64,000 bases of DNA from a bacterium (GTDB taxonomy: Bacteria > Verrucomicrobiota > Verrucomicrobiia > Limisphaerales > RI-55), in the NCBI GenBank assembly GCA_031362805.1, contig JANLTG010000043.1, forward strand, positions 5,395 to 69,394, read 5' to 3'. The notes beneath the pieces are model-generated. The model saw only the letters and a list, made by a program, of their open reading frames with translations, was not told the origin of the DNA and ran no database searches. Shown here in pieces: positions 1 through 64,000 of the stretch. A program made the translations under genes and the position numbers. How positions within the stretch are numbered: position 1 is the stretch's first letter; the number at the start of each line of letters is the position of its first letter.

Positions 1-906
1 CCACACAAATTGCACCTTTTCACGCGTCAGGCCGGCCGCCAAAGCAACCTCATCGATGTCAATAGCATGATTCTTTCCATAGAGGCAGAGATCCATGGGC
101 TCGTAGGGCAGGGCGAAATAGAATTCGTCCTGACCCTGGGGCAGCGAGTAGGTGTCAGTGGTCGGCAAGCGGCGACGAACCGTGTCCGGCAGGCCAAGGA
201 AGTCCGCCAACTGGTAAACCTGGCTTTTGTAGAGGTGGGCAATCGGTTTCACATCCGCCAACCCGTCACCACCTTTCACGAAGAAGCCCTGATCGTATTC
301 CAACCGGTTGGGGGTACCCGCCACCGCATAATTGAGCCGATCGGCATGATAGTACTCGATCATCTTGCGGGTGCGTTGCTTGAAGTTGGTGGCGGCGACG
401 ATTTCCAAATAGGCCTTCAAGGGCAACCGGGTGCGAATGGTGCGGCCCGTCGGGTCCTGGGCCACGATGGCAAAGGTGGTGTAGCCGCCGCCGCTGGCGA
501 CGCCTTCAATCACAATCTTGGACAGCCAGCCCGAACCGTATTCCGGAACGGCTTCGCGCACAGCGGCGTCATAGCGGCGGTAGAAGCCCACGGCTTCCAG
601 GATGCCGCTGATGTTTTCCTCCACGCACGGCATGCCCAGCGAGTCGGCCACGACCTGACCGAGGACGCGGGATTCGGAGTGTGAATGGCGTTCGGGCATG
701 AGAATGCCGAAGACGCGCTCCTTGCCCAGCGCCCGCGCGGCGAGCGCGGCGGTTACGGAGCTGTCAATACCGCCGGAAAGGCCAAGGACCAAGCCGCGAC
801 GTTTGAGGTCACGAGAAAGCGACGTGCGCAGACTGCTGACGATGCGCTCGGTTTCGGCCGCAGCATCAATTCGGAGCGTGTCCCGGGAGAATCGGTTGTT
901 GGTCAT
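1..906 (-). CDS. nadE: NAD+ synthetase, N-terminal ~302 aa (3' end beyond left window edge)
   Basis: Absent from the ORF track because there is no stop inside the window. Hand translation from the ATG at 906 gives MTNNRFSRDTLRIDAAAETERIVSSLRTSLSRDLKRRGLVLGLSGGIDSSVTAALAARALGKERVFGILMPE... and stays open to base 1. It carries the SGGIDS PP-loop motif and a NadE-like remainder. The plus-strand ORF 10..684 is its GC-rich shadow. The ATG overlaps the upstream stop (ATGA at 903-906). Confidence 0.8.
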   Translation of the reverse strand, partial: MTNNRFSRDTLRIDAAAETERIVSSLRTSLSRDLKRRGLVLGLSGGIDSSVTAALAARALGKERVFGILMPERHSHSESRVLGQVVADSLGMPCVEENISGILEAVGFYRRYDAAVREAVPEYGSGWLSKIVIEGVASGGGYTTFAIVAQDPTGRTIRTRLPLKAYLEIVAATNFKQRTRKMIEYYHADRLNYAVAGTPNRLEYDQGFFVKGGDGLADVKPIAHLYKSQVYQLADFLGLPDTVRRRLPTTDTYSLPQGQDEFYFALPYEPMDLCLYGKNHAIDIDEVALAAGLTREKVQFVW

Positions 907-1322
907 GGTTGGAGTGTTAAGAGTAGTGGACGGTTGTCGATCATTAAGCAGGTCTTGATGTAGGTCCTCTTGGAAGTGATTTTCCCATCGCGCAACTGAA
1001 CCACGTCCACCCCGGTCCTCAGCTCAAGCTGGCCCTGAACGCGGGGCTCCGGCGACGGCCAGGCCAGGCGCCACTCAAAGCTGAACGACTGCCGTGCCTC
1101 ATCGAGGCAGCAGTTGGTCATTTCGAAGTGAAAGTTCCCGTGGGAAGAAAACCAAGGTTGCCAGGCCCGCCCGAGCTGATGTTTGCCGCGAATCACCCGA
1201 CCATTCCAATGCTCGAAGATCACTTCGTCCGCCATGGGTTCAAGCACGCCGGTCAAATCGTGTTGATTCCAAGCGGCGAGCCAGTCCGCTAGCAAGTTTG
1301 AAATGCCCGCGCGGTCAAGCAT
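903..1322 (-). CDS. SnoaL-like / NTF2-fold protein
   Basis: 139-aa ORF. N-terminus reads ...LADWLAAWNQHDLTGVLEPMADEVIFEHWNG..., typical of SnoaL-like polyketide-cyclase-fold proteins. Translationally coupled to nadE. Confidence 0.6.
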   Translation of the reverse strand: MLDRAGISNLLADWLAAWNQHDLTGVLEPMADEVIFEHWNGRVIRGKHQLGRAWQPWFSSHGNFHFEMTNCCLDEARQSFSFEWRLAWPSPEPRVQGQLELRTGVDVVQLRDGKITSKRTYIKTCLMIDNRPLLLTLQP

Positions 1323-1930
1323 GCTGAGTCGTTGAGCACACGAAGCGCGGATTCATTCACCACGGAGGCGCGGAGGAGCGCTTCAAAAGCAGAAAACTGA
1401 AAGCAGAGAACTGAAATGTATGGCGTAAAACGTAAGGCGTAAGCGATTCAAAAGCGGAGAGCTGAAATCGGAAAACAGAAACGAACGACAGCCTGATCAG
1501 CGAACGCTCAACGTCGCAACAGGTAGAATTCCAAATTCAAAATTCGACATTTAAGACCATGATGGCTGCGAAAGTTGAACCGCTCATCGACGCGAATTCA
1601 CGCGAAGGACGCTAATCAATCAAAAGCGGAGAGCTGAAAATTGAAAGCTGAAATATAAAACGCAAAGCGTAAGGCGTAATCAGTAATCTGTGGACAGTGA
1701 TCCGTGATCGGTAATTCGTAAACTGGATGGCAGCACGTTTGGGGGGGTCCGTGCCGATCTATTTCGGCGGCGCAGCAGCACCGCCCTACCTTACAAGGAG
1801 GTTGGGGTTCGGCGCGAGGGCGCGCCGGACGGCAGCCGAGCCGGCTGCGCTCCCCGGTTCAAAAGCGGAGAGCAGAAAACTGAACGCGGAAATGATCTAG
1901 TGATGCTCCCGCGAAGAGATGCGAAGGACG
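1323..1930. repeat. Spacer composed of mosaic short-repeat modules (purine-rich heptads, GC hairpin + GCTCCCC head)
   Basis: Four copies of CAAAAGC-RGARARC-TGAAAnn heptad runs (near 1383, 1447, 1619, 1857). A run of about 16 in-phase heptads spans 1621-1730 (TGAAAAT TGAAAGC TGAAATA TAAAACG CAAAGCG TAAGGCG TAATCAG TAATCTG ...). The element GCGCGCCGGACGGCAGCCG..GCGCTCCCCGGTTCAAAAGCGG (1818-1868) recurs at 23988-24040. Confidence 0.85.
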
Positions 1931-2077
1931 CTAGAAATTCACGTAAACGAACTGGGGGATGCCGCTTCCGCCGCCGGAGCTGACACGATCGAGGAGGAAA
2001 ATGACGATCCAGAACACCTCGAGCGTCACCAGGATCAGCTTGCGGTTTTCGTGGAAAAGAGCGCGGAGCATTTTCAT
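1931..2077 (-). CDS. 48-aa single-TM micro-protein, DUF5989-like
   Basis: Below the ORF-track size cut-off. Hand translation: MKMLRALFHENRKLILVTLEVFWIVIFLLDRVSSGGGSGIPQFVYVNF*. It has a basic N-terminus, one TM helix and a C-terminal PxF(V/I)Y..F tail, as recalled for DUF5989 micro-proteins. It starts 29 nt after the MBOAT stop. Confidence 0.45.
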   Translation of the reverse strand: MKMLRALFHENRKLILVTLEVFWIVIFLLDRVSSGGGSGIPQFVYVNF

Positions 2078-2105
2078 AACAACCAGACGCGTTGCCGTTC
2101 ACATT

Positions 2106-3392
2106 TTAGAAAAGTTGACCGAGCACTGACGCCAACTGCTGGGAATCGAGAATGAATAGCAGTCCCAGCGCAAAGAAGTTGAACGAAAGAACCACACCGA
2201 GGGCGTAACTCAAAGGCGAGGTGAAATATTTCAGGGCGCCGGGATGGCGAACCTGGCGCTTCCATTTTTGATAAACATTGACGGCGGCAATGCCAATCCC
2301 GTGGTAAAGCCCCCAAAGAATAAAATTGAACGTCGGACCATGCCACGCACCACAGAGAAAAAAGGTGACGATGATGGCCAGATTGGAAATGACCAGCGGG
2401 TATTTTCGGAGCATTTCATTGCTCCGCAGCTTGCGAACCAGAGGCCAGTATACGTAATCCGTGAGCCACCCCGTCAGTGACATGTGCCAATTCGCCCAGA
2501 GTTGCTGAAGATTCTTCTTCAAGAACGGCTGATTGAAATTTTCGGGGAGGTTGAAACCCAGCAACCGCGCGCTGCCGATGGCAAGGTCGGTATAGCCGGA
2601 GAAGTCGATGTAGAAATAGAGGGCATAGGCATAGAGGCACAGGAGAACCTGCCACGGGGCCATTTCCGCCAACGGGACCTTGGTGCCAATGAGTGTGTAC
2701 GGGAACAGAAGCACGGTGATCACGAATTTCTTGAACAGGCCGTGAATGATCCGCTCCGCACCTGCAGAGAAGTCATCACGCCACGGCGCACGATTGGCGC
2801 GAGCAGAATGGGCGATAAAATCGTTGAACCGATTGATGGGACCGCTGACAAACGCGGGGAAGAAGAGGAGGAAGTTCAAAGTGTCCAGAAGGCGCGGACG
2901 CTTGATGGTGCCCTTGAACGATTCGATAAGGAAATGGATCGCCTTGAAGGAGGAATAGGAGATCCCGACCAGGAAGATGAAATCGGAAGCGCCCGACCCG
3001 AGGATTGATTTGTCGTGGAGGACGAGGGTCTGCAAAAAGCGGTACTTGAAAACCGCGAGCACAAACAGCACGAGCACGACGCCGAGAATCGCCAATGGAA
3101 GGCGCGACGACGGACGCTTCGCCAACGGTCCCTCGTTGAGGGCGAGTCCGATGCCATAGGTGACCAACGTCAGGCCACCATAAATCAGCAAGGCCGCGCC
3201 GTTGAATTGAGGCAGGGCCAGGAGCATTAAAACATTCGCGCCCAGCAGCAGCAGATCACCGACGGTGCCACGACGCGGAAGCAACCGGAGCGCGACAACG
3301 ACGATCGCAAAATAAGCCCAGAACGCGGCACTCGAAAAGAATTCGGCGGAAGGCAACCCGTGAAGGAACTGGGAGATTGATTCCAAGGTCAT
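2106..3392 (-). CDS. MBOAT-family membrane O-acyltransferase (AlgI/DltB/PatA-like)
   Basis: Track ORF is 2106..3503. The first ATG with a sensible N-terminus is at 3392 (MTLESISQFLHG...); the upstream codons read through heptad repeats. It is a multi-TM protein with the MBOAT signature QQLWANWHMSLTGWLTDYVYWPL (compare WRRWHISLSxWLRDYLYIPLGG). Confidence 0.85.
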   Translation of the reverse strand: MTLESISQFLHGLPSAEFFSSAAFWAYFAIVVVALRLLPRRGTVGDLLLLGANVLMLLALPQFNGAALLIYGGLTLVTYGIGLALNEGPLAKRPSSRLPLAILGVVLVLFVLAVFKYRFLQTLVLHDKSILGSGASDFIFLVGISYSSFKAIHFLIESFKGTIKRPRLLDTLNFLLFFPAFVSGPINRFNDFIAHSARANRAPWRDDFSAGAERIIHGLFKKFVITVLLFPYTLIGTKVPLAEMAPWQVLLCLYAYALYFYIDFSGYTDLAIGSARLLGFNLPENFNQPFLKKNLQQLWANWHMSLTGWLTDYVYWPLVRKLRSNEMLRKYPLVISNLAIIVTFFLCGAWHGPTFNFILWGLYHGIGIAAVNVYQKWKRQVRHPGALKYFTSPLSYALGVVLSFNFFALGLLFILDSQQLASVLGQLF

Positions 3393-3999
3393 TAGTACGA
3401 AAAGATGCAAGTCAGTTGACCGACGACCGACGACCGACGACCGACGACAGAGGACAGAGGACAGAGGACAGAGGACCGAAGACGGTAGACAGAGGACTGT
3501 CAAAAAAGGAAAGCAGCAGCACTTAACCGCCCGCCTTCATTCCTTGAACTTCGTCGCGGCACGCAGATGAACACAGATGGACGCAGATGAGCGGCCGAGG
3601 GAGTAATGGAGAGTTGGAGAGTTGGAATCGGACGACAGAGGACGGTGGACGGGTAAAGGAGAAAAGGAGCGGGGGAGCGGGGGAGCGGGGCGAAAGAGAC
3701 AGCCAACATTCAACGTTCAATGTTCAACTACCAAGGTGAGGGCGAAGGAGGTCGGAGTCTTTACGCGAATCAACACGAATTAACGCCAAGCGGAATCAGC
3801 CACGAAAGGGCGCAAAGGGCGCACAGTCCGTTTAACAGGAACTAACGGAGGAAGCGGAGGACGGAGGACCGAAGACGGTAGGCTGAAGACGGTCAAAAGC
3901 AGAAAACAGAAAGCGGAAATCAGTGGACCGACGACGGATGACCGAGGACAAGGAACGCTCAACGTCCAATGGCCAATGTTCAAAGCAGATACTGCGGCG
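3393..3999. repeat. 607-bp spacer made entirely of mosaic repeat modules
   Basis: Contains the GAC-phased heptad array, a TTAACC-CAGATG-type module, GGAGAGTTGGAGAGTTGG, GGAGCGGGGGAGCGGGGGAGCGGGG and AACRTTC heptads. It also contains TTTACGCGAAT..CACGAAT, GCCACGAAAGGGCGCAAAGGGCGCACAG, GTTTAACAGGAACTAACGGAGG and a CAAAAGC heptad run. All of these recur in other spacers. Confidence 0.9.
3418..3501. repeat. 12 consecutive in-register GAC-N4 heptads
   Basis: Counted base by base: (GACCGAC)x4 (GACAGAG)x4 GACCGAA GACGGTA GACAGAG GACTGTC. Confidence 0.95.
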
Positions 4000-4929
4000 T
4001 TACCGAGTCTGAGCCACCAAGGTGCGGACTTCGCCCGCGGCATCCTTCACCTGATCGACGGTTTGGTAGGCGCCAGACTTTTCGAGGCGAGCGGCAAAGA
4101 ACGGTCCCTGGCCAAGCCCGACTTCAAAGCACAGCCATGATTTGGGTTTCAGAAAGCGAGGGGCGTCAGTGATCAAGCGACTGATGATCGCGAGCCCGAA
4201 ACTGCCCGCGTCGAAGGCCTCGCGCGGCTCGAACTCACCGATCTCGCGCGGCAACACACGCGCTTTGGATGAGGAGAGGTAAGGCGGGTTGCAGACCACC
4301 AGATCCATCGTGCCGTCAAAATCCCCCTGCGCAAACGGAGCAAACAAATCTCCGACCCGAAACTCGACACGATCCTGAAGCTTATGGAATGCGGCGTTCT
4401 CCCGAGCGAGCGCCACGGCATCGGCGCAAAGGTCGGAAGCAACGACCTGGCAAGCAGGTTCGTGGGCAGCCAGCGCAAGCGCCAAGTTACCGGAGCCCGT
4501 GCAGATATCCATCACCCGGGCACGCCTGCGGGTGCGCACAAGATCGCGGAGCCGCTGGAGAGCAGCGTAGCCGAGAAGCTCGGTTTCCTTGCGCGGAATG
4601 AGCGCCTGAGGTCCCGCCTTGAGCTCCAGTCCCATAAAATTTTGCCAGCCCAGCAGATGGGCCAAGGGATTCCCCGACAGGCGGAGCTCGATCAACTCGT
4701 CGAGGCGTTTACGCTCTGCTTCGGTCAGAGTTGGCAGATCACCGTCGGCCGCTTTTTGTACCGAGCGGTGCTGTCCCGCCGCGGCGAACCAGAGAGCCCG
4801 GATGGCAGACGTCGGACTTTCCTCGGGTTTGTCCTGAAGATTTGGCCAACGGGGTGCAAAGTTCTGAACAAGACAATCGAAGAGGAGACCAGCGACCGCC
4901 GACGGGTTTGGGTTCGGGATGTTGTTCAT
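4000..4929 (-). CDS. prmC: HemK/PrmC-family N5-glutamine (release factor) methyltransferase
   Basis: 309 aa. Shows ...LIPRKETELL..., the SAM motif VMDICTGSGNLALALA and the catalytic NPPY (VVCNPPYLSS). Overall PrmC-like layout. Confidence 0.7.
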   Translation of the reverse strand: MNNIPNPNPSAVAGLLFDCLVQNFAPRWPNLQDKPEESPTSAIRALWFAAAGQHRSVQKAADGDLPTLTEAERKRLDELIELRLSGNPLAHLLGWQNFMGLELKAGPQALIPRKETELLGYAALQRLRDLVRTRRRARVMDICTGSGNLALALAAHEPACQVVASDLCADAVALARENAAFHKLQDRVEFRVGDLFAPFAQGDFDGTMDLVVCNPPYLSSSKARVLPREIGEFEPREAFDAGSFGLAIISRLITDAPRFLKPKSWLCFEVGLGQGPFFAARLEKSGAYQTVDQVKDAAGEVRTLVAQTR

Positions 4930-4980
4930 AGCCAGAAATAAGAACGATCAACGCAGGAGCGGTGGGAAAAGGAAGGTCGG

Positions 4981-6150
4981 TCAGTTTTGACCCCGCCCAT
5001 GATCCGGCTTGAGGGCGTCATAGAGGTACTCCCCGACGACCAGGCTGGTGGGCCCGTTGTAATGGCCGTCGGAGTCGAAATTCAACTTCTCCCCTTTGCT
5101 GAAACGCTCCTGCACGGGTGGATTCAGATCGATGAACTTTATTCCTTCGACCTGGCAGTGCTTTCGGACTACCTCCACAAAAAACTCCGTGTCAATCAGG
5201 CTGGGATCCAGTTTGCCTTTGGCCGCGAGGTCGTTTACGTGGAACACCCCGGCCGGTGGACAGTAAACGCCGATGGGAGTGGCGTTCAGACTGCGGACGA
5301 ACTGCTCAAGCTCCTGGAGATTCTTCAGAAAATCTGCGGTTTTCTCCGGTTTATGAATACGGTGACTGGAGGAAAAGCGTTCCACGTAGAATGACAGCGG
5401 GGCGTCCTCCCCTTTGAAATACCGGCGCTGCGTGTTTCGAATGCCGTCGCGCAGGAAGCAGTAACCAGCCGAAGTGTTCGCCAAGAATTTTCTGAGCAAG
5501 GGGATTCTCCAATTGCTGCCCTCGAAGAGGTCTCCCCGGCGCACAACGACGTCGGGATGGTTGTCGTCATACCCACCAATCAGCAATGGGTTGAAAACGA
5601 TGATCACCGCCTGCGGTGGGTTGGTGACAGACGCCGTGAAGCTCTTGAACAGGGCGGCTTGCTCCTGCAGATGGTGCCCAGCCACCGCGAGGTTAACCAC
5701 GTCAATATTATGGTCTTTAAGTTTTTCGGCGACGATGCCCACGAATGTTTGTTCGTAGTCGAGTCCGTTGCCAAAAGCGTCGGATGCTCCGAGGATCACG
5801 TAATATGGCCGCCCTCCGATAGATTGAGGGCCGGGTTTGGGTGATCGGAAGCCAAGATCGGAAGTATGGACGCTAAATTTTAGAGTAGGCCAAAATACTT
5901 CCTTGGTCACGCTTTTCTTCAAGACGTACGAAATACCACCTTGTTCGAAGTAGCCTTCCAAGTTCCCCATGTGGTAGCGACCAGTGGCTCGCAGGCCAAC
6001 CTCCAGCGTAATAATGCAGAATAGTAACGTGACAAGCACAACGCCGATTTTGGAGAGGCCTCGCCGAATAGTCTGCAGCGAACCTGACGAGCGGACGGTT
6101 GAACCATTCTCCGGAATCATGTTCTGTAAGGATGGGATAATTGGGCTCAT
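4981..6150 (-). CDS. Membrane-anchored SGNH/GDSL-like hydrolase or acyl-esterase (AlgX/AlgJ-role candidate)
   Basis: 389 aa with an N-terminal TM helix (VVLVTLLFCIITLEVGL). The block-I-like motif is YVILGASDAFGNG and the C-terminal DSDGHYN resembles the SGNH Asp/His block. Confidence 0.5.
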   Translation of the reverse strand: MSPIIPSLQNMIPENGSTVRSSGSLQTIRRGLSKIGVVLVTLLFCIITLEVGLRATGRYHMGNLEGYFEQGGISYVLKKSVTKEVFWPTLKFSVHTSDLGFRSPKPGPQSIGGRPYYVILGASDAFGNGLDYEQTFVGIVAEKLKDHNIDVVNLAVAGHHLQEQAALFKSFTASVTNPPQAVIIVFNPLLIGGYDDNHPDVVVRRGDLFEGSNWRIPLLRKFLANTSAGYCFLRDGIRNTQRRYFKGEDAPLSFYVERFSSSHRIHKPEKTADFLKNLQELEQFVRSLNATPIGVYCPPAGVFHVNDLAAKGKLDPSLIDTEFFVEVVRKHCQVEGIKFIDLNPPVQERFSKGEKLNFDSDGHYNGPTSLVVGEYLYDALKPDHGRGQN

Positions 6151-6237
6151 CGTCTTGCCATAATAGAGGGCTGCTTCAAGAGTTATTGGGGTACAGGAAC
6201 GATCGGTCTGAATTTTTCCAATACCAGCGCCGTGACT

Positions 6238-6708
6238 CTATCCTTTTGAGCTTTCCAAGACTTCCGCACTTGCGCGTTTATGGATTATTCTCGCTGGCAC
6301 GCCCACGGCAGTTGCGCCGGCGGGGACGTCGGTCAGCACCACGGCATTGGCCCCAACCCGCGCGCCGTCTCCAATTCTGATGCTTCCCAAGATTTTTGCG
6401 CCGGCGCCTATGCGAACGTTGTCGCCAATGATTGGCGCTACGGTTTCGTCCCAACGAATTCCAATCGTAACGTGCTGATCAATCCGAACGTTGTTGCCAA
6501 TTACGCAACGGTAGTCCAAAATAGTACCCATGCCATTGTGCCCAAAATGTACATTTACCCGGCCGATCCTTGTCTTGTAGGGGATAAAGCAGCAAAATAC
6601 GAATCGAAGGAACTGCTGGATCAAAAAGGGGAGGATCGGAACTTTCCAGCGGTATAAAGTATTCGCCGTTCGGTAGATGAAGTAAGGCAGGTTTGAATGT
6701 GTCTTCAT
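6238..6708 (-). CDS. Hexapeptide-repeat O-acetyltransferase (serine acetyltransferase/CysE-like)
   Basis: Track ORF is 6238..6876; the ATG at 6708 gives MKTHSNLPYFIYR.... The LbH repeats IGDNVRIGAGAKILGSIRIGDGARVGANAVVLTDVPAGATAVGVPARI are typical of EPS-locus CysE-like acetyltransferases. Confidence 0.75.
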   Translation of the reverse strand: MKTHSNLPYFIYRTANTLYRWKVPILPFLIQQFLRFVFCCFIPYKTRIGRVNVHFGHNGMGTILDYRCVIGNNVRIDQHVTIGIRWDETVAPIIGDNVRIGAGAKILGSIRIGDGARVGANAVVLTDVPAGATAVGVPARIIHKRASAEVLESSKG

Positions 6709-6712
6709 GGTA

Positions 6713-8365
6713 TCAGGTTGACTGCTCGCCGGCCCTTGCGGGAGGCTTGACCTTGCGAAGGCATGCGAAGATTGGTCGCGCCCGGTCCCGAAATTCACAA
6801 AACCCGCGCCTCGCTCCGGCCCAAAATGATGTGCGAGGCGCCCGAACCGTTTGTGGATCGATGCCCTCGGCAACAACGGATGTCAGTTCAATTTCCGTCC
6901 CGGGGTTTACTTTGATGGCTCCAGCCCGATACCCGTCAATTCGAACCCCATTCAACTGTCCATAGCGCAACTCAAGAGTTTCGTGTTCATCCGCCTCGAA
7001 CCAGGCACGGTGGACGATGAGATTGACGGCGTCCGACGGAATGCCAACTTGCACGCGACGCGAATACATCTTGACGTGCAGCGTGTCCCCGTCCTGATGG
7101 GTGCAGAAATTGGAACGAGCCATCGCCCGCATGTTCATCCAGCTCACATTCCCAACCGAGTTGATGCGATCGGCGAACTGCTTCATGATATCCAACCCGC
7201 CACTGACATCATCGTGATGGCCAACAAGAATGATAGGCTTTTGAAGCAGTGCGGCCAGATAGACATCCACTTCCCGTTCGTGGGCCAGCTTAAACCGGGG
7301 GATGACGGGGAATCCCGTTTCAAGATACTCGGCCGGGTTCAATCCGACGGTCTGTGGCCAGTCCCGATTCTGGTTGTAATGCATCAGCGACCAGCGGGAA
7401 ATACAGGCGGCCTCAAACCCGACCTGCAACATGGCGGCGGCCATCTCCTGGCTGCAGCCGCCATGGGGGGCCGCCATGATGCGGGAGATTTCCAAACCGG
7501 AACGTGCTTCCAGGCGGGCGATTCGGAGCAATGCCTGAGCCATGAGCCCCAGACGATGGCCGACAGGATAATCTTGAGCCAGTTCAGCGTAGGTGTGGTT
7601 ATTGCCATGGACGAGCAGTGAAAGCCGATCCTTATGGGCACGAAACAAGGCGGCAGTGGCGGGATGTACATACCAACCATCGAAGGGCACTGTCGCGAAC
7701 GACACATGGTAATTATGCGCGCGGGCATGCCGGGCCATTTCCTCGTACCGCACGCAGCCATAGGTCTTCCAATGCAGGTTGGGATCGTCGAACATCAAAC
7801 ATCCGCGCAGCGGCGGCCGCTTCCAGGGAGAAAGACCGCGCAGAAAATGCATGAGCGGCAACAAGTGCATGAAGTTGTCACGCTGAAGAAACTGGTACAG
7901 ATATTCGCCGCCGCCCAACGATGGGAGGTCCACGGCCAGAAGATCAATGGAGGCCTTCCCAACGACCCGATGAATCCATAGAATGTCTTCACCCTTGCGA
8001 GTGATCACTTCATCACCGCTTTTGGACTTCAGCTCACGGAGTTGCTTGATAGAGCGGTCACGAATGACACGGCCACGAAAACTCCGATCCAAACAAGGTA
8101 GCGCAGCCATCGAGAGGTCCGCCGTCTCCGACCTGACAGCAACGGGTGGCTGCCCGAGAAAGGCCAGGCAGGGAATTCCCGACCCAGCGATGCGCTCCGC
8201 CGCATCACGGCTCTGGCCGAAGAGCAAGGCTGCGGCACAATCGGATAGCTTGCCTTCGTCACGCGCCACGAACTGAAGCGTGTAAAGTTCACCCAAGGCA
8301 TCGAACAATCGCCGATGGCCGGACAATGCTTCAGAGGAAACCAGGGCAATTCTTACAGGCTTCAT
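6713..8365 (-). CDS. 550-aa protein of unknown function with a putative deacetylase/GH-like barrel core
   Basis: The ATG at 8365 (MKPVRIALVSSE...) overlaps the upstream stop (ATGA). The central segment CLMFDDPNLHWKTYGCVRYEEMARHARAHNYHVSFATVPFDGW...LLVHGNNHTYAEL resembles DUF2334/polysaccharide-deacetylase-like barrels. The N- and C-terminal domains are not recognised. Confidence 0.35.
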   Translation of the reverse strand: MKPVRIALVSSEALSGHRRLFDALGELYTLQFVARDEGKLSDCAAALLFGQSRDAAERIAGSGIPCLAFLGQPPVAVRSETADLSMAALPCLDRSFRGRVIRDRSIKQLRELKSKSGDEVITRKGEDILWIHRVVGKASIDLLAVDLPSLGGGEYLYQFLQRDNFMHLLPLMHFLRGLSPWKRPPLRGCLMFDDPNLHWKTYGCVRYEEMARHARAHNYHVSFATVPFDGWYVHPATAALFRAHKDRLSLLVHGNNHTYAELAQDYPVGHRLGLMAQALLRIARLEARSGLEISRIMAAPHGGCSQEMAAAMLQVGFEAACISRWSLMHYNQNRDWPQTVGLNPAEYLETGFPVIPRFKLAHEREVDVYLAALLQKPIILVGHHDDVSGGLDIMKQFADRINSVGNVSWMNMRAMARSNFCTHQDGDTLHVKMYSRRVQVGIPSDAVNLIVHRAWFEADEHETLELRYGQLNGVRIDGYRAGAIKVNPGTEIELTSVVAEGIDPQTVRAPRTSFWAGARRGFCEFRDRARPIFACLRKVKPPARAGEQST

Positions 8366-9165
8366 GGGGACGACACGACTTGTTTTTCCCCTGCGGCCCC
8401 GCAACTCGGATCGGTGCTCCGCACTTTTCGGGGGGTCAGACGACGGAAAAGGCGAAAGAGCGCGAAGACGGCGCACGGAATCGCGCAAGCGAGATAGAGA
8501 ACGGACTTTCCCCCGGGCCGGCCTGAATTCAGAACCCATTCGTAGAGATAGCCGAGGCTCTCGGTGACCATTTCCTTGGTGCGCTCACTGGATTGCCACC
8601 ATGCCTTGCCTTGCGTTGCATACGGACACCAGGCGACAATTCCGACGCGAGTTGCTGGACCGAAAACCTTCGAATACACCAAGCGAGTCCGCCGACAATG
8701 CGGTCCGCGGCTGAAGACGTTGATTGCCCCAACAGCGAAGCCCCGGAGTTCCAGCAACCGCTTCGCCGCCAGGGCGGATTCGAAGGTGCGCTGACTGTCA
8801 GATTCCAGACTTGGCGCCGAGAGTAACTTGTCGGCGGAGAGTCCAAGTACCAGCAATTCCTGCCTCGCGTTTTCCGCAAGGTTGAAGCGGTTCAATGCCC
8901 AAGAAGGTCCGCTCGGTCCGCCCGTTACTACAAGGTAATCGTAGCCCCCGCGACGGAACTCCTCCGCAGTTGCCGGCATTCCTTCCGAGTGAATCCACCC
9001 CTCCACGATCAGAACACTGGCTGGGACACGAGCCGTGACCGAAAGCCAAGATTCGCCCCACAAGACGCATGCCATCGCCAGGGTTACCGGTGAAACCAAG
9101 AGACAACTCCAACCGATCCAAGTCGGCCACCAGATCGTCCGCCGTTGAAAGAAAGCGCACTTCAC
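8362..9165 (-). CDS. DUF218 (YdcF/ElyC/SanA) family protein
   Basis: 267 aa with a GTG start and N-terminal TM helices. The core reads LIVEGWIHSEG...YDYLVVTGGP...ESALAAKRLLELRGFAVGAINVFSRGPHCRRTRLVY, matching the DUF218 pattern. Confidence 0.6.
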   Translation of the reverse strand: MKCAFFQRRTIWWPTWIGWSCLLVSPVTLAMACVLWGESWLSVTARVPASVLIVEGWIHSEGMPATAEEFRRGGYDYLVVTGGPSGPSWALNRFNLAENARQELLVLGLSADKLLSAPSLESDSQRTFESALAAKRLLELRGFAVGAINVFSRGPHCRRTRLVYSKVFGPATRVGIVAWCPYATQGKAWWQSSERTKEMVTESLGYLYEWVLNSGRPGGKSVLYLACAIPCAVFALFRLFRRLTPRKVRSTDPSCGAAGEKQVVSSP

Positions 9166-9190
9166 GCGTGCCAGAGATTTGAGGCTGCCA

Positions 9191-10846
9191 TCACGTGCCC
9201 CGGCGAGCGAGCTGCCGCTTCACCAGTTCGATCATCCCGGTCGCTTCCCGTCGGTAGAACGGAATTAGTGCAACCAGCGCCAGACCGGCCAGACTGCCGA
9301 CGGTTCCTCCCAGGCAGGTAAGGACGAAGGGATGAGCCTGCGGCAGGATCAGTTGAGGCAGGTACGCACCGACAAGGGTAACCACCCAAAATGGGGAGTG
9401 GCTTAAGCATCCCTTCCACAAGTCCGACCTAGTCACCGGACCGGATCGGCCGACGATGTGGTATTGGATTGGTAAACGGACCAGGAGTCCGAACACCGAA
9501 ACGGCCAGGGCCACACCCAATGGCCCGAAATACAAGCCGGCGACGAAGGAGCCCAGCGTAACCGTGGAAATGGCAATGCCCGAAATAAGAATATCCCGGT
9601 TGCGACGCTGAGTTGTCAGCAGCCACATGGAAGCACCCGCAATCGGATAATAGAGGGCCGTGAGCGACAACGCGGCGAAGACCGGCACCACCGCCGTCCA
9701 CTTAGAGCCCAAGGCCAACAGGACGAGCGGCCGAGACAACCCGAGAAAGAGACCGGCGATCGGAAAACTGACGAGAGCCATCGCATTGTAGATTTGTAGA
9801 AAGTGGCTTCGATAGCGCTCCGGTTGGTCCTGAAGGCGAGACAATACGGGAACAAACACCTTGTCGAAGGGAACCAGGAATTGGTCCAGCGGCCGCATTA
9901 TCAGGGCCATTGCCCGGGAATAAACCCCGACCGCGTCCGCGCCAAAGTAACGGCCTAGCAGCAGGCTATCAGCGTTACTGGTGATCCGCCTTAGAAGCGT
10001 CGCGAAGGTGATGCTCGCTCCAAAGCGAAGCATGGAACGAGTGCCGCTCCCGGATTTAGGCAGTTGCGGGCGCCAACCTGAGGCGATCCAAGCCATTGTC
10101 AATTCGGTCAGTGCCATGCCCAGTTGCGCGCCCACGAGAGACCAGTAACCGAAGTTGTAGGCGGCCATAACCATGCCGACAACCAGACAAGCCGTCATGG
10201 ACCCCAGATCAATCAGCGCCAAGGCCGTGAAACGCATTTGCCGATTCAGCAAGGCCAGATGTTGAACCGCTGCGCCGCCGGCAAAAAGGGTCAACGAGAG
10301 GGCAATCGTGATGCCCAGCAACCGCGAATCGTGATAATACCACGCCATCAAGGGTGCCAGCGCAATGCCGATCGAGGTGCAGCCGAGTCCGACAGCGAGG
10401 TTAGCCCAGAAAAGGTTGGAAACCTGGGCATGCGTAATGGTCTGCTGCTGCACGGTGGCGGTGGAGAGCCCGGCCTCTCGGAAAAGGTGCAAGATCTGGG
10501 TCAGCGCCAAACCCATGGCGACCAGCCCAAAGTCTGCGGGGTTGAGCATCCGTGCAAGGACAACGGTCAGGATCATGTACAATCCCATCCGTGCAACCTG
10601 CGAGAACGTCGTGACTACTCCACCGGAGAACGCGCGGCTTCCCAAGTTATGAATTAAGTGGTCCGTCCGGAAATGTTGTTCAGCCTCCCGGTTTTCCACA
10701 GCAGGAGACCCGGCCAAGTTTGGCAGCGCGCCTCCCTTTCCGACACCTGTGGGCTGAGGGTTGGAAGCGATAACGATGGGAACAGTCACGTCAAGAAATG
10801 GATTACGAAGGCGCGCAAGCCTACTTCTCCACCGACACGGAGGCAT
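9191..10846 (-). CDS. Wzx-type polysaccharide flippase (MOP/PST family)
   Basis: 551 aa with about 12-14 TM helices. ARMGLYMILTVVLARMLNPADFGLVAMGLALTQILHLFREAGLSTATVQ is typical of polysaccharide biosynthesis (Polysacc_synt) proteins. Confidence 0.8.
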   Translation of the reverse strand: MPPCRWRSRLARLRNPFLDVTVPIVIASNPQPTGVGKGGALPNLAGSPAVENREAEQHFRTDHLIHNLGSRAFSGGVVTTFSQVARMGLYMILTVVLARMLNPADFGLVAMGLALTQILHLFREAGLSTATVQQQTITHAQVSNLFWANLAVGLGCTSIGIALAPLMAWYYHDSRLLGITIALSLTLFAGGAAVQHLALLNRQMRFTALALIDLGSMTACLVVGMVMAAYNFGYWSLVGAQLGMALTELTMAWIASGWRPQLPKSGSGTRSMLRFGASITFATLLRRITSNADSLLLGRYFGADAVGVYSRAMALIMRPLDQFLVPFDKVFVPVLSRLQDQPERYRSHFLQIYNAMALVSFPIAGLFLGLSRPLVLLALGSKWTAVVPVFAALSLTALYYPIAGASMWLLTTQRRNRDILISGIAISTVTLGSFVAGLYFGPLGVALAVSVFGLLVRLPIQYHIVGRSGPVTRSDLWKGCLSHSPFWVVTLVGAYLPQLILPQAHPFVLTCLGGTVGSLAGLALVALIPFYRREATGMIELVKRQLARRGT

Positions 10847-11585
10847 GCAACGCTTCGCTGACTGGCAAAATTCTCGATCCGGATTTCATTGCCTGTCGCA
10901 CGACCTCTTCAAACAACCGCGGAGTGCAGCCAAAGCGGCTTGGCTGATCGCAGACGTCATGGGTGGCGAAGACAAGCCAGCCACAGGCTTGGGTATTCTG
11001 TTCAATGACTTGCTCGATCAGCGCGGGCGTGCTTTTCTCAATGAAGAATGCTCGAAGGTTGTTGAGATCCATCGTTCCAACGTTGAAGGTCTGTCCGCCG
11101 CCGCGGCAGCCGGCGAAGTACTTCGACGCTCGTCGTTTATTCTGCGGACGAGGGACATCGATGGGATACGACATGGTCTTGAACTCAGCGGTCGGCAGTA
11201 ACCGTTGCAACGATTCCCGGTTCTGAACGAGAGACCGGTCGAAGTCCTGAGAGGGGGTGTTCCACGCATGGTCGTGGCCAAAAGTATGGCAACCCAATTC
11301 GTGACCGGCAGATAAAAGTGGCTGGAAGTCGGCCTGTGAGAAGATCGGACCAACTGGTGAGTTGGCGCGATCCATCAATCCCAAGGCGGCATAAAAGGTG
11401 CCCCGGAGGTTGTGCCTTTGGAGAATCCCTCCCCCAACCTGTAGGGCGGTTCGTGGAAAATCGTCAAAACTGAATGAAATTAGTGGTCGGCTATTACGCA
11501 TTGGGACCATGCGCCGCACGGACAGTTGTGAAAGACTCAACCGAAATCGATCCCACGCTTTCGCCCAAATGCTGTTGACAGTCAT
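10821..11585 (-). CDS. Polysaccharide deacetylase (NodB homology, CE4)
   Basis: Shows SFSFDDFPRTAL (the DD metal/catalytic motif) and GHELGCHTFGHDH (the His-His motif). 254 aa. Confidence 0.8.
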   Translation of the reverse strand: MTVNSIWAKAWDRFRLSLSQLSVRRMVPMRNSRPLISFSFDDFPRTALQVGGGILQRHNLRGTFYAALGLMDRANSPVGPIFSQADFQPLLSAGHELGCHTFGHDHAWNTPSQDFDRSLVQNRESLQRLLPTAEFKTMSYPIDVPRPQNKRRASKYFAGCRGGGQTFNVGTMDLNNLRAFFIEKSTPALIEQVIEQNTQACGWLVFATHDVCDQPSRFGCTPRLFEEVVRQAMKSGSRILPVSEALHASVSVEK

Positions 11586-12958
11586 GCCAATGCCTGATTG
11601 ACGTGTGGGGCGGGATGCTCATTGAAAATGTCCGGAATGGCGTTGGCTGCCAGATAGGACCGGGGAGTTTCGATCAGCAGCAGCAGCATGAGAAACCAAC
11701 TCGGGTCGAGTCGGAAAAACGCAGTTTCGGAGTTGTTAAAGGCAATTCCCAACACCCAAATTGTCAGGGCCACTCGGCCGAACATATTTCCTGCAAGCAT
11801 GAGCCTGGCAGATCTTCGCCCCCAGACTACCAGTAACACTACCAGTAGCCCCACCCCGACAAAGCCACCGCCAAGATACATATCAATGAAGCCATTGTGC
11901 GCCGAGTTCATGAAAATGAACTCCTGTTGAATTCGTTCCGCCTCGCTGGTATGCCAAAATGAGAAATAGCCGCTCCCGAAGACCGGCTCTATTCTCGCCT
12001 GTTGCGCCATGTCCCAAATCTCAGTACGCCCGGTTAATGTTCTGCTCTTGCCCAATGCCTCCAGAATGCTACCAGACAAATCAAGGGATTTTTCAGAGAT
12101 GACAACAACCACGAAAACGGCGATACAACTTATCAGGACTCTAAAAGGGTTTTGCATACGAGCCAATCGTCCAGAACCCCACAACAGAAAGCACCCCAGG
12201 CTGAAACAGAGAAGCGAAGTGACGCTTTGACAAATGGCCATCAGCCACCCGCCCATAGCGAGAATTCCGAAACGAAGCCAAATCGCACGCCGCTTCTCCG
12301 CGCTTGGTTCCTGACGGTATAGCGCCATCAAATCCAGAACAATGAACAGCCCGAACAGAAACAAAATGGCTCCGAGATGGCTCTTATGCATGCTGACCCC
12401 GCATGGCATATTGTCGCCGCCCCTGGCAACCGTCCGTCCTATGGACGGAAAGTATTTGATGAACACGACGGAGAGGGGAAACATGACGTAAGCGGCGCGC
12501 ACCACCACTAGGCGAATGGACTCCAGCGGGTTGACTTCGGTCAGCACTACCAGCGCCGTAATCACCGCGCCATAATCCTTCACGATACGCTTAAGCGTGG
12601 GAAAACTAAATTCCGACCAACTGGCGCTCAAGGCCAGGAACAAGTAAAGCAGCATCAGAATCTTGTTTCGAGAAAAGAACGCTCCCCAAGAGAAGCCGCG
12701 CCGTTTCAGGACGATCAAAGCGGCGACCATTAGGCCCAAGAAGATAGCCAGATCAATGGGATTCCCATCCTGATCCCCACCGCTGGTACCAATCCCGATC
12801 CATGCCAGCCAGAACGAGTAGGGGCGTGAACCAATCGTGCCCAGCCACAACATCGGAATCAGCAGCGCCTTGGAAGACATTTGGCGCTCCTTCATGTCCT
12901 GTCGGATCAGCCAGTAAATGAATCCGTAGGAAAGCCATAGTGCTAACAGAGGAGGCAT
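11582..12958 (-). CDS. O-antigen ligase/Wzy-like polymerase family membrane protein
   Basis: 458 aa and polytopic. It has a Wzy_C-like loop and ...MNSAHNGFIDMYLGGGFVGVGLLVVLLV. There is a 4-nt overlap with the downstream gene. Confidence 0.65.
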   Translation of the reverse strand: MPPLLALWLSYGFIYWLIRQDMKERQMSSKALLIPMLWLGTIGSRPYSFWLAWIGIGTSGGDQDGNPIDLAIFLGLMVAALIVLKRRGFSWGAFFSRNKILMLLYLFLALSASWSEFSFPTLKRIVKDYGAVITALVVLTEVNPLESIRLVVVRAAYVMFPLSVVFIKYFPSIGRTVARGGDNMPCGVSMHKSHLGAILFLFGLFIVLDLMALYRQEPSAEKRRAIWLRFGILAMGGWLMAICQSVTSLLCFSLGCFLLWGSGRLARMQNPFRVLISCIAVFVVVVISEKSLDLSGSILEALGKSRTLTGRTEIWDMAQQARIEPVFGSGYFSFWHTSEAERIQQEFIFMNSAHNGFIDMYLGGGFVGVGLLVVLLVVWGRRSARLMLAGNMFGRVALTIWVLGIAFNNSETAFFRLDPSWFLMLLLLIETPRSYLAANAIPDIFNEHPAPHVNQALA

Positions 12959-13048
12959 AGCGGCAGGGTCTCAAGCGTTGCTTCCCAGCTCAGTTCCGGC
13001 GAGGAACGATGATTCGATTCAACTTAGGGTTGGGCCGCACATTGGCGA

Positions 13049-13936
13049 CTACATCGCCCGCTCCCGGACTACCGTAATTCCGAAAAACGCAAGCAGGCGC
13101 CCCAAATGGTTGCACAGCTTGATCAGGTAATTCATGAAGTGGTGTTGCCCCGCCATCAGTAGCAATGGAAGCACAATTGAATAGAGGGGAATTGCCAGTA
13201 ACGCCTTGCCAAGATTTAACCACCGCCCCTCCGGATGCCGGAACGAATTGCGGCCGCGCAGCAGGGCGCGCTTGATCATGACCTTGCGGTTCCAGCGACT
13301 GGGCGGAACAATCTCATGCACAATCGCCTCGTTGCACCAAATGAACTTATGTCCGGCGGCCATCATGCGGCGAAAGAAATCGACATCGCCGCCGCCAGTA
13401 CCGAATGCGGGATCAAAAACGGGGTCGAGCCCTTTGATAATCGAGCGATCAAACAACACATTGCCCGTACGGCATTCGGTCCACGGCATGACGTAGCCGG
13501 TCTCGTGCTCGGGGCGTTCGTAGAATCCACCCTTCTTCACCCAGTCAGGCGTGCCTGGCTCAAAGTGAGGACGAACGGGAGCCAGTACGCCAGCAACCTG
13601 GAAGCTCGTCAGGGTCTGAAATAAACGGAGCAACCAGTCGGGCTCGGGGAATTCATCGTCATCAATGAAGGCAATCAAGCCGCCGGTCGCGTTGGCGAGG
13701 GTCGTGTTGCGGGCGTGGGAGATACTGCGACGTGGATCGGCACAGTAGACGATCCGCAAGGAAGCATGCAGGGCTGCGTCCGCCACCACGGAGCGAGCCG
13801 ATTCCGCGGCGTCGTTGTCCGTGATGACGATTTCGTAGGTAAAGCGATCGTCCGTCCGCTGGCGTTGCAAATCCTCCAGTAGCCGCTTCAGCCAAACGGG
13901 GCGCTGATAGGTGCAGACACAAACACTGATATGCAT
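13049..13936 (-). CDS. Family 2 glycosyltransferase
   Basis: MHISVCVCTYQRPVWLKRLLEDL..., VITDNDAAESA and FIDDDEFPEPDWL (DxD) are classic GT2 features. Confidence 0.85.
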   Translation of the reverse strand: MHISVCVCTYQRPVWLKRLLEDLQRQRTDDRFTYEIVITDNDAAESARSVVADAALHASLRIVYCADPRRSISHARNTTLANATGGLIAFIDDDEFPEPDWLLRLFQTLTSFQVAGVLAPVRPHFEPGTPDWVKKGGFYERPEHETGYVMPWTECRTGNVLFDRSIIKGLDPVFDPAFGTGGGDVDFFRRMMAAGHKFIWCNEAIVHEIVPPSRWNRKVMIKRALLRGRNSFRHPEGRWLNLGKALLAIPLYSIVLPLLLMAGQHHFMNYLIKLCNHLGRLLAFFGITVVRERAM

Positions 13937-14137
13937 GGCGAATTAGCTCTTAACCGGAACAAATATGTGAAACCACGAAGGGACACGAAGCCACACGAAT
14001 AAAGACGGGCGTTCCTTGGCCGCGCGGCGGCAAACCAAACGGTGCGGGTCGGTGCGGGAGTCAAACGGTGTTCGGCGAGACGCCGAACACGGCACGCGGG
14101 ACGCGTGCGCTCCCCAATCCAACTGCATGGATCCGAC
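13937..14137. repeat. Spacer with two perfect GC hairpins followed by a GCTCCCCA head, plus a CACGAA-type module
   Basis: GTGTTCGGCG-aga-CGCCGAACAC lies at 14068-14090 and GCACGCG-gga-CGCGTGC at 14092-14108, followed by GCTCCCCA. GAAACCACGAAGGGACACGAAGCCACACGAAT lies at 13967-13998. Confidence 0.8.
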
Positions 14138-15961
14138 TTAGGGCTGCTCGATGAGAGTTCTCTGGATCAATTCACTGGTGAGCAGAAGGTGGATTTCCGA
14201 CGTATAATTGCCGGTGCCGGTGACGTGCGCGTTCACCATTCTGGCAATGTTCCGGCCGTCCAGATACGGCCGCGAGAGCGTAAGCGGATCCAGCAACATT
14301 TCCTTCACAAAAGGAGCGAGTTGATGGCGATACCAATAGCGATAGTGGTAATACTTGTGCCGGCCGAGGAAGAGTTTTTCCAGATGCAGCGGGGCAAGGA
14401 TTCGGTCCACCTTTGCCAGCCATTGCGGCATGCCGTAATCGTAGGCGTATTCGGCCTTGAAGGTAAATTCCTCGAATTGTTCCGAAATTCTGCCTAGCAG
14501 CCCACGCCGCCCCAAAGGACCGCGATCCGTGGGAAAGGAAGCCAAAGCCGGATTCCCATCAGAAATAAGCCGCTCGGCGATGTGCCGGTTCAACCTGATC
14601 CCCTCGGGGGCCTGATAAGCGACTGCCACCAACTCGTTGTCGAGGTACGGAGAACGAACGGTGATCTGGGACTGCTCCAGAGCGAATCGCGCAAAATGGT
14701 GCCAGGGAACCTGCTTGAACGCGATGAAGGTTAGAGCGTCACACTGCCTTTCACCCTTATACAGCATCCGTGCGTTGTCCAGATGGGGTGTGAAATCGTT
14801 CGCAAACAGAGAACGGTCGAGCGATTTGGGCTTGAAAGCCACAAGTTGTCTCAGGATCTCGCTGCCATAGTTACCCGTCATCCGAATGGGGGCGATCTCC
14901 CTGCTTGCGATCCGGTTGGCAAATAGTGAGGCGGCACCGCTGGCGTCCATGCAACCGTCGGTGATGTAAACACATTGACTCGCGAGCGTGGGAAACTCCG
15001 AAAAGAAACTTCCACCCACAGTGAGCGTTCGATGCGACTGCCTGCAGACCGACGCGACACGGCGGGCAATCTTTGCATCCAAACATTCGCGAAAAACGCC
15101 CCGATGGCTATAGCAAGGAAGCTTGGAGCGTTCGAAGCGAGTCCATGCCATGATGATCCGCCCATCGAGACCGCCGGTAAGCGACATCGCGATCTGATCC
15201 GCGTTGCGGAAGTAGCGAGGCAGGATGCGGACAAAGGTTGCCTTAAGCTTTTCGTAGTAGTCGTCGGTCGAAAGTTTCTCCTGAGATTCCCAGGTTCCTT
15301 TGGAGAAATAGGTCTCCTTTTTAACCGGGCATCGGGGTTTGAAGGTCCAGATCGAACCCGGAGGCACCAAAGAGATGCCAGCGAAGAGCGTCCGGTTTTG
15401 CAGCACACAGCCCATGGTGAGCAACTCGCCCAGCTGCGGCATTTCGAGGCGCCGAAGGTGCGGGAGGATTTTCAGCAAAGCCTTGGCTTCGGACGCGAAG
15501 AAGAAGCCATCCTCATTTTCATGGAAATAAATTCGTCCCAATCCGTAACGATCATTGAACAAGACGACTTTGTTTTCACGAAGATCAATAAGTAGACCAC
15601 TGAAGGCGCCGTTCAATTTCGCCCAAAAACCGTCCCCTTGCTCTTCATAAAGATGCACCAAGTAACTGGCATTCGTGCTTTCAAAACTGTGTCCACCCGC
15701 CTTGAGGCGCTGGACTTCCGCGGGGTCGCCAAATTCCTCACCGGAAAAGATCAGGCACACGTCACGGGTTTCGTTCCAGCTGGGCAGGCAATCCGCAAAG
15801 GAGCCCGGCTGGCTAACCCAGGCAGCGGCGACATCCAACCCCTTTTCGACGAGCGTCCCAGAAGCGTAGGACGGCTCGTGCAACATGGAATTGCGCATCT
15901 CGCCGAGAGCCCCGCGGCGGCTGTCAGTGTTTGGGGAGATGAATCCGGCTATTCCAGGCAT
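14138..15961 (-). CDS. Asparagine synthase (AsnB)-family amidotransferase homolog lacking the N-terminal Cys nucleophile
   Basis: Track ORF is 14138..16054, and its 5' extension reads through the tRNA. The ATG at 15961 gives MPGIAGFISPN..., where AsnB enzymes have MCGI. An Ntn-like domain is followed by an AsnB synthetase-like domain (SLTGGLDGR, corresponding to the SGGLDS PP-loop). Confidence 0.75.
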   Translation of the reverse strand: MPGIAGFISPNTDSRRGALGEMRNSMLHEPSYASGTLVEKGLDVAAAWVSQPGSFADCLPSWNETRDVCLIFSGEEFGDPAEVQRLKAGGHSFESTNASYLVHLYEEQGDGFWAKLNGAFSGLLIDLRENKVVLFNDRYGLGRIYFHENEDGFFFASEAKALLKILPHLRRLEMPQLGELLTMGCVLQNRTLFAGISLVPPGSIWTFKPRCPVKKETYFSKGTWESQEKLSTDDYYEKLKATFVRILPRYFRNADQIAMSLTGGLDGRIIMAWTRFERSKLPCYSHRGVFRECLDAKIARRVASVCRQSHRTLTVGGSFFSEFPTLASQCVYITDGCMDASGAASLFANRIASREIAPIRMTGNYGSEILRQLVAFKPKSLDRSLFANDFTPHLDNARMLYKGERQCDALTFIAFKQVPWHHFARFALEQSQITVRSPYLDNELVAVAYQAPEGIRLNRHIAERLISDGNPALASFPTDRGPLGRRGLLGRISEQFEEFTFKAEYAYDYGMPQWLAKVDRILAPLHLEKLFLGRHKYYHYRYWYRHQLAPFVKEMLLDPLTLSRPYLDGRNIARMVNAHVTGTGNYTSEIHLLLTSELIQRTLIEQP

Positions 15962-15990
15962 GACGAATCGGGATGGAAACGTATGTGAAG

Positions 15991-16069
15991 TGGTGGAGCT
16001 GGGAAGGGCTTGAACCTCCATCGTCGCGCTGTTGCCAACGCGCCGCTCTGCCAATTGAGCTACAGCCCC
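15991..16069 (-). tRNA. tRNA-Ala(GGC)-like gene with non-canonical anticodon arm and T arm
   Basis: Minus-strand sequence: GGGGCTGTAGCTCAATTGGCAGAGCGGCGCGTTGGCAACAGCGCGACGATGGAGGTTCAAGCCCTTCCCAGCTCCACCA. It has a 7-bp acceptor stem with G3:U70, a canonical D arm, the loop TT-GGC-AA, TTCAAGC in the T loop, and an encoded ACCA end. At 79 nt it is 3 nt longer than canonical and needs a bulged A or an 8-nt anticodon loop, plus one extra C at the T-arm/acceptor junction. Folded by hand only. Confidence 0.6.
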
Positions 16070-16968
16070 TGAGATTGCAGACGCGACCGGTACCTATACA
16101 AAAACCAGCGAGCACGCAAGTTCGCATAAACGTCCTGCCAGTTGCCGGGAACGAGTTCCGTGAGCTTTCGGTGCAGCCCGAGCCCGAGCGCCAGTCGGCC
16201 GCGCCAGTTCAGGGGAACGTAGTACCGGGGAATTTCCACCAACTCAAACCCGTGATGTTTCTTGAAATCGCCCAAACTGCGTCGGCTCCAAACGCCATAC
16301 TGGAGCTGCACGATGCCCCGCTCGGCGCAGATTTCGATGGCCTTGGCGAGCAGCGCGTTGGTGGGAGACTTATCGCGATGAGCGACCAGCGAAATGATCT
16401 GCATAATGCTGGCAGATTTTCTATTCGGATGCAGGATCATCTTAATGAAACCGATAACTCCCCTTTCAAAAATGGCACTGATAAACAGGCTCCGATCCAT
16501 AAAGCTAGAATGGGCCCTCTTCAAGGTTTCGAAGTCTTTGCCGTAATGTTTTGACGGCCTGCCTTGAATCAGCGGCGACTCGTTGTAGATGGCATGAATG
16601 CCCCGGGCGAGTTCATCGCTGAATTCAACCGGTTGAATCGTGACCCCTTTCTTGCCCGCCTTTCGGACCACATTCCTCGTCTTATCGTTGACCTGCCGTT
16701 TCCACCAGTTTTCGTAGGTATCGATTCTCAGCACGGCGATTTTCTCCGGCAGGGATGGATAGCCGTATTCCCGGTCGGGCGTGGCTATTTGCTGCAGGAA
16801 CGAGAAGACGTCGACTCCAGAACCTTTCAAGTCTGATAGAAACATCCGGGGTTCTTCGACGTATTCGTGGTGCTCCGATCGCAATCGGGCAACGCGGGGA
16901 AAAATGCCCGAAACGGAGACGTCCTTGCCTTCGATGTTAATCCGGTTGCTTGGGGGTGCCAGAGTCAT
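16060..16968 (-). CDS. GNAT-fold FemAB/CelD-like (Acetyltransf_6-like) transferase, PEP-CTERM-locus type
   Basis: The ATG at 16968 gives MTLAPPSNRINIEGK.... The pattern KTRNVVRKAGKKGVTIQPVEF...IYNESP...GVIGFIKM...RDKSPTNALLAKAIEICAERGIVQLQYG...SLGDFKKHHGFELVEIPRYYVPL matches FemAB-related/CelD-like proteins of EPS loci. Its last 3 codons and stop lie inside the tRNA 5' end. Confidence 0.55.
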   Translation of the reverse strand: MTLAPPSNRINIEGKDVSVSGIFPRVARLRSEHHEYVEEPRMFLSDLKGSGVDVFSFLQQIATPDREYGYPSLPEKIAVLRIDTYENWWKRQVNDKTRNVVRKAGKKGVTIQPVEFSDELARGIHAIYNESPLIQGRPSKHYGKDFETLKRAHSSFMDRSLFISAIFERGVIGFIKMILHPNRKSASIMQIISLVAHRDKSPTNALLAKAIEICAERGIVQLQYGVWSRRSLGDFKKHHGFELVEIPRYYVPLNWRGRLALGLGLHRKLTELVPGNWQDVYANLRARWFLYRYRSRLQSQGL

Positions 16969-17008
16969 TGTCTTCAAAGCGAATGCGGGCCTTACCGTCA
17001 GACGGCGC

Positions 17009-18334
17009 TTACCAACAAATGCCGTAATACTCGCAACCGTTCCACTGGTTGGAGTCCACGATTCTCACCAGGTCGATCACCAGCTTTCCGGGCGTGAGGA
17101 ACTCCAAGGCCTGCCTGAAAGACTCCTCCTTGTGGCTAATCACAATCACGTCACTTTGCTCAACGAGGTCCCGGGCTGAAGAGCACATCAGGTTCGAGAT
17201 ATGGGGGATTTCCTTTTCGATATACTCCTTGTTCGCGCCGATCAACCGCGCGAGCGACACGTGCTGGTCATAGATCTTGATGGTGAACCCCTTGCCCAGC
17301 ATGGTTTCGATCACCTCAACAATCGGGCTGGAACGCAAATCGTCGGTGCCACCCTTGAAACTCAGCCCCAGGAAGCCGAGCGACCGGCCCTTGCAGCTCA
17401 ACAGCTTATTCACGACCCGCCCGATCTGGCGGCTGTTGCTTTCGAGCACGGCGTTGAGCATGGGAACGTCGAGGTCCATAGCCCGCGCTTCGTGCGTGAT
17501 CGCCTTCAGGTCTTTCGGGAGGCAGGAGCCGCCAAACGCGAAACCGGGTTTCAAGTAGTAGGGCGAGAGGTTGAGCTTGGTGTCCTGACAGAAAATGTTC
17601 ATGACGGCGTGGCTATCCACATTCGCTTCCTTGCAAATATTGCCAATTTCATTGGCGAAAGTGACTTTGACCGCATGGAAGCAGTTGTCAGCGTACTTGA
17701 CCATTTCGGCAACTCTCAGCTCGGTGTGGATCAGCGGCCCTGGAATCTTCGTATAAAGCGCGGCGAGCGCCTTCCCGGACGCTTCGTCATACTGGCCGAT
17801 GACGGTTTTGGGCGGATTGTAGAAGTCGTAAATCGAAGTGCCTTCGCGCAAGAATTCCGGATGCATACACAGGCCGAAATCCCGGCCCACCTTCCTGCCG
17901 GACGATTGCTCGAGCGTCGGAATGACGATGCTGTCCATCGTGCCCGGCATGACCGTGCTGCGAATGACGACCGTGAATCGACCCGGATGCGAGGCGAGGG
18001 CGGTGCCGATCTGTTCACAAACACGCTGCACGTAGCGGAGGTCGATGCTGCCGTTTGACCGGCTCGGGGTACCAACGCACACCAACGCAAGTTCCGAGTC
18101 GTGAATCGCCGCGGTCCAGTCGCTGGTAGCCACGAATGAGCCAGCGCCAACGACTTTGGCCATGAGAGTGTCGATATCCTTTTCGATGATCGGGCTCTTG
18201 CCGCTATTGATGAGATCGACTTTAACTTGATTGGGCTCGACGCCCAGAACCTTGTGTCCCAGCTCGGCAAAGCAAGCGCCGGTCACACACCCCACATAAC
18301 CCATGCCGAAGATACAGACTCGCATACTTGTCAT
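17009..18334 (-). CDS. Nucleotide-sugar 6-dehydrogenase (GDP-mannose dehydrogenase AlgD-like / UDP-glucose dehydrogenase family)
   Basis: 441 aa. The N-terminal Rossmann segment MRVCIFGMGYVGCVTGACFAELGHKVLGVEPNQVKVDLINSGKSPIIEKDI looks closer to AlgD than to Ugd by eye. The catalytic region reads GFAFGGSCLPKD. Confidence 0.8.
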   Translation of the reverse strand: MTSMRVCIFGMGYVGCVTGACFAELGHKVLGVEPNQVKVDLINSGKSPIIEKDIDTLMAKVVGAGSFVATSDWTAAIHDSELALVCVGTPSRSNGSIDLRYVQRVCEQIGTALASHPGRFTVVIRSTVMPGTMDSIVIPTLEQSSGRKVGRDFGLCMHPEFLREGTSIYDFYNPPKTVIGQYDEASGKALAALYTKIPGPLIHTELRVAEMVKYADNCFHAVKVTFANEIGNICKEANVDSHAVMNIFCQDTKLNLSPYYLKPGFAFGGSCLPKDLKAITHEARAMDLDVPMLNAVLESNSRQIGRVVNKLLSCKGRSLGFLGLSFKGGTDDLRSSPIVEVIETMLGKGFTIKIYDQHVSLARLIGANKEYIEKEIPHISNLMCSSARDLVEQSDVIVISHKEESFRQALEFLTPGKLVIDLVRIVDSNQWNGCEYYGICW

Positions 18335-19459
18335 TTAGTTGGCTATCGTTTTTGCATCGCACTTTGTCGTCTTTGCCTGCCTGTCACCCGGACAGACGGA
18401 CTCGACTGCTTTGAGAAAACTTTGGAACATCCCCTCGGTCGATGCTTCACGAAAAATGTCCTGCCGTGCCTGCCGTGAAAATTCAGCTCGCACCGCGTCG
18501 TTATCGAGGAGATACAGAATTCGTTCCTTCAGTTGGATAATGTCGTCTTCAGGGACCATGAAGCCGTTACGACCTGACGTCAGGCAATGAATTTCCGGCG
18601 GCTGCATGCCCTGCTCCGTAATGACAGGCAGGCTCCAGTAGAACGCTTGGTTCAAACCCAGGCCTACATGTCCTGGCACGACGAACAGATCGGCGGCCTT
18701 GAACAGCCGACTGATCTGCAGGTCTTCAGGATCGTAAAGCTCTCCCAGGTAAACTGTGTTCTTTGGGTTGATTCTGGCTTGGAGCGGCTTTGGCATTCCG
18801 GCGCCAACGATCACCGCTCCGATGTCGTCGCGGTCCAGTTGACGGAACACCTCGATCAGATGCTCGACCTTCTTACGTTCACCATTGAGTCCCATCGTGC
18901 CGGTGAAAAGCACAAATTTCCGGAAGCGGATACCCAGTGCCGCTTTGATTTGATCCTTTGTCTCACGAATTTCCGGGATGTCCTCGAAATTCATGGTGTT
19001 GTTAGCAGGAACCGCCTTCCGCCGGTGGGCGGGCTTCAGAAACTCCAGCTGATTTGCCGAATAGAGCAGGATGCCGTCACTTAGTGAATGAACGTAGTTT
19101 GACAAGACCCGGCGCAAAAGGCCCTCCGGTTCGTCAAGGTTGACACCCTTTGACCAATAAACGACAGGTATTCCCTTCCACTTGAGCCAATGGATGAGCG
19201 GCCAAAGGATGCGTTCCTTCAAATGAACAAAGAGGATGACCACGTCGGGCTTCCTATCCTCAACCAGCTTCATATAGCGCCGGAATTTGAAAGGCGCCTG
19301 GTGCAATTCAAACTGAATGGGCCGCTGATTTTGGGGCGGCACCGAATTTGTGAGCACCTTCAAATCCCAGCCGTTCTCTCGGAAGCGCCGCCAGAAATAG
19401 TTGTACAGCGACACCCGATAGTGCAGGAGCTTACCGGAGACTAGGAGGACGGTTTTCAT
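18335..19459 (-). CDS. GT-B fold glycosyltransferase (GT4-like)
   Basis: 374 aa. The C-terminal half carries the GT1/GT4 motif (...DLFVVPGHVGLGLNQAFYWSLPVITE...NGFMVPEDD...). Confidence 0.65.
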   Translation of the reverse strand: MKTVLLVSGKLLHYRVSLYNYFWRRFRENGWDLKVLTNSVPPQNQRPIQFELHQAPFKFRRYMKLVEDRKPDVVILFVHLKERILWPLIHWLKWKGIPVVYWSKGVNLDEPEGLLRRVLSNYVHSLSDGILLYSANQLEFLKPAHRRKAVPANNTMNFEDIPEIRETKDQIKAALGIRFRKFVLFTGTMGLNGERKKVEHLIEVFRQLDRDDIGAVIVGAGMPKPLQARINPKNTVYLGELYDPEDLQISRLFKAADLFVVPGHVGLGLNQAFYWSLPVITEQGMQPPEIHCLTSGRNGFMVPEDDIIQLKERILYLLDNDAVRAEFSRQARQDIFREASTEGMFQSFLKAVESVCPGDRQAKTTKCDAKTIAN

Positions 19460-19509
19460 GAAGGATCAGCCTTGATACTTCGTTAACCAGGCCGACGCGT
19501 GGGCCACGA

Positions 19510-20715
19510 TCAGGATGCAACCGCCGCAACTTTGGCCGACACGGCACTCATCTGTGAATGCTGATGCTGATCGAGCAGCGCCAAGGCGGCGAACATGGTG
19601 GCCTGGCCCCAATGCAGCGTTGGCGTCTTGTTGGTGATCAGAGGGTACTTGCGATAATAAAAGTAACCAGCTTTGTCCTGCATGTGTTTGATGGTCCATT
19701 CCGCCACGTTAACGGCGGTGGGAACGCTGGCGGGATGCAGATCGCGCAAGTTGACGAGCGTCTGGATGGCTTGCGAAGCGCATTGGATATCAATCGGCAG
19801 CGTTTTGTAATCGTAGTAACGCGGAGTGCCGTCGGGCAGAAAGAAGGTATGAACGAAATATTCATAGCCTCGCTTGAGCGCGGGCTCGTACCTGGTGGCA
19901 CCGGTCGCGCGGATAAAAATGGCAAGCGCTTCGAGCACATAGCCCGTATGGAAGGAATCGATCCACTTCCATTTCTCGCCCACCCCATAGTACCAGGCAC
20001 CCGCTTCCGTCTGATGATGCAACGTGTATTGAATCGCGCGCTCGGCCAACTCGCGATAGCGTGGGTTGGGCGAAAAGGAGTTTACACGCGCCAACAGGCT
20101 CGCACCGATCATGCTCGAATTATGCACCAGGATGTTTGCGTTGGGATAATACTGAAGGAGGATACCTTCCGGAAACTCAAGCCATCCCAGTTCGTCGAGA
20201 ATGAAGTCACAGGCGCTCCGGGCGACTTCCAGGTAGCTCCGGTCGTCCAGCAGCTCGTAGGCATCAAGAAACGCGTGAGCAATCAATCCGGTCCAGACGA
20301 TGGTGGGTGTGCCCTTGGAAATGTTACCGCCGCGCGATTGATAATCGAAGTGGTTGCCCCAGGAGAAACCCTTGAATTGCGGGCAGCGGTTCTCGATCAG
20401 CCATTGCAGGCAAAACTTCGCCTTCTTCAGGAATAACGGATCACCGTGCGCCTGGTAACGGCGCAAGTAGCCCTGGGCGAAAAAGCCCATGCCCTTGGTG
20501 CTCATGCCGGGCTTGATACCCAACAAGGGCCGAAGGTTCAGGGGAAACCGCCGCACGCCCTGCTGCCAGGCGATTTTCAGCAGGGGGTGACCGAGAGTGA
20601 CGAAGGGGGCCAAGGGCGACGACAAGCCATCAAAGGTGTCGTAAGCCTTCCAATCGGCCGCCTCGACCCAACGATCAAGCCGGGTCAACGAATCGTGTAT
20701 ATTCTGGTGCTGCAT
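19510..20715 (-). CDS. Hypothetical protein, probable (alpha/alpha)6-barrel polysaccharide-modifying enzyme
   Basis: The ATG at 20715 gives MQHQNIHDSL.... W/Y/H-rich repeating helix-pair motifs are present (GFSWGNHFDYQSRGG..., WKWIDSFHTGYVLEAL, HWGQATMFAALA). The family was not recognised. Confidence 0.3.
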   Translation of the reverse strand: MQHQNIHDSLTRLDRWVEAADWKAYDTFDGLSSPLAPFVTLGHPLLKIAWQQGVRRFPLNLRPLLGIKPGMSTKGMGFFAQGYLRRYQAHGDPLFLKKAKFCLQWLIENRCPQFKGFSWGNHFDYQSRGGNISKGTPTIVWTGLIAHAFLDAYELLDDRSYLEVARSACDFILDELGWLEFPEGILLQYYPNANILVHNSSMIGASLLARVNSFSPNPRYRELAERAIQYTLHHQTEAGAWYYGVGEKWKWIDSFHTGYVLEALAIFIRATGATRYEPALKRGYEYFVHTFFLPDGTPRYYDYKTLPIDIQCASQAIQTLVNLRDLHPASVPTAVNVAEWTIKHMQDKAGYFYYRKYPLITNKTPTLHWGQATMFAALALLDQHQHSQMSAVSAKVAAVAS

Positions 20716-20734
20716 GTAGCGGAATGCCTTACAA

Positions 20735-21970
20735 TCACAGGGAAGCGTAGGCGGCCAACAGGTTCTTGCTGACCACCGACCACTGAAGCTCCTTTTCGAC
20801 ACGCTCACGGCCAAAGCGACCCATCTGCTCGCGGCGAATAGGGTCATCCATCAGCGCGGCGGTGGCCCCGGCAAAGGCCAGTTCGTCGTTGCAGGGGACA
20901 TATACCGCAGCGTCCTGCGCAGAGTAACGGGTCTCCCTGAGATCGAAGGTCACGATTGGCTTGCCGCAAGCCATGTATTCCATGACCTTGATCCACGTGG
21001 AGACGTCATTGAGCGGGCTCGACGGATCGGGGTCCATGCAAATGTCCGCCGCGGCCAAGTTCGCCTGAAGGTCCTCGTCGGAAATCCAGCCGGTCAGCTC
21101 GACGAATTTCTCCAACTTCAAAGTCCGGGTCAAGGCGCGCAAGTCCTCGAGCGAATCGCCACTGCCCATGATGACGCAGTAAAAATCTTCGCGCTTCAGA
21201 TCGTAGACGAGGTGTTTTAGCGAGCGGATGAGGTAATCCACGCCGTCCTGGGGATTCAGGCTGCCAATATAGACGAGAATGGTCTTGCCCAAGGCGCGCA
21301 GCCGCGGGGTCGGGGTGGCAATCTGCATGCGCTTCTGGTTGGGACCGTTCCGGACCACAAAAATGTGCTCGGGCTGGCGATGACCGCGCTGGATCTGGAT
21401 CGCCTTGTAAGACTCGTTGGTCGCGATGAGCACGTTGGCGAGCTTCAGATTGAACCATTCGATCCACTGCAACACGGTCGCGACGAAGTCGTGCGTCGCA
21501 CCATAGCGGGAGCGGTACAACTCCGGGCAGAGGTCGTGATGATCGAAGATGTATTTTTTCCCGAGCAACCGCCAAGGCAGGGCAGCGGCCCAAAGGGTAT
21601 CCGGAGGATTATGGGCATGAATCACGTCAAAGCCGTGCTTGCAGGCGACATAGATACTCATCAAAAAGCACGCGCTGGAGAAGTAAACGTATTCGCTGAC
21701 ATAGCCGACCAGCGACCGAAGCTTGAGGCTTAGGCGCTGGAAAAGCGTCGGGTTATCCGTCGGCGTCTTCTGAAAGAGTTCGAGGCGCGGCAACCGATAG
21801 ACCTGGACGCCCTTGACCACCTCAGAGCGGCTCTGGCCGGGCTTCCGCATGCCAATGACGGTCACGGAATACCCGGCTTCCGTCAGGGCATCGGCTTCGT
21901 TCTTGACCCGCGTATCGTTGGGATACGCGTTTTCGACGAACATCAGGACTCTACGGGCGGAAGCGTTCAT
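20735..21970 (-). CDS. Family 4 glycosyltransferase (group 1)
   Basis: 411 aa. RVLMFVENAYPNDTRVKNEADAL... is followed by the C-terminal EX7E-type region (ICMDPDPSSPLNDVSTWIKVMEYMACGKPIVTFDL). Confidence 0.8.
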   Translation of the reverse strand: MNASARRVLMFVENAYPNDTRVKNEADALTEAGYSVTVIGMRKPGQSRSEVVKGVQVYRLPRLELFQKTPTDNPTLFQRLSLKLRSLVGYVSEYVYFSSACFLMSIYVACKHGFDVIHAHNPPDTLWAAALPWRLLGKKYIFDHHDLCPELYRSRYGATHDFVATVLQWIEWFNLKLANVLIATNESYKAIQIQRGHRQPEHIFVVRNGPNQKRMQIATPTPRLRALGKTILVYIGSLNPQDGVDYLIRSLKHLVYDLKREDFYCVIMGSGDSLEDLRALTRTLKLEKFVELTGWISDEDLQANLAAADICMDPDPSSPLNDVSTWIKVMEYMACGKPIVTFDLRETRYSAQDAAVYVPCNDELAFAGATAALMDDPIRREQMGRFGRERVEKELQWSVVSKNLLAAYASL

Positions 21971-22216
21971 AAGAAAGGACCCAGCGATTCAAAAGCATGC
22001 ACCAATCTCGTGCCACCGAATAGTCCAAGACAGGCTGGAATAACTATGCACCGGAGTTCACGCCGAGACCGCGGTTTCGCGGCGACCCACTCACAGGAAG
22101 CAGCCGTACGGCCATTCAGATATCTGCGAGGCCCAAGCATTTGACCTCACGCAGTCTTCCGCTAACGCGACTCCCGCAGGCGAGATCAAAGCAAAGTCAA
22201 TCGGCCTTTGGTCGCG

Positions 22217-23323
22217 CTAAAATCCGAGGCAGACTGGCGCGCTAAACTCGCGAGAGGATAGCCGGGGACCCTTGGTTGGTGACGTAGTTTTCAGGCCCGG
22301 CGCAGCCTTTCGAAAATGAGCCGCAACAGACCGGGGTAGGATACGGGCAAACTGATCGTCGAAAGTGGCGGTGACCCACACCAGGAATTCGCGGTACAAA
22401 TCCGCTGAATACTCGCCAGTTGGAACCGTTCCATCAAACGCCATGTAGTCCGGATGCACATTCATCAAGGCCATACCGCCCTGTGATGCAATCCAAGTCA
22501 GTTTGCGCTTCCAAAGTTCATTTGTTGGTTCCTTCAAAAGCAGGAACAGCGTGAAATCCTGCGGGAGAGTGTAGGGGAGTTCGAGGTAGCCGGCCTCCAA
22601 AAGCGGAGAGCTGAAAGCAGAAAGCGGAGATGCAGAATCCGAGGACGAGGACGTGCCTGAAAGCGGAAAGCGGAAAGCTGAAAGCGGAAATGTTGAATCC
22701 GAGGACGAGGACGATTGGCGGGGGACCCAGAAGGGGAAGATGGTGCCGACGCCGTCGGGTTGGGGCTCGAAAGGATCCGTGTCGAAGGTGGAGGCATCGT
22801 AGGCGATATCCAAACCATGCAACCATTCGAGGTTGCGCAACATGAAACCGGAGCGAAAACCAACAGCCCCCCATTCTTTGAGCCGGCGATTAATCTCCCG
22901 GGTGCTGGCCTGGAATCTTTCGTGCGACGAGTAAAGTTTGCCGTCGTGGCGGTGATCGTGAACGCCCACTTCAAAGCCGTTAGAGGTGAGCCAACTGCGC
23001 AACTCAGCTGGGACTTGGTATTCGCCGTCAGGTATGAAATTAAACGAGGAACGAAACCCCAAGGACATCTCCAGTTCGGCCAGGTGCTTCACGCGGTCGA
23101 GGCCTTTCTGGCTTTCGACGTCGTGAGTGAGGACTAGGGCGAAGTCCTTGCCGTCGGGCCAACCAAGCCAGCCAACGGGTGGCCGTTCAGAACCGGGCAA
23201 GATCGGCCAGGTCGCGGACACCCGAGGCCGCTTGCGCAGTGCAAACCAACGCCGAATCCCGAGGCGCAGGCGCCAGGGAAGGAGCGGCTTTACTACGTAG
23301 TAGAAGCGGGTGAAAGGAGACAT
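22217..23323 (-). CDS. Polysaccharide deacetylase-like protein (PEP-CTERM-locus type) carrying a 39-codon in-frame repeat insertion
   Basis: The ATG is at 23323 (the track uses a TTG at 23329). FALVLTHDVESQKGL...FEVGVHDHRHDG... indicates a deacetylase barrel, and the C-terminal half resumes after the insertion (GYLELPYTLPQDF...MALMNVHPDY). Confidence 0.65.
   Translation of the reverse strand: MSPFTRFYYVVKPLLPWRLRLGIRRWFALRKRPRVSATWPILPGSERPPVGWLGWPDGKDFALVLTHDVESQKGLDRVKHLAELEMSLGFRSSFNFIPDGEYQVPAELRSWLTSNGFEVGVHDHRHDGKLYSSHERFQASTREINRRLKEWGAVGFRSGFMLRNLEWLHGLDIAYDASTFDTDPFEPQPDGVGTIFPFWVPRQSSSSSDSTFPLSAFRFPLSGTSSSSDSASPLSAFSSPLLEAGYLELPYTLPQDFTLFLLLKEPTNELWKRKLTWIASQGGMALMNVHPDYMAFDGTVPTGEYSADLYREFLVWVTATFDDQFARILPRSVAAHFRKAAPGLKTTSPTKGPRLSSREFSAPVCLGF
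22598..22714. repeat. Two tandem copies of the purine-heptad module inserted in-frame in a CDS
   Basis: Plus strand: CAAAAGCGGAGAGCTGAAAGCAGAAAGCGGAGATGCAGAATCCGAGGACGAGGACG followed by ..CTGAAAGCGGAAAGCGGAAAGCTGAAAGCGGAAATGTTGAATCCGAGGACGAGGACG. Length is 117 nt, which is 39 codons. It encodes SSSSSDSTFPLSAFRFPLSG-TSSSSDSASPLSAFSSPLL. Confidence 0.85.
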
Positions 23324-23419
23324 GTTCAAAAGCAGAAAACTGAAAGCTGAAAGCAGAAATGAACTGCTGACCGGAGGCTGTTCAAAAGCAGAAAACTGAA
23401 AGCGGAAATTAAATGCGGT

Positions 23420-23791
23420 TCAGTTTCCTGAATTACCTTTGGTGTTCTTAACCATGGTTACGAAGATGGCGATCAGCTCGCCGGCCTCGGCCAAGAGACC
23501 TTCCAACGCTGGGTCGGCAATGGCGCAATCATCCCGCAGCAACTCGAGCCACAGCTGCGACTCGTCCGCCTCTTGGGCTGCGCCTTCCAGCTTGGAGCAG
23601 AATTCGGCAGCGGAGCGGGCTCGTCCCGCCTCCCGAACTTGAGCGGCAACGGAAGTGCCGGAGCGCAAGAGTTGACGGCCAAGCACTCTGACCTCTTCGC
23701 GTTCCCTCGGGAGCGCCACGAAAAACCGAATGACCCCCGAGGCAAACCTCTTTGTTCGGTCCCGAAACTCGTGGGATAGGCGGCCGGACAT
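23420..23791 (-). CDS. Four-helix-bundle protein (23S rRNA intervening-sequence protein / Avd-like family)
   Basis: MSGRLSHEFRDRTKRFASGVIRFFVALPREREEVRVLGRQLLRSGTSVAAQVREAGRARSAAEFCSKLEGAAQEADESQLWLELL... is the classic signature of this family. The ATG at 23791 directly abuts a repeat module. Confidence 0.85.
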   Translation of the reverse strand: MSGRLSHEFRDRTKRFASGVIRFFVALPREREEVRVLGRQLLRSGTSVAAQVREAGRARSAAEFCSKLEGAAQEADESQLWLELLRDDCAIADPALEGLLAEAGELIAIFVTMVKNTKGNSGN

Positions 23792-24075
23792 AATCAAAAG
23801 CAGAAAACGGAAAACTGAAAACGGAAAGTGGAAATGTTAAACCGCAGATGAGCAGGAGAAGGAGAAAAGGAGCGGTGGAGTGAGCGAGGCGGACAAAACA
23901 TCCAACATCCAACATCCAACGTTCAACTTCGAGGGCAAGGCGCGCCCGGAGGATCGCGCCCCACCTGGAGTGAGGTTAACGTCCGTCGCGAGGCGCGCCG
24001 GATGGCAGCCGGGGCGGCCGCGCTCCCCGGTTCAAAAGCGGAAATGCCGACGGTCATAGACCGCCGCTACAGGGG
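23792..24075. repeat. Mosaic repeat spacer
   Basis: Contains CAAAAGC heptads, TTAAACCGCAGATG, AACATCC/AACGTTC heptads and GGCGCGCCCGGAGGATCGCGCCCCACCTGG (identical to the copy at 31058-31087). It also contains the GCGCGCCGGATGGCAGCCG..GCGCTCCCCGGTTCAAAAGCGG element. Confidence 0.85.
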
Positions 24076-25362
24076 CTAGGCTTTGTGGAGCTGGCCGGGG
24101 TTGGTGGGGAGGCCGTGCATCGCGTTGCGGGTGTCGACGATGAGCTTAGCCCACTCAGCGAGCTGGGTGTAGTTCACGTTGGCGTGCGCGGTCGAAATCA
24201 GGACGAGATCATAGCTGGAGATCGTGGCCTGGTTCCAGTCAATGGACTTAACGCCCGCCCACTGCGGATGCTCGCGCGTGGGCCGAATGACGGGCACATA
24301 GGGATCGTGATAGGCAACATCGGCACCGCGTTGCTTGAGCAACTCGAGCAAGTGGTAGCTCGGCGATTCGCGATCGTCATCGACGTTCGCCTTGTACGAA
24401 AGGCCAAGGATCAAGATGCGACTGCCGTTCACGGGCTTCCGGACGCCGTTCAACGTCTCGGCCACGCGATTGATCACATGCTCGGGCATGTGGGTGTTGA
24501 TCTCGCCGGCGAGCTCGATGAAACGGGTGTTCTGGCCATACTCGCGCGCTTTCCAGGTCAGGTAAAAGGGATCGATGGGGATGCAGTGTCCGCCGAGGCC
24601 CGGTCCGGGATAGAAGGCCATGTAACCGAAGGGTTTGGTCTTGGCGGCGTTGATGACTTCCCAAATATCGATGCCCATGGCGGCGTAGACGACCTTGAGC
24701 TCGTTGACGAGGGCGATGTTGACGCCACGGAAGATGTTCTCAAGCAGCTTGGTGGATTCGGCGGCGCGGCAGGACGAGACGGGGACAATGGTCTTAATGG
24801 CGAGGGAATAGAGCGCCTTCGCCTTTTCCAAGCAGGCGGGAGTGTAGCCGCCGACGACCTTGGGGATGATGGCGACCTTGCTGTCGGGATTGCCGGGGTC
24901 TTCGCGTTCGGGCGAAAAGGCGAGATGGAAATCAGTGCCGGCTTTCAGGCTCGAGCCGGATTCGAGCACGGCCCGGAGATCTTCATCGGTGGTGCCGGGG
25001 TAGGTGGTGGACTCAAGAACAACCAGAATGCCCTGGTGCAAATGCGGGGCAATGCTGCGGCCGGTATCGAGGATGTAAGAGATGTCGGGTTCGCGGTTTT
25101 TGTTGAGCGGCGTGGGGACGCAGATGATGACGGCATCGACTTCCTTGACGCGGGCGAAATCGGCGGAGGCGGTGAAGCGACCGGCGGAGACCTGTTCCTG
25201 CATGGACTCGCTCGAGATGTGCTTGATGTAGGACTGGGCAGTGTTGCAGGCGGTGACTTTTTTCTGATCGATGTCGAGGCCGAGGACCTTGGCGCCGGAG
25301 CGGGCGAACTGGAGGCAGAGCGGGAGACCGACGTAACCGAGGCCGACGATGGCGATTTTCAT
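24076..25362 (-). CDS. UDP-N-acetyl-hexosamine 6-dehydrogenase (WbpA/WecC/TviB family)
   Basis: 428 aa. MKIAIVGLGYVGLPLCLQFARSGAKVLGLDIDQKKV... and ...GPGLGGHCIPIDPFYL are typical of the WbpA/TviB branch of nucleotide-sugar dehydrogenases. Confidence 0.8.
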   Translation of the reverse strand: MKIAIVGLGYVGLPLCLQFARSGAKVLGLDIDQKKVTACNTAQSYIKHISSESMQEQVSAGRFTASADFARVKEVDAVIICVPTPLNKNREPDISYILDTGRSIAPHLHQGILVVLESTTYPGTTDEDLRAVLESGSSLKAGTDFHLAFSPEREDPGNPDSKVAIIPKVVGGYTPACLEKAKALYSLAIKTIVPVSSCRAAESTKLLENIFRGVNIALVNELKVVYAAMGIDIWEVINAAKTKPFGYMAFYPGPGLGGHCIPIDPFYLTWKAREYGQNTRFIELAGEINTHMPEHVINRVAETLNGVRKPVNGSRILILGLSYKANVDDDRESPSYHLLELLKQRGADVAYHDPYVPVIRPTREHPQWAGVKSIDWNQATISSYDLVLISTAHANVNYTQLAEWAKLIVDTRNAMHGLPTNPGQLHKA

Positions 25363-25892
25363 AAAAGTAGAAAGCAGAAAGCAGAAAGCAGAAAGCGGAA
25401 ATTGTGGGCGGAGCTTTTACGCGAATTTCGCGAATTCACACGAATACAAAGCTGAAGTGGCCGCGAAAAGGCACAAAGGACACAAAAGCGGAGACAAAAA
25501 ATCGAACATCGAACACTCAACTTTCAACGTTCAACTACCAGGGCGAGGACGAGGATGACGGTGGACGGTGGACGGTGGACGGTGGACGGTGGACGGTGGA
25601 CGGTGGATCCCTCTCAATAACTGAAAGCGGAAAGCGGAGAGCTGAAATTGTGGGCGGAGTTTTTACGCGAATTTCGCGAATTAATACGAATCAACGCCAA
25701 GCTGAACTAGCCGCGAAAGAGCACATAAGGCGCACAGTCTGTTTAACAGGAGCTAACGGAGTGAGGGTCGAAAACGGGAAAACTTGAAGACACGAAAACG
25801 AGTGCCGGGCCGAAGACCGGCGCTCCCCACCTGCTGACGAGGCCTGGAGTTTCAGTTGATTTGGGACTCGTGTAACTCGTCCCTCCGGATGG
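25363..25892. repeat. Mosaic repeat spacer with a ~246-bp internal duplication
   Basis: The block (AGAAAGC)n-GGAAATTGTGGGCGGAG-TTTTACGCGAATTTCGCGAATT.A.ACGAAT...GCCGCGAAA.GCACA.AAGG occurs at about 25366-25490 and again at about 25621-25745. A (GACGGTG)7 array lies between the copies, and a 125-bp element lies at the right end. Confidence 0.9.
25557..25607. repeat. Perfect tandem heptamer (GACGGTG)x7
   Basis: Counted base by base: 25557-25605 holds seven exact units, plus a partial GA. Confidence 0.95.
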
Positions 25893-28097
25893 TTAGGCGA
25901 TTTCGGGCTGGAGCCATTTCATGGCGCTGGCGGGGAGACGGTTCACGACGCCGGCGACGTCGGCGTGTTGCTGTCGCATGAGCTCGGTGGCGCGCTTGAC
26001 GGCATCGCGATTGGTCTTACCGGGTTCGACGAGCAACAGAACCTTATCCATGAAGCCCGAGAGGGCGACCGTGGCGCTGGTCTGTTTCACGGCCGGCATA
26101 TCAAAGATGATATAATCGAAGTCGCTGGAACGCATCTTGGGCAACATTTCATAGAACTTGGCGGGAACGAGGGGGGTGAGCTCGCCGTTGCGCTCGGTGC
26201 CGGTGGCCAAATAAAGGTTGTCGTACTGGCCGTGAGCAGCCTTTTGCCCGGGAAGGAAGAGGTCAGAGAGTGAGGAGGCGAGGTTGCCGCGGAAGAAAGG
26301 ATGCATCTCGGGTCGGGCGACATTCATGTCCACCAGGAGCACCTTGCCCTCGCCAGTCTCAGAAAGTGAAGCGGCCAGGCTGGCGGCGAGGGTGGTGGTG
26401 CCGGCGCCCTCGCTACAACTGGTCACAGCCACGAGCTTGGGCTTGTGATGAATGTTCTTGAGCTGGAAATACATGATCAAACGATCACGCAGGGCATCGG
26501 AGTAGGGGCGGATAAAGTGGCTGACCTCCCACGGGGCGCGCACGGGACGAGCACCCAAACCGGCGGATCCTTCACCCGATCCGTTGGTAAGCAACCGGAC
26601 GGGCTCGCGATCCGACAGGAGCGGAATGGACATGAACATGGGGAGCTGGAGGCGGGTTTCGATCTCCAGGGCACTGCGAATGGATTGATCGAAGACTAGT
26701 TCGCGGAGAAAGACGATACCCAGACCGAGCGCCAGGCCAAGCGCAGCCGCAGCACCACAGACCTTCAGGCGCTTACCGGCGGACTTTATCGGGACCGAGG
26801 GATTTTGAAGGACATTTATGTTAGGCATCTTGCTGGGATCCAAGGTCTCATTAACGCGGGCCCCACGGAGGGCGATCAACGATTGTTCATACGATTTTTC
26901 GTCAAGCTGGAGAGTCCGCTCAAGATCCGTTAGCTCATTTTCGGAAGCCGCAATAGCGCTTCGGCGATGGTTTAGCTCGCCCAACCGGCTCTCCAATGAC
27001 TGGAGGTGAGCGCGGGCCGCCGGAATGGCGGCGCGTTCAAGCGAGAAATCAGGGGCGGCGATGGCCGGCGCTCCGGGGTCGGTAACGGTTCGTTGCACCG
27101 CGAGCAGGGCGGGATGGGCGACTTCGAGGTTTTTCTTTTCCAGATCGGCATCGGCGATCTCCGCGCGCACTTGCTTTACCTGCGGATGCTCGCCGGTGTA
27201 CTGGCCGACCAGATCCAATTCACGGGCGCGAAAGCGCTCCAAGCGCAAGCTGACCGTGCGATACTGTTCGAGGATAGCGCCATCAACCGGGGCGGCGGCC
27301 TCCAACACAGTGTTGGTAGCGACACCATTGCCCGACGGTTGCTTTTGCAGCTCGCCCAAACGGGCCTCGGATTCGGCGAGCTCGGCCTTCATTTGGCCGA
27401 TATCCGTTTCGATCGCGGCGATCTGGGTGGAAAGCTGGGTCTTGGTTTCAGCAAGAGTCGTCACACCCAAACGCTCTTTCAGGGCACTCAACTTGGACTG
27501 ATTCTCCTTGATGCGCACGCTCATGGCATCGGTTTCCCGAACCAGATTATCATAAGAGCCTTCGGAACTATGAGCCGCGATATGTTTCTGGCGGTAGCGC
27601 TTGACGATCTCCTCCAGAACCCGTTGAGCAACGGACGGTCGGGGATTGGAATAGGTTAACGCGATGACACTGCCTACCCGGGAGGCTTGTACTTTCAAGT
27701 TTTCCCGAATCTGCCTAGCGGCCACCATAATCCCGTTGGTAGTCTCCCGACCGTTGAGAATTTCCGTGGGGCCGATTCCTTCGGCAACTTCCTGGGCCAA
27801 ATCCCAACTGCCAAGGATTTCCGCTTCGGTGTTCATCAAGCCCTCGCCCCGGGCGTCGAGCGACCGGACCTGAACCCCACTATCGCTGGGCACACTTGCG
27901 GGCTGTTCCATGATATAGCGGACGTAAAGCTTAGCGGTCGATTCGTAGGACGGCACTACCAGGAAAAAGAGCGCAACAGCGGCAGCCAGACCCAGAACAG
28001 AGCAAAGGATGATCGTCCACTTGTTGCGAATGAGGATGAGCAGGACCTCGCGCGGGCCGAGCGCGGGGCCGGAGGAAGGTGGCTGGTTGGGATTCAA
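25893..28097 (-). CDS. Polysaccharide co-polymerase / tyrosine autokinase-like protein (Wzc/GumC/EpsG type)
   Basis: 734 aa with an apparent TTG start. An N-terminal Wzz-type domain with a TM helix is followed by long coiled-coil segments and a second TM. The C-terminal P-loop domain reads VAVTSCSEGAGTTTLAASLAASLS...VLLVDMN. No obvious Tyr-rich tail is present. Confidence 0.8.
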   Translation of the reverse strand: MNPNQPPSSGPALGPREVLLILIRNKWTIILCSVLGLAAAVALFFLVVPSYESTAKLYVRYIMEQPASVPSDSGVQVRSLDARGEGLMNTEAEILGSWDLAQEVAEGIGPTEILNGRETTNGIMVAARQIRENLKVQASRVGSVIALTYSNPRPSVAQRVLEEIVKRYRQKHIAAHSSEGSYDNLVRETDAMSVRIKENQSKLSALKERLGVTTLAETKTQLSTQIAAIETDIGQMKAELAESEARLGELQKQPSGNGVATNTVLEAAAPVDGAILEQYRTVSLRLERFRARELDLVGQYTGEHPQVKQVRAEIADADLEKKNLEVAHPALLAVQRTVTDPGAPAIAAPDFSLERAAIPAARAHLQSLESRLGELNHRRSAIAASENELTDLERTLQLDEKSYEQSLIALRGARVNETLDPSKMPNINVLQNPSVPIKSAGKRLKVCGAAAALGLALGLGIVFLRELVFDQSIRSALEIETRLQLPMFMSIPLLSDREPVRLLTNGSGEGSAGLGARPVRAPWEVSHFIRPYSDALRDRLIMYFQLKNIHHKPKLVAVTSCSEGAGTTTLAASLAASLSETGEGKVLLVDMNVARPEMHPFFRGNLASSLSDLFLPGQKAAHGQYDNLYLATGTERNGELTPLVPAKFYEMLPKMRSSDFDYIIFDMPAVKQTSATVALSGFMDKVLLLVEPGKTNRDAVKRATELMRQQHADVAGVVNRLPASAMKWLQPEIA

Positions 28098-28973
28098 AGC
28101 GGTAGAGTTCAGAGATCCGACATCAAAGGCAGTTTAACCACTAATGCACACTAATCGATACGAATCTATGGGAGAGGGACAGGTGACAGGGGGTGAGTGT
28201 TCAGCCGAGGAAGGAGACCCGGTGAGGAGGCGAAGGAAAACAGCGAACGCTCAACGTTCAACGTTCAACATTCAACATTCAACGTTCAACCACCAAGGCG
28301 AGGCCGAAGGAGTTCGGAGTTTTTACGCGAATTTCGCGAATTAACACGAATCAACGCCAAGCTGAATTAGCCGCGAAAGAGCACATAAGGCGCAAAGATC
28401 GGTTAACAGGAGCGTGCGAAGGGGGACAAAACATCGAACATTCAACATTCAACATTCAAATGCCGAGGAGGAGGACGTCTTCAAAAGCAGAGAGCTGAGA
28501 CTTTTAACCGCAGATGGACGCAGATGGGGACTGCCGGCTGGCAGCGCGGCAGCACTTTGCAAGCGAGGCCGAGGGGGCCAATGAAGGAGCGGAAATGGAA
28601 ACCACGAATCAACACTAACTGACACGAATTCTTAAACCGCAGATGGACGCGGAGGAGCGGACAGGACTGGAAAACAAGAAAACTTGAAGACACGAAAACG
28701 AGTGCCAGGCCGAAGACCGGCGCTCCCCACCGGCTGACGAAGCCCGGAGTTTAAGTTGATTGGGGACTCGTGGAACTCGTCCCTCCGGATGATCGAGGAC
28801 GATTGTCAAAAACAGAAAGCGGAAAGCGGAGAGCTGAAATGTTTAACGGCAGATGAACACAGATGGACGCAGATGGGGACTGCCGGCTGGCAGCGCGGCA
28901 GCACTTTGCAGGCGAGGCCGAGGCGGCCAATGAAGGAGCGGAAATGGAAACCAAGAATTGACGCCAAGCTGAA
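28098..28973. repeat. 876-bp mosaic repeat spacer with a ~349-bp higher-order duplication
   Basis: An 8-unit AAC-heptad array spans 28239-28294. TTTACGCGAATTTCGCGAATTAACACGAAT begins at 28321. CAGATGGGGACTGCCGGCTGGCAGCGCGGCAGCACTTTGCA.GCGAGGCCGAGG.GGCCAATGAAGGAGCGGAAATGGAAACCA occurs at 28521 and again at 28870. The second copy of the 125-bp element spans 28668-28792. Confidence 0.9.
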
Positions 28974-30107
28974 TCAGACGGAAGCGCTGGACTTGTTGGC
29001 CGGGAGTTTTTGGAGGACTTCGGCGAGGGCCTCGGCGACGCGGCGCAGTTGAGCCTCGGTGAGCTCGGGGAACATGGGCAGTGAGAGGAAGCCGTCTGCG
29101 CACCGCTCGGAAACGGGCAGGGAACCGGCGGGAACCCCCAAGTGCTCGTAGGCTTTCATACGATGCACGGGAACCGGATAATGGATGCCACAGGAGACGC
29201 CGGCGGTGTTCATGGCGTTCAGAACGGCATCGCGATGCGCGACCCGAATGGCGTAGATGTGAAAGACGGGCTGGGCGTAGTCCGCAACGGTGGGGCGGAT
29301 GACGGGGAGCTCGCGGAGTAATTCGTGATAGACGGCGGCGTGCTGGCGGCGGAGTTCATTGCCGCGAGCAAGGTGCTTGAGCTTGGCGCTAAGCACGACG
29401 GCTTGCAGGCCGTCCATGCGGGCGTTCCAACCATCGAGGACATGGTCGTATTTCTTGCGCTGGCCGTGATCGCGGAAGAGCCGGATGTAATCCGCGACGT
29501 CGTCGCGATTGGTAATGACACCACCCGCCTCACCGAAGGCGCCCAGGTTTTTGCCAGGATAGAAACTGAAACAGCCGGCATCGCCCAAGGTGCCGATGGG
29601 GCGACCCTGGTAACGCGCGCCGTGGGCCTGGCAGGCATCCTCGACGACGGCGAGCCCGTGCTTCTTCGCAATGGCAAGGATGGGGTCCATGTCGGCCGGT
29701 TGACCGAAGAGATGAACAGGAACAATCGCGCGGGTCTTCGGGGTGATGGCGGCCTCGATCAGTGACGGATCCATCGTATAGGTCTTTTCGTCAACATCGA
29801 CGAAGACCGGGCGAGCGCCGCAGTGGGTGATGGCCTCGACGGTGGCCATGAAGGTGGCGCTGACGGTGATTACTTCATCGCCCGGTTTGACGCCGACGGC
29901 ATATAGGGCGGCCCAGAGAGCGTCGGTGCCGTTGGCGACGCCGAGGGAGTGTTTGGCCTCGCAGAAGGCCGCGAACTCGCGATCGAATTGATCAACGAAC
30001 TTGCCACCAGCGAAGGCGCAGGAGGCGATGACTTCGTCAAAGGCCCGGTGAATCTCGGGGAGCAACGGTTGGTGATGGAGCTGGAGATCGAGGAAGGGAA
30101 CTTTCAT
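28974..30107 (-). CDS. DegT/DnrJ/EryC1/StrS-family PLP-dependent sugar aminotransferase (WbpE-like)
   Basis: 377 aa. Shows MKVPFLDLQLHHQPLLPEI..., GDEVITVSATFMATVEAI and the CFSFYPGKNLGAFGEAG Lys motif. Confidence 0.9.
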   Translation of the reverse strand: MKVPFLDLQLHHQPLLPEIHRAFDEVIASCAFAGGKFVDQFDREFAAFCEAKHSLGVANGTDALWAALYAVGVKPGDEVITVSATFMATVEAITHCGARPVFVDVDEKTYTMDPSLIEAAITPKTRAIVPVHLFGQPADMDPILAIAKKHGLAVVEDACQAHGARYQGRPIGTLGDAGCFSFYPGKNLGAFGEAGGVITNRDDVADYIRLFRDHGQRKKYDHVLDGWNARMDGLQAVVLSAKLKHLARGNELRRQHAAVYHELLRELPVIRPTVADYAQPVFHIYAIRVAHRDAVLNAMNTAGVSCGIHYPVPVHRMKAYEHLGVPAGSLPVSERCADGFLSLPMFPELTEAQLRRVAEALAEVLQKLPANKSSASV

Positions 30108-31168
30108 AGGATAAAGCGGAAAGCAGAGGACCGAAGACCGACGACGGAAAACAGCGAACGCTCAACGCTCAACGTTCAACTTTCCACATTCAACCGCCAA
30201 GGCGACGCGAAGGTGACCGGAGTTTTTACGCGAATTGCACGAATTCACACGAATGCCGGAGAGATCAATCGACCGACGGTTTTCCAACGCCACAAGACGA
30301 GGCGGTCTCGGAGAGACGCGCCCCACCGTATTCAAACACAGATGGTCGCAGATGAGCGGGTGAGTGGAGACGAACGAAAACAGCGAACGCTCAACGTTCA
30401 ACGTTCAACGTTCAAAGCAGTTATTTACGAAGACACAAAGAACGCGGAGCGAGGAACAAGGATCGAAAACGGGAAAACTTGAAGACGTGAAAACGAGTGC
30501 CGGTTCGGAGACCGGCGCTCCCCAAGCGAGGACGACGACGAAATGGGAACCAAAGTTTTACGCGAATTGCACGAATTCACACGAATGCCGGAGAGATCAA
30601 TCGGCCGACGGGATTTCCAACGCCATAAGACGAGGCGGTCTCGGAGAGAACCGCCCCACCGTGTTTAACCGCGGATGCTTCAAAAACAGAAAACGGAGAG
30701 CAGCGAGTCGAAATTTTAACCACAGATGAACACAGACGAACACAGATGGACGCAGATGAGCGGGTGAAGGAGTGTTGGAGTGAGTGGCGAGGACCGACGA
30801 CGGAGGACAAGGAACATTCAACGTTCAACGCTCAACATCCAACCGCCAGGTGAGGGAGAAGGTGATCAGAGTTTCTACGCGAATTAACACGAATTAGCGC
30901 AAATAAGTGCTGAGTCTGTTACCACAGTGGCGCGAAGCTTTTAACCACGGAGGTAAGAAGAACACGAAGTCGGTTGGCCACGAAAGGGCGCAAAGAACGC
31001 AAAGTCCGGTTAACAGGAGCGTGCGAAGGGGGACAAAACATCGTACATCGAAGGCTAGGCGCGCCCGGAGGATCGCGCCCCACCTGGAACAAGGCCAGGA
31101 ACATCGAACATTCAACGCTCAAGGTCCACTATCCAGGTCGCAGGGAAGATAGTGGCAATCAACGGGAG
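30108..31168. repeat. 1.06-kb mosaic repeat spacer with a ~332-bp duplication
   Basis: A 10-unit xAC heptad array spans 30129-30198. The segment TTTTACGCGAATTGCACGAATTCACACGAATGCCGGAGAGATCAATCG.CCGACGG..TTTCCAACGCCA.AAGACGAGGCGGTCTCGGAGAGA..CGCCCCACCGT, about 125 nt long, occurs at 30225 and again at 30557. A third, partial copy of the 125-bp element spans 30463-30525. Decamer ACRCAGAYGR repeats span 30725-30760. Confidence 0.9.
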
Positions 31169-31672
31169 TTAGGCGGGCACTTCGGGGTCGGTGATGGATC
31201 GGAGAACGCGGGCGGGGTTGCCGGCAACGATGACCCCGGGCGGGACATCCTTCGTGACGACGCTGCCGGCGCCCACGATGGATTTCTCACCCACGGTGAT
31301 GCCGCCCAAAAGCGTGGAACCGGAACCGATGGACGCACCGCGCTTGATCAGCGTCTGCTGGCAGGCCCAATCCGCCTCCGTCTGAAGCGCGCCCGAGACC
31401 GCGGTGGCGCGGGGGAAACGGTCGTTTACAAAGGTGACGCCGTGGCCTACGAAGACTTCGTCTTCGATCGTGATTCCTTCGCAGATGAACGTGTGGCTGG
31501 AGATCTTGCAGCGGGCGCCGATCCGGGCACCCTTTTGAATTTCAACGAAAGTGCCGATCTTCGTTTCATCGCCAATTTCGCAACCGTAGAGATTGACGAA
31601 GGCGAACAGTTTGACGCCGCGTCCGAGTTTGACGTCAGGCGAAATACGGACAGTGGAAGTCGCGCTTTCCAT
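31169..31672 (-). CDS. Left-handed beta-helix N-acetyltransferase (WbpD-like)
   Basis: The ATG at 31672 gives MESATSTVRISPDVKLGRGVKLFAFVNLYGCEIGDETKIGTFVEIQKGARIGARCKISSHTFICEGITIEDEVFVGHGVTFVNDRFPRA.... This is a hexapeptide fold like the WbpD/acetyltransferases of diacetamido-sugar pathways. Confidence 0.75.
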   Translation of the reverse strand: MESATSTVRISPDVKLGRGVKLFAFVNLYGCEIGDETKIGTFVEIQKGARIGARCKISSHTFICEGITIEDEVFVGHGVTFVNDRFPRATAVSGALQTEADWACQQTLIKRGASIGSGSTLLGGITVGEKSIVGAGSVVTKDVPPGVIVAGNPARVLRSITDPEVPA

Positions 31673-31708
31673 AGAGCCAGGTCGAAAGGTTCGCACAAGA
31701 GCAGGGGA

Positions 31709-32893
31709 TCAAGACGCCGAAAAAGCTGAGGGCTGAACCGGCGAGGGTGCCGAACCAGCCAGGGGAACTGCTGCGGGTGCAGGCTCCACGGGCGTGGGGC
31801 ATTCCGTGAGACGCGGGGCTCCCGAGGCCGCGAGGCGGTGATGCAGGCCGGCCGGGGCAGAGGCTTCGGTGGACAAGAATGGAATGGCGGCGCCGTTCTG
31901 ACGGAGGGAAATGGATGCGGCCTCGAGAATGCGAACCAACTGCAGACCCTCCAAGCCGCTGGAGATCGGTTTGCGACCCTCGTTGATGCAATCGAGGAAG
32001 TGCTGGCATTCCACTTTCAACGGTTCCTCCTGCTTGATGTAGGGGACGTGAAGATCGCCGTAATGATACGAATACTGAAATTCAGCGAAGGTGTCGTAGT
32101 GCGGCGGGCGATCGACGCGGGCATCGTAGATCTTGATTTTTTCAAGCGGCTGAAGGTCGTCATAGACAATCATGCGCTTGGTGCCGACGATCGTCATCTC
32201 GCGGACCTTGCGCGGGTCCAACCAACTGTTTTGAACCGTCGCAAACCGGCCATTGCGGAAGGAAAGGGAGAGGTTGATGATATCCTCAATGCCCACCGTG
32301 ACATTGGCGTTGCCCTGGCAGTTTACGGAGAGCGGATGCTCCTCCAGGATGTAAAGAATGATCGAGAGGTCGTGCGGAGCGAGATCCCACATGACGTTGA
32401 TATCCTTCTGAAAGAGGCCGAGATTCAAACGCCGGGAGCTGATGTAACAAAGGTCGCCAATGTCGCCGCGGTCGACGATCTCCTTGATCTTCCGGACGGG
32501 GGACGAATAAAGGAACGTGTGGCCGATCATGACCACGAGCCCCTTCCGCGCAGCGATCTCGTTGAGCTCCTCACATTGCGCGGCGGAACTGGCCATCGGC
32601 TTTTCAATGAAGACATGCTTGCCTGCCATCAGGACCTGGCGAGCCATCGGGTAATGAAACCGGACGGACGTCGCGACGACGATGGCATCCAGCTCCGGGT
32701 CCTCGATCAAATCCTCGAGCCGGCTCGTGGTTTGGACCGCGGGATACAGCTCCTTCATGTGGCGGAGCCGGGCTTCACTGAGATCGCAAACCGTCTTAAG
32801 ACGGCACCCCCCCAGGTTATTGAAGTTGCGGATCAGGTTGGGACCCCAATAGCCGCAGCCAACCACGCCGATGTTGATCTTCTTGTGAGTCAT
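31709..32893 (-). CDS. Gfo/Idh/MocA-family NAD-dependent sugar oxidoreductase (WbpB-like) with a low-complexity C-terminal tail
   Basis: The N-terminus reads MTHKKINIGVVGCGYWGPNLIRNF...DAIVVATSVRFHYPMARQVLMAGKHVFIEKPMA. The last ~60 aa (…PAGLHHRLAASGAPRLTECPTPVEPAPAAVPLAGSAPSPVQPSAFSAS) are P/A-rich and end in repeat-like sequence. Confidence 0.75.
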   Translation of the reverse strand: MTHKKINIGVVGCGYWGPNLIRNFNNLGGCRLKTVCDLSEARLRHMKELYPAVQTTSRLEDLIEDPELDAIVVATSVRFHYPMARQVLMAGKHVFIEKPMASSAAQCEELNEIAARKGLVVMIGHTFLYSSPVRKIKEIVDRGDIGDLCYISSRRLNLGLFQKDINVMWDLAPHDLSIILYILEEHPLSVNCQGNANVTVGIEDIINLSLSFRNGRFATVQNSWLDPRKVREMTIVGTKRMIVYDDLQPLEKIKIYDARVDRPPHYDTFAEFQYSYHYGDLHVPYIKQEEPLKVECQHFLDCINEGRKPISSGLEGLQLVRILEAASISLRQNGAAIPFLSTEASAPAGLHHRLAASGAPRLTECPTPVEPAPAAVPLAGSAPSPVQPSAFSAS

Positions 32894-32920
32894 ACGCAGA
32901 TAAACGCGGCCGCCCGGCTT

Positions 32921-33631
32921 TCAAGCGCGATCGCGAACGGGAGCGGTTGGGTTGACGAGGGTTGAGGTGCGCGAGCCCACGCTGGCTTCCCAAACCTGAT
33001 GGAGCAGGACCCCGGCGGTGCGCAGCATGATCGAGATATCCAAGCCAAACGACACCTGGCGAGTGTACAGAATGTCGAGGTCAATCATCTCCTCAAAAGT
33101 CGTGCGATTCTTGCCGGTAACCTGCCAGAGGCCGGTAATGCCCGGCACGACCGCCAGCCGCTTTTTGTGGTGATCGTGGTAGAGGGCAAACTCGTAGGGG
33201 AGGCACGGGCGAGGGCCGACAATGCTCATTTCGCCCCGCAGCACATTGAGGAGCTGCGGCAATTCATCGAGGCCCGAGGATCGGAGCAGTCGCCCGCCGG
33301 GGATAATCCGAGAGTCGTTACCGCGATCCAGTTTGGTCATCGGGGTCGACGACTTCATCAAGGAGGCGAGATGCAGCTCGTGGCCGGAGGTGCAAGCGTT
33401 CGGCTTCATCGTGCGGAACTTGTAACAGCGGAAGGGTTTGCCAGCGCGGCCGACGCGAGTCTGCGAGAACAGTATCGGGCCGGGAGAACTGAGCTTGATG
33501 AGGAGGCCAATCAACACCGTGAGCGGCGCCAGGAGAGGCAACGCGAGCACGAAAAGGCAGAGATCAAGCGCCCGTTTCCATAAGGGAGCGGGGAACGACG
33601 CGAGCGTCTGGATTGGCGAAACTACGTTCAT
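32921..33631 (-). CDS. Polyprenyl-phosphate sugar-phosphotransferase (bacterial sugar transferase, WbaP C-terminal/EpsB type); first gene of the EPS operon
   Basis: The ATG at 33631 gives MNVVSPIQ.... One TM helix is followed by SPGPILFSQTRVGRAGKPFRCYKFRTM...GLDELPQLLNVLRGEMSIVGPRP...PGITGLWQV, the PF02397 signature. Confidence 0.9.
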   Translation of the reverse strand: MNVVSPIQTLASFPAPLWKRALDLCLFVLALPLLAPLTVLIGLLIKLSSPGPILFSQTRVGRAGKPFRCYKFRTMKPNACTSGHELHLASLMKSSTPMTKLDRGNDSRIIPGGRLLRSSGLDELPQLLNVLRGEMSIVGPRPCLPYEFALYHDHHKKRLAVVPGITGLWQVTGKNRTTFEEMIDLDILYTRQVSFGLDISIMLRTAGVLLHQVWEASVGSRTSTLVNPTAPVRDRA

Positions 33632-34452
33632 TGGCAACTCGAAGGGCCTGGATACAGAGCCGGGGTGGACCAGGCAATCGAACCGGGAAAATGGGTGTCC
33701 GCACGCTGCCGCACTTGATCATTCGGTGCCGAATGAGCGGAGAAATGGCGAGCCAGTATAGGTTGAGCGTGTTTCATCAAGACCAGCGTCCAAAATACGG
33801 TACAAACTACTCCCGAGAGGTCCAGTCAGTCAGAATCGCACGCAAGCGAGTTCGAGCAGGTAGCACTCGGCATACCCAGTTCAGGTTTGCACAACACCCC
33901 GCCCCGCAAGCAGCTCGGATTGGCGCAACCCAGCAATGCAATCGCCCATTTTGAACAAAATGCGGCGATAAGGATAGTTTTCTGGAAGGAATGGAGAAGT
34001 GGCGAGACAGTTACCAACCGTTAAGAAGATTCCGAGTGTCTGATTATTAGGCAGGGACAACTTGAAACGAAGACCCCCAGAAGCCAAGCCAATACAGAGC
34101 GAACCGCGCATCGGCAAACGCATTGCAAACACACTTCGCATACACAACTCGCCAAAAAAAGGTAGCCGCATTCGTACCGCAAAGATTAACCACTGGAGAT
34201 GCCTACGCAAATTGCATTCTAAGCTACTAATTGGAAGCGAGATACGGAACGCATATTTCTGGCATCTTGAAATGCCCCGGCGAAGGTCAAGCTTAACGAT
34301 TGTAAGGAAATCGTTACATATCTGCTGCTCCAGCCACGAAAAGGAAGCGTCAAGTTACTTCCAAGTAACAACTTAGGTAATAGCCGCACAACTGTAAGAG
34401 ATTCCGACGAAAGACATGGCCCCAAGGAGGGTGGCTTACTCTCAGCAATAAC
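33632..34452 (-). promoter_or_regulatory. ~0.8-kb ORF-poor, visibly AT-richer leader/promoter region of the EPS operon
   Basis: No protein-like ORF on either strand. It lacks the mosaic modules. Three hairpins or palindromes lie at 34261-34276, 34294-34316 and 34354-34369. It sits between the ubiA-like stop (34453) and the priming transferase ATG (33631). Confidence 0.5.
33932..33947 (-). promoter_or_regulatory. Candidate sigma-54 (-24/-12) promoter
   Basis: Minus strand reads GGGCGATTGCATTGCT, which gives GG-N10-GC with a perfect TTGCT -12 box and a weak -24 box (GGGCGA versus TGGCAC). It lies about 300 nt upstream of the operon ATG. A sigma-54 activator (PrsR-like) is encoded in the window. 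Confidence 0.2.
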
Positions 34453-35316
34453 TCAGGTCGCAGGGATAAAACGCTGAAACAACAGCGCGAGCGGGAAGAA
34501 ACTGAGAACCACCAAACCGACCCAGGGGGAGGTCCAGCCCAGCGCCACGAGATCGACCAGAACAATGCCCGCAAGGAGACCGGAGACCGTGCGACCGAGA
34601 TTGCGTTTGCCGGTCCAGAAAGTGTGTTGCAGGCAGCTCAACAGCCAGCCGACGAGCAGCGCCGACAAGACGATGCCGGGAGTCCGAGCAGCTTCGTTGT
34701 TGATCAACTGGGCAAGAATCACGGGCGCAGCCAACGCCAAGACCGGCCATAGGGCGATCGCCGAGTTCAACGTTTCACGGCGAGCGATGTAACTCAGGCC
34801 GACCACGTACGCGGCCAGCACGAGCGCACACCAAACGGAATAACCCGTGACGCCGTCGGCGCCAGCACTGGCCGCAACCAGGAACAGCCAGAAGCGGCAG
34901 CCCGCCATGATGACGGGCGCGAAAGCCACCCGCTTATGCACGACATCGTAAACAACAACAGTCACAAGAAGCAGCAAGGTCAAGTAACCGGTCGTCCAGC
35001 CAAGCGGGATGAGCAGCAATGAACCGGCGCCGAGCAACACGAGCGCAAACCACCACGCGGCCGCGAGGGAAACGTGACCGGATGGGATAGGCCGCTCGCG
35101 GCGATGTTGACGATCGAAGTCCGCATCGATCGCGTCGTTCAGAAACATCCCACCAACGTAGATGAGCGTGGCGCCGACGCAGAGTTCAAACAAGGTCCAA
35201 CCCGAGCCGCCACCGCCAAGCCACCAGCCGGCGACGCAATTGGACCAGACCGTGGGCAGATTGGAAACCCGACCCAAGATTAACAGCCCGCGCCAAAACT
35301 GCCCTCGATCGGTCAT
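34453..35316 (-). CDS. UbiA-family aromatic prenyltransferase
   Basis: 287 aa and polytopic. Shows NDAIDADFDRQHRRERPIPSG (NDxxDxxxD motif). Confidence 0.8.
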   Translation of the reverse strand: MTDRGQFWRGLLILGRVSNLPTVWSNCVAGWWLGGGGSGWTLFELCVGATLIYVGGMFLNDAIDADFDRQHRRERPIPSGHVSLAAAWWFALVLLGAGSLLLIPLGWTTGYLTLLLLVTVVVYDVVHKRVAFAPVIMAGCRFWLFLVAASAGADGVTGYSVWCALVLAAYVVGLSYIARRETLNSAIALWPVLALAAPVILAQLINNEAARTPGIVLSALLVGWLLSCLQHTFWTGKRNLGRTVSGLLAGIVLVDLVALGWTSPWVGLVVLSFFPLALLFQRFIPAT

Positions 35317-36182
35317 GGTTTCGCCGATGAGCCGAGCCGCAACCAGACAACCAAGGGGAAGTGATCGCTGGGATACTGTTCATCGCGAGCGAAATCGATG
35401 ATCTGGATGGCCGTCGTCTGGACCGCGCCACGCGTGAGGATCCAATCGATGCGCTGCGAATCGCGGACGGCCGGCTTGAAGCCATTAAAGGTATTCAAGG
35501 TGGGATCGCCCTTTCGTTCAGTTGCGGTCTTCCATGTGTCCGCGAAGTAACCGTCGCCCACGAGCACCTCGTAGGCGGGATTGTCGCCAGCCGTGGCATT
35601 GAAGTCGCCGGTGAGGATGATGGGCAGGGCGGGGTTCAGCTTGGCGACACGTTCGCGGATCAGCTTTGCGCTTTTCTCGCGGGCCTCCTGGATTTGGTGA
35701 TCGAAGTGCGTGTTCAACAGATAGAACTCCTGGTTGGTGGTGCGGTCCTTGAAGCGAATCCACGTGACCATGCGGCGATTGGAATGGCCCCACGTCGTGG
35801 AGCCGATGACCTCCGGCGTGTCGCTCAGCCAGAAGTGGTCGTACTCGAGCGGCTCGAAGCGGGCGCGCTGGTAATAGATGGCCATAAACTCGCCGCGACT
35901 GCCGCCGTCACGGCCGAGGCCGAGCCACTCGTATTCGGGAAGATCGGCGGCGAGCTCCTTCAACTGGGAGTAAACTCCTTCCTGCGTGCCAATCAGGTCG
36001 GGCAGCAACTCGCGGATACACGCGCGCATAAGCGGGCGCCGATCCGGCCAGGCGTTCGGCGGTTGCGCGCTGGCGTAGCGCAGGTTGTAGGTCATGACGA
36101 CGAGCGGTTCGGCGGCGCGGCCCGTCAACGCGATCACGAGCAAACCACCGAAGAGCAAAGCGCGAAGGAACGAAGGTTTCAT
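35313..36182 (-). CDS. Secreted endonuclease/exonuclease/phosphatase (EEP) family protein
   Basis: The ATG at 36182 gives MKPSFLRALLFGGLLVIALTGRAAEP (signal peptide). The body shows VMTYNLRY...GTQEG...LLNTHFDH...ILTGDFNA...SDHFPL, the EEP catalytic motifs. Confidence 0.85.
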   Translation of the reverse strand: MKPSFLRALLFGGLLVIALTGRAAEPLVVMTYNLRYASAQPPNAWPDRRPLMRACIRELLPDLIGTQEGVYSQLKELAADLPEYEWLGLGRDGGSRGEFMAIYYQRARFEPLEYDHFWLSDTPEVIGSTTWGHSNRRMVTWIRFKDRTTNQEFYLLNTHFDHQIQEAREKSAKLIRERVAKLNPALPIILTGDFNATAGDNPAYEVLVGDGYFADTWKTATERKGDPTLNTFNGFKPAVRDSQRIDWILTRGAVQTTAIQIIDFARDEQYPSDHFPLVVWLRLGSSAKP

Positions 36183-36330
36183 ATTGGCGACCAAGGAAAG
36201 TCAACCCGGGATCGGGAAGCCATTTCACGGACGGGAGCGAAGTGTGGGAAGGCGGCCGAAGGGCGTCAAGAACGCTGCGACCAGCGAATTCTTACTTGTC
36301 TTGAACCGAACGCTCACCGGAAATGGCGCC

Positions 36331-36753
36331 ATGTTGCGTCAACAACTCGATGAACTTTCCATCCGGACCCAAGGGCGCGGTTTTACCATGATCACCGCTG
36401 AGGTCTCGCGGATCGTGTCGGTTGCGAAGATGCAAACCGGGCTGGTCACCCTGCACCTGCGGCACACCTCGGCATCGCTGCTCATCCAGGAAAATGCCGC
36501 TCCCGATGTTCGTCGCGACCTCGAGGCGTTCTTCGCCCGACTCGTGCCGGATGGCGACCCGCTGTTCGCCCACACACTCGAAGGCGACGACGACATGCCG
36601 GCCCATGTGCGAACGGCGCTGACGGCGGTGAGCTTGAGCATCCCCATCGTGAACGGCCGGATGGTGCTGGGAACGTGGCAGGGGATTTATCTGTGGGAAC
36701 ACCGGACGCATCCGCATACCCGGCAGATCGTCGTGCATGTGCTGGGGGAATGA
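36331..36753 (+). CDS. yjbQ: YjbQ/UPF0047 family (secondary thiamine-phosphate synthase-like) protein
   Basis: The ATG at 36331 begins MLRQQLDELSIRTQGRGFTMITAEV...LVTLHLRHTSASLLIQENAAPDVRRDLE...HTLEGDDDMPAHVRTAL...GTWQGIYLWEHR. Confidence 0.85.
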   Translation: MLRQQLDELSIRTQGRGFTMITAEVSRIVSVAKMQTGLVTLHLRHTSASLLIQENAAPDVRRDLEAFFARLVPDGDPLFAHTLEGDDDMPAHVRTALTAVSLSIPIVNGRMVLGTWQGIYLWEHRTHPHTRQIVVHVLGE

Positions 36754-37106
36754 GCGGGGATGCGCGCAACATCGAACATCCAACATCGAACATCCAACAT
36801 CGAACATTCAACGTCGAACATTCAACGTCCAAGCAGCAGGCCGGGTCCCGAAGCTTTACGCGAATTTGCGCAAATTGACACGAATTGGATTAGCCACGAA
36901 AGAGCACAAAGGACGCGAAGGACGGAAAGCGGAGAATTTTAACCACAGATGGAGCGGGTAAGGGAGCAAAGGAGCAAAGGGGCGCTGGAGCAGTGGAGTG
37001 TTGGAGTGTTGGAGTGAGTGCGAGGCGAAACATCGAACATCGAACACTGAACGTCCGGGCGCTGCCAAGCGCTGCTGGCCGATCTGGAGATCAGCGTTCC
37101 ACGCTA
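36754..37106. repeat. Mosaic repeat spacer between convergent genes
   Basis: Nine AAC heptads span 36768-36830 (AACATCG AACATCC ...). The spacer also contains TTTACGCGAATTTGCGCAAATTGACACGAAT, GCCACGAAAGAGCACAAAGGACGCGAAGG, TTTTAACCACAGATGG and GGAGTGTTGGAGTGTTGGAGTGAG, then AACATCG heptads again. Orientation matches the EPS-locus copies. Confidence 0.9.
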
Positions 37107-38309
37107 CTACGACGCGGGCGTCAGGTTGCTGGCGACGTCGGTGCGATACGCCTTGAACGCGGGCACAACGCCGGCCAGGGCCGCGGCGGTGATCATGCCG
37201 AGCGGCGCCCAAAACATCACGGGATGCCACGCGAAGGGATTCAGCACCACGCCCGTCTGCGCGCGGATCACGCTGGCGGCACCACTCATGATGGCGAGGT
37301 AAATGCCGAAGGCGATCACCATGCCGAGCGCGGCGATGGCGGTGGATTCGAGAATGATCGTGGCGAACACTGTGAACCGGCGCGCACCCAGCGCGCGGAG
37401 GATCGCGAAGTCGCGGCGCCGCTCGTTCATCGAGTTGTAAATGCTGGCGAGGATGGAGCCGGTAGCCACCGCCGCCACGAGGTAGGCGACGATCGCGAGC
37501 ACGCGGTCGAACCAGCCGATCTTGTCGAAGAGCTGGGCCATGATCGTGCCGATGGGCCACGCGAACGTCAGCCGATTGCCCTGCTTGTTGTAGAGCACCT
37601 CCATTTGCTGACCGGCCACCGGTGAGCGCAATTTAACCAACACCGCGCTGATGTCAGCCGCCGTCTGGGGATCGTGGCCGGTCATGTTCTGCACGCCTTC
37701 GAGAGGAATCCAGATCACGCGATCGACCGGCGAGTTCGAAGGTTCGAGGATGCCGACGACCACGTAGGTTTCCTCGTGTTGATCCGCCGGGTTGAAGATC
37801 AAACCGTGAAACGGCTGGAATTTATCACCCACCTTGAGACCGATACGTTGCGCGACGAACGAGCCGAGCACGGCCTCGCGATAGCCGGCATTGAAGGCGC
37901 GGCCGACAGCGGGCGTGAGCTTGCGACCGGACTCCAGCGTGACGTCGGAGAACAAGTTGGTGAGCGTGCCGACGACGCGGTAGCCGAGATAATTGTCGCC
38001 CAACGCGAGCGGGATGGCGTGTTGCACGGCCGGCATGGCCGCGACGTCGAGGTAGTCCTGCCACTGGAGATTGCCGGGGGACGATTCGAGGTGATAGATC
38101 GCGTTGAGGACAAGCTGGAGCTTCGAACCGCGCGCGCCCAACACGGCATCGAAGCCGCCAGTAATGTTGGTGAAGGTCTGGTTGGACTGCGTCTTCACGG
38201 CCCAGACCGACATGAGGAGACCGCCCGCGAGCGCGATCGAGAGGGCGGTCACCCACGTGGACAACGCGTGCTGGCGGAGGCTCTTGAGAACGAGTTGGAA
38301 CAGGCTCAT
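37107..38309 (-). CDS. FtsX/MacB-type ABC transporter permease
   Basis: 400 aa. An N-terminal TM helix is followed by a large periplasmic domain and the C-terminal FtsX 3-TM bundle (RRRDFAILRALGARRFTVFATIILES). No adjacent ATPase gene is present. Confidence 0.75.
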   Translation of the reverse strand: MSLFQLVLKSLRQHALSTWVTALSIALAGGLLMSVWAVKTQSNQTFTNITGGFDAVLGARGSKLQLVLNAIYHLESSPGNLQWQDYLDVAAMPAVQHAIPLALGDNYLGYRVVGTLTNLFSDVTLESGRKLTPAVGRAFNAGYREAVLGSFVAQRIGLKVGDKFQPFHGLIFNPADQHEETYVVVGILEPSNSPVDRVIWIPLEGVQNMTGHDPQTAADISAVLVKLRSPVAGQQMEVLYNKQGNRLTFAWPIGTIMAQLFDKIGWFDRVLAIVAYLVAAVATGSILASIYNSMNERRRDFAILRALGARRFTVFATIILESTAIAALGMVIAFGIYLAIMSGAASVIRAQTGVVLNPFAWHPVMFWAPLGMITAAALAGVVPAFKAYRTDVASNLTPAS

Positions 38310-38423
38310 GGGGTTGGTCGAACGGCGATGAGGTTAACGGACGTTGCCGGAGCAGGCAATGTTCAGCTGCGCTAGGTCTTGCGCGGATGGGTTGCGTGGC
38401 GACGAAGGCGAACCCAATCGACA

Positions 38424-41400
38424 TCACGCCGCAGCTGGCTCGGCCTTGCGTTCCCAGCGACGGCGTTCGGGCTGCGGCAACGACTGATCCACCTTCGCGT
38501 AATAAGTTTCCTCGCCGAGCAGTTCGTCGATGGCGTCCTGCAAGGCGCGCGAGGGCGTCACGTAAAACCGGTCGTGCGTCTCGATGAAGATCAGCTCGCC
38601 AGTCGGTTTGCGGCAGCAGAGGAAGAGCGGGCATTTGCCGGGGTGCGTCGTGACAAGTTGATGCACCTGGTCCAGCAGGGCTGGTGTGAGCTGCGCCAGG
38701 GTCAGCCGGAAATGGACCTGGAGGGTGTACTTCTTTGGCGCATCCGCCAGCGCCATGACTTCTTGCGGAAACACCTTGGGCTTGTCCTCGTCGTTGTTCA
38801 CCTCGCCGATGACGAGGACGGTCTTGCCCGGCTCGACCAGTTGCGCGTAGCGATCAAACGTCTCGTTCACGAGCAGCATCGAGAAGGAGCCGTGCAAGTC
38901 CTCGATGCCGACCATGCAGTAGGCCTTGCCAGACTTCTTCGAGACGCCCTTTTGCACAGAGGAAATCATCCCGCCCAAGCGCGACATCGTGCGCGGGGCA
39001 AGTTCCTTGGCCGTGACCGAATTGTGCAGGCAGTACTTGTCGAGGATCGGCGCGAACGGCGTGAGCGGATGGCCGCTGATGTAATAGCCGAGCAACTCCT
39101 TCTCGTGCGCGAGCAGCTCGCCCTGCGGCCATTCGGGGAGCTGAATCTTCGGCGCGTTATCGGCGTCGCCAGAGGCGATGGCGTCCATCATCGCGAACAA
39201 CGACACCTGGCCCTTGGCTTTGTCGGACTGCACGCTGGATGCGCGACTCAGCACGCGATCAATCTGCGCGAACAGGCTGGCGCGCGTTTCGCCGAAGCAA
39301 TCGCACGCGCCGGATTTGATCAGCGCTTCGAGTCCCTTGCGATTCAAGGTGCGACCATCCACGCGTTCGCAGAGATCGGACAGGTTCTTGAACGGACCGG
39401 CGGCGGCGCGCGCGGCCAGGATGATATTCACGGCGCCTTCACCGACCCCTTTGATCGCCGCCAAACCGAAACGAATCTTGCCACCTGGCGGCGGCAATGT
39501 GAGTCGGGCAGGCTGCCCGAACGGTAAAGTCTCCGGAGCATCCGGCGCTTGAGCTGCGCTCGGCGCTACTTGCCGGCTGGCAGCCGGCAACACATTACCC
39601 AGCTTGGCCGCCGCGAAGAACACATCCGATTCATTCACATCCGGGCCGAGTGTCTCGACGTGAAACACCCGCGCTTCCTCGATCAAGATCGAGAGCTTCG
39701 CGGTGTCGCTCAGATCGTTGGTCATCATCGCCGCGAGGAATTCGACCGGATAATTCGCCTTCAGCCACGCCGTTTGATACGCGACAATCGCGTAGGCGGC
39801 GGCGTGCGATTTGTTGAAGCCGTAACCCGCGAATTTTTCGAGCAAGTCAAACACTTCGTTCGCCTTGCGCTCGGGGATGTGGTTCTTCTCGCGGCAACCT
39901 TTCACGAAGGTCTCGCGCTGCTTTTGCATCTCCTCGATCTTCTTCTTGCCCATCGCGCGGCGCAACAAATCAGCACCGCCGAGCGTGTAGCCACCGAGCA
40001 CCTGCGCGGCCTGCATGACTTGCTCCTGATAAATGAGCACGCCATAGGTCTCCTTGGAAATCGCCTCAAGCAACGGGTGCGGATAAACGATCTCCACCTG
40101 GCCGTGCCGCCGCGCGATGAAGTCGGGAATGAGGTCCATCGGTCCCGGTCGATAGAGCGCAACGAGCGCGGTGATGTGCTCGACGGAGCTGATCTGAAAC
40201 TTGCGACACAAGTCGCGCATGCCGCCGGATTCCAACTGGAACACACCGACCGTGTTGCCCTTGTTGAGCAGGTCGTACGTCTTCGGATCACTGAGCGGCA
40301 GGCGGTCGATGTCGATCTCGACGCCGTGACTGCGCCGCACCATCTCGACTGTGTTGCGGATGACCGTCAGCGTCTTGAGCCCGAGGAAATCCATCTTCAA
40401 AAGGCCGAGATCACCGACCGGGCCCATCGCGTACTGCGTGACGATGCCGCCGTTGTCATCGAGCTTGAGCGGCAGATAATTTACCAACGGCTTCGCACCG
40501 ATGACGACGCCCGCCGCGTGGACCGAGCAATTGCGCGTCAGGTCTTCGAGCACGAAGGCGGTGTCCACCAGTTCACGCGTCGTTTCCTCGGTGTCGTAGG
40601 CCTGCTTGAATTCAGGCGACTGCGCGAGCGCCTTCTTCAAGTCCATCTTCAGCTCGTTCGGGATCATCTTGGCGAGGCGATCGCAGTCACCATAGCCGAG
40701 GCCCATGACGCGGCCGACATCGCGCACGACGGACTTCGCGCCCATGGTGCCGAACGTGATGATCTGCGCGACCGAATCGCGACCGTACTTCTGCCGCGTG
40801 TACTCAATGACCTCGGCACGACGGTCGTCAGCGAAGTCGATGTCGATGTCGGGCGGGCTGATGCGCTCGGGATTCAGGAAGCGCTCGAACAGCAGCTCGT
40901 AGCGGATCGGATCGACGTTCGCGATCTCCAGCAAATAGGTGACAAGCGAACCGGCAGCGGAACCACGCGCCACGCACGCGATGCCGACGCTGCGGCCGTG
41001 TTGCACGAAATCGCCGACGATCAGGAAGTACGACACGAAGCCCAACTGCTCGATCACCTTGGTCTCGAACTTGAGGCGGTCGATGACCTCCATCACGGCG
41101 GCGGCCACCTCGGGATCATGCAAGTCGTTCGGCGGCGTCGCACCGGGTTGCTTCTCGAACCTGGGCAACCGACGGGCGTCGTTGAGGCCTTCGACCACGA
41201 ACTCTTCGCCCACCGCGCGGGCATGCAGCGTGTAGCGCTTGAGCAAACCCTCGGCGAGCAACTTTCGCAGGTAACCTTCGCGGGTGAACGTTTCCGGCGG
41301 CGTGAACACCGGATAATGTAGGCCGCCAAACTTCAGCTCCAAGCCGCATTGCTCAGCCACTTCGAGCGTGTTGCGCGTGGCCTCGGGAATCTCGGCGAAG

Positions 41401-42182
41401 AGCGCTTCCATCTCCTCCTGCGAGCGCAGATAGAATTGCTCCTGCTGGTAACGCATCCGGTTCGGCGTCTCGAGCGTGGTCTGCGTGCCGAGGCAGATCA
41501 GGCAATCGTGCGCGTGCGAGTGCTCCTTCTTCACGTAATGCACGTCGTTCGTGCCGACCAGCTTGATGCCGAACTCGCGCGACCAGGGGATCAAGTGCTT
41601 GTTCACGTTCACCTGCTCGGCGATGCCGTGGTTCTGCAGCTCGAAATAATAATTGTCCGGCCCGAGCGTTTGCTTGAACCAATCGATCGTGTCGCGCGCC
41701 TCCTTGAGCTTGCCCTGGGTGATTAACGACGGCACCTCGCTGGCGAGACAGCCGGAGAGCGCGATCAAGCCGTCCTTGTGCGCGGCGAGCAGCTCCTTGT
41801 CGATACGCGGCTTGTAATACATGCCCTCGAGATGAGCGGCGGTGACCAGCTTGACGAGGTTCTTGTAGCCGGTCTCGTCCTTCGCGAGCAGGACGAGATG
41901 ATGATATTTGTCGCGGCCACTCGCGTGTTCCTGCGCCTTCTTTTCGAGGCGCGAACCGGGCGCGACATAAACCTCGCAGCCGATGATCGGCTTGATGCCG
42001 GCGTTCATCGCGGCCTGGTAAAACTCGATCGCACCGAAGAGCACGCCGTGATCGGTGATGGCCAGGGCCGGGAAGCGCAGCTCGCGGGCGCGCTCCATGA
42101 GCCGGTCGAGGCGGCAGGCACCGTCGAGCAGCGAGAACTCCGTGTGGAGGTGGAGATGGACGAATTCGGAGTGGCCGGACAT
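38424..42182 (-). CDS. dnaE: DNA polymerase III alpha subunit
   Basis: The ATG at 42182 gives MSGHSEFVHLHLHTEFSLLDGA (PHP domain). The protein is about 1250 aa with the polymerase core, HhH and OB-fold regions (…FNKSHAAAYA…). Confidence 0.95.
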   Translation of the reverse strand: MSGHSEFVHLHLHTEFSLLDGACRLDRLMERARELRFPALAITDHGVLFGAIEFYQAAMNAGIKPIIGCEVYVAPGSRLEKKAQEHASGRDKYHHLVLLAKDETGYKNLVKLVTAAHLEGMYYKPRIDKELLAAHKDGLIALSGCLASEVPSLITQGKLKEARDTIDWFKQTLGPDNYYFELQNHGIAEQVNVNKHLIPWSREFGIKLVGTNDVHYVKKEHSHAHDCLICLGTQTTLETPNRMRYQQEQFYLRSQEEMEALFAEIPEATRNTLEVAEQCGLELKFGGLHYPVFTPPETFTREGYLRKLLAEGLLKRYTLHARAVGEEFVVEGLNDARRLPRFEKQPGATPPNDLHDPEVAAAVMEVIDRLKFETKVIEQLGFVSYFLIVGDFVQHGRSVGIACVARGSAAGSLVTYLLEIANVDPIRYELLFERFLNPERISPPDIDIDFADDRRAEVIEYTRQKYGRDSVAQIITFGTMGAKSVVRDVGRVMGLGYGDCDRLAKMIPNELKMDLKKALAQSPEFKQAYDTEETTRELVDTAFVLEDLTRNCSVHAAGVVIGAKPLVNYLPLKLDDNGGIVTQYAMGPVGDLGLLKMDFLGLKTLTVIRNTVEMVRRSHGVEIDIDRLPLSDPKTYDLLNKGNTVGVFQLESGGMRDLCRKFQISSVEHITALVALYRPGPMDLIPDFIARRHGQVEIVYPHPLLEAISKETYGVLIYQEQVMQAAQVLGGYTLGGADLLRRAMGKKKIEEMQKQRETFVKGCREKNHIPERKANEVFDLLEKFAGYGFNKSHAAAYAIVAYQTAWLKANYPVEFLAAMMTNDLSDTAKLSILIEEARVFHVETLGPDVNESDVFFAAAKLGNVLPAASRQVAPSAAQAPDAPETLPFGQPARLTLPPPGGKIRFGLAAIKGVGEGAVNIILAARAAAGPFKNLSDLCERVDGRTLNRKGLEALIKSGACDCFGETRASLFAQIDRVLSRASSVQSDKAKGQVSLFAMMDAIASGDADNAPKIQLPEWPQGELLAHEKELLGYYISGHPLTPFAPILDKYCLHNSVTAKELAPRTMSRLGGMISSVQKGVSKKSGKAYCMVGIEDLHGSFSMLLVNETFDRYAQLVEPGKTVLVIGEVNNDEDKPKVFPQEVMALADAPKKYTLQVHFRLTLAQLTPALLDQVHQLVTTHPGKCPLFLCCRKPTGELIFIETHDRFYVTPSRALQDAIDELLGEETYYAKVDQSLPQPERRRWERKAEPAAA

Positions 42183-42345
42183 CGGGCGGATTTTCGCGGG
42201 CGAAAAATGGAAAGTCGAGGGTGGAGCGCCCGAGTTGTTCACGGGCGGGTGTTAATGAACGGTGAATAAGGTTGATGCCATGACCTGGAAAGCAACGCCG
42301 CAACAGGGGCTTGTTTTCGACGGACCTTAACCTTACGTTCGCACC

Positions 42346-42546
42346 ATGACATTGGCAGATATTCAACGGGAAGCTGCCGGCTTGGACGCCGAAGCACAAC
42401 GCAAGCTGAGGGCGTTTCTGGCGTCACTCGCGCTCCAACAAGAGGGAGTCGATGCGGCGGAGCTATCCCGGCGGGTCACGGACCAGAACCCGGAAAACTG
42501 GGTGTCACTGGACGAAGCCCGAAAACGCCTCTCCGCGCTGCCGTAA
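42346..42546 (+). CDS. Small antitoxin-like protein (addiction-module component type)
   Basis: 66 aa: MTLADIQREAAGLDAEAQRKLRAFLASLALQQEG.... It is helical and sits immediately upstream of a RelE/ParE-like ORF (1-nt gap to a GTG). Confidence 0.5.
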   Translation: MTLADIQREAAGLDAEAQRKLRAFLASLALQQEGVDAAELSRRVTDQNPENWVSLDEARKRLSALP

Positions 42547-42547
42547 G

Positions 42548-42806
42548 GTGGATCGCTATTCACTCTATCTGCGCCGGGAAGTGCTCGACGCAATTGGCGC
42601 GTATCGCCGGGCCGGATCGCGACCGTATCCTTCGCTTTCTCGATTCCCTGGAAATTGATCCGTTTCAAAAAGGCGACTACGAGATCCACGATGCCGACCA
42701 TCGCCCTCACCAAGTCAGGATCTTCGGAAGTCTGGCCGTGGTCTACTGGGCAGACCATCCCGTCAAAGAGGTAAAGGTCGTTGCCCTCCGCCATGCCGAT
42801 CGCTAA
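42548..42806 (+). pseudogene. RelE/ParE-family toxin, apparently disrupted by a +1 frameshift near 42593
   Basis: Frame A from the GTG at 42548 reads VDRYSLYLRREVLDA.... Frame B (track ORF 42594..42806) reads LARIAGPDRDRILRFLDSLEIDPFQKGDYEIHD...VKEVKVVALRHADR. Skipping one A in GCAATTG joins them into an 85-aa RelE/ParE-like protein. Alternatively it is a 70-aa TTG-started remnant, or the shift is an assembly indel. Confidence 0.5.
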
Positions 42807-43494
42807 ACCAACCCAGCCAATTCGCACCTTGGCCATCGGCGACATCCACGGTTGCCTGAAGGCGCTGGAGACCTTGGCGCATTTCGTCCCGTTCAAGGCG
42901 GAGGACCAACTGGTGCTGCTCGGTGACTACGTCGATCGCGGGCCGGATTCCAAAGGGGTGATCGACTGGGTGCAGGCGGCGAGTCGGGCGGAAAAAGTCA
43001 TTGCCTTGCGCGGAAATCACGAGGCGATGGCGATGGAAGCGCGCACCAACCCGACCGTGAGACAGACCTGGCTGGAGAACGGAGGACTGGAGGCACTCGC
43101 TTCCTATGGCACGAGCGTCCTTGACGATTGGATCGCCGCAGTGCCGTCCACGCATTGGCAGTTTCTTGAATCGACCCGCCAACATTTTGAGACGGACCGA
43201 GTCATCTTCGTCCATGGCAGTGTTGACTGGGATCTGCCGTTGGGGGAGCAAAATGCCCACCGAGAGATCTGGACTCGCTGCTCGGGCATGCAGCCACATG
43301 TCTCGGGAAAACGCGTCATCTGTGGACATACGCCGCAGCCCGACGGCCAGATCGGCGTCTATCAATGGGGTCTCTGCCTCGACACGGATTGCTGTCGCGG
43401 AGAATGGCTGACCTGTCTCGATGTGGAGGGCGGCGAGTTCTGGCAAGCCAACGAACAAGGCGCGACCCGCGGCGGCAAACTCGACCGCGTTTAA
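42793..43494 (+). CDS. PPP-family metallophosphoesterase (Ser/Thr phosphatase / ApaH-like)
   Basis: Shows LAIGDIHGC...LLGDYVDRGPDS...ALRGNHE...VHG. The ATG at 42793 overlaps the toxin ORF end by 14 nt. Confidence 0.8.
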   Translation: MPIAKPTQPIRTLAIGDIHGCLKALETLAHFVPFKAEDQLVLLGDYVDRGPDSKGVIDWVQAASRAEKVIALRGNHEAMAMEARTNPTVRQTWLENGGLEALASYGTSVLDDWIAAVPSTHWQFLESTRQHFETDRVIFVHGSVDWDLPLGEQNAHREIWTRCSGMQPHVSGKRVICGHTPQPDGQIGVYQWGLCLDTDCCRGEWLTCLDVEGGEFWQANEQGATRGGKLDRV

Positions 43495-43595
43495 GTCCGT
43501 CGTTCGGTGCGATTCCAATAACGGCGGGAAATTCCCATTGGCTTTGCCCGGCGTGGCGACTATCAAGCAGGCGAACTTAGAAACCCAAACTACCC

Positions 43596-44591
43596 ATGAC
43601 TATCGCCTTCGGTTGTCTGCTTGGATTCGCCGCCTGGTTCGTTGTGCGTTACCTGGTCGCCGGTTTTTACACGCTCGACCAGAACGAACGCGCCGTAATG
43701 ACCAGCTTCGGCCGCGCCCACCGGCTCGGCGACACCACCACCGCGAATGACCCCGTCTCGGATTCGCTGCGACCCGATGAGAAGGAGCGCTACGCCTGTC
43801 CGCAGGTGCAAGTGATCGGGCCGGGCTTCTACTGGAAATGGCCGTGGCAAAGGGTGCATCGCGTGTCGATCGCGACGGAGACGCTGAACATGGCCTTCGA
43901 TCCCGAGGCGCCGATGGCCAACCAGGGCGGCACCATCCTCGATGCCGTCACGAAGGATCAGTTGAACATCGGCTTGAACGGGCAGATCCGGTTCAGCGTC
44001 TCCGAGCGGAATCTCTACGCCTACCTGTTCGGCGTGAAGAATCCGATCGCGCACGTGATGGGCTATTTCGTGTCGGTGTTGCGCGAACGCATCGCCACGT
44101 TCGAGGCGCCCAAACCGGCGCCGGCGGCGCATGTCAGCGAGTTGTCGAGCTCAGAGGCGGTGGCATCCTTCGGGGTCTCGATCAACGATCTGCGCAAGAA
44201 CTTGCGCGATCTGAACGAGCACATGGACACCGAGAGCCGCTCGTCCGCCGCGCGCTACGGCATCGTGCTGGACGCCTCATTGATCACGGGCATCGATCCA
44301 CCGGCCGAGGTCGAATCCGCGCTCGCGGCGATCAACACCGCGCACAACCACGTCTCGTCTGACATCTCGCTCGCGCAAGCGTCCGCCGACCAAAAGATCG
44401 TGCAGTCGGGTCGCGCGGTGGAGATTGAAACGCTCAAGGCGCAGGCCGAAGTCGAGCCGCTCGAACGGCTGGCTGCGCAGTTGACGGTCCTCAAGCAAAG
44501 CGGGCCCGACGCACTGAACGCCTACGTCCGAAACGTTCGACTCGAATTGTTCAACCAGGCGGAACGCGCCTTTCTGGAGGTAAAGTCATGA
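43596..44591 (+). CDS. SPFH/band-7 domain membrane protein
   Basis: 331 aa. An N-terminal TM helix is followed by an SPFH-like core (YTLDQNERAVMTSFGR...) and a C-terminal coiled coil (…QASADQKIVQSGRAVEIETLKAQAEVE…). Confidence 0.65.
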   Translation: MTIAFGCLLGFAAWFVVRYLVAGFYTLDQNERAVMTSFGRAHRLGDTTTANDPVSDSLRPDEKERYACPQVQVIGPGFYWKWPWQRVHRVSIATETLNMAFDPEAPMANQGGTILDAVTKDQLNIGLNGQIRFSVSERNLYAYLFGVKNPIAHVMGYFVSVLRERIATFEAPKPAPAAHVSELSSSEAVASFGVSINDLRKNLRDLNEHMDTESRSSAARYGIVLDASLITGIDPPAEVESALAAINTAHNHVSSDISLAQASADQKIVQSGRAVEIETLKAQAEVEPLERLAAQLTVLKQSGPDALNAYVRNVRLELFNQAERAFLEVKS

Positions 44592-45499
44592 ACTTTCTCA
44601 TCGCACTCGTCGCCACGTTTGTCGCTTGTTTCGTCTTCGTGCCGATCCTGTTCGCCGTGGCGCGGATGTTCGGGCTCTACACGATTGTGCAGGAGCGGCG
44701 CTGCCAAGTGTATGTGCTGTTCGGCAAGGTGGAGTTGATCCTTGATCAGCCCGGTTTGCACTTCCTGCTGCTCAAGCTCGGTTGGAAGGCGCCCATCGTG
44801 AACTGGCTGGGCAAGTGTTACGTGCTCGATATGCGGCTCGATCAGGTCTACCTGCGCAGCCAGCCGGTGAACTCCGAGGAAGGCGCACCGATGGGCATCG
44901 GCATCTGGTACGAGATGTTCATCAGCGATCCCGTCGCCTACCTGTTCAAGAACACCGATCCGCGCGGCTCGCTCGGGGCGAACGTCAGCAACTCGACGGT
45001 GCGATGCCTGAGCAATCTGCCGCTGGACAAGATGATGACCAACCGCCATGCGATGAGCAAAACGGTGCGCGACGAAGTTTCGCCGAAGTCGCACGAGTGG
45101 GGCTACAAGCTCGGCTCGATCTACATCCGCAAGGTCCACTTCCGCGATCTCGAGATGATCAAGCAGATCGAGAGCAAGGTGGTGAACCGGTTGCGGCAGG
45201 TGACGTCCGCGATCAAGCAGGACGGCGCGAACCAAGTGAGCATCACCACGAGCACGGCCGACCGCAAGGCGGCGGTCGAGTTTGCGAAGGCGGCGGCGAT
45301 CCGGCCGCAGATTGTCGGCGCGGCCTTGCAACGGATCAGCCAGGATCGCGAAGTGGCGGCGGCGATGTTTGCCGCGCTCGAAGCGCAGCGCCTCATCGAA
45401 GGCGAAGCGAAGATCACACTGGTGCCCGCCGGCAGCGAAACGCTGACGGCCGTCATGGCGGCGGAGAGCAAGACGAGCCCGCCGAGGATGCCGGTTTGA
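44588..45499 (+). CDS. SPFH/band-7 (stomatin/prohibitin-like) membrane protein
   Basis: 303 aa with an ATGA overlap with the upstream SPFH gene. An N-terminal TM helix is followed by YTIVQERRCQVYVLFGKV... and ...EWGYKLGSIYIRKVHFRD.... Confidence 0.7.
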   Translation: MNFLIALVATFVACFVFVPILFAVARMFGLYTIVQERRCQVYVLFGKVELILDQPGLHFLLLKLGWKAPIVNWLGKCYVLDMRLDQVYLRSQPVNSEEGAPMGIGIWYEMFISDPVAYLFKNTDPRGSLGANVSNSTVRCLSNLPLDKMMTNRHAMSKTVRDEVSPKSHEWGYKLGSIYIRKVHFRDLEMIKQIESKVVNRLRQVTSAIKQDGANQVSITTSTADRKAAVEFAKAAAIRPQIVGAALQRISQDREVAAAMFAALEAQRLIEGEAKITLVPAGSETLTAVMAAESKTSPPRMPV

Positions 45500-45559
45500 A
45501 CTGCACCCTGCTAATTTCCAAGCTGGCCACATGGATTCCGGCTCGCTAGGCTGCGCCGC

Positions 45560-46078
45560 GTGATCGGTTTCCTGCGGATAGTGGGCGTGATGAATGCCGC
45601 CGTGTGGTTCGGCGCGGCGATCTTCTTCAACTTCCTGATCGCCCCGCTGTTTTCCAGCCCGGAGGCGCTGTCCGTGTTGAGCTGGAAACTCAGTGGCTGG
45701 CTGGCGCAAGGCGCGCTCGAACGGTATTTTCAACTGAACCTCTGGTGTGCGGGCATCGGCCTGCTGCATCTCGTGGCCGAGTGCGTCTATCTGGGGCGGC
45801 CGCTCTCGCGCCTGCACTTGTTCCTCCTCGCGGGGCTCCTCTGCCTGACGCTCGTGGGCAGCTACGGGCTGCAACCCCAGCTCCAGAAGTTGCACATCGC
45901 CCGTTACCATCAACGCAGCTCGCCGCAGGAAGCACAGCAGGCCACCCGCGGCTACGGTGCCTGGAACGGCGTCACCCAGTTCCTCAACTACCTGGCACTG
46001 GCGGGTATTCTGGTCTACTTCTGGCAGGTGAGCGGATTGAATTCTGCGTCGCGTTCCGGGAATAAATTCCGGGGTTGA
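45560..46078 (+). CDS. DUF4149-like polytopic membrane protein
   Basis: 172 aa with a GTG start and 4 predicted TM helices. MNAAVWFGAAIFFNFLIAPLFSS resembles DUF4149/TMEM205-like proteins. Confidence 0.45.
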   Translation: MIGFLRIVGVMNAAVWFGAAIFFNFLIAPLFSSPEALSVLSWKLSGWLAQGALERYFQLNLWCAGIGLLHLVAECVYLGRPLSRLHLFLLAGLLCLTLVGSYGLQPQLQKLHIARYHQRSSPQEAQQATRGYGAWNGVTQFLNYLALAGILVYFWQVSGLNSASRSGNKFRG

Positions 46079-46149
46079 CAATCGTGTCGGCCGGACAACT
46101 GTGGCTTAACAACCAGAGCGCCTGCGGAGGCGCAGCGGAGCACCACGCC

Positions 46150-46449
46150 ATGTTTGAAAAACCACACTCATACGGCAACCGGGAATTCGAGCAACGCCGC
46201 CCGCCCACCAACGAAACCGTGATCTGCTCGGAGCGGCTCCAGATCGAGCGCAAGTCGTTTCAGTTCACGCTCAAGGAGAATCCCCGCGGCCGGTTTCTGC
46301 GCATCACCGAGGAAGTCGGCGGCCGCCACGACAGCATCATAGTGCCGGCGACCGGTCTCACTGAATTCTGCAAGGTGCTGGGCGACGTCACCAAGTCGGC
46401 TGGTGATCTGCCGCCACCGCCGGTGCCAGTCAACCCAGTGGATGCGTAA
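46150..46449 (+). CDS. Pur-alpha-like (DUF3276) nucleic-acid-binding protein
   Basis: The ATG at 46150 begins MFEKPHSYGNREFEQRRPPTNETVICSERLQIERKSFQFTLKENPRGRFLRITEEVGGRHDSIIVPATGLTEFCKVLGDV. The KxFxFxLKENxRGRFLRIxE repeat is the PUR signature. Confidence 0.7.
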   Translation: MFEKPHSYGNREFEQRRPPTNETVICSERLQIERKSFQFTLKENPRGRFLRITEEVGGRHDSIIVPATGLTEFCKVLGDVTKSAGDLPPPPVPVNPVDA

Positions 46450-46511
46450 TGCGCGGGACTGCGCGCCAAGCTTGCCCGGCTTCACGATTCCCGTAGAGTC
46501 AGGCACCCAGC

Positions 46512-48647
46512 GTGCCGATCATCAACTTCATCTCGCTCGTCGCCGCCCTCGTTGCCGGGGCTTCCGCTCTGGCAGTTTTCTTTCGAGCCCGGCGTTCCCT
46601 GGCCAGCCGCCTCTTCGCCGTGGGCATGCTGCTGCTGGCCGCAGAGGCGGCGATCAACTTCATCTCCTACCAGCAGGTGCTGCTGGTTGATTTAATCTAC
46701 TGGCAGAAACTCCGTTTCATCCCCGTTTCCCTGCTGCCGTCGGTCTGGCTCGCCTTCAGCCTAGTCTATTCCCGGGGCAACTACGGCGAGTATCTCCGGC
46801 GCTGGCGAATCGCAATCATCGCGCTGGCGGTGGCACCGCCGCTATTGCTCGCACTGGGACACGAAACATTGCTCAGCGCCACGCTCGACCCGGGGGAGGG
46901 TTTGCACTGGACCCTGTTGCTGGGCTGGGCCTCGCAATCGCTGCAGTTCATCCTGGTAGCCGCCGCAGTGTTGGTGCTGATGAATCTCGAGCAGACGTTC
47001 AAAGCCTCCGTCGGCACGCAGCGCTGGCGGCTGAAGTTCGTGATCCTCGGGTTGGGCGCATTGTTCGCCGCCCGGGTTTATGCCGCCAGCCAGGCGCTGC
47101 TTTACCATAGCCTGCTGGAGAATTTGGGCCTGCTCAACGGCACGGCCTTGATTGTGGCCTGCCTCCTGGTGGCCGTCTCGCTCTCCCGCACGGGCGAGTT
47201 TTCGATCGACCTCTACCCCTCGCAAACGGCGCTGCACCGGTCGGTGGTGGTCATCATCGTGGGCAGCTATCTCTTGATCGTCGGGCTGCTGGCCAAACTG
47301 GCGGGCTGGCTGGGTAACACGGAGAACTTCCAATTCAATGCGCTGGTGGTTTTCGTCGCGCTGGTCCTGCTCGGGCTGATCCTGATGTCCGATCGCTTGC
47401 GGGAAGTTTCGTACGGCTGGCTGACCCGCCACTTCCGCCGGCCCCACTACGACTATCGCCAGGTCTGGAATGGCTTCACAGCCGCCACATCCGGCCATGC
47501 TTCCGAGGACACCGCTTGCCCGGCGCTTGCCAAGTGGACTTCGCACACGCTCAGCGCGCTGTCGGTCTCGGTCTGGCTGTTTGACGAGGCCCGCAACGAC
47601 TTGCAACTCACCGGCTCCACTTTGGACGCGGACCAACTTTCAGCCGGCGCAATTCGCGAAAACACAGGTGACTGGCAAGCCCTCAGCAAATCAGCGACAG
47701 AACTCTCCCAAATCGTGAATCTCGATGAAGAACGAACCCATCGCGCAGCCGTCCTCGCAAAGCTGCACCCGCGAATGTTCCCCAACGGCGGCGCCCGACT
47801 GGCCGTGCCAATGTTGGCCGATGGCGCTGCCGTTGGCATCCTGTTCGTGGGCGACCGCGTGAGCGGCATGCCGTTCACGACCGAAGACAAAGACCTGCTG
47901 CAAACGGTCGCCGAGCAGTCCACCAAGTTGCTGCTCAGCATCCGGCTCGCGCGGCGCATGATGGATGCGCGGGAGATGGAAGCCTTCCAGAGCATGTCCA
48001 CATTCTTCGTGCATGATCTCAAGAACACCGCGTCGGGGCTTTCGTTGATGCTGCAAAACCTGCCGCGGCATTTTGACAACCCGGAGTTTCGCGAGGACGC
48101 CCTCCGCTCGATTCGCAAAAGCGTGGAGCGCATCAACCAGATGATTGAATCGCTCTCGGCGCTGCGGCGCAAGCTGGTCATCGATCCGGTGTGGGGTGAC
48201 CTGGCTGAGCTGCGCCCGGTCGCCGAACGGCTGGCTCGCGAACGTGGGCTTTCGCTGCAGGCCGATTTTCAGCCCGCCGGCCCCGTTCGTTTCGACCGTG
48301 AGCAAATCGAGCGCGTGCTGACCAATCTCATCGTCAATGCGCATGAAGCCTCCCCCGATGGACAAGTCGTCACCGTTCGCACGTCACTCGGCGACGATGC
48401 GGCGCGGCTGATCGTCGAGGACCACGGCTGCGGCATGGCCACCGAATTCATTCAACGACAGCTGTTCCGCCCTTTTCATACGACCAAGAAGACCGGCACC
48501 GGGATTGGCCTTTACCACAGCAAACTGATTGTCGATGCTCACGGTGGCCGGATGGAGGTGCAGAGCGCACCCGGGACGGGCACCCGCATCAGCATCGTTT
48601 TGCCGCTACTCAAGTCACCCGATGAAGCCAGCCGTATTGATCGTTGA
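46512..48647 (+). CDS. prsK: PEP-CTERM-system sensor histidine kinase, PrsK-like
   Basis: 711 aa with a GTG start. The first ~300 aa are polytopic, followed by a GAF-like domain, the H-box STFFVHDLKNTASGL and an HATPase_c domain (DHGCGM...GTGIGL). The architecture matches PrsK, and the gene overlaps a PrsR-like gene. Confidence 0.7.
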   Translation: MPIINFISLVAALVAGASALAVFFRARRSLASRLFAVGMLLLAAEAAINFISYQQVLLVDLIYWQKLRFIPVSLLPSVWLAFSLVYSRGNYGEYLRRWRIAIIALAVAPPLLLALGHETLLSATLDPGEGLHWTLLLGWASQSLQFILVAAAVLVLMNLEQTFKASVGTQRWRLKFVILGLGALFAARVYAASQALLYHSLLENLGLLNGTALIVACLLVAVSLSRTGEFSIDLYPSQTALHRSVVVIIVGSYLLIVGLLAKLAGWLGNTENFQFNALVVFVALVLLGLILMSDRLREVSYGWLTRHFRRPHYDYRQVWNGFTAATSGHASEDTACPALAKWTSHTLSALSVSVWLFDEARNDLQLTGSTLDADQLSAGAIRENTGDWQALSKSATELSQIVNLDEERTHRAAVLAKLHPRMFPNGGARLAVPMLADGAAVGILFVGDRVSGMPFTTEDKDLLQTVAEQSTKLLLSIRLARRMMDAREMEAFQSMSTFFVHDLKNTASGLSLMLQNLPRHFDNPEFREDALRSIRKSVERINQMIESLSALRRKLVIDPVWGDLAELRPVAERLARERGLSLQADFQPAGPVRFDREQIERVLTNLIVNAHEASPDGQVVTVRTSLGDDAARLIVEDHGCGMATEFIQRQLFRPFHTTKKTGTGIGLYHSKLIVDAHGGRMEVQSAPGTGTRISIVLPLLKSPDEASRIDR

Positions 48648-49992
48648 CGACGACGAGGAGATCCGCACCCAGATGCGCTGGGCGCTCGCGGATGATTACG
48701 AACCCCTCCTCGCCGACAGCCGCGAAAGCGCACTCAAGGTTTTTAAGGACCGCCAGCCAGGTGTCGTGCTGCTCGATCTGGGCCTACCGCCCAACCCCAA
48801 CAACACAACCGAGGGAATGGCGATTCTCAGCGAGCTGCTCGCTGAGCAACCGGCCACCCGGGTGATCGTCATCACCGGCCAGACCGATCGCGAGCACGCC
48901 TTGCGCGCCATCGAAGCGGGAGCGCACGATTTCCTGGCCAAGCCCGTGCAGATGGAGGAGCTCAAGATCCTGCTTAAGCGTGCGACCGTGGTAGCCGATT
49001 TGAAACGCGCCGACCGCCTCGCCACCCACGGAACGGTGGCCGACGCGGACTTCGCGGGGTTGATCGGAAACAGCCCGGCGATGCACCAGATTTACGGTTT
49101 TATCACCAAAGTCGCGGGCACCGGCGCGCCGGTCCTGATTCTGGGGGAGAGCGGCACGGGCAAAGAAATGGCCGCCCAAGCCATTCACCTGCGCAGTTCG
49201 CGACGGGACGCCCCGTTTGTCGCGATCAATTGCGGCGCGATTCCCGAGGCGCTGCTGGAGAGCGAATTATTCGGTCACGAGAAAGGCTCGTTCACCGGCG
49301 CTCACACCCAGCGCAAAGGCCGCGTGGAGACTGCCGAGGGTGGCACGCTGTTTCTGGATGAGATCGGTGAAATGCCGCCCGCGCTCCAGGTCAAGCTGCT
49401 CCGCTTTTTGCAGGAGCGGAAGATTGAGCGCATTGGCGGCCGGGTAACAATCGACGTAGACGTCCGCATCATCGCCGCGACCAACTTGGACCTCTCGCTG
49501 CGCATTTCCGAGGGCCGTTTCCGCGAGGATCTCTACTATCGGCTGGCTGTGGTGAACATTTCGATGCCGCCGCTGAAGAGTCGGCCGGGCGATGTCCTGT
49601 TGCTCGCGCTGTCTTTCATCGAGCAATTCGCCCGCGAGCACGGCAAGCCGGCTCCCAAGTTTACCCTGCCGGCGCAGCGCGCGCTGGAGCATCATAACTG
49701 GCCTGGTAATGTGCGCGAGCTGCAAAACCGGGTTCGCCGCGCCTTCATCATGCACGAGGGCGCAAGCATCCGGCCCGAAGATCTCGAACTGGTGGACACC
49801 GGGCCAAAGGAGCCCAACAAATCGCTCAAGGCCGCCCGCGAGGAACTCGAACGCAGCATGGTCAGCGACGCGCTCCGCCGCAATCAGGGCAAGATCAGCC
49901 ATGCCGCCGTCGAGCTGGGCATCAGCCGGCCGACGCTTTACGAGCTCATGGAAAAGCTCGGCATCAAGAACGAGGATCGACCAGCCCCATAG
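48622..49992 (+). CDS. prsR: Sigma-54-dependent response regulator, PrsR-like (PEP-CTERM-box regulator)
   Basis: The ATG at 48622 begins [17 protein letters not shown]...[21 protein letters not shown] (the PrsR-typical receiver). It continues with the AAA+ domain ([14 protein letters not shown]-like [15 protein letters not shown]) and a C-terminal Fis-type HTH. Confidence 0.75.
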
Positions 49993-50004
49993 CCGGACGC
50001 GCGC

Positions 50005-50925
50005 TCACTTCAGCGCGTCCACGACGGTGTTGATGTTGTGGCGAATCCAGCCTTCGTAAGTGCCCAGGTCGTAGGTTGCGCCCCCCGCCGTCTCGCTTTT
50101 CCCCGGCGTGCCGAGCGCGTCCGAGAACAGCTCGCCTCCAATCCGCGCACCTGAATCCTTGCTGATGCGCTCGATCGTCGCCGGTGACACGCTGGTCTCG
50201 ACGAAGATCGCCTTCACCTTGCGTTCCTTGATGAAGTCCACGATGCGCGTGATGTCGGCGAGCCCCGCTTCCGTCACCGTTGAGATGCCCTGGACGCCGA
50301 CAACTTCAAACCCAAACGCACGGCCAAAGTAGTTGAACGCGTCATGGCTGGTGATCAGCACCCGTCGGTCAGCCGGGAGTTCACTCGCGCGGCCCTTCGC
50401 CCAAGTCGCCAGTTGCTCGTAGTCTTTCTTCAACGCGGCGCCGCGCTGCTCATAGCCGTCTTTGCCGGCGGCATCATTCTCGACCAATGCCTTGACCACC
50501 GCGTCCACGCTGGCTGCCCACAAGGTGGGATCGCCCCAGACATGGGGATCCCAGTGACCTTGAAACTCCGGCGGTTCCAGCAACCGGTCCTCGGCCACCG
50601 TTTCCGTGATCGCGTAAACTTTCTTGCCGCGCCGCGCCATCTTCGAAAAAAGGTCTGCCATGCGACCTTCCAGCATCAGGCCGGAGTAAAAAATCACCTG
50701 CGCCCGACCCAGCCGGGTGACGTCGTTGGCGGAAGGTTTGTAAAGATGAGGATCCACGCCGGGCCCCATCAAGCCAACCACTTCGACCCGCTCACCGCCC
50801 ACCCGCTGCACCAGATCGGTGACCATGGTGGTGGTGGTGACGACGGCGAGCTTTTCAGCTCCGTTGGCGGGAACCGCAGCCATCGCCGCGATCACGACAA
50901 GGAGCATTGATCGAAATGGTTTCAT
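50005..50925 (-). CDS. Metal (Zn/Mn/Fe) ABC transporter substrate-binding protein, cluster A-I (ZnuA/TroA/YtgA-like)
   Basis: The ATG at 50925 gives MKPFRSMLLVVIAAMAAVPANGAE (signal peptide). The body shows KLAVVTTTTMVTDLV...GPGVDPHLYKP...DPHVWGDP...ITSHDAFNYF.... Confidence 0.85.
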   Translation of the reverse strand: MKPFRSMLLVVIAAMAAVPANGAEKLAVVTTTTMVTDLVQRVGGERVEVVGLMGPGVDPHLYKPSANDVTRLGRAQVIFYSGLMLEGRMADLFSKMARRGKKVYAITETVAEDRLLEPPEFQGHWDPHVWGDPTLWAASVDAVVKALVENDAAGKDGYEQRGAALKKDYEQLATWAKGRASELPADRRVLITSHDAFNYFGRAFGFEVVGVQGISTVTEAGLADITRIVDFIKERKVKAIFVETSVSPATIERISKDSGARIGGELFSDALGTPGKSETAGGATYDLGTYEGWIRHNINTVVDALK

Positions 50926-50999
50926 AGGAAAGACAGCCAACGGCTTTGTTTACCGGCGGATATTGATAGCTTGGAAATAGATTGGTGCAAGATATTAAT

Positions 51000-51013
51000 T
51001 TAGACTCGTCTAA
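51000..51013. promoter_or_regulatory. Palindromic box TTAGA-CTCG-TCTAA (candidate DtxR-family operator), site 1
   Basis: Centred about 81 nt upstream of the SBP ATG. The 17-mer TTAGACTCGTCTAACTT matches site 2 (63688) at 15 of 17 positions, in the same orientation relative to the downstream minus-strand gene. Confidence 0.4.
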
Positions 51014-51098
51014 CTTTAAATTTCGCAAACTGCCCCGGCTCCGCCGATCGCAAATTTGCTCTTTGCACTGGAGCGGCGGTCATTACGCTCGCTCCCGC

Positions 51099-51665
51099 AT
51101 GACTCAGGACGAAGCACTGCAAATCTTTCGCGACACCGGCGCGCTGCTCGACGGTCACTTCTTACTGCGGAGCGGACTGCACAGCCGGCAGTTCTTCCAA
51201 TGCGCGATCGCCCTCCAGCAGATGCCCGCAGTTGAAAAGCTCGGCGCGGCCCTCGCCGACAAAGTCCGCGCCCTCGGCGTCGAGACGGTCGTGGCGCCCG
51301 CCATGGGTGGGTTGGTCATCGGCCAGGAAGTCGCCCGCCAGTTAGGAGTCCGTTTCATTTTTGTGGAGAAGGAAGAGGGCAAGCTGGTGCTGCGGCGCGG
51401 CTTCAAAATTGCCGCCGGGGAAAGGATTCTAATCGTCGAGGATGTCGTGACTAAAGGTGGCCGGGCGCAGGAAGCCATCGACATCGTGCGGGCAAATCAG
51501 GGAACCGTGCTGGGTTTGGCCATGCTGGTCGACCGCTCGAACGGCGCCGTTGATCTGGGAATTCCGCTGTTCCAACTGATTCAATTGAAGGTGGAAACAT
51601 TCGAGCCAGACAAACTGCCGCCGGATCTGGCAGGCACACCCGCGGTGAAGCCCGGCAGCAAGTGA
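51099..51665 (+). CDS. pyrE: Orotate phosphoribosyltransferase
   Basis: The ATG at 51099 begins MTQDEALQIFRDTGALLDGHFLLRSGLHS.... The PRPP motif is ERILIVEDVVTKGGRAQEA. Length is 188 aa. Confidence 0.85.
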   Translation: MTQDEALQIFRDTGALLDGHFLLRSGLHSRQFFQCAIALQQMPAVEKLGAALADKVRALGVETVVAPAMGGLVIGQEVARQLGVRFIFVEKEEGKLVLRRGFKIAAGERILIVEDVVTKGGRAQEAIDIVRANQGTVLGLAMLVDRSNGAVDLGIPLFQLIQLKVETFEPDKLPPDLAGTPAVKPGSK

Positions 51666-51863
51666 TCGGCGGCCGGGACGCAACCCGGCGAGGGGTTCCC
51701 ATGAGCCACGCCCAAACACGCCGGTCAGCTTAGTTACCTTTTTGTAACAATAGTGCGGCATCGACTGTTTGACGGTCCACGAATCAGGACCTAGCCTCCG
51801 CTCCTAAATTGAATGGCGCCGCAGTTACCGTGCGTCCATCCCCGTCTCCGATTGCACCTCAAA

Positions 51864-52955
51864 ATGAAAAGTCTGCCATCCGTTCTGCTGCTGCTCGCGT
51901 TGCTAACAACCTCGTGCAAAGACCCGGGCGATGCCAAGCCCGCCGCCGCGAGAGCGGGTGCATCGGCAACCCAGGTGGTCGCGATTCCAGCCACGGTGCA
52001 ACCCGTCACCGAGTCCCTCTCGCTGGCCGGCACGGTGGTGCCCAACGAATCCGTCGAGATCAAAGCCGAGACCGACGGGATCATCGAGTCGGTGCCGTTC
52101 GACGAAGGTCAACGCGTGCCAAAGGGCCAGGTGCTGGTGCAGTTGGACCAATCGAAGTTCGCCGCCGCCGTCGCGGAATCCGCAGCGGTGCTCAAACTCA
52201 GCCAGTCAAACCACGAGCGCGCCAAGCAACTCCAGACGGACAAGCTCATCTCGCAACAAGAGTTTGACCAGACGGCTTCGATTTTTGCGGTGAACCAGGC
52301 CACCCTGGATTTGAAACGCCGCCAGTTGCAGGACACGCGGGTCATCGCTCCGTTCACGGGGATGGTCGGCGCCCGGCAGATCAGCCCCGGTCAGGTCATC
52401 AGCCGCAACTCCGTGCTGACCTGGCTCGTCGATCTGGACACGGTGAAAGTCGAGTTCGATGTGCCCGAGCGCTACCTTGGCCAAGTTGCCGCCGGCCAAA
52501 AAATTGCCTTCGCGGTTGATGCCTTCCCGGCCGAGCGTTTCGAAGGTGAAGTCTATTTCATTTCCCCGCAATTGGGCGCCGCGCGCGGCACCGCGCTCGT
52601 AAAGGCGCGCATTCCCAATCCCGACCACAAGCTGCGCGGCGGCATGTTCGCGCGGCTCGCCTTGACCCTGCAACTTCGCGCGGCCGCCATCGTTGTTCCC
52701 GAGCCGGCGCTCATGAGCGACGGCGATCGCGTCAGTGTCTTCATCATGGATGAAAACAAGGTCGCTCAGATCCGCCCGGTGAAAGTCGGACTCCGGCTGG
52801 CAGGTCGGGTCGAAATCGTCGCGGGGCTCAAGCCCGGCGAACAGGTCATCGTTGAGGGCATTCAAAAACTCTACCCCGGCGCCACGGTGCAGCAGGGGCC
52901 ACCCGAGTCGCAGGCCCCCTATTTGGATAAACCAACCGGGCAGCCGAAGTCCTGA
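51864..52955 (+). CDS. RND efflux periplasmic adaptor (MFP/HlyD family) lipoprotein
   Basis: The ATG at 51864 gives MKSLPSVLLLLALLTTSCKD (lipobox). Barrel-sandwich and coiled-coil motifs are present (…LDQSKFAAAVAESAAVLKLSQSNHERAKQL…APFTGMVG…). Confidence 0.85.
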   Translation: MKSLPSVLLLLALLTTSCKDPGDAKPAAARAGASATQVVAIPATVQPVTESLSLAGTVVPNESVEIKAETDGIIESVPFDEGQRVPKGQVLVQLDQSKFAAAVAESAAVLKLSQSNHERAKQLQTDKLISQQEFDQTASIFAVNQATLDLKRRQLQDTRVIAPFTGMVGARQISPGQVISRNSVLTWLVDLDTVKVEFDVPERYLGQVAAGQKIAFAVDAFPAERFEGEVYFISPQLGAARGTALVKARIPNPDHKLRGGMFARLALTLQLRAAAIVVPEPALMSDGDRVSVFIMDENKVAQIRPVKVGLRLAGRVEIVAGLKPGEQVIVEGIQKLYPGATVQQGPPESQAPYLDKPTGQPKS

Positions 52956-52980
52956 CGCTTCACCCCCACCGCCTCGCGTT

Positions 52981-55900
52981 ATGTTTCTTTCCCAAGCCAG
53001 CATCAAGCGCCCGATCCTCGCGACGATGATGAATCTCGTGCTGATCCTGTTTGGCGTCATCGGCCTCAGCCGCCTGCCGGTGCGCGAACTGCCCGACATC
53101 GATCCGCCGATTGTCTCCGTCACCACCGTCTATCCCGGGGCCAACTCGCAGGTAGTCGAGACCGAGGTCACCGAGCGGCTCGAGGAAGTCATCAACAACA
53201 TCGAGGGCATAAAGACCCTCCGCAGCACCAGTCGCGAAGGGGTCAGCAGCATCACCATCGAGTTCGATCTCTCCCGTGAAATCGACGTGGCCGCGCAAGA
53301 CGTGCGCGACCGCGTCTCGCGCGTGCGCGGCGCGCTCCCCGACGACATTCTCGAGCCGATCATCGCCAAGCAGGACTCCGATGCGCAGCCCATCATCTGG
53401 GTGGCGCTGAACAGCGACCGCCAGTCGCCACTCGAACTCACAACGCTCGCCGAGCGCCAGATTAAGCCGCGTTTCCAGGGGGTACCCGGCGTTTCCTCGG
53501 TAACCATCGGTGGTGAGAAACGCTACGCAATGCGGCTCTGGCTCGACTCTGAACGCATGGCCGCCCGCCAGGTCACCGTGCTCGATATCCAACGGGCGCT
53601 GCGCCAGCAGAACGTCGAATTGCCCAGCGGCCGGGTCGAGAATCTGGATCGCGAGATGACGATCCAGACTCGGGGCGAGCTGAAGACCGCCGAGGAATTC
53701 AACGAGCTGGTGATCCGCGCCGAGGGCGCCACGATGGTCAAGCTCCGCGACATCGGCCGCGCCGAAACCGGGCCCGAGGACTTCCGCACCATCGCGCGCG
53801 CCCGGGGCAAGCCGTGTATTTTTCTGGGAGTCGTGAAGCAAGCGAAGGCCAACACCGTCTCGGTCGCGAAGGCGATCCGGGCCGAGATCGATAACATCCA
53901 GCCGACGCTCCCGGCCGGCAGCTCGATGTGGGTGGGTTTCGACTCCAGCATCTTCGTCGAAAAGGCGATCAGCGAAGTGTGGGACACGCTGGCGATCGCG
54001 TTCGGCCTCGTGGTGCTGATCATCTTCGTGTTCCTGCGCAATATCCGCTCGACGATCATTCCGGCGGTGGCGATCCCGATCTCCATCGTGGGCACGTTTG
54101 CGGTGCTCTATTTGCTCGGCTACTCGATCAACATCCTGACGATGCTCGCGCTCGTGCTCGCCATCGGTGTGGTGGTGGACGACGCGATCGTCGTGCTCGA
54201 AGCCATCTACCGGCACATCGAAGAAGGCATGAAGCCGTTGCAGGCCGCGTACAAGGCGATGGAAGAAATCAGCTTCGCGGTGATCGCGATCACCATCTCG
54301 CTGGTGGCGGTGTTCGCGCCGCTGGCTTTTCAGAAGAGCCAGACCGGCCAGCTATTTATCGAGTTCGCGGTGGCGGTCTGCGCGTCCGTGATCATCTCGG
54401 CTTTCGTGGCGCTGACCCTCACCCCGGCGATGGCGGCACGGATTCTCAAGCCGGTGGAAGGCGTGAAGCATGGCGCACTGTTCAACTTCTTCGAGACCGC
54501 CTTCAACTGGTTGACGAACCTCTATACACGCGGCCTGCGGGCGTCGCTCCGCCATCGCTGGGTGATGGTCCTAGTCGCGTTCGCCACACTCGGCATCATG
54601 GTCAGCGCCTACACAGCGCTCGATAAGGATTTCCTGCCCCAAGAAGACAAGAGCCGGATGTTCTGCATGGTGATCACGCCCAATGGTTCGACGTCGGAAT
54701 ACACCGACCGCCAGTTGGTCAAGGCCGAGCGGGTCGTGGCCTCGTACCCGGAGGTGGACAGCTACGGCGCGATGGTGGCACCCGGCTTCGGCGGGCCGGG
54801 GCAGGCGACTTTCGGCATCGTCTTCGTCACGTTCAAGGACCGCAGCGAGCGGACGCGTTCCGTACAGGAAATGGTGACGGGTCCAGGCGGCATGCAACAG
54901 CAACTCTTCGCCGAAGTCGAAGGTGGCCTCGCGATGGCGAACCTGCCCAAGTCCATTGAAGTGAGTTTCAACGACGCGCCGTTCGAATTGATTCTCCAGA
55001 ACCAAAACCTCGACGAGCTCGCTAGAACCTCGGGAGCCCTCGCCAACAAGATTCGCGCCCTCACCAACAGCGTTGGCCAACCGCTGCTGCGCAATGTCCG
55101 CGTGAGTTACGAAGTGGACAAACCGGAACTGCGCATCTCCGTCGATCGCGATCGTGCCGCCACCCTGGGCGTCAGCATTGAGGACATTTCGCGCACGTTG
55201 CAGATCATGTTCGGCGGTCTCGACCTCAGCCGCATCAAAGTCGAGGGCAAGGAGTACAAGGTGATCGCGCAACTGGAGCGGCTCAACCGCCTCACGCCGC
55301 AGATGCTTGACGGCATCTTTGTCCGCAACAGCCGGGGCGAAATGATCCAGCTCAGCGCCGTGGTCAGCCGCGAAACCGGTGCCTCCGCCAACGCGATCAA
55401 TCACTACGGCCGCTTGCGCAGCGCGAGCATCACCGGCTCAACCGGCGCTGCACCGATCGGCCTTGTGGTCGAGGTGGCCGAACAACTCCTGACCAAGGAG
55501 CTGCCGGCCGGCTTCCTCTATTCGTGGGGTGGCGACGCCCGCAACTTGAAGGACGCCACCTCGGAGATCTGGTGGGTGCTCGGCCTGGCGATGATCATCG
55601 TTTACATGACGCTGGCCGCGCAATTCGAGAGCTTGGTGCATCCGTTCACCGTGATGCTAGCGTTGCCCCTCGCGGCAGTCGGCGCCTTCGGTGGGCTCTG
55701 GCTGTTGGATCTCGGTGGTGATCTCGGATTTTATCCGCCGATTCCCGCGATGAACGTGAATCTGTTCAGCCAGATCGGTCTGGTGCTGCTGATCGGTCTC
55801 GTAACGAAGAACTCCATTCTGCTCGTCGAGTTCGCCAACCAGCGCGTGGCCGCGGGCGACGAATCGCATCATGCCATGCTCGAAGCCGGCCGCGTGCGTT

Positions 55901-56157
55901 TGCGCCCAATCCTCATGACCGCGTTCTCGACCATCGCGGGCATTCTCCCGATCGCCATCGGCTTCGGTGCCGGCGCGGAAAGCCGCCGCCCGATGGGCGT
56001 GGCGGTGGTCGGCGGGATGTTGACCAGCACTTTCCTCACACTGTTTGTGATTCCCGTCGTCTACACCGTCTTCGCCGATGCTGCCGCTTGGTTGCGCCGC
56101 AAGTTTGGCTCGGCCGCAGCCACGGTCCCCGCGTCGGAACCGTTGCTGGTTAAGTAG
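52981..56157 (+). CDS. RND efflux permease (AcrB/HAE1-like)
   Basis: The ATG at 52981 gives MFLSQASIKRPILATMMNLVLILFGVIGLSRLPVRELPDIDPP. The protein is about 1058 aa with a 12-TM AcrB architecture. No outer-membrane factor gene is in the window. Confidence 0.9.
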   Translation: MFLSQASIKRPILATMMNLVLILFGVIGLSRLPVRELPDIDPPIVSVTTVYPGANSQVVETEVTERLEEVINNIEGIKTLRSTSREGVSSITIEFDLSREIDVAAQDVRDRVSRVRGALPDDILEPIIAKQDSDAQPIIWVALNSDRQSPLELTTLAERQIKPRFQGVPGVSSVTIGGEKRYAMRLWLDSERMAARQVTVLDIQRALRQQNVELPSGRVENLDREMTIQTRGELKTAEEFNELVIRAEGATMVKLRDIGRAETGPEDFRTIARARGKPCIFLGVVKQAKANTVSVAKAIRAEIDNIQPTLPAGSSMWVGFDSSIFVEKAISEVWDTLAIAFGLVVLIIFVFLRNIRSTIIPAVAIPISIVGTFAVLYLLGYSINILTMLALVLAIGVVVDDAIVVLEAIYRHIEEGMKPLQAAYKAMEEISFAVIAITISLVAVFAPLAFQKSQTGQLFIEFAVAVCASVIISAFVALTLTPAMAARILKPVEGVKHGALFNFFETAFNWLTNLYTRGLRASLRHRWVMVLVAFATLGIMVSAYTALDKDFLPQEDKSRMFCMVITPNGSTSEYTDRQLVKAERVVASYPEVDSYGAMVAPGFGGPGQATFGIVFVTFKDRSERTRSVQEMVTGPGGMQQQLFAEVEGGLAMANLPKSIEVSFNDAPFELILQNQNLDELARTSGALANKIRALTNSVGQPLLRNVRVSYEVDKPELRISVDRDRAATLGVSIEDISRTLQIMFGGLDLSRIKVEGKEYKVIAQLERLNRLTPQMLDGIFVRNSRGEMIQLSAVVSRETGASANAINHYGRLRSASITGSTGAAPIGLVVEVAEQLLTKELPAGFLYSWGGDARNLKDATSEIWWVLGLAMIIVYMTLAAQFESLVHPFTVMLALPLAAVGAFGGLWLLDLGGDLGFYPPIPAMNVNLFSQIGLVLLIGLVTKNSILLVEFANQRVAAGDESHHAMLEAGRVRLRPILMTAFSTIAGILPIAIGFGAGAESRRPMGVAVVGGMLTSTFLTLFVIPVVYTVFADAAAWLRRKFGSAAATVPASEPLLVK

Positions 56158-56172
56158 CGGCCCGCAACCTGG

Positions 56173-59100
56173 TCATTTGCCGCCGACGAGCGAGGCTGGC
56201 TGCGCGCGGTAGTAGTGACCTCCAGGGTTGACGGGTTGGCTGAAGAGCAATCGCCGGCTGATGGGTGTGTTGGTCGAGACAGGCGTCCACGTGACGAAGT
56301 TCGAGGTGGTGGACAAAACGTAAGGCCGTTCTGGTTCCCCGAACAGTTCCAATGAAAGCGTGTTGTCATCACGCACCTCCGGCGGCGCCAACCGGGACGC
56401 GCCGTCCAACGAGAGCAAGAGATTGATCGACCCAGCTTCGACCCACGACCAGTTGAGTTCATCGGTAAATGGATCGCGCGATTCCCTATAATAGCCATCC
56501 GCGCGAATGCTGTAGGTGACGCCCTCCGTCGCGCCAAACGTGAGCAGGCTGGTGTAAACCCGCGAGGAGCGATCATCATTATAGGCGACTAGGGTGAGGT
56601 TGTTGACGTCCTGGCCGGTGAAGACTTCGAGTCGGGTGTCAAACGGGCTGCCATCGGTAGTGATCGTCACGTTGCCGGTGCCCGGCGCCGTCCACTGCCA
56701 CCAAACGGATTTGGCCTCCGCCGCCGGCGAGCCGTAGTTCGGCTCTCCCGCCTGCAACGTGGCGCCCAGATTATTTCCCTGATCCAGGGCAAACTCGCCC
56801 GTCAACGTCCGCGGCGTGTAGAAATCGTCGTTGTCCGGCAGCTGGGCGATCGTCAGCTCAATGCTGCCAACCGGTGGTTTGGCGCTGTCCACCACGATGT
56901 GGTAACGCCGGCCCGCCAATGCGGTAAACTGCACCTGGCTGTTGCGGATGATGGCGGGTACTACGTCGTCGTTGGTGGCCTCTTGTACGAGGGAGCCATA
57001 ACCTGGACCACTGTACACCGCCATGTGCGTATCGAAGGAACTGCCGGCGGTCGACATATAGACCGTTCCCGTGTAGTTGGTATTGTTCCATTCCCACCAA
57101 ACGGAGCTGGTGGGGAAAAAGAAGTTGTGGGGAGGTTCGTTGCCCTCACCGGTAGCGCCCAGGTTGTAACCGGACACGGTGAAATCGATGCCCGAGATGG
57201 GTGTCCGATCGGCAAAATTGTCATTGGGAAGACTGGGGTTCAACTGAAGATTGAACTGCAGGTCGCCCTGTTCACCATAGTAACCATCCACAAGAAAGTG
57301 ATAAGTGGTGCCCGACGTTACCTGAAACAAAACCGAGCTCGTAAAGGCACCCGGCACGTCATCGCTGCTGCCGCGCGGCGTCAGCGCATTCACTGCGGTG
57401 CCCGTGTAAACTCCCAGCAGCGTGTCGAACGTACTGCCCTCCGTAGTGGCTATGGCGACACCGGATTGCGGTGCCGTCCAAGACCACCAAACCGAGCTGC
57501 CGCCGACGCCAAAAAGATCAGGTTCACCTGCCTGGGGGGTCGCGTTCAGATTTGAACCCCGGCGCAAAGCGGGCACGCTCGTGATCACTTCCCGGCCAGC
57601 AAACAGGTCGTTCGGCGGAGGGACGGTCACCGTGAACGGCACGCTCGTGCTGGCGGGATTCTTGGTTGGCGCGGTGACGCCAATGTTCAAGGTGAACGTG
57701 CTCACGCCAGCAGGCACCGTCATCGACGCGGAATAGACATTGTCGCCGGCCACCTGATCGGGGGCGATGCCGCCATTCGAAAAAGCCACGCTGCCGCCCG
57801 TCGAAAGCGTTCCGGTAACAACCGCATTATTCACCGCACTCAAGTCCGTGACGCGGACCCGCACGGTGACAGCTGCTCCGGGGTCGACCTGCAAGCCGCC
57901 TTCCGCCGTCACCGTCAGCTCAAGGATGCCGTCCGGTATCGCCGACAAGGCCTTAAAGGCGTTTAGCCTTCCGCCGGTGACCGTCTGACCATTCAAGGCT
58001 GGGATAGCGACAGTACCCGCCAACAACCGCTCACGCACTTCGGCGAGCGTCGCATTGGGAAACGCCGACCAGATAAGCGCGGCCACACCCGACACATGCG
58101 GTGCCGCCATGCTGGTGCCATTAAAAGTCTTGTACTCGCTGTCCGAGCCGCTCGTGCTCGAGAAGATGTCCACCCCGGGTGCCCCCAGATGTACCGTGGC
58201 CACGCCGCGATTGGAGAAGGTCGCCAACTGATCGGCCCGGCTCACGGCCGCCACGGAGATAACGCTGTCCACGTTGTAAGTGGCCGGGTAGGAGGGGAAC
58301 GAATCGTTGTTGTTGGATTCATTGCCAGCCGCAGCAACAAAAAGGATTCCCGCGTTGCGCGCCGCCGTAATCGCATCGAGCAAACTTTGCTCGAAGCCAC
58401 CGCCGCCCCAGCTGTTGTTTAAGATCATCCGCGTCGCAACGGGCAACCGCCCCTTTTCCGCCACCGCAAAATCAATGCATTGAATCGCGGCCCCAGAGCT
58501 GCCGCTACCGTTGGCATCCAGAAACTTGAGTGCCATCAAACGGATGTTCCAAGCGACTCCGACGTGGGAGCCACCGCCGTTGGCCTGGGCGCCGATGGTG
58601 CCGGCACAGTGCGTCCCGTGATCATTGTCGTCCATGGGATCACCGCTGCCGACGATCGCGTTGATGCCATGTACATTGTCCACATAGCCGTCATTGTCGT
58701 CGTCTTGACCGTTGCCAGCGATCTCGTCCGGGTTGACCCACATCTGTGACGCCAGATCTTGGTGGGTGTAACGGATGCCGGAATCAATCACGCCTACGAT
58801 CACATTCGGACTGCCCGTGGTGATATCCCACGCTGCCTGGGCCGAGATGTCCGCGCCCGCCACACCGCCGCTTTGCCCGGTATTCTTCAGGCCCCACAAG
58901 GTGCCGTTACCAAACGAGGCATCGCTGGGTGTCGCCAAGACGGTCACCACGTAATCCGGTTCCACGTAGGCGAACGCGCCGGTCGCTTCGAGCGCCTTGA
59001 TGCGGCGCAGCAATTCCTTGCCGGCGTCCGCGGATTTGCTTGAGCCCGGCACCACGGAATTGGGTCGCGGGATGGGGAGCAGCTCGATGGAAACCAAATC

Positions 59101-59313
59101 CGACACCAGCGAGTACTGGTGAGTCACGCGAGCGCGCTGGCTGTCCAAGGCGCTGGTGCGAGCCCCGGACGCCACGTCGCCCTTGAAGCGGGCCAGCACC
59201 CGGTTGGCGACGGCCTTTTGCTTACCCAACGAAACCGTTTCGTAACCGGCGGCGTACGAGGTGAGGGCCAGAAGCAAGACCAGCAATCCAACCAGATGCG
59301 TGTGGAGTTTCAT
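56173..59313 (-). CDS. Secreted subtilisin-like (S8) serine protease with three C-terminal ~125-aa repeat domains
   Basis: The ATG at 59313 gives MKLHTHLVGLLVLLLALTSYAAG. The catalytic triad motifs are VGVIDSGI, HGTHCAGTIGA and GTSMAAPHVSGVAAL. Three repeats follow, each with ND.F..R......G.N.GAT...GEP.....SVWW.W....G.....T.GS.FDT...V..G. Confidence 0.85.
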   Translation of the reverse strand: MKLHTHLVGLLVLLLALTSYAAGYETVSLGKQKAVANRVLARFKGDVASGARTSALDSQRARVTHQYSLVSDLVSIELLPIPRPNSVVPGSSKSADAGKELLRRIKALEATGAFAYVEPDYVVTVLATPSDASFGNGTLWGLKNTGQSGGVAGADISAQAAWDITTGSPNVIVGVIDSGIRYTHQDLASQMWVNPDEIAGNGQDDDNDGYVDNVHGINAIVGSGDPMDDNDHGTHCAGTIGAQANGGGSHVGVAWNIRLMALKFLDANGSGSSGAAIQCIDFAVAEKGRLPVATRMILNNSWGGGGFEQSLLDAITAARNAGILFVAAAGNESNNNDSFPSYPATYNVDSVISVAAVSRADQLATFSNRGVATVHLGAPGVDIFSSTSGSDSEYKTFNGTSMAAPHVSGVAALIWSAFPNATLAEVRERLLAGTVAIPALNGQTVTGGRLNAFKALSAIPDGILELTVTAEGGLQVDPGAAVTVRVRVTDLSAVNNAVVTGTLSTGGSVAFSNGGIAPDQVAGDNVYSASMTVPAGVSTFTLNIGVTAPTKNPASTSVPFTVTVPPPNDLFAGREVITSVPALRRGSNLNATPQAGEPDLFGVGGSSVWWSWTAPQSGVAIATTEGSTFDTLLGVYTGTAVNALTPRGSSDDVPGAFTSSVLFQVTSGTTYHFLVDGYYGEQGDLQFNLQLNPSLPNDNFADRTPISGIDFTVSGYNLGATGEGNEPPHNFFFPTSSVWWEWNNTNYTGTVYMSTAGSSFDTHMAVYSGPGYGSLVQEATNDDVVPAIIRNSQVQFTALAGRRYHIVVDSAKPPVGSIELTIAQLPDNDDFYTPRTLTGEFALDQGNNLGATLQAGEPNYGSPAAEAKSVWWQWTAPGTGNVTITTDGSPFDTRLEVFTGQDVNNLTLVAYNDDRSSRVYTSLLTFGATEGVTYSIRADGYYRESRDPFTDELNWSWVEAGSINLLLSLDGASRLAPPEVRDDNTLSLELFGEPERPYVLSTTSNFVTWTPVSTNTPISRRLLFSQPVNPGGHYYRAQPASLVGGK

Positions 59314-59445
59314 AAGTGTTTTTCCAACAGGAATGGCGAACCCTAGCGCGCAGTGGCTTTTTTGCAACCCGATCAATCAGGCACCTTCGTCGGTCTGTCC
59401 GCCCGGCTTGCCGAGCTGAAGCGGGACAGCTAAAATCTCCGGCCA

Positions 59446-60267
59446 ATGAATCCCGCCACGCTCCAGGAGCTGTTTCCCGATACCGATTACGGGTTCTCGA
59501 TGCGTATGCGGCCGGGGAACCCCGCGGATTTCTTCGCGCCCACCGCCGAATCTTCCGGCATTCTGCGCGAGCGCCGCTTCTGGCTGGAGCAGGCGCCGAC
59601 GAAGTACAGCGTGCTCGATCCCGACTACGAAGCACTCATCGATTCGTTGCGTCAATTCGCTGACACGGCCCGCAACGACTCTGCGAATTCCCGTGCTGCC
59701 GCTTCGACTCCAGCCGGCCGACTCCGCCAGTTGGGCGGCGAGTGGGAGCCAGATTTCATGATCGTTTCGCCTGATGCTGGCGGTCACTTCGTGCTTCGCG
59801 CCGGCTGCGTTTGTTTTCCATCCGGCTGGTCGCTCGAAGAGAAGCTGGGGCTGCCCATCGAGGAAATTCATGGTGTGGTCCCCGGCTTGAACGCCGCCGT
59901 GGGCGCGAAGATCCATCAATTCCTCACGCGCCTAAAGCCCGGCATCGGCTGGTACCGATCCAATTGGGGCATCAGTTCCTCGGCCAAGTTCAACCAGCAT
60001 CCCAGCCGCGCCATCAATCAGCTGACCAAAGACACGTCGCCCGCCGCAACCTGGCTGCGGATCGAGCATCAAGTGCTGACCAGCTTGCCCGGCTCGAACG
60101 CAATCCTGTTTGGCATCCGACTGGAGAATGTCGCGCTCGCGCAAATAAAGGAAGCTGTCGCGATCCGCGGCGGCCTTCGCCACGCGCTGGCCACGATGCC
60201 CGACCCGATGGCGGCCTACAAAAACCTTATCGCCGTGCGACCGGCGTTGCTGGATTACCTGGGCTGA
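59446..60267 (+). CDS. DUF3445-like protein (heme-dependent oxidative N-demethylase alpha-subunit family)
   Basis: 273 aa. ...FVLRAGCVCFPSGWSLEEKLGLPIEEIHGVVPGLN... resembles the DUF3445 core as recalled. Confidence 0.45.
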   Translation: MNPATLQELFPDTDYGFSMRMRPGNPADFFAPTAESSGILRERRFWLEQAPTKYSVLDPDYEALIDSLRQFADTARNDSANSRAAASTPAGRLRQLGGEWEPDFMIVSPDAGGHFVLRAGCVCFPSGWSLEEKLGLPIEEIHGVVPGLNAAVGAKIHQFLTRLKPGIGWYRSNWGISSSAKFNQHPSRAINQLTKDTSPAATWLRIEHQVLTSLPGSNAILFGIRLENVALAQIKEAVAIRGGLRHALATMPDPMAAYKNLIAVRPALLDYLG

Positions 60268-61285
60268 CGCCGCCGGCATCGTCGAATTGCGGTGCTTCAA
60301 CCTTCGCTGCGGACAGCCGGCGGCGGAGGCCCGGCAGCAAACCTTGCGAAGGACTGAACACCCAAGCGGCGCAGAACAGACCCGCTCCGGCCACCACCAT
60401 TGCGCCCGCCGTCGGGCAATCGAGCCAGATCGCGAGGTGCAACCCGGCGACCGCGCTCAGGGCGGCATGAGCCAGCGTCCACAGAAATATCAGAGGCAGG
60501 CGATGCGTGAGCAACGAGGCCGTCGCGCCGGGCAAGATCAACATCGCGATCACGAGAATTGCACCCACAGCTTCAAACGCACTGACCACCACAACGGACA
60601 GCCAACACATCAGCGCGTAATGCATGAGGCCGGGCTTGATGCCGAGCGACGCTGCGAGCCCGGAGTCAAACGAGCTGACCAGCAGTTCCTTGTAGAAAGC
60701 CAACACCAGCCCGCCCGTCGCCAGGAAGACCAGGCACATCCGCGCCACCGGCCACGGTGCCAATTCGGTGCCGCCCAACTGCACGAACGGATGTGAAGCC
60801 ACCAGACCCACCTCGCCATACAGAACACAGTCAGCATCGAGATCCACCTTGTCGGCGAACACACTGATCAAGATCACTCCGATGGCGAACAGGCTGGAAA
60901 ACGTGATGCCGATGGCCGCGTCCTGTTTGACCCGCGATTTCTTGTGAATCAGTTCAATGAGCAGCGTGGTCACGACACCCGCCGCCAGTGCGCCGATGAA
61001 CATCAGCGTTGGATTGCGCAGATCGTGACTCTCGCCACCCGCGACCGTGCCACCACCCGCCAGGCTGCCGGCGAGAAACGCGATCGCCAGTCCCGGCAAC
61101 ACGCTATGACTGATCGCGTCACCCACCAACGCCATGCGCCGCAGGATCAAGTACACACCCGTCAGGCCGCAGGCTGCCGCCACGAAGAAGCCCATCAACA
61201 CCACCCAGAGAAACACGCGCCAGTCCAAGGTCCACGGCTCAATGAACACGCGTTGAAAATCAAATGGCGGGATGAGTTCGGTCAT
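60227..61285 (-). CDS. Metal ABC transporter permease (ABC-3 family; TroD/YtgD-like)
   Basis: 352 aa and polytopic. Shows ...ALVGDAISHSVLPGLAIAF.... ATGA overlap with the upstream permease gene. Confidence 0.85.
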   Translation of the reverse strand: MTELIPPFDFQRVFIEPWTLDWRVFLWVVLMGFFVAAACGLTGVYLILRRMALVGDAISHSVLPGLAIAFLAGSLAGGGTVAGGESHDLRNPTLMFIGALAAGVVTTLLIELIHKKSRVKQDAAIGITFSSLFAIGVILISVFADKVDLDADCVLYGEVGLVASHPFVQLGGTELAPWPVARMCLVFLATGGLVLAFYKELLVSSFDSGLAASLGIKPGLMHYALMCWLSVVVVSAFEAVGAILVIAMLILPGATASLLTHRLPLIFLWTLAHAALSAVAGLHLAIWLDCPTAGAMVVAGAGLFCAAWVFSPSQGLLPGLRRRLSAAKVEAPQFDDAGGVSPGNPATPVARR

Positions 61286-62748
61286 GTCTTTCTCCCGTAG
61301 CCAACCATGCCCTCGGCCGGCCGTCGGCCCGGATCGTCCTGCAAAATCTCGGCGCTGCTCGGAATGATTCTCCCGTGTGGATCGCGCGTCGCGTAGGCGA
61401 GTCCCTTCTCCAGTTGGCGCACCACCTCTTCCCCCAGCACATGCTCAATCTCCTCGGCGTCGGCGTGAACGTGATCGGCGGCGATCTTGGCTTCGTTGGT
61501 GAGATAAAGCTCCCAGAGCCGGTGATTGCGGACGACGGCCCGGGCGCGCTGCCAGCCTTCCGGCGTGAGGTAAACCGCTTCGCCCGCTTCGTCGAACGTC
61601 GCCATGCCATGCTGGCGCAAGGCGCGCACCGCTTGCCGGATTTGTTCGATGGTCTCGCGCCGGAGTGCGCACAGTTCCTGGAGTGTCGCGCCTTCGCCGC
61701 GAAACTCGCGATCCTCCAACACGCGGAAGATCGCCTTGAGCAGATTCTCGCGTTCCACTCGTTGACTGCGGGAACGCTGGCGCCACCAGCGCGCCACCGT
61801 GCCGTGCCGCGGGCCAAACAGGAAGGCAGCGCCAAACAGAAAACTCGCGGCGAGAACCATGAACGGCCCGGTGGGCAAGTTGTTGCCGAGGAAGGAAAGG
61901 AACGCACCGAGAACGCCGGACGCGACGCCAAACGCCGCGGCGATCACCAGCATGCGATGCATGCGGTCCGTCAGGAGATACGCCGCCGCCGCCGGCGTGA
62001 TCAACATCGCCGAGACCAGCACCACCCCCACCGCCTGCAACGCAATTACGACCGCCGCCGCCAGCATCAACATGAGTCCATGGTGTAGCAACCGCGTGGG
62101 CAACCCAGTGGCCCGCGCAAACCCCGGGTCAAAACTGCTGACCAAAAGCTCCTTGTAGCAGAGCAACACTGCTGCGATCACGACCGTCGTCACGCCGGTC
62201 ATCAACTGCAGATCCTCCGTGCTGAGCGCCGCCGCCTGGCCGAAGAAAAACTTGTCGATGCCGCTCTTCGCACCGGTCGGTAGCCGCTCGATCATCTTTA
62301 CCAGACAGATGCCCACGGCGAAGAACGACGCGAGCACGAGGCCCAGCGCCGTGTCTTCCTTGAGTCGGGTGGTGTGGGTGATGGCGTAAACCGCCATGGT
62401 GCCCAGCAACCCGGCGATCGTGGCCCCGATGAAAATAGCGACGGGGTCCTTGGTCATGTTCCAGAGAAACCCGAGCGCCACGCCGGGCAACACGGCGTGG
62501 GAAAGCGCGTCGCCCATCAGCGACATCTTGCGCACCACGATGAAGCTGCCGAGCAAGCCACACGTGACACCGAGCAGCACGGATCCCAGCAAGACGGCGC
62601 GCAAGGATGGATCGCGCAGGCTGAAGAACCGCCAGGCCTGATCCAGCACGTTCGTGTCGGTCAGATCCCCGATCTTCGCCGCCTCAGCCGGCAACAAGCC
62701 GGCGAGCAACAGCGCAAACAGCAGCCAGATTTTCGGTTGGCGAAGCAT
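61282..62748 (-). CDS. Fusion protein: ABC-3 metal permease + C-terminal DtxR/MntR-family metalloregulator domain (YtgC-YtgR-like)
   Basis: The first ~300 aa are a permease (…SLMGDALSHAVLPGVALGF…). They are followed by ...NLLKAIFRVLED...TLQELCALRRETIEQIRQAVRALRQHGMATFDE...RNHRLWELYLTNEAKIAADHVHADAEEIEHVLGEEVVRQLEKGLAYATRDPHGRIIP. That is a winged HTH plus the DtxR dimerisation/metal-binding signature. Confidence 0.8.
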   Translation of the reverse strand: MLRQPKIWLLFALLLAGLLPAEAAKIGDLTDTNVLDQAWRFFSLRDPSLRAVLLGSVLLGVTCGLLGSFIVVRKMSLMGDALSHAVLPGVALGFLWNMTKDPVAIFIGATIAGLLGTMAVYAITHTTRLKEDTALGLVLASFFAVGICLVKMIERLPTGAKSGIDKFFFGQAAALSTEDLQLMTGVTTVVIAAVLLCYKELLVSSFDPGFARATGLPTRLLHHGLMLMLAAAVVIALQAVGVVLVSAMLITPAAAAYLLTDRMHRMLVIAAAFGVASGVLGAFLSFLGNNLPTGPFMVLAASFLFGAAFLFGPRHGTVARWWRQRSRSQRVERENLLKAIFRVLEDREFRGEGATLQELCALRRETIEQIRQAVRALRQHGMATFDEAGEAVYLTPEGWQRARAVVRNHRLWELYLTNEAKIAADHVHADAEEIEHVLGEEVVRQLEKGLAYATRDPHGRIIPSSAEILQDDPGRRPAEGMVGYGRKT

Positions 62749-62753
62749 GGCCG

Positions 62754-63602
62754 CTAACTGGTCTTCTGGCGGACGGCATCCGCCACTTCGGAAAGAATGG
62801 TCAGGCGACCGCCGTAAGTTTTCTGCAGCAACTCGTAGTTGAAAACCTCTTCCGTCGGGCCAAACGCGACCAGCCGCATGTTCAACAGGATCAGCAGGTC
62901 GAAATAGTTGCGCGCGGTCGGCAGATCGTGATGCACGACCAGCAGCGTCTTTCCCCGCGACTTCAGCTCATGCATGATTTCAACGATCGCAGACTCGGTC
63001 GCCGCATCCACGCCGGCGAACGGTTCGTCCATCAGGTATAGGTCACTCTCTTGGGCGAGCGCCCGGGCCAGAAACACGCGCTGCTGCTGGCCGCCGCTCA
63101 AGTTGGCGATCTGCCGATCCGCATAGGGCAGCATCTTCACCTTCTCCAGGCACTCGCGGGCGATCTCGCGATCCTGTTTCTTCGGCCGCTTGAACAAACC
63201 GAGCCGGCCGTAGCGCCCCATCAACACCACGTCCATGACGTTCACCGGAAAATCCCAGTCAACCGACTCCCGCTGCGGCACGTAGCCGACGCGCCGCAGG
63301 TTCGACTGAAACGGTTCGCCGAAAATCTTCACCCAGCCGCTGCTCAATGGCAGCAGCCCCATGATGGCCTTGATCAAGGTGGATTTGCCGGCGCCATTGG
63401 GGCCGATGATACCCACGAGCTTGCCTTTGGGAACTTGCAGGTCGATGCCCCACAGCACGGGTTTGCGATGATAGGAGACTGTCAGGTCATGGATCTCCAG
63501 GGGCAGCGCGCGCGGATCGGCGACGGGCGCCGTTTGGCCCGGCGTTAGGATCGCGAGTTCCCGGTTCTCCGGGCCTGGTTTGGGTGGCGTGGCGAGCGAC
63601 AT
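62754..63602 (-). CDS. Metal ABC transporter ATP-binding protein (ZnuC/TroB/YtgB-like)
   Basis: Shows Walker A GPNGAGKST, the signature LSGGQQQRVFLARAL and Walker B LYLMDEPFAGVD. Confidence 0.9.
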   Translation of the reverse strand: MSLATPPKPGPENRELAILTPGQTAPVADPRALPLEIHDLTVSYHRKPVLWGIDLQVPKGKLVGIIGPNGAGKSTLIKAIMGLLPLSSGWVKIFGEPFQSNLRRVGYVPQRESVDWDFPVNVMDVVLMGRYGRLGLFKRPKKQDREIARECLEKVKMLPYADRQIANLSGGQQQRVFLARALAQESDLYLMDEPFAGVDAATESAIVEIMHELKSRGKTLLVVHHDLPTARNYFDLLILLNMRLVAFGPTEEVFNYELLQKTYGGRLTILSEVADAVRQKTS

Positions 63603-63687
63603 GATATGAACGGCGCGTTCGATCGGGGACCGACCCCACGCCGCAAGCGTAGGCTAGGGCGGAGCAAGTTTGAGTCAAGTAGCAATG

Positions 63688-63701
63688 TTAGACCCTTCTA
63701 A
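63688..63701. promoter_or_regulatory. Palindromic box TTAGA-CCCT-TCTAA (candidate DtxR-family operator), site 2
   Basis: Centred about 92 nt upstream of the ABC ATPase ATG (63602). The extended form is GTTAGA-CCCT-TCTAAC, and the 17-mer TTAGACCCTTCTAACTT parallels site 1. Confidence 0.4.
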
Positions 63702-63745
63702 CTTCAATTCTGGAGCGACCGCTTGTGAATCTTCACTTCAATTGA

Positions 63746-64000
63746 TTAGGACACTGTCAGGTCGCGCTGAATGTAAGGCTCGAACTCCGCGCGCACGTGC
63801 GGCGGGATGCGCGCCTTGAAGCGCGCCTGTTCGCCCGTGTAATCGCGCTCAACGATCTGGCCGACCTCGTGCAACCGGGCGATCACCGCCGAACGTTCAT
63901 GGGGCACTCGAAGCTCCAGGAACTCCCGCACCGGCCGCAGTTGCGCGCCCAGTTCCGCCAGCAGCTCTGTGATGCCCTGGCCGGTCTTCGCGGAAACTGT
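63746..64000 (-). CDS. hflX: GTPase C-terminal fragment, HflX-like (5' part beyond right window edge)
   Basis: The reading frame is open to base 64000. ...TVSAKTGQGITELLAELGAQLRPVREFLELRVPHERSAVIARLHEVGQIVERDYTGEQARFKARIPPHVRAEFEPYIQRDL shows a G5 SAK motif followed by an HflX-type C-terminal domain. Confidence 0.55.
   Translation of the reverse strand, partial: TVSAKTGQGITELLAELGAQLRPVREFLELRVPHERSAVIARLHEVGQIVERDYTGEQARFKARIPPHVRAEFEPYIQRDLTVS

What the first reader, a model, noticed from the sequence alone, without database searches (positions are those of the whole stretch)
15991..16069. Aberrant tRNA-Ala(GGC)-like gene embedded in the operon and overlapping the upstream stop codon
The element keeps what AlaRS needs: a 7-bp acceptor stem with G3:U70, an A73 discriminator and an encoded CCA. 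It also keeps a normal D arm and a TTGGCAA anticodon loop. My hand fold cannot make it canonical. The 3' strand of the anticodon stem is C-A-GCGC, which forces either a bulged A or an 8-nt loop closed by CGCGU/GCGCG. The variable region is one nt long. There is one extra C between TTCAAGC-CCTTC and the acceptor strand, giving either an 8-nt T loop or an unpaired base at the 65/66 junction. The last three codons and the TAG of the FemAB-like gene (CAG GGG CTG TAG) lie inside tRNA positions 1-10. RNase P processing of a polycistronic transcript would therefore strip the stop codon from the upstream message. Only the extra C lies in a homopolymer run, so sequencing error cannot explain all the anomalies.
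Basis: seen in the sequence. Interest (0 to 1): 0.55.

Follow-up and report, generated by a model that had tools for sequence, protein, structure and literature searches.

The report
Anticodon-less alanine tRNA beside a Fem-like transferase
This is a real, conserved tRNA-alanine look-alike that has lost its anticodon loop and lies next to an enzyme related to those that take amino acids from charged tRNAs, so it probably supplies alanine for decorating a sugar polymer and not for making protein.

Summary
The 79-nt element at 15991-16069 (- strand) is real. It keeps a 7-bp acceptor stem with G3:U70, A73, an encoded CCA, and normal D and T loops. That stretch folds into a 7-bp stem capped by a GCAA tetraloop, followed by a normal 5-nt variable region. 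The "extra C" is a bulged base in the T stem.

I found 49 homologous Ala-like elements, 41 of them distinct. All 41 keep G3:U70, and all 49 end in A73. The central stem covaries. The central loop is 3-8 nt, mostly tetraloops, and never 7 nt.

Other clades of that enzyme carry Ser-, Thr-, Gly- or Asn-type tRNAs instead (86 of 149 loci in all).

Best reading (about 0.7): a private alanyl carrier, excluded from the ribosome, that serves the transferase in an exopolysaccharide operon. Charging and expression are untested.

The scan had already noted Ser-type versions in two other genomes. I found no published description.

The parts
15991..16069 (-). tRNA-Ala-like RNA gene, 79 nt including the encoded CCA (15991-15993). 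A73 is at 15994.
   Evidence: ARAGORN. RF00005 at 45 bits. My own covariance model R1 at 80.7 bits. MFE cloverleaf of -33.1 kcal/mol.
15995..16001 (-). 3' strand of the acceptor stem (CAGCUCC). U70 at 15997 pairs with G3 at 16067. The 5' strand is 16063-16069.
   Evidence: G3:U70 in 41 of 41 distinct relatives, G2:C71 in 41 of 41. Pair 6:67 covaries (AU 23, UA 8, GC 4, CG 3, GU 2, 1 unpaired).
16025..16042 (-). The hairpin that replaces the anticodon arm: a 7-bp stem (16036-16042 with 16025-16031) capped by the GCAA tetraloop (16032-16035).
   Evidence: MFE fold. 5 of the 6 modelled stem pairs show changes on both sides across relatives. Loop sizes in the 49 relatives: 4 nt in 33, 6 nt in 9, 3 nt in 4, 5 nt in 2, 8 nt in 1, 7 nt in 0.
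16002..16019 (-). T arm: GGAGG, a 7-nt loop UUCAAGC, then CCUUCC with one bulged base in the 3' strand.
   Evidence: Alignments A2 and A3. The same extra base is in L083, L084 and L001. 15 of 49 rows have a bulge here. No indel in the contigs of 3 runs.
16060..16062 (-). TAG stop codon of the Fem-like gene, which is tRNA nt 8-10 (U8 A9 G10).
   Evidence: The same '-10' arrangement occurs in 20 of 50 Ala-type loci and in L054 (Asn-type) and L057 (Thr-type).
16060..16968 (-). Gene for a 302-aa Fem/MprF-like double-GNAT protein, the presumed aminoacyl-tRNA-dependent transferase.
14138..15961 (-). Gene for an asparagine-synthetase-like protein that starts MPGIAG (Pro2 where the glutaminase Cys should be) and has TGGLDG in place of the SGGxDS loop. 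It starts 30 nt after the tRNA's CCA.
   Evidence: Pfam GATase_7 and Asn_synthase. NCBIfam TIGR03108 and TIGR01536, weak. Sequence. A homologue starts within 400 nt downstream of the Fem-like gene in 89 of 137 loci with enough flank; 66 of those 89 begin MPGI.
17009..18334 (-). Nucleotide-sugar dehydrogenase gene directly upstream, given as context: the module lies inside an exopolysaccharide operon.
   Evidence: TIGR03026 at 415.8 bits. Flippase, Wzy, glycosyltransferases and a deacetylase lie downstream. DegT aminotransferase, GFO oxidoreductase, Bac_transf and Wzz lie upstream.

Best explanation
The element is a private alanyl-carrier RNA that the ribosome cannot use.

Proposed steps (all inferred):
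1. It is transcribed with the exopolysaccharide operon.
2. It is cut out like a tRNA (RNase P at the 5' end; the CCA is encoded).
3. It is charged with alanine by the cell's ordinary AlaRS, which reads the acceptor stem (G3:U70, A73) and not the anticodon.
4. The Fem/MprF-like double-GNAT transferase encoded immediately upstream uses it as its aminoacyl donor. The enzyme transfers alanine to an acceptor in polysaccharide synthesis, most likely an amine of an amino sugar on the nucleotide- or lipid-linked repeat unit.

Because the anticodon loop is replaced by a closed stem and tetraloop, the charged RNA cannot decode. The alanine pool for the glycan is thereby kept apart from translation.

Shown here: the anatomy, its conservation and covariation, the invariant AlaRS identity set, the tight linkage to the enzyme gene, and the enzyme's fold.

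Not shown: transcription, processing, charging, use by the enzyme, and the acceptor.
For: (1) Identity set. G3:U70 and G2:C71 are present in 41 of 41 distinct Ala-type elements, while pair 6:67 varies freely by compensatory change. A73 is present in 49 of 49.

(2) No anticodon. Across the 49 elements the central arm is a stem with 5 of 6 pairs changed on both sides. 95.6% of cells are paired, against 87.6% in shuffles (0 of 500 as high) and at most 51.4% when partners are slid. Loops are mostly tetraloops such as GCAA and UUCG, and none has 7 nt.

(3) The L-shape elements are kept: U8, the GG of the D loop and a UUCRANY T loop.

(4) Linkage. 47 of 50 Ala-type elements start within 14 nt after the stop of the Fem-like ORF or overlap it. 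Over all types, 86 of 149 loci carry a tRNA(-like) gene beside the enzyme gene. All 3 relatives of this genome that have the enzyme also have such an RNA next to it.

(5) tRNA type follows the enzyme tree: 25 changes against a shuffled mean of 71.8 (minimum 65; 149 rows).

(6) The pattern across types fits charging by synthetases.
- The anticodon loop is lost in the Ala and Ser types, whose synthetases do not read the anticodon (established knowledge).
- The Thr type keeps G35 U36 in 17 of 17 while position 34 is U, C or A.
- The Gly type keeps UCC in 2 of 2.
- The Asn type keeps GUU.

(8) Precedents in print.
- FemX of Weissella accepts alanyl RNA helices and reads G2-C71 (PMC2655667, abstract).
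- Orf11, a double-GNAT (FemABX-like) enzyme of the BD-12 pathway, puts glycine from Gly-tRNA on streptothrisamine (PMC12945691, passages). The Sba18/Sbb17 structures that top my fold search are described as aminoacyl-tRNA-dependent peptide synthases complexed with streptothrisamine.
Against: - There is no expression, processing or charging data. No RNA run holds the stretch, which says nothing either way.
- 63 of 149 loci have the enzyme without a neighbouring tRNA, so the enzyme family can presumably use housekeeping tRNAs and the private RNA is not obligatory.
- In the closest relative by protein (L081, 69% identity) the element looks decayed: the acceptor stem has mismatches and the T arm is shortened, although it keeps the GCAA hairpin.
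- The enzyme reaches no curated Pfam or NCBIfam cut-off for Fem families. A shared fold does not prove aminoacyl-tRNA use.
- The acceptor is unknown. It could be a lipid or a protein, as for MprF or L/F-transferases.
- RNase P cleavage would remove the stop codon of the enzyme's own mRNA, which is awkward for a simple 'enzyme plus cofactor' operon.
- The bulged T stem could impair RNase P or AlaRS as well as EF-Tu.
Confidence: 0.7

Rival explanations
1. The RNA is mainly the partner of the downstream AsnB-like enzyme, or of both enzymes. This enzyme lacks the glutaminase cysteine. It would adenylate a carboxylate (for example a uronic acid) and use the free alpha-amine of the alanyl-RNA, or of the alanyl-sugar, as nucleophile. 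The three genes would then together build an amide bridge, not a simple N-alanyl decoration.
For: An AsnB-like gene starts within 400 nt downstream of the Fem-like gene in 89 of 137 loci, and 66 of those 89 begin MPGI with Pro2. The RNA gene, when present, lies between the two genes. The Asn_synthase domain is kept, with a PP-loop-like TGGLDG. A nucleotide-sugar dehydrogenase lies directly upstream. From memory: other AsnB homologues without the Cys make intramolecular amides (beta-lactam synthetase, lasso-peptide cyclases).
Against: No AsnB-family enzyme is known to me to use an aminoacyl-tRNA. The tRNA type follows the Fem-like tree, and I did not test it against the AsnB-like tree. The pairing may only mean two successive steps on one sugar.
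Confidence: 0.15
2. It is a cis-acting RNA element and not a carrier. As a tRNA-shaped RNase P site it would cut the polycistronic transcript between the transferase and AsnB-like cistrons. That cut would set their ratio or the half-life of the message, or sense alanine charging.
For: It is embedded in the operon, with no promoter-like or terminator-like site on the - strand in 15500-17300 (weak evidence). The ORF stop lies inside the tRNA in 27 of 50 Ala-type loci, 20 of them at nt 8-10, so processing and translation of the upstream cistron must interfere with each other.
Against: An RNase P site needs neither G3:U70 (41 of 41) nor A73 (49 of 49), nor type-specific identity nucleotides such as G35 U36 in the Thr type. 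These are synthetase determinants. 10 of 49 elements encode CCA. The type follows the enzyme clade. The two roles are not exclusive.
Confidence: 0.1
3. It still decodes on the ribosome, as an expanded-loop (quadruplet, frameshift-suppressor) or otherwise aberrant tRNA-Ala, as ARAGORN's 4-base anticodon 'ggca' and the first reader's GGC reading suggest.
For: ARAGORN reports a 4-base anticodon. The letters UUGGCAA occur in the arm.
Against: The supposed loop letters pair in a 7-bp stem. Relatives have unrelated loop sequences of 3-8 nt and covarying stems. The genome already has a canonical tRNA-Ala(GGC) and a tRNA-Ala(CGC).
Confidence: 0.02
4. It is a decaying tRNA pseudogene or a leftover integration site with no function.
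For: Its general tRNA score is low compared with the housekeeping copies (45 against 63-66 bits). One close relative (L081) looks degenerate.
Against: 49 elements from many assemblies keep all four helices with compensatory changes and an invariant identity set. They have a fixed position and orientation next to one gene family. The sequence is identical in three runs.
Confidence: 0.02

Closest known systems
Non-proteogenic tRNA-Gly isoacceptors (NP1-3) of Staphylococcus aureus, donors for FemXAB/FmhB
   Same: These are tRNAs charged by the normal synthetase and diverted from translation to a Fem-type transferase. They have unusual T-loop and D-loop features and low EF-Tu affinity (PMC7826273, passages).
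   Different: They keep a UCC anticodon and the anticodon identity nucleotides C35 and C36. They serve peptidoglycan. As far as I recall they are not encoded beside the enzyme genes. Here the anticodon loop is gone, the gene abuts or overlaps the enzyme gene, and the context is an exopolysaccharide operon.
tRNA-like domain of tmRNA
   Same: It is charged with alanine through G3:U70 and has no anticodon. This shows that AlaRS, and processing by RNase P as described in a review abstract, work on such an RNA (PMC3985003, abstract seen in the listing; the rest is established knowledge).
   Different: tmRNA is about 350 nt with an mRNA part and pseudoknots, and it works on the ribosome with SmpB and EF-Tu. 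This genome has its own tmRNA elsewhere (C149, tag ANQELALAA). The element here is a 79-nt full cloverleaf with a D arm and no coding part.
FemX of Weissella viridescens with Ala-tRNA-Ala
   Different: It uses the housekeeping tRNA-Ala and its acceptor is UDP-MurNAc-pentapeptide. Sequence identity to the protein here is 10-13%, and PF02388 is not reached.
Sba18/Sbb17 (PDB 9wqy, 9wqw, 9wqx) and Orf11 of the BD-12 pathway
   Different: These belong to secondary-metabolite pathways of Streptomyces. No private tRNA is mentioned in that review (0 occurrences of 'dedicated', 'tRNA gene' or 'anticodon'). I recall, but did not confirm from any call, that Sba18/Sbb17 and Orf11 are the same enzyme family.
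MprF / aminoacyl-phosphatidylglycerol synthases
   Different: These are membrane proteins with a flippase domain and a lipid acceptor, and they use housekeeping tRNAs.
Ser-type anticodon-less tRNAs beside Fem-like genes, noted earlier by this scan (e1-4760420, e1-4283467)
   Same: Same design and same enzyme family. I saw such Ser-type elements myself in 11 of the loci counted (for example L025, L029, L156).
   Different: Different amino-acid identity (class II Ser type with a long variable arm and G73). The Ala type has no sequence look-alike in the scan's index.

Membership tests
tRNA (Rfam RF00005) | Score at or above the curated gathering score | tested here: met
   45.0 bits against 29. 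The housekeeping tRNA-Ala genes of the same genome score 66.2 and 63.3.
tRNA (Rfam RF00005) | Acceptor, D and T arms with U8, the GG of the D loop and a UUCRANY T loop | tested here: met
   One bulged base in the T stem.
tRNA (Rfam RF00005) | 5-bp anticodon stem with a 7-nt loop carrying U33 and a 3-nt anticodon | tested here: not met
   7-bp stem plus GCAA tetraloop. 0 of 49 relatives have a 7-nt loop. ARAGORN cannot assign an amino acid.
Substrates of alanyl-tRNA synthetase (tRNA-Ala identity set) | G3:U70 wobble pair in the acceptor stem | tested here: met
   Present in the window. 41 of 41 distinct relatives.
Substrates of alanyl-tRNA synthetase (tRNA-Ala identity set) | A73 discriminator and G2:C71 | tested here: met
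   A73 in 49 of 49. G2:C71 in 41 of 41.
Substrates of alanyl-tRNA synthetase (tRNA-Ala identity set) | Actual charging with alanine | not testable with these tools
   Needs an in vitro AlaRS assay or acid-gel Northern blot.
Non-proteogenic tRNAs that serve Fem transferases | Functional link to a Fem-type aminoacyl transferase | tested here: inconclusive
   Genetic linkage is very strong (47 of 50 within 14 nt or overlapping; 86 of 149 loci over all types). Use by the enzyme is not shown.
Non-proteogenic tRNAs that serve Fem transferases | Poor binding to EF-Tu or the ribosome | not testable with these tools
   The missing anticodon loop excludes decoding by inference. EF-Tu affinity is unmeasured. 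T-stem bulges occur in 15 of 49 Ala-type and 18 of 19 Thr/Gly-type elements.
tmRNA | mRNA-like reading frame with tag peptide and pseudoknots | tested here: not met
   The element is 79 nt and ARAGORN does not call it a tmRNA. The genome's tmRNA is at C149.
Fem/MprF-type aminoacyl-tRNA-dependent transferases (the neighbouring protein) | Two GNAT lobes in the Fem arrangement | tested here: met
Fem/MprF-type aminoacyl-tRNA-dependent transferases (the neighbouring protein) | Curated sequence model (PF02388 FemAB, TIGR03019, PF09924) | tested here: not met
   Only weak matches. PF02388 in 17 of 18 members (best E 0.0033). TIGR03019 in 18 of 18 (best 1.2e-6; window protein 16 bits against a cut-off of 260). 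PF09924 in 2 of 18.
Fem/MprF-type aminoacyl-tRNA-dependent transferases (the neighbouring protein) | Catalytic Lys preceded by Phe near the C-terminus (FemX Lys305; DhpH-C Phe328 and Lys329) | tested here: inconclusive
   F235-K236 is invariant in 18 of 18 members. It lies at a similar distance from the end of the aligned range as Lys305 in 4ii9 (residues named in PMC12945691). I saw no residue-level superposition.

The most novel reading that the evidence does not exclude
A family of enzyme-plus-RNA cassettes, found in several phyla, decorates or cross-links exopolysaccharides with amino acids outside translation.

Each cassette has a Fem-like double-GNAT transferase, its own private 'aminoacyl carrier RNA' derived from a tRNA, and usually a cysteine-less AsnB-like ligase.

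The carrier RNAs have been stripped of whatever the cognate synthetase does not need:
- The Ala and Ser types have no anticodon loop.
- One Ser type (L072) lacks the D and anticodon arms altogether.
- The Thr and Gly types keep only the anticodon identity nucleotides, plus a bulged T stem and a D loop without GG.

Cassettes can be stacked (L099: Ala cassette followed by Thr cassette), which suggests stepwise non-ribosomal peptide building on a sugar.

Placing the enzyme's stop codon in tRNA nt 8-10 ties translation of the enzyme to maturation of its carrier.
Probability: 0.45. Interest if true: 0.9.

Novelty: new variant of a known kind. Interest (0 to 1): 0.82.

Why it matters
Apart from tmRNA, tRNAs that work outside translation are known as ordinary or slightly altered isoacceptors that still carry an anticodon. 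Here the anticodon loop has been deleted, while the synthetase identity set stays invariant and the gene is welded to a transferase gene. This would be a free-standing tRNA reduced to an amino-acid handle.

It also bears on an old gap in glycobiology. From memory, many bacterial polysaccharides carry alanyl, seryl, threonyl or glycyl groups on amino sugars or uronic acids, and the enzymes that attach them are mostly unassigned. The tRNA types seen here are Ala, Ser, Thr, Gly and Asn.

The cassettes give directly testable candidates. They also give compact synthetase-charged carrier RNAs that cannot decode, which could be of use in synthetic biology.

Tried and rejected
- Quadruplet-anticodon or frameshift-suppressor reading (ARAGORN 'ggca'): rejected on comparative grounds.
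- Sequencing error: rejected.
- Pseudogene: rejected.
- RNA evidence: no RNA holder is listed among 17 runs. Only DNA contigs could be laid, so nothing can be said on expression, ends or processing.
- Reverse association. R1 was run over 150 further genomes of the phylum at E <= 1e-15. It gave 4 hits of 70.8-73.2 bits, all canonical tRNA-Ala(CGC) by ARAGORN, so no free-standing anticodon-less element turned up in that sample. This says little, because the enzyme itself is patchy: 4 of 31 genomes, own and relatives.
- Sequence search of the enzyme profile against PDB chains gave only weak single-GNAT matches (PaiA, E 6e-4). Fem relatives appeared only by fold.
- Literature. The searches found no description of an anticodon-less tRNA, or of a tRNA gene, coupled to a Fem-like gene. 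Their terms were: tRNA-like / FemAB / polysaccharide; tetraloop / anticodon loop / aminoacyl-tRNA transferase; non-proteinogenic or dedicated tRNA; 'anticodon-less' and variants; aminoacyl-tRNA-dependent / exopolysaccharide / Fem-like / alanylation. Term look-ups inside PMC7609411, PMC13434031 and PMC12945691 also found none. The library lacks most subscription journals, so this does not prove that nothing is in print.
- A second motif match in the window, on the - strand near 13229 inside the GT2 gene, was not matched by R1. I take it as chance.
- I did not run complex prediction on the transferase and the AsnB-like protein, because I do not claim that they bind.
Full report
**What is in the window**

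On the - strand, 16069 down to 15991 reads as a 79-nt tRNA-shaped gene.
- ARAGORN finds it as the only tRNA-type gene of the window. It cannot assign an amino acid and offers a 4-base anticodon 'ggca'.
- Rfam's general tRNA model matches at 45.0 bits (gathering score 29). It needs a 5-nt insertion in the anticodon loop and one insertion in the T stem.
- The two canonical tRNA-Ala genes of the same genome (GGC on contig C210, CGC on C183) score 63.3 and 66.2 bits.

The minimum-free-energy fold (-33.1 kcal/mol) has these parts:
- a 7-bp acceptor stem with G3:U70
- U8 A9
- a 4-bp D stem with an 8-nt loop that contains GG
- two unpaired G
- a 7-bp stem closed by the tetraloop GCAA
- a 5-nt variable region
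- a T arm, then A73 and CCA

With a canonical 7-nt T loop, the T stem carries one bulged base in its 3' strand.

The hand fold of the middle is not. The letters UUGGCAA are half stem and half tetraloop, and the variable region has normal length.

**Not an artefact**

Contigs of three public DNA runs cover the element with no difference and no indel. Two of the runs may be the source of this assembly. The third is another sample of the same study. Relatives from other assemblies (L083, L084, L001) have the same extra T-stem base.

**The neighbours**

The element lies in a long - strand exopolysaccharide operon.
- Directly upstream (window 17009-18334): a nucleotide-sugar dehydrogenase.
- Further upstream (window 18335-33637): glycosyltransferases, a DegT aminotransferase, a GFO-type oxidoreductase, an initiating sugar transferase and a Wzz/kinase.
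- Downstream (window 2106-13936): a GT2, Wzy, a deacetylase, a flippase, a hexapeptide acyltransferase and an MBOAT.

Directly upstream of the RNA gene is a 302-aa ORF (16060-16968). Its last codons and TAG are tRNA nt 1-10. Thirty nt after the CCA starts an asparagine-synthetase-like gene. Its product begins MPGIAG, with proline where the glutaminase cysteine should be.

I saw no promoter-like or terminator-like site on the - strand between 15500 and 17300. That fits co-transcription but is weak evidence.

**The 302-aa protein**

Curated sequence models give only weak hints:
- window protein: Acetyltransf_1, E 0.009
- across 18 family members: PF02388 FemAB in 17 (best E 0.0033), PF13480 in 16, TIGR03019 in 18 (best E 1.2e-6), PF09924 in 2
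- all are below their cut-offs

An AlphaFold2 model built on the 18-sequence alignment is confident (pLDDT 88.1, pTM 0.84).
- Foldseek against the PDB puts the aminoacyl-tRNA-dependent peptide synthases Sbb17 and Sba18 first (E 3e-10, TM 0.55-0.58). MprF aminoacyl-phosphatidylglycerol synthase domains, Weissella FemX, FemA and S. aureus FemX also rank high, interleaved with some CoA-dependent tandem-GNAT acetyltransferases at lower TM.
- Single-domain acetyltransferases follow with 130-150 aligned residues.

So the protein has the double-GNAT fold of enzymes that take an aminoacyl group from a charged tRNA.

An invariant Phe235-Lys236 may correspond to the Phe-Lys pair named as catalytic in DhpH-C, and to Lys305 in FemX (PMC12945691, passages). 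I could not check the superposition.

**The same arrangement elsewhere**

The protein family is large: 4641 proteins at E <= 1e-3 among 5662 candidates.
- I fetched 80 loci from species genomes, the best 80 of 97 confirmed.
- I fetched 80 loci from metagenomes, the best 80 of 447 confirmed.

ARAGORN found 43 tRNA-type genes in the first set, 42 of them on the enzyme's strand, and 29 in the second set.

I built a covariance model (R1) from 24 Ala-type elements. It also found elements that ARAGORN had missed, such as L001, L004 and L020.

Counting one protein row per locus:
- 155 of 162 rows were kept. 7 were dropped for lacking a stop in the locus or lying outside 250-480 aa.
- 86 of the 149 rows with enough flank have a tRNA(-like) gene on the same strand, within 50 nt before to 450 nt after the stop, or 60-420 nt upstream. 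The types are Ala 50, Thr 16, Ser 11, Asn 5, Gly 2, doubtful Ala 2.
- 63 rows have none, and 6 are cut by a contig end.
- From this genome's tRNA density I would expect fewer than one by chance.

**The Ala type**

49 elements (41 distinct) align to the model at 62-92 bits.
- G1-C72, G2-C71, G3-U70, G4-C69 and C5-G68 are each present in 41 of 41.
- Pair 6:67 is AU 23, UA 8, GC 4, CG 3, GU 2, with 1 unpaired.
- All 49 end in A73.
- In the central stem, 5 of 6 modelled pairs have changes on both sides.
- Overall 95.6% of cells pair, against 87.6% in shuffles (0 of 500 as high) and at most 51.4% when partners are slid by 1-3 columns.
- Folding the central segment alone gives loops of 4 nt in 33, 6 nt in 9, 3 nt in 4, 5 nt in 2 and 8 nt in 1, and never 7. 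GCAA and UUCG are the commonest.

The window's nearest relatives show the point directly:
- window: CGCGUUG-GCAA-CAGCGCG
- L085: the same stem lengthened by one pair, with a GAAA loop
- L084: CACACUG-UUUA-CAGUGUG

A bulged base in the 3' strand of the T stem occurs in 15 of 49. CCA is encoded in 10 of 49.

By record titles, the Ala type in the genome set comes mostly from Verrucomicrobiota MAGs.

**Position relative to the enzyme gene**

Among 50 Ala-type loci:
- 20 have the ORF's stop codon at tRNA nt 8-10, as in the window.
- 6 have the ORF running 32 nt into the tRNA, and 1 has it running 42 nt.
- 8 start 0-1 nt after the stop.
- 12 start 5-14 nt after the stop.
- One each lies at +68, at +200, and upstream of the gene.

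The nt 8-10 overlap also occurs with an Asn-type (L054) and a Thr-type (L057) element.

**Own genome and relatives**

The genome (94.7% complete) has one copy of the enzyme gene and one such RNA. Counting the own genome and 30 relatives, 4 of 31 have the enzyme. The three relatives that have it also have a tRNA-like gene next to it: two Ala type and one Thr type. The module is therefore patchy and accessory.

**The other types, and why they matter for the mechanism**

- **Ser type.** These are class II, with the long variable arm and G73. Their anticodon arm is again a closed hairpin, often GCAA. One, L072, has only the acceptor stem, variable arm and T arm.
- **Thr type (17) and Gly type (2).** They keep a 7-nt loop. 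In the Thr type G35 U36 is present in 17 of 17, while position 34 is U, C or A. The Gly type has UCC in 2 of 2. 18 of the 19 have an extra pyrimidine in the 5' strand of the T stem, and their D loops lack GG.
- **Asn type.** These look canonical, with GUU.

The pattern is what one expects if the only constraint is charging by the cognate synthetase. By established knowledge, AlaRS and SerRS ignore the anticodon, while ThrRS, GlyRS and AsnRS read it.

tRNA type follows the enzyme phylogeny. A FastTree of 155 proteins needs 25 label changes on 149 rows, against a shuffled mean of 71.8 (minimum 65 in 200 shuffles). Among the 86 rows with a tRNA it needs 10, against 33.6 (minimum 30). Related loci share labels by descent, so this shows co-inheritance and is not independent proof of specificity.

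L099 carries two cassettes in tandem: enzyme, Ala-type RNA, paralogous enzyme, Thr-type RNA.

**The AsnB-like partner**

A homologue starts within 400 nt downstream of the transferase gene, on the same strand, in 89 of 137 loci with at least 400 nt of flank. 66 of those 89 begin MPGI. Where no tRNA gene is present, the two ORFs are 5-20 nt apart. Its role is open and is treated under the rivals.

**Interpretation**

The evidence is best explained by a private alanyl-carrier RNA for the neighbouring transferase, charged by the housekeeping AlaRS and unable to decode.

Two precedents make each half plausible:
- FemX of Weissella takes alanine from acylated acceptor-arm helices and reads G2-C71 (PMC2655667, abstract).
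- Orf11, a double-GNAT enzyme of the BD-12 pathway, transfers glycine from Gly-tRNA to streptothrisamine (PMC12945691, passages). The Sba18/Sbb17 structures that top the fold search are complexed with the same compound.

The nearest biological analogy is the set of non-proteogenic tRNA-Gly of S. aureus. These keep their UCC anticodon and bind EF-Tu weakly (PMC7826273, passages). tmRNA shows that an Ala-charged RNA with G3:U70 and no anticodon is workable.

What is new here is the deletion of the anticodon loop in a free-standing cloverleaf, the physical coupling to the enzyme gene, and the polysaccharide context.

The acceptor is inferred only from context: an aminotransferase, a dehydrogenase and a deacetylase in the locus.

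Transcription, processing, charging and transfer are all unshown. The stop-codon overlap implies that RNase P cleavage would leave the transferase message without a stop. Whether this is regulatory or only tolerated is unknown.

**Prior knowledge**

My full-text searches found nothing that describes such RNAs (look-ups). The library lacks most subscription journals.

This scan had already reported Ser-type versions beside Fem-like genes in two other genomes (e1-4760420 and e1-4283467, the latter marked as checked later). I saw Ser-type elements independently in my loci. The Ala type had no look-alike in the scan's index.

Noticed in passing
window 14138-15961 (-): The asparagine-synthetase-like protein begins MPGIAG (Pro2 instead of the catalytic Cys) and has TGGLDG instead of SGGxDS. 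A homologue follows the Fem-like gene in 89 of 137 loci, and 66 of those 89 begin MPGI. It cannot use glutamine in the usual way, so its nucleophile is unknown.
   Followed up: partly
L099:2501-4839: Two cassettes in tandem: Fem-like gene, Ala-type anticodon-less RNA (3367-3440), paralogous Fem-like gene (3755-4747), Thr-type tRNA (4765-4839). This suggests stepwise addition of two amino acids.
   Followed up: partly
L072:974-1027: A Ser-type element of about 54 nt reduced to acceptor stem, variable-arm hairpin and T arm. It has no D arm and no anticodon arm, and lies 87 nt after the Fem-like ORF.
   Followed up: no
L025:2003-2092 and 3081-3173: Two Ser-type anticodon-less elements flank one Fem-like gene, one upstream and one downstream.
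   Followed up: no
L040-L077, L099, L172 (Thr and Gly types): 18 of 19 Thr- or Gly-type neighbours have an extra pyrimidine in the 5' strand of the T stem, and their D loops lack GG. Position 34 is U, C or A while G35 U36 is fixed. A34 is unusual for a bacterial tRNA-Thr.
   Followed up: partly
L081:2106-2178: In the closest relative by protein (69% identity) the element keeps the GCAA hairpin but has acceptor-stem mismatches and a shortened T arm. It scores 37.4 bits with R1. This may be a decaying copy.
   Followed up: no
G000:C1:12734-12832: ARAGORN calls a 99-nt 'tRNA-Ala(cgc)'. It does not fold as a cloverleaf and R1 does not match it, so it is probably a false call.
   Followed up: partly
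window 6238-6876, 17009-18334, 28974-30107, 31709-32893: A hexapeptide acyltransferase, a nucleotide-sugar dehydrogenase, a DegT aminotransferase and a GFO-type oxidoreductase occur together. From memory this resembles the set that makes 2,3-diamino uronic acids (WbpA/B/E/D-like). Such a sugar would offer a free amine as acceptor. I did not analyse this further.
   Followed up: no
G000:C137:191-265 and C224:10199-10272: Two tRNA-Cys(GCA) genes differ by a single extra T in the variable region.
   Followed up: no

Follow-up and report, generated by a model that had tools for sequence, protein, structure and literature searches.

Features of the locus

The window, i.e., the whole 64,000-nt stretch of Verrucomicrobiota DNA analysed here, carries on its minus strand a putative polysaccharide-deacetylase gene whose open reading frame includes 117 nt of repeat DNA, or exactly 39 codons (22598-22714, position and letters verified). 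The features of this region are:

22217..23323, minus strand: host gene (ORF 22217..23329; start ATG at 23323), in a polysaccharide-synthesis gene cluster; predicted CE4-fold polysaccharide-deacetylase-like protein of 368 aa, uncharacterised family
22598..22714, minus strand: in-frame repeat insert, encoding residues 204-242 (of 368); pyrimidine-rich, sense strand without stop codons
22598..22632, minus strand: unit 1, heptad module CAAAAGCGGAGAGCTGAAAGCAGAAAGCGGAGATG of GAAAGCN type, bounded by the canonical ends; matched 19/19 by the intergenic copies at 1449 and 1621; belongs to repeat family D1
22633..22659, minus strand: unit 1, second part, CAGAATC followed by CGAGGACGAGGACG (two GAGGACG heptads) and a TGCCTG spacer; core recurs at 25544 and 28463
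22660..22692, minus strand: unit 2, heptad module AAAGCGGAAAGCGGAAAGCTGAAAGCGGAAATG of GAAAGCN type; the intergenic modules at 25621 and 25370 match it over 26/27 and 30/33 nt; TRF period 7, 4.6 copies, 92% matches
22693..22714, minus strand: unit 2, second part, TTGAATC followed by CGAGGACGAGGACG and A; may reach ~22718 (ATTG); CGAGGACGATTG also at 28795-28806, adjoining an intergenic module
22715..22744, minus strand: upstream loop anchor, encodes TIFPFWVPRQ; beta-strand FPFW; family-invariant I195, F196 and P197
22574..22597, minus strand: downstream loop anchor, encodes EAGYLELP; beta-strand; family-invariant G245, E248 and P250
23325..23410, minus strand: two intergenic GAAAGCN modules in the same orientation, forming the host gene's immediate 5' leader; the first stops 3 nt before ATG 23323

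The insert is translated as SSSSSDSTFPLSAFRFPLSGTSSSSDSASPLSAFSSPLL, flanked by ...IFPFWVPRQ and EAGYLELPYTLPQD, and consists of a 60-nt unit present twice in tandem, in which GAATCCGAGGACGAGGACG follows a run of GAAAGCN heptads. TRF recovers this as a repeat of period 60 nt at 22600-22713 (1.9 copies, 88% matches) and places GAAAGCN heptad arrays, short and imperfect (4-5 mixed units of 7 nt, 71-92% matches), at 22600-22637 and 22659-22690. Sequence, TRF and translation thus bear out the preliminary description of this DNA, which had reported an in-frame insert of two tandem units. Identity between the two units is 89%. The 19-mer GAATCCGAGGACGAGGACG occurs at 22635-22653 and 22695-22713, and no further copy with up to three mismatches is present in the window, so that the complete 19-mer does not regularly form part of intergenic modules. 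The insert boundaries are uncertain by ~4 nt, since the intergenic mosaic at 28795-28806 also contains the CAATCGTCCTCG of the 5' junction (gene sense). An identical insert is present in the independent Logan assembly of SRR20217213.

At the nucleotide level, the sense strand of the insert was predicted to fold no better than shuffled sequences (RNA fold z-score +0.25), no inverted repeat was detected within or around it (neither terminal nor as an overall palindrome), and its junctions (GGCCTC/CAAAAGC and GAGGACG/ATTGGCG) have no direct repeat in common, i.e., no target-site duplication. Rfam gave no match to the insert region at E<=1, and at the gathering threshold only a tRNA (15994-16069) across the whole window; a promoter and terminator scan of 21900-24100 gave nothing above shuffles.

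Kinship with the intergenic heptad repeats

Heptanucleotide repeats are a pervasive feature of the window. GAAAGCN heptad runs were matched 36 times (0.1 expected), all on the plus strand, 25 period-7 arrays lie outside the host gene, and period-7 coverage amounts to 4.9 per kb vs. 0.0-0.8 per kb for periods 5, 6, 8 and 9. The units, among them GAAAGCN, GAGGACG, GACGGTG and AACGTTC, are mixed in mosaics of varying heptad number and neighbours rather than in copies of unit length. Tandem 7-nt units occurring far above chance, mainly in intergenic DNA and with a strand bias, place these repeats in the class of dispersed heptanucleotide tandem repeats. The pyrimidine-rich strand of the window's heptads is free of stop codons in every frame, and some of the modules abut start codons without a Shine-Dalgarno sequence.

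The heptad runs of the insert match intergenic modules over 19/19, 26/27 and 30/33 nt, in the same orientation throughout, and the insert has the two canonical ends of the intergenic copies, T(T/C)CAAAAGC (TCAAAAGC) and GAAATG(TT). The core of the 19-mer also recurs in intergenic mosaics, as CGAGGACGAGGA at 25544, CCGAGGAGGAGGACGT at 28463 and CGAGGACGATTG at 28795. These matches and common termini unite the in-gene and intergenic copies in one sequence family, in agreement with the earlier view of intergenic-type repeat DNA in mid-gene. That view had tentatively been extended to the tail of a WbpB-like protein (PSAFSAS, 31712-31729), an extension that finds no support, the tail DNA not being a recognisable module.

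Two further candidates were rejected. A native CTGCTTTTGAA at 22541 (encoding LLLK) matches the module ends and was considered as the cause of the insertion point; it lies 57 nt from the junction. A DGR-like origin, with differences between in-gene and intergenic copies at A positions, was likewise dismissed: only the degenerate seventh base varies, the other adenines are unchanged, and no reverse transcriptase was noticed.

Host gene and predicted structure

More than 8000 homologues of the host protein were found, and its N-terminus aligns with them at ATG 23323. Neither with the insert nor without it did the protein match a Pfam or NCBIfam family (PF01522 included) at a threshold as loose as E<=10, and a profile built from 110 homologues had no match among PDB sequences. 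The AlphaFold (AF2) model (mean pLDDT 84, pTM 0.84) matches the distorted (beta/alpha) barrel of solved CE4 enzymes, with Foldseek E values of 3e-10 to 5e-8 for 3rxz and 3s6o, and of 3e-10 to 1e-3 for 3rxz, 3s6o, ArnD 8t0j, 2c71, PdaC and VcCDA together (target-normalised TM 0.57-0.64). The label of deacetylase given in the preliminary description is therefore retained for the predicted fold, which points to a CE4-type enzyme by fold only, and finds no counterpart in the sequence searches of Pfam, NCBIfam and PDB. Family-invariant residues H67, (D68), E70, H122, H126, H290 and D292 fall in the motif-like strings THDVE, HDxxHDG and HPDY and would be candidates for the Asp-His-His metal triad and catalytic Asp/His of motifs 1, 2 and 5 in CE4/NodB-homology deacetylases, with H67/D68, H122 and H126 as the putative metal site; as judged by eye, THDVE and HDxxHDG may be counterparts of CE4 motif 1 (TFDD) and motif 2 (H[ST]xxH). 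Unlike CE4 enzymes, the host protein is without sequence-profile membership (no PF01522 match), and its family of >8000 members is often fused to a GT4 glycosyltransferase. The specificity of CE4 enzymes is shaped by variable loops.

Residues ~204-242, i.e., the insert, are modelled as coil without secondary structure at pLDDT 44-51, between flanks above 85, and are thus predicted to be disordered. The strands on either side form part of one predicted barrel domain, and none of the 44 family-invariant residues, on either side of the insert, has been lost. Placing the insert on a structure model, as had been proposed, locates it in a predicted disordered loop between barrel strands, and the C-terminal half of the domain was rightly described as preserved. 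A possible internal start, the TTG that follows the module end (GCTTTTG/GAG), was set aside as irrelevant, since the resulting 125-aa C-terminal fragment cannot form the barrel.

A hypervariable loop across the family

The insert lies in the family's hypervariable loop (FPFW ... GYxELP), which is bordered by the most conserved motifs of the family, FDTDPFEPQP...FPFW and GYxELPYTLPQD. This qualifies the earlier picture of a mid-gene insertion: the position is no arbitrary one but a loop that many lineages have filled with their own heptads. Loop length is 6-97 aa in 110 homologues (median 22.5) and 7-78 aa in 80 genomes; repeat-free genomes (Nitrospira, Acidobacteria, Bacteroidota) have loops of 6-7 aa, and those of Verrucomicrobiota reach 97 aa, many Verrucomicrobiota having a stable ~20-aa loop without heptads. 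A homologous Ser-rich linker in repeat-free orthologues had been named as the observation that would speak against an insertion; the loops of these orthologues are 7 aa long and unrelated to the insert, so that the insertion is not refuted.

Long loops have a lag-7 identity of 0.4-0.69 vs. ~0.25 at other lags, and their heptad units are those of the flanking intergenic DNA of the same locus (TTTCCGC in the window; GGAAGAC and TCCGTCC in L002; GAGGTCA in L003; TCAGAGG in L004; TTCAGCC in L021; TCCGTCC in L025). Loop length is correlated with how densely heptads occur in the flanks (Spearman 0.46, p 7e-5), and no significant correlation was found with period-6 or period-8 repeats in the flanks. 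Across 81 loci, 23 of 95 heptad arrays fall in the loop, which makes up 0.44% of the DNA (expected 0.4, p 3e-33, a statistic inflated by the arrays themselves lengthening the loop and by the phylogenetic non-independence of the loci), and such loop arrays recur in 17 of the 81 loci. Per nucleotide, array density is higher in the loop than in intergenic DNA, which is not explained by pure tolerance and may indicate a site-specific mechanism or benefit.

Every loop was in frame (81/81 loci and 6/6 metagenome contigs, hence 87/87), as expected from the earlier statement that insertions are tolerated in multiples of three, and the protein search brought up no homologue that was truncated or frameshifted. 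Loop length does not differ between close relatives (L031/L053, L035/L039, L037/L044, L009/L017, L060/L085-87). For P0024 and P0072, ~97% identical in gene DNA, only 18 of 44 positions are identical in the ~100-nt loop tract. SAF-type peptides stand at the loop's C-terminal end in several lineages (L021, L056, P0033), and the closest homologues of the host protein (P0002 and P0003, 61-62% identity) have loops unrelated to the insert. No homologue between 62% and 100% amino acid identity was found in the protein database, and a cluster look-up added no further members. Alleles with another copy number had also been proposed as a check: the second assembly is identical, a metagenome scan with a flanking 26-mer recovered other lineages only and no allele of the window species, and the genome contig scan covered genomes of species other than the window's own. 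Judging from sequence comparison and the structure model, the insert appears to be a tolerated insertion at a recurrent hot spot in an unbroken gene for a putative enzyme.

Origin of the insert

We consider it probable (roughly 75%) that a permissive loop took up intergenic-type repeat DNA, which was duplicated in tandem there, and that selection kept only in-frame, stop-free versions. The source would be the genome's dispersed heptanucleotide-repeat mosaic, here a GAAAGCN run with canonical ends plus a short GAGGACG run, and the product a 39-residue, presumably disordered loop rich in Ser, Pro, Leu and Phe between two barrel strands. DNA may have entered or grown by copy-choice, by ectopic recombination with intergenic modules or by slippage, rather than by transposition, and the 60-nt duplication would have followed this entry; that the units are 89% identical and that the 19-mer is unique to them in the window point to a local duplication. 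Selection would then have retained variants of a length divisible by three with the pyrimidine-rich, stop-free strand as sense. A loop tolerant of almost any sequence could act as a sink for heptad DNA, and its conserved flanks might also permit whole-loop swaps through recombination. Given the ~20-aa heptad-free loops of many Verrucomicrobiota, the event may have been the replacement or expansion of an existing loop rather than insertion into a minimal one, and since many lineages have filled the same loop with their own heptads, the immediate ancestor may already have had a variable loop. No relative close enough to date the event was found, the next best standing at 62% amino acid identity and the metagenome scan having no allele of the species.

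A broader version of this scenario, which we think unlikely, would make the loop a family-wide cassette site bracketed by motifs conserved at the DNA level, where Verrucomicrobiota repeatedly capture, expand and swap lineage-specific heptad DNA, possibly with a function (tuning of an active-site lid, or a slow frameshift switch of surface-polysaccharide modification). Distinctly unlikely is the proposal that a long disordered loop next to the enzyme's most conserved motifs benefits it and is positively selected as a flexible linker or lid (e.g., for substrate gating or spacing), heptad DNA being simply the handiest raw material. The conserved motifs bordering the loop, the array density above that of intergenic DNA and the persistence of long loops across many lineages agree with such selection, but loop sequence, length and composition are not conserved, many functional-looking orthologues make do with just 6-7 loop residues, and long loops occur only in genomes with heptad repeats, which argues for supply rather than demand. 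Quite improbable in our judgement is a contingency (phase-variation) switch, whereby slipped-strand mispairing would alter the heptad count by one unit, shift the frame and turn the polysaccharide-modifying enzyme, and likewise a fused downstream glycosyltransferase domain, off or on. A 7-nt unit not divisible by three, a host gene in a surface-polysaccharide cluster, the return of arrays to the same loop in 17/81 loci, and the phase variation mediated by heptanucleotide SSRs in H. influenzae, one of them mid-ORF (PMC2651432), would all suit this switch; against it stand the 4-5 mixed, imperfect units of the window arrays, 87/87 loops in frame, close pairs or quartets of equal loop length, identical assemblies of the window organism and the lack of any truncated or frameshifted homologue in the protein search.

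The remaining explanations concern whether DNA was inserted, and in what form. An ancestral Ser-rich linker, similar to the modules through convergent low complexity or later homogenisation, would account for a variable loop in nearly all Verrucomicrobial homologues and for the SAF-type peptides ending the loops of L021, L056 and P0033; it is very improbable and largely refuted by the 19-33-nt matches and specific termini common to the insert and intergenic copies, by the unrelated loops of the nearest homologues P0002 and P0003, by the 7-aa loops of repeat-free genomes, and by the 89% identity between units, which implies recent duplication. The preliminary description had regarded the modules as mobile or expandable, and what the sequence shows is a local tandem duplication and kinship with intergenic copies. 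Mobility in the sense of a non-autonomous, MITE- or RPE-like element is extremely doubtful: in-frame MITE/RPE insertions are known in Rickettsia (PMC10969869) and the window has many dispersed copies with conserved ends, but these copies are mosaics of variable heptad number, and the insert has neither terminal inverted repeats nor a palindrome, an unremarkable RNA fold (+0.25), junctions without visible target-site duplication and no transposase near its host gene. Finally, we give almost no credence to a chimeric assembly or other artefact, to a dead gene (pseudogene), or to two separate genes whose intergenic spacer happens to be open. The open frame by itself is weak evidence here, as the pyrimidine-rich heptad strand lacks stops in every frame and ORFs overlap in other frames; even so, two assemblies agree exactly, the 117-nt length leaves the C-terminal half in frame with its invariant residues complete, the strands on either side fall in a single predicted barrel domain, and the homologues are single polypeptides.

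Comparison with known repeat systems

Ogata et al. are said to have described in 2000 how Rickettsia palindromic elements (RPE) fuse in frame with host ORFs. Intragenic MITE, ERIC and BOX as well as RPE insertions in frame with host ORFs have since been reviewed (PMC10969869). As with RPE, a dispersed intergenic-type repeat lies in frame inside a conserved enzyme, adding a peptide at a tolerant position of a host protein that is apparently still functional. RPE are, however, unit-length palindromes of ~100-150 bp with a conserved encoded peptide in many unrelated genes, whereas the window insert is a non-palindromic heptanucleotide mosaic of variable length, without a conserved peptide, in one loop of one family across lineages. 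Closer in form are the heptamer direct repeats, i.e., TAACTGA of Beggiatoaceae, Cyanobacteria and Bacteroidetes (PMC4679880), the cyanobacterial STRR heptamers, and the G-rich heptamers of Xanthomonas and Nostoc (PMC4692102), which resemble the window's repeats in their tandem 7-nt units, strong over-representation, mostly intergenic location and strand bias relative to genes, in stopping, as they often do, a few nt before start codons that have no Shine-Dalgarno sequence, and in occasional in-ORF copies in the stop-free orientation. The window's units differ (GAAAGCN, GAGGACG, GACGGTG, AACGTTC and others), as does its phylum (Verrucomicrobiota), and the intragenic copies reported for TAACTGA mainly occupy protein termini or hypothetical ORFs, in contrast to a recurrent internal loop of a conserved enzyme. 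SSR contingency loci such as the heptanucleotide SSRs of Haemophilus influenzae (PMC2651432; PMC3315296) likewise have a repeat unit not divisible by three inside a surface-polysaccharide-modification gene; unlike the short, imperfect arrays described here (0/87 loops out of frame), they are long perfect tracts that change frame between strains.

What appears to be new is a loop site recurrently filled with heptads from each genome's own repeats, a variant of in-frame repeat exonization. It would represent a multi-lineage example of non-coding simple-repeat DNA turning protein-coding in bacteria, with one permissive loop and independent fillings that are always in frame and in the stop-free orientation, and should the cassette scenario hold, a natural route from an undescribed class of 5'-leader and intergenic heptad modules to protein sequence. 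This bears on how bacterial proteins come by disordered, low-complexity segments and on the part of indel-tolerant sites in shaping enzyme evolution. The data also indicate an abundant heptad-repeat system in soil Verrucomicrobiota, of which we found no description in the literature searched. For the annotation of Verrucomicrobial MAGs, such heptad repeats create spurious ORFs and odd-looking inserts.

The insert and its host gene

Our re-reading of window positions 22598-22714 agrees exactly with the preliminary description and confirms an insert within a minus-strand ORF (22217..23329), whose true start is almost certainly ATG 23323, since homologues align from this codon. The insert spans 117 nt (39 whole codons), is translated as SSSSSDSTFPLSAFRFPLSGTSSSSDSASPLSAFSSPLL, and separates the peptides ...TIFPFWVPRQ and EAGYLELPYTLPQD. 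Tandem Repeats Finder reported a 60-nt period at 22600-22713 (1.9 copies, 88% matches) with period-7 arrays inside it. Both tandem units combine a GAAAGCN heptad run, starting (C)AAAAGC and ending GA(A/G)ATG, with a second part made of NNGAATC and CGAGGACGAGGACG, and unit 1 carries a TGCCTG spacer as an extra tail. Across the window, GAAAGCN runs number 36 (0.1 expected), all on the plus strand, and a window-wide search found the 19-mer GAATCCGAGGACGAGGACG confined to the two in-gene units.

The host gene had been called a deacetylase, a name that holds at the level of fold but finds no sequence counterpart: Pfam and NCBIfam models did not match the protein with the insert in or out, nor did PDB sequences match a profile of 110 family members. 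AlphaFold2, supplied with these 110 homologues, gave a confident model (mean pLDDT 84, pTM 0.84), and its Foldseek matches include 3rxz and 3s6o, both putative polysaccharide deacetylases (E 3e-10 to 5e-8), along with ArnD and many CE4 esterases and deacetylases. The motifs THDVE and HDxxHDG resemble, and may be counterparts of, CE4 motifs 1 and 2. The family exceeds 8000 homologues, mostly from Verrucomicrobiota where the organism is given, and a few carry the JGI label PgdA/CDA1-family deacetylase. Many are fused to a GT4 domain, and the neighbors of the window gene encode GT4 glycosyltransferase, UDP-sugar dehydrogenase-like and Wzc-like proteins. The gene looks intact, with 44 of 44 family-invariant residues kept on either side of the insert, which in the model looks like an extruded disordered loop (residues about 204-242, predicted coil, pLDDT 44-51) between strands 198-201 (FPFW) and 245-248 (YLEL).

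Kinship with intergenic modules

When the insert was compared with the remainder of the window (blastn), its segment CAAAAGCGGAGAGCTGAAA was identical over 19/19 nt to copies at 1449 and 1621, and longer matches occurred at 25621 (26/27 nt), 28815 (24/25) and 25370 (30/33), with weaker matches to all other modules. The intergenic copies share its termini, starting T(T/C)CAAAAGC and ending GAAATG(TT). Sequences akin to its GAGGACG part also occur between genes: CGAGGACGAGGA at 25544, which runs into a GACGGTG x7 array, CCGAGGAGGAGGACGT at 28463, 4 bases ahead of a CAAAAGCAGAGAGCTGA module, and CGAGGACGATTG at 28795, immediately ahead of another module. The adjacency of GAGGACG and GAAAGCN parts is therefore normal in intergenic mosaics, and by sequence the insert resembles a copied block of such a mosaic. 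Units 1 and 2 are each other's nearest match (89% over 54 nt, with a 19-mer that they alone share), which indicates a local 60-nt tandem duplication; both this duplication and the 57-nt remainder are multiples of three. The native coding stretch CTGCTTTTGAA (22533-22546), which encodes LLLK in the conserved motif TLFLLLKE and is separated from the insert by 57 nt, also matches a module terminus, probably by coincidence. The insert folds as RNA no better than shuffled sequences (z +0.25), and no Rfam match, promoter signal or terminator signal was found for its region.

Four modules whose gene-sense end reads GCUUUUG(A) lie before start codons:

23325-23361, ending 3 nt before ATG 23323 of the deacetylase-like gene
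23793-23838, ending 3 nt before ATG 23791 of the PF05635 gene
25363-25401, ending directly at ATG 25362 of the UDP-sugar dehydrogenase-like gene
21986-21996, ending 19 nt before ATG 21970 of the GT4 gene

No Shine-Dalgarno sequence is visible at these four starts, and by analogy with what has been proposed for TAACTGA repeats, GAAAGCN modules look like pyrimidine-rich 5' leaders.

A hypervariable loop across the family

Although the insert does sit in frame in mid-gene as first described, its position is not arbitrary. In alignments, the segment between FPFW and GYxELP (hereafter the loop, counted from the residue after W) is the sole large length-variable region inside the domain, ranging from 6 to 97 aa (median 22.5) in 110 homologues and from 7 to 78 aa in 80 species-representative genomes. 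Loops of 7 aa belong to Nitrospira/Nitrospirales, Acidobacteria, Bacteroidota and a few Verrucomicrobia, at loci essentially devoid of heptad repeats, and without its 39 extra codons the window protein would retain VPRQEA there, six residues that match this minimal state.

In long loops the coding DNA repeats with a heptad period (lag-7 identity 0.4-0.69 vs. about 0.25 at other lags), and their units recur in the intergenic DNA of their own locus: TTTCCGC in the window and, among orthologous loci from other genomes or metagenome contigs, GGAAGAC and TCCGTCC in L002, GAGGTCA in L003, TCAGAGG in L004, TTCAGCC in L021 and TCCGTCC in L025. Longer loops tend to have flanks that are denser in period-7 repeats (Spearman 0.46, p 7e-5), with no significant correlation for period 6 or period 8. 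A census of period-7 arrays (at least 3 copies) in 81 loci (1.40 Mb) yielded 95, of which 23, from 17 loci, fall in the loop, a region amounting to 0.44% of the DNA (0.4 expected, binomial p 3e-33, for loci that are related and a loop that the arrays themselves lengthen). When the domain was ordered by neighbor-joining with the loop masked, heptad-rich loops fell here and there among short-loop relatives, which suggests repeated gain, loss or turnover. Exonization of heptad DNA is far rarer outside the loop but not confined to it, since 12 arrays are read in frame within other proteins encoded by these related polysaccharide clusters, including:

L002 2975-3408, Wzc-like linker
L004 18413-18537, GH76/88-like protein
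L060 13488-13520 and L077 13894-13917, N-terminal linkers of NodB-type deacetylases
L070 9380-9404 and 10680-10710, Alg13/14-like proteins

The loops at L003 5498-5720 and L002 5087-5153 join a purine-rich heptad array to a second array that is nearly its reverse complement (e.g., GAGGTCA x16 then TCTGACC x11), and could thus fold into a long hairpin as DNA or mRNA. Complementarity of this kind is absent from the insert in the window.

Probable origin of the insert

The best-supported reading is that heptad DNA of intergenic type was captured by, or grew in, a permissive surface loop. Such DNA would have entered or expanded in the loop and then undergone the 60-nt tandem duplication, with selection keeping only lengths divisible by three and the pyrimidine-rich strand as sense; the latter would be required because the purine strand gives TGA at each T in the degenerate seventh base and its complement is stop-free in all frames. 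Candidate routes are template switching, ectopic recombination with modules, or slippage, and possible donors include a pair of modules that lie 600-700 nt off, in the leader of the gene itself. The proposed tolerance of insertions in multiples of three is borne out by 87 of 87 loops, whose flanking N- and C-terminal halves share a frame. The suggestion that modules are mobile or expandable stands in part, given the local duplication and the kinship with intergenic copies, but a search for inverted repeats and target-site duplications at the insert found none, and the copies are not of unit length, which makes transposition of a mobile element unlikely.

Other explanations are less likely. The gene and insert are identical in the Logan assembly of run SRR20217213, so the insert is not one assembler's quirk, and an artefact is a less likely origin. 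An ancestral linker is also less likely, as is a loop selected as a linker or lid. Heptanucleotide SSR phase variation is known from H. influenzae (PMC2651432), but a contingency switch is less likely here: close relatives usually have loops of equal length (L031/L053, L035/L039, L037/L044, L009/L017 and the L060/L085-87 quartet), which argues against rapid copy-number switching. Overall, the preliminary description is confirmed and its interpretation largely right, with corrections to mobility (putative), to the deacetylase assignment (fold only) and to the site, a recurrent hypervariable loop.

Two strains encoding the homologues P0024 and P0072 form a contrasting pair. Their gene DNA is about 97% identical, except for a loop-centered tract of ~100 nt (L088 about 985-1085 vs. 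L089) with only 18/44 aligned bases matching, where the cassettes VPRPTGGSINHQRSTVNSSSR and VPRPFANQESQFTRHVSAK are completely different and the adjoining GY(I/V)E codons differ too; the pattern resembles an exchange of cassettes through recombination at conserved flanks. In the upstream flank, the 26-mer GGCACCATCTTCCCCTTCTGGGTCCC (22715-22740, GTIFPFWVP) recurs exactly in six metagenome contigs of other lineages (L082-L087), probably through a shared preference for C-ending codons, and supplies matching sequence at the very edge of the loop, where recombination could use it. No relative above 62% amino acid identity to the window protein was present in any collection searched.

We rate the insert as in-frame exonization of repeat DNA, a known kind of event, here in a variant form. 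It most resembles the palindromic elements found in frame in Rickettsia genes and other intragenic MITEs (PMC10969869), as well as the heptamer direct repeats of Beggiatoaceae, Cyanobacteria and Bacteroidetes, which are located shortly before start codons and, in occasional cases, inside ORFs in stop-free orientation (PMC4679880). Unlike these, the present case involves a non-palindromic mosaic of several heptad families, in Verrucomicrobiota, and chiefly an enzyme family in which many lineages have used one and the same internal loop recurrently. Heptameric repeats are over-represented in bacteria and little studied (PMC4692102); our literature search, of incomplete coverage, returned no account of these repeats in Verrucomicrobia, weak evidence that they may be new there.

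Other elements in the window

Period-7 repeats cover 4.9 per kb of the window (0.0-0.8 for periods 5, 6, 8 and 9), and heptad arrays become sparser past about 37 kb, where gene orientation turns mixed. Additional elements are:

3418-3497, 25557-25607, 28246-28290, 28437-28459, 30386-30415 and 36768-36826, further heptad families (GACCGAC/GACAGAG, GACGGTG x7.3, AACGTTC, AACATTC, AACATCG)
25402-25480, 25648-25735, 28315-28400 and 3745-3830, dispersed ~75-nt non-heptad element (GGAGTTTTTACGCGAATTTCGCGAATTAACACGAATCAACGCCAAGCTGAA...GCCGCGAAAG.GCAC)
25775-25890 and 28675-28790, two nearly identical copies of a ~115-nt element
23420-23791 (minus strand), small gene whose product is a four-helix-bundle protein of the 23S rRNA-intervening-sequence type (PF05635, E 3e-13)
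15994-16069 (minus strand), tRNA gene (Rfam 45 bits)

The ~75-nt element lies beside heptad arrays in several intergenic mosaics and gives rise to spurious ORF peptides such as REFREFTRI. The ~115-nt element, read on the minus strand downstream of minus-strand stop codons, holds a GC hairpin (GCCGGTCTTCGGCCCGGC) and then a T-rich run, and is probably a repeated terminator cassette. An origin like that of the insert had been proposed for the tail of the WbpB-like protein, but its DNA at 31712-31729 (minus strand; ...PSPVQPSAFSAS* from ccggttcagccctcagctttttcggcgtcttga) contains no recognizable module and would at best be a decayed heptad trace. The PF05635 gene is wedged between the deacetylase-like and dehydrogenase genes with heptad modules on either side, and the tRNA gene, within the polysaccharide cluster, overlaps two long mechanical ORFs (14138..16054 and 16060..16977) at their ends.

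Follow-up and report, generated by a model that had tools for sequence, protein, structure and literature searches.

Two copies of one palindromic box, each located in front of one half of a split metal importer, were confirmed as real and conserved cis-elements and are predicted to act as operators. Both lie in the window, the entire 64-kb stretch of DNA analysed here. The best explanation, which we hold with moderate confidence, is that the boxes are operators of the MntR branch, bound by a canonical stand-alone MntR that is encoded outside the window and confers metal-dependent repression. The regulon would be an ordinary small metal regulon of the known MntR kind. A small metal regulon tying the two loci together had been proposed in the initial annotation, and as far as sequence can tell the proposal stands: the box is common to both transcription units and is conserved in front of their orthologues.

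The gene context of both boxes agrees with the earlier description (Table 1). The importer is TroABCD-like, and each of its two halves has one of the boxes in its promoter region. The gene for the substrate-binding protein (SBP) is divergent from pyrE and has an alternative start codon, TTG, at position 50940. The solved homologue closest to the SBP was TroA of Treponema pallidum (1.6e-64). The stretches DPH, DPH, HDAF and SDA of TroA, which presumably hold the His/His/His/Asp metal ligands in the TroA structure, were kept in the alignment. Since these TroA-type ligand stretches are retained, the metal is not readable from the sequence of the SBP. For the ATPase, the nearest NCBIfam models were manganese/iron ATP-binding proteins, with scores below the cut-offs of these models. 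Homologues of the permease-DtxR fusion protein carry Verrucomicrobiota names in public records. The SBP gene converges with a gene on the plus strand (48529-49992) for a PEP-CTERM-box sigma-54 response regulator, whose NCBIfam score exceeded the cut-off, and in a close relative (locus L164) a gene for the exosortase EpsH (7954-8907) is divergent from the ATPase operon, suggesting a PEP-CTERM/exosortase neighbourhood.

Table 1. Genes of the split importer, predicted operators and putative promoter elements in the window
Feature	Position	Strand	Remarks
Substrate-binding protein (SBP), ZnuA/TroA family	50005-50925	-	Pfam ZnuA 3.4e-75; stand-alone transcription unit
Second ABC-3 permease, unfused	60227-61285	-	Pfam ABC-3 3.9e-50
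ABC-3 permease with C-terminal DtxR-like module (Fe_dep_repr_C)	61282-62748	-	Pfam ABC-3 and Fe_dep_repr_C
ABC ATPase, leading the operon downstream of box 2	62754-63602	-	Pfam ABC_tran
Box 1, predicted 22-bp palindromic operator	50996-51017	.	Divergent SBP/pyrE intergenic region; matrix score 26.7
Box 1 core, TTAGACTCGTCTAA	51000-51013		
Box 2, predicted 22-bp operator	63684-63705	.	Upstream of the ATPase-permease operon; matrix score 18.1
Box 2 core, TTAGACCCTTCTAA	63688-63701		
-35-like element TTGCAC	50985-50990	-	Downstream of box 1, 9 nt from its core
Weak -10-like element TATCAA	50963-50968	-	After a 16-nt spacer from TTGCAC
-35-like element TTGACT	63673-63678	-	Downstream of box 2, 9 nt from its core
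-10-like element TAGCCT	63651-63656	-	After a 16-nt spacer from TTGACT

The box sequences TTAGACTCGTCTAACTT (51000-51016) and TTAGACCCTTCTAACTT (63688-63704) were both read where the initial annotation had placed them, and its description of them was accurate: they are identical at 15 of 17 positions, and the inverted repeat TTAGA-N4-TCTAA is present in each. The fuller form is a 6-2-6 palindrome, TTAGAC-NN-GTCTAA, which is perfect at site 1 and matched at 5/6 at site 2. In gene-strand reading, box 1 is AAAGTTAGACGAGTCTAAATTA and box 2 is GAAGTTAGAAGGGTCTAACATT. The distances of 81 and 92 nt given for the downstream genes are correct when taken from the centre of the box, but not from its edge, which lies 74 nt from the ATG of the SBP gene and 85 nt from that of the ATPase gene. 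When the 64 kb were searched with the 17-mer pattern at up to two mismatches, matches occurred at the two box sites only, with 0.07 expected. Because the motif is palindromic, the two sites count as four strand-hits, a number reached by none of 100 shuffles. The bare 14-mer core, again at up to two mismatches, was not significant in the window (two found versus 0.59 expected, with 13 of 100 shuffles reaching two). The significance of the boxes is thus due to the longer shared context and the location, and not to the 14-bp core alone.

Conservation was followed in two sets of 80 loci each, one drawn from species-representative genomes and encoding fusion-protein relatives, the other drawn from metagenomes and encoding relatives of the binding protein. 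The exact motif TTAG-N6-CTAA occurred in about 27 of the 80 loci of the fusion set, nearly always in intergenic DNA before the operon. The aligned sites yielded a 22-bp palindrome, AAAgTTAGcCwwGgCTAAcTTT, which is wider than the 17-bp box noted before. In the 22-bp weight matrix, built from 24 sites, TTAG and CTAA occupy positions ±4 to ±7 and A/T-rich flanks positions ±9 to ±11. At a matrix score of at least 18, 32 sites were detected in 1.18 Mb of related loci versus 2 in locally shuffled sequence. In 57 of 136 loci, the 400 bp before the SBP start contained a site scoring at least 16, where the shuffle rate predicts about 0.4. By our own tally, 28 of these 57 loci stem from the SBP-seeded metagenome set, which had not been used in building the matrix. 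The SBPs of the related loci were 37-64% identical to the SBP of the window, and 79% in L090. Conservation in orthologous promoters was therefore established, the 22-bp palindrome being found before orthologous operons in dozens of Verrucomicrobiota contigs. In the window itself, the third-best match to the matrix (AATTTTAGAGTAGGCCAAAATA, 5876-5897, score 17.3, one core mismatch) lies inside an ORF on the minus strand (4981-6150) and is probably due to chance.

Closely related promoters were also compared directly. An alignment of the regions upstream of the ATPase gene in the window, L001, L164 and L166 contained three conserved islands, TTAG....GTCTAAcATT, CTTGACcCAA and CTAGcTT, while the middle of the box and the remaining spacer varied. 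The SBP promoters of the window and of L090, which has the same neighbouring orientation, shared (T/A)TAG..GTCTAAATT and TCTTGC.CCAATCT. In L090, the locus of the closest SBP orthologue, the right half of box 1 and the spacer downstream were thus kept.

Most relatives have one box before a single operon, with genes for the SBP, often an outer-membrane barrel or a TonB-dependent receptor, the ATPase, the permease-DtxR fusion and a permease. In L001, L164 and L166, where the fusion protein is 79-83% identical to that of the window, the ATPase gene comes first and the SBP gene is absent nearby, as in the window. Lone SBP genes with their own box were found in L082, L095, L101 and L108. Once the SBP gene is split from the operon, two boxes are what the co-regulation of both units needs. 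Outer-membrane proteins, namely Phenol_MetA_deg barrels, OprB porins and TonB-dependent receptors, are encoded in or lead box-preceded operons of relatives (L012, 8310-9131; L060, 8328-9146; L006, 7948-9210; L039, 3110-5290; L171, 4996-5865) and are candidate outer-membrane metal channels. No outer-membrane protein gene adjoins the SBP gene of the window. One clade has the fusion without any of the three box types distinguished below (L027, 8106-8145; L028, 8123-8160; L032, 3988-4025); two adjacent conserved palindromes, TGTTTTA-N4-TAAAACA and GTGTTtgactgAACAC, are located upstream of its SBP gene.

A profile search of all ORFs of the fetched loci detected a stand-alone gene of the DtxR family beside the box in about 50 related loci, usually divergent from the SBP gene and with the box in between. 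The short regulators among them have the domains PF01325, the DNA-binding domain of Pfam, and PF02742, and match MntR of B. halodurans (1e-33) and of B. subtilis (9e-33); the PF01325 match of neighbouring short MntR-type genes ranged from 1e-18 to 1e-21. MntR genes are thus associated with the box, and the stand-alone regulators have a recognition helix that covaries with the box variant. Regulators adjacent to TTAG boxes carry the helix I(S/A)QASVT(N/G)MIQ (7/7, plus L079), those adjacent to GTAG boxes (S/T)HVTV.RT (6/6), and TTTG boxes (TTTTGACTAATCAAAA) are accompanied by long regulators with a FeoA domain and PG(T/S)ATSM (most of 19). Within a box class, helix 3 was the most conserved part of the stand-alone regulators (0.31 bits). 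In L171, a perfect AAAGTTAGTTGAAACTAACTTT is located between mntR and an operon for a barrel, ZnuA, the ATPase and two ABC-3 permeases; both permeases are unfused, showing that the box does not need the fusion.

The mechanism that we favour, repression by a stand-alone MntR, would proceed as follows. Each box would be one palindrome of 18-22 bp, composed of two 9-bp inverted repeats (AAAgTTAGnc/gnCTAAcTTT, the slash marking the dyad), and would bind one regulator dimer. In this lineage the SBP gene has been separated from the rest, and each of the two units has a box of its own, placed 9 nt before a putative -35 element of the TTGAC type. The same box at the same place before both units means that one regulator can co-regulate them. 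From the comparison with related loci we infer that the binder in this genome is a canonical MntR with the recognition helix I(S/A)QASVT(N/G)MIQ(R/K)LD, its gene lying outside the 64-kb window, and that the regulator, when loaded with metal (probably Mn2+), occupies the box and lowers transcription. With the box centred near -52, repression may be achieved by occlusion of the UP-element/α-CTD region together with crowding of sigma region 4.

By hmmsearch the window contained no stand-alone MntR gene, and in the two closest relatives none was found up to 10 kb away from the operon. Strong TTAG boxes were present in 59 loci, of which only 11 had a stand-alone regulator in the fetched DNA. MntR genes can, as we observed, sit far from any such transporter, which makes a copy elsewhere in this genome plausible. 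A search for MntR homologues of the TTAG-class type gave 6823 matches, the best 120 of which were 77-93% identical, and several such homologues are named MntR in verrucomicrobial metagenome-assembled genomes.

The main rival explanation takes the permease-fused DtxR-like domain as the protein that binds the box; this domain would be cleaved off, or act while tethered to the membrane, as in YtgR, so that the transporter autoregulates both units. We consider this rather unlikely. Several observations speak for it, beginning with the domain being, as stated in the initial annotation, the sole DtxR-like ORF in the window (hmmsearch), and the majority of strong-box loci being without a stand-alone regulator nearby. 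The fused two-domain module comprises residues about 326-470 of the permease and matches SloR, DtxR and DR2539 at 1e-11 to 4e-15. An AF2 model of the fused protein (pLDDT 83) exhibited the full winged helix-turn-helix (wHTH) and the dimerisation fold; its best structural matches were DR2539, IdeR, SloR and DtxR, with TM scores of 0.72-0.87, the structures of DR2539 and IdeR being those bound to DNA. Judged by this model, the fused domain is a genuine two-domain module of the DtxR family in which the wHTH fold has been kept. Its metal-binding and dimer helices were nearly fixed (0.47-0.48 bits) across 25 loci, all with TTAG boxes. A precedent exists in YtgC-YtgR, which is cleaved and represses its own promoter (PMC5599777).

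The segment expected to read the DNA behaves differently: helix 3 was the most variable segment of the fused domain (2.23 bits) in the same 25 loci, although these share the same TTAG box. None of 23 members had a PF01325 match. A covariation of the fused-domain helix 3 with the box class was looked for by eye and discarded, since no obvious pattern emerged. The domain is moreover more similar to the TroR/SloR/DtxR branch. In the loci studied, the boxes that accompany this branch belong to the TTTG type, which is absent from the window. Together with the stand-alone MntR genes beside the boxes and the box without fusion in L171, the hypervariable helix and the lack of PF01325 matches leave the implied role of the fused domain as regulator of the box unsupported.

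What the fused domain does instead may be suggested only tentatively. It is possible, if somewhat doubtful, that in free-living Verrucomicrobiota the domain serves as a transporter-attached metal sensor, either gating the transporter by trans-inhibition or titrating or partnering the true regulator, and not as a sequence-specific repressor, while a separate MntR reads the box. In the metagenomic loci L133, L138, L139, L152, L154 and L155, a C-terminal DtxR-like domain is present on each of the two permeases, and a stand-alone regulator of three domains is encoded in addition, so that one locus contains three DtxR-like modules (an example is L154, with 3268-3933, 5783-7015 and 7111-8346). The gene for this third regulator is in divergent orientation, the gap being occupied by a TTTTGACTAATCAAAA box. 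Loci with the domain on both permeases and a third regulator would fit a paired sensor module under the transporter. If the domain is indeed a sensor, the YtgR repressor of Chlamydia would be the exception and not the rule for this widespread fusion.

The position of the boxes relative to the promoter bears on the sign of regulation. The -35-like element (TTGC/TTGAC) that had been reported on the gene-ward side of each box was recovered as TTGCAC and TTGACT, exactly 9 nt after the core in both cases. The corresponding offset of +23 from the start of the core to the start of the -35-like hexamer was observed in 14 strong-box sites, window site 2 included. A scan with simple promoter and terminator consensus sequences found nothing at either window site; no promoter was called there because the -10 elements are weak. 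We infer the promoters listed in Table 1 from these elements, which would place the boxes near -52. A location upstream of -35 is not the classic position of a repressor and, like the negative promoter scan, counts against repression by MntR as the best explanation. A precedent for repression from such a position is given by T. denticola TroR, which represses from an operator 10 bp away from the promoter (PMC2628430).

An activator site is the second alternative: RNA polymerase would be recruited to promoters with weak -10 elements by a regulator at about -52, a position that shares its helix face with -41.5 and -62. The constant spacing of 9 nt from the TTGAC-like element in the 14 sites and the weak -10-like hexamers would suit an activator, and MntR of B. 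subtilis can activate from sites upstream of or overlapping -35 (PMC11882963), as does Zur in Streptomyces (PMC9371925). We nevertheless regard activation as improbable. The target is an uptake system, for which activation by a metal-loaded regulator would be counter-productive, and the T. denticola TroR operator demonstrates repression from a comparable distance. In other lineages, the boxes occupy repressor positions. There, the box is situated between -35 and -10, after TTGACA and before the start codon, and its CTAAT overlaps the -10 element, or a second box is present: tandem boxes flanking the promoter, 44-47 bp apart from centre to centre, were found in 11 loci (L081, L082, L084, L087, L088, L091, L094, L096, L104, L003 and L026), the first upstream of -35 and the second over -10/+1.

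Among the loci with the box between TTGACA and the start codon, L057, L061, L065, L074, L078 and L079 have the ATG only about 8-10 nt past the box, so that their mRNAs may be leaderless or nearly so. In the window, a second weak box over the -10 elements of the promoters was not found, and the boxes are single. A weak matrix match at 63665-63686 (score 3.0), which ranks in about the top 0.1% of all positions in the window, overlaps TTGACT exactly 19 bp downstream of box 2. The cooperative MntR arrays of B. subtilis have this 19-bp register. At box 1, no comparable weak match was detected. The -35-like element is kept beyond the hexamer as CTTG(A/C)(C/A)CCAAT in the window (50981-50991 and 63669-63679) as well as in L001, L090, L164 and L166, and the left part of this motif is similar to the left half of a TroR-like operator of the TTTG type. 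At site 1, another possible promoter (TTTAAA-17-TAATAT), which would enclose the box, was dropped because it is not kept in L090.

The reading of the box as a site of another regulator family (Fur/Zur or similar), or as a chance similarity without function, is highly improbable and largely refuted: taken by itself, the 14-bp core is no statistical rarity in the window, but the longer motif greatly exceeds chance expectation, its position is conserved across many genomes, the box has MntR genes next to it that covary with it, and at up to three mismatches the window contained no match to the 19-bp DtxR/IdeR iron box TTAGGTTAGCCTAACCTAA or to the Fur/Zur box GATAATGATAATCATTATC, the latter search covering the classical 19-bp Fur consensus only.

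These results provide a concrete predicted operator and a 22-bp matrix for metal regulation, probably by manganese, in Verrucomicrobiota; a description of such a regulon in this phylum was not found in the literature searched. Through the copies of the box, an importer that has been split would stay co-regulated. The permease-fused domain, a homologue of Chlamydia YtgR, does not evolve like a reader of the box. The role of permease-regulator fusions outside Chlamydia thereby becomes a directly testable question, and a more interesting one than the box itself.

The box had been assigned to the DtxR-family kind of operators, which it fits; by its geometry and its similarity to MntR boxes it would belong to the MntR branch. 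The consensus palindrome (AAAGTTAGCCAAGGCTAACTTT) is identical at 17 of 22 positions to AAACATAGCAAAGGCTATGTTT, which is located directly upstream of E. coli mntH and which we take to be the MntR box of Patzer and Hantke (2001). As in MntR systems, the targets are metal uptake genes. Unlike MntR boxes with ATAG/CTAT, the box has TTAG/CTAA in its core, and in contrast to known MntR systems it lies upstream of -35 and the regulator gene is absent from the window. Cryo-EM of MntR from B. subtilis on DNA revealed that each dimer reads two 9-bp inverted repeats, that His35, Pro36, Ser37 and Lys41 contact the base pairs 4-7 from the dyad, and that T occurs at -7 in 19 of 20 half-sites (PMC11882963). 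The boxes described here resemble these sites in having their conserved bases, here TTAG/CTAA, at exactly ±4 to ±7 and T at -7. The four contacting residues of B. subtilis MntR are replaced by Ser/Ala, Gln, Ala and Asn/Gly, respectively, in the TTAG-class regulators.

The streptococcal elements of SloR and ScaR, which also belong to the DtxR family and have a manganese ABC importer as target, exhibit the same 6-6-6 geometry, with AATTAA-N6-TTAATT as compared to AnTTAG-N6-CTAAnT (PMC12096823). The sequence of the half-sites differs, and for SloR three such elements lie side by side, overlapping -35 and -10. The DtxR/IdeR iron box is likewise an AT-rich palindrome with TTAG...CTAA, but it is 19 bp long, has an odd centre and is bound by two dimers.

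The Treponema tro system is related through the SBP, which is closest to T. pallidum TroA, and its operator is an 18-bp dyad before troA. The mutated T. denticola operator as printed ends in TTTCAAAAT (PMC2628430), suggesting that the Treponema operator resembles the TTTG-class boxes beside the long FeoA-domain regulators of the relatives. In the window, a search for a TroR-type dyad (TTTTGA...TCAAAA; TTTG-N6-CAAA) yielded nothing above chance, and the only matches in promoters were the TTAG boxes themselves at three mismatches.

The closest parallel to the fusion protein is YtgC-YtgR of the Chlamydia ytgABCD system, likewise an ABC-3 permease with a C-terminal two-domain DtxR-like module in a TroABCD-like importer. 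The protein is cleaved, and YtgR acts as an iron-dependent repressor of its own operon (PMC5599777, PMC6504234). Such permease-repressor fusions have been noted in 11 phyla, and the Chlamydia system belongs to a sister phylum of the PVC group (PMC5599777). Unlike YtgR, the fused domains described here have a divergent and fast-evolving wHTH sequence, and the promoter carries a MntR-type box that also occurs without the fusion.
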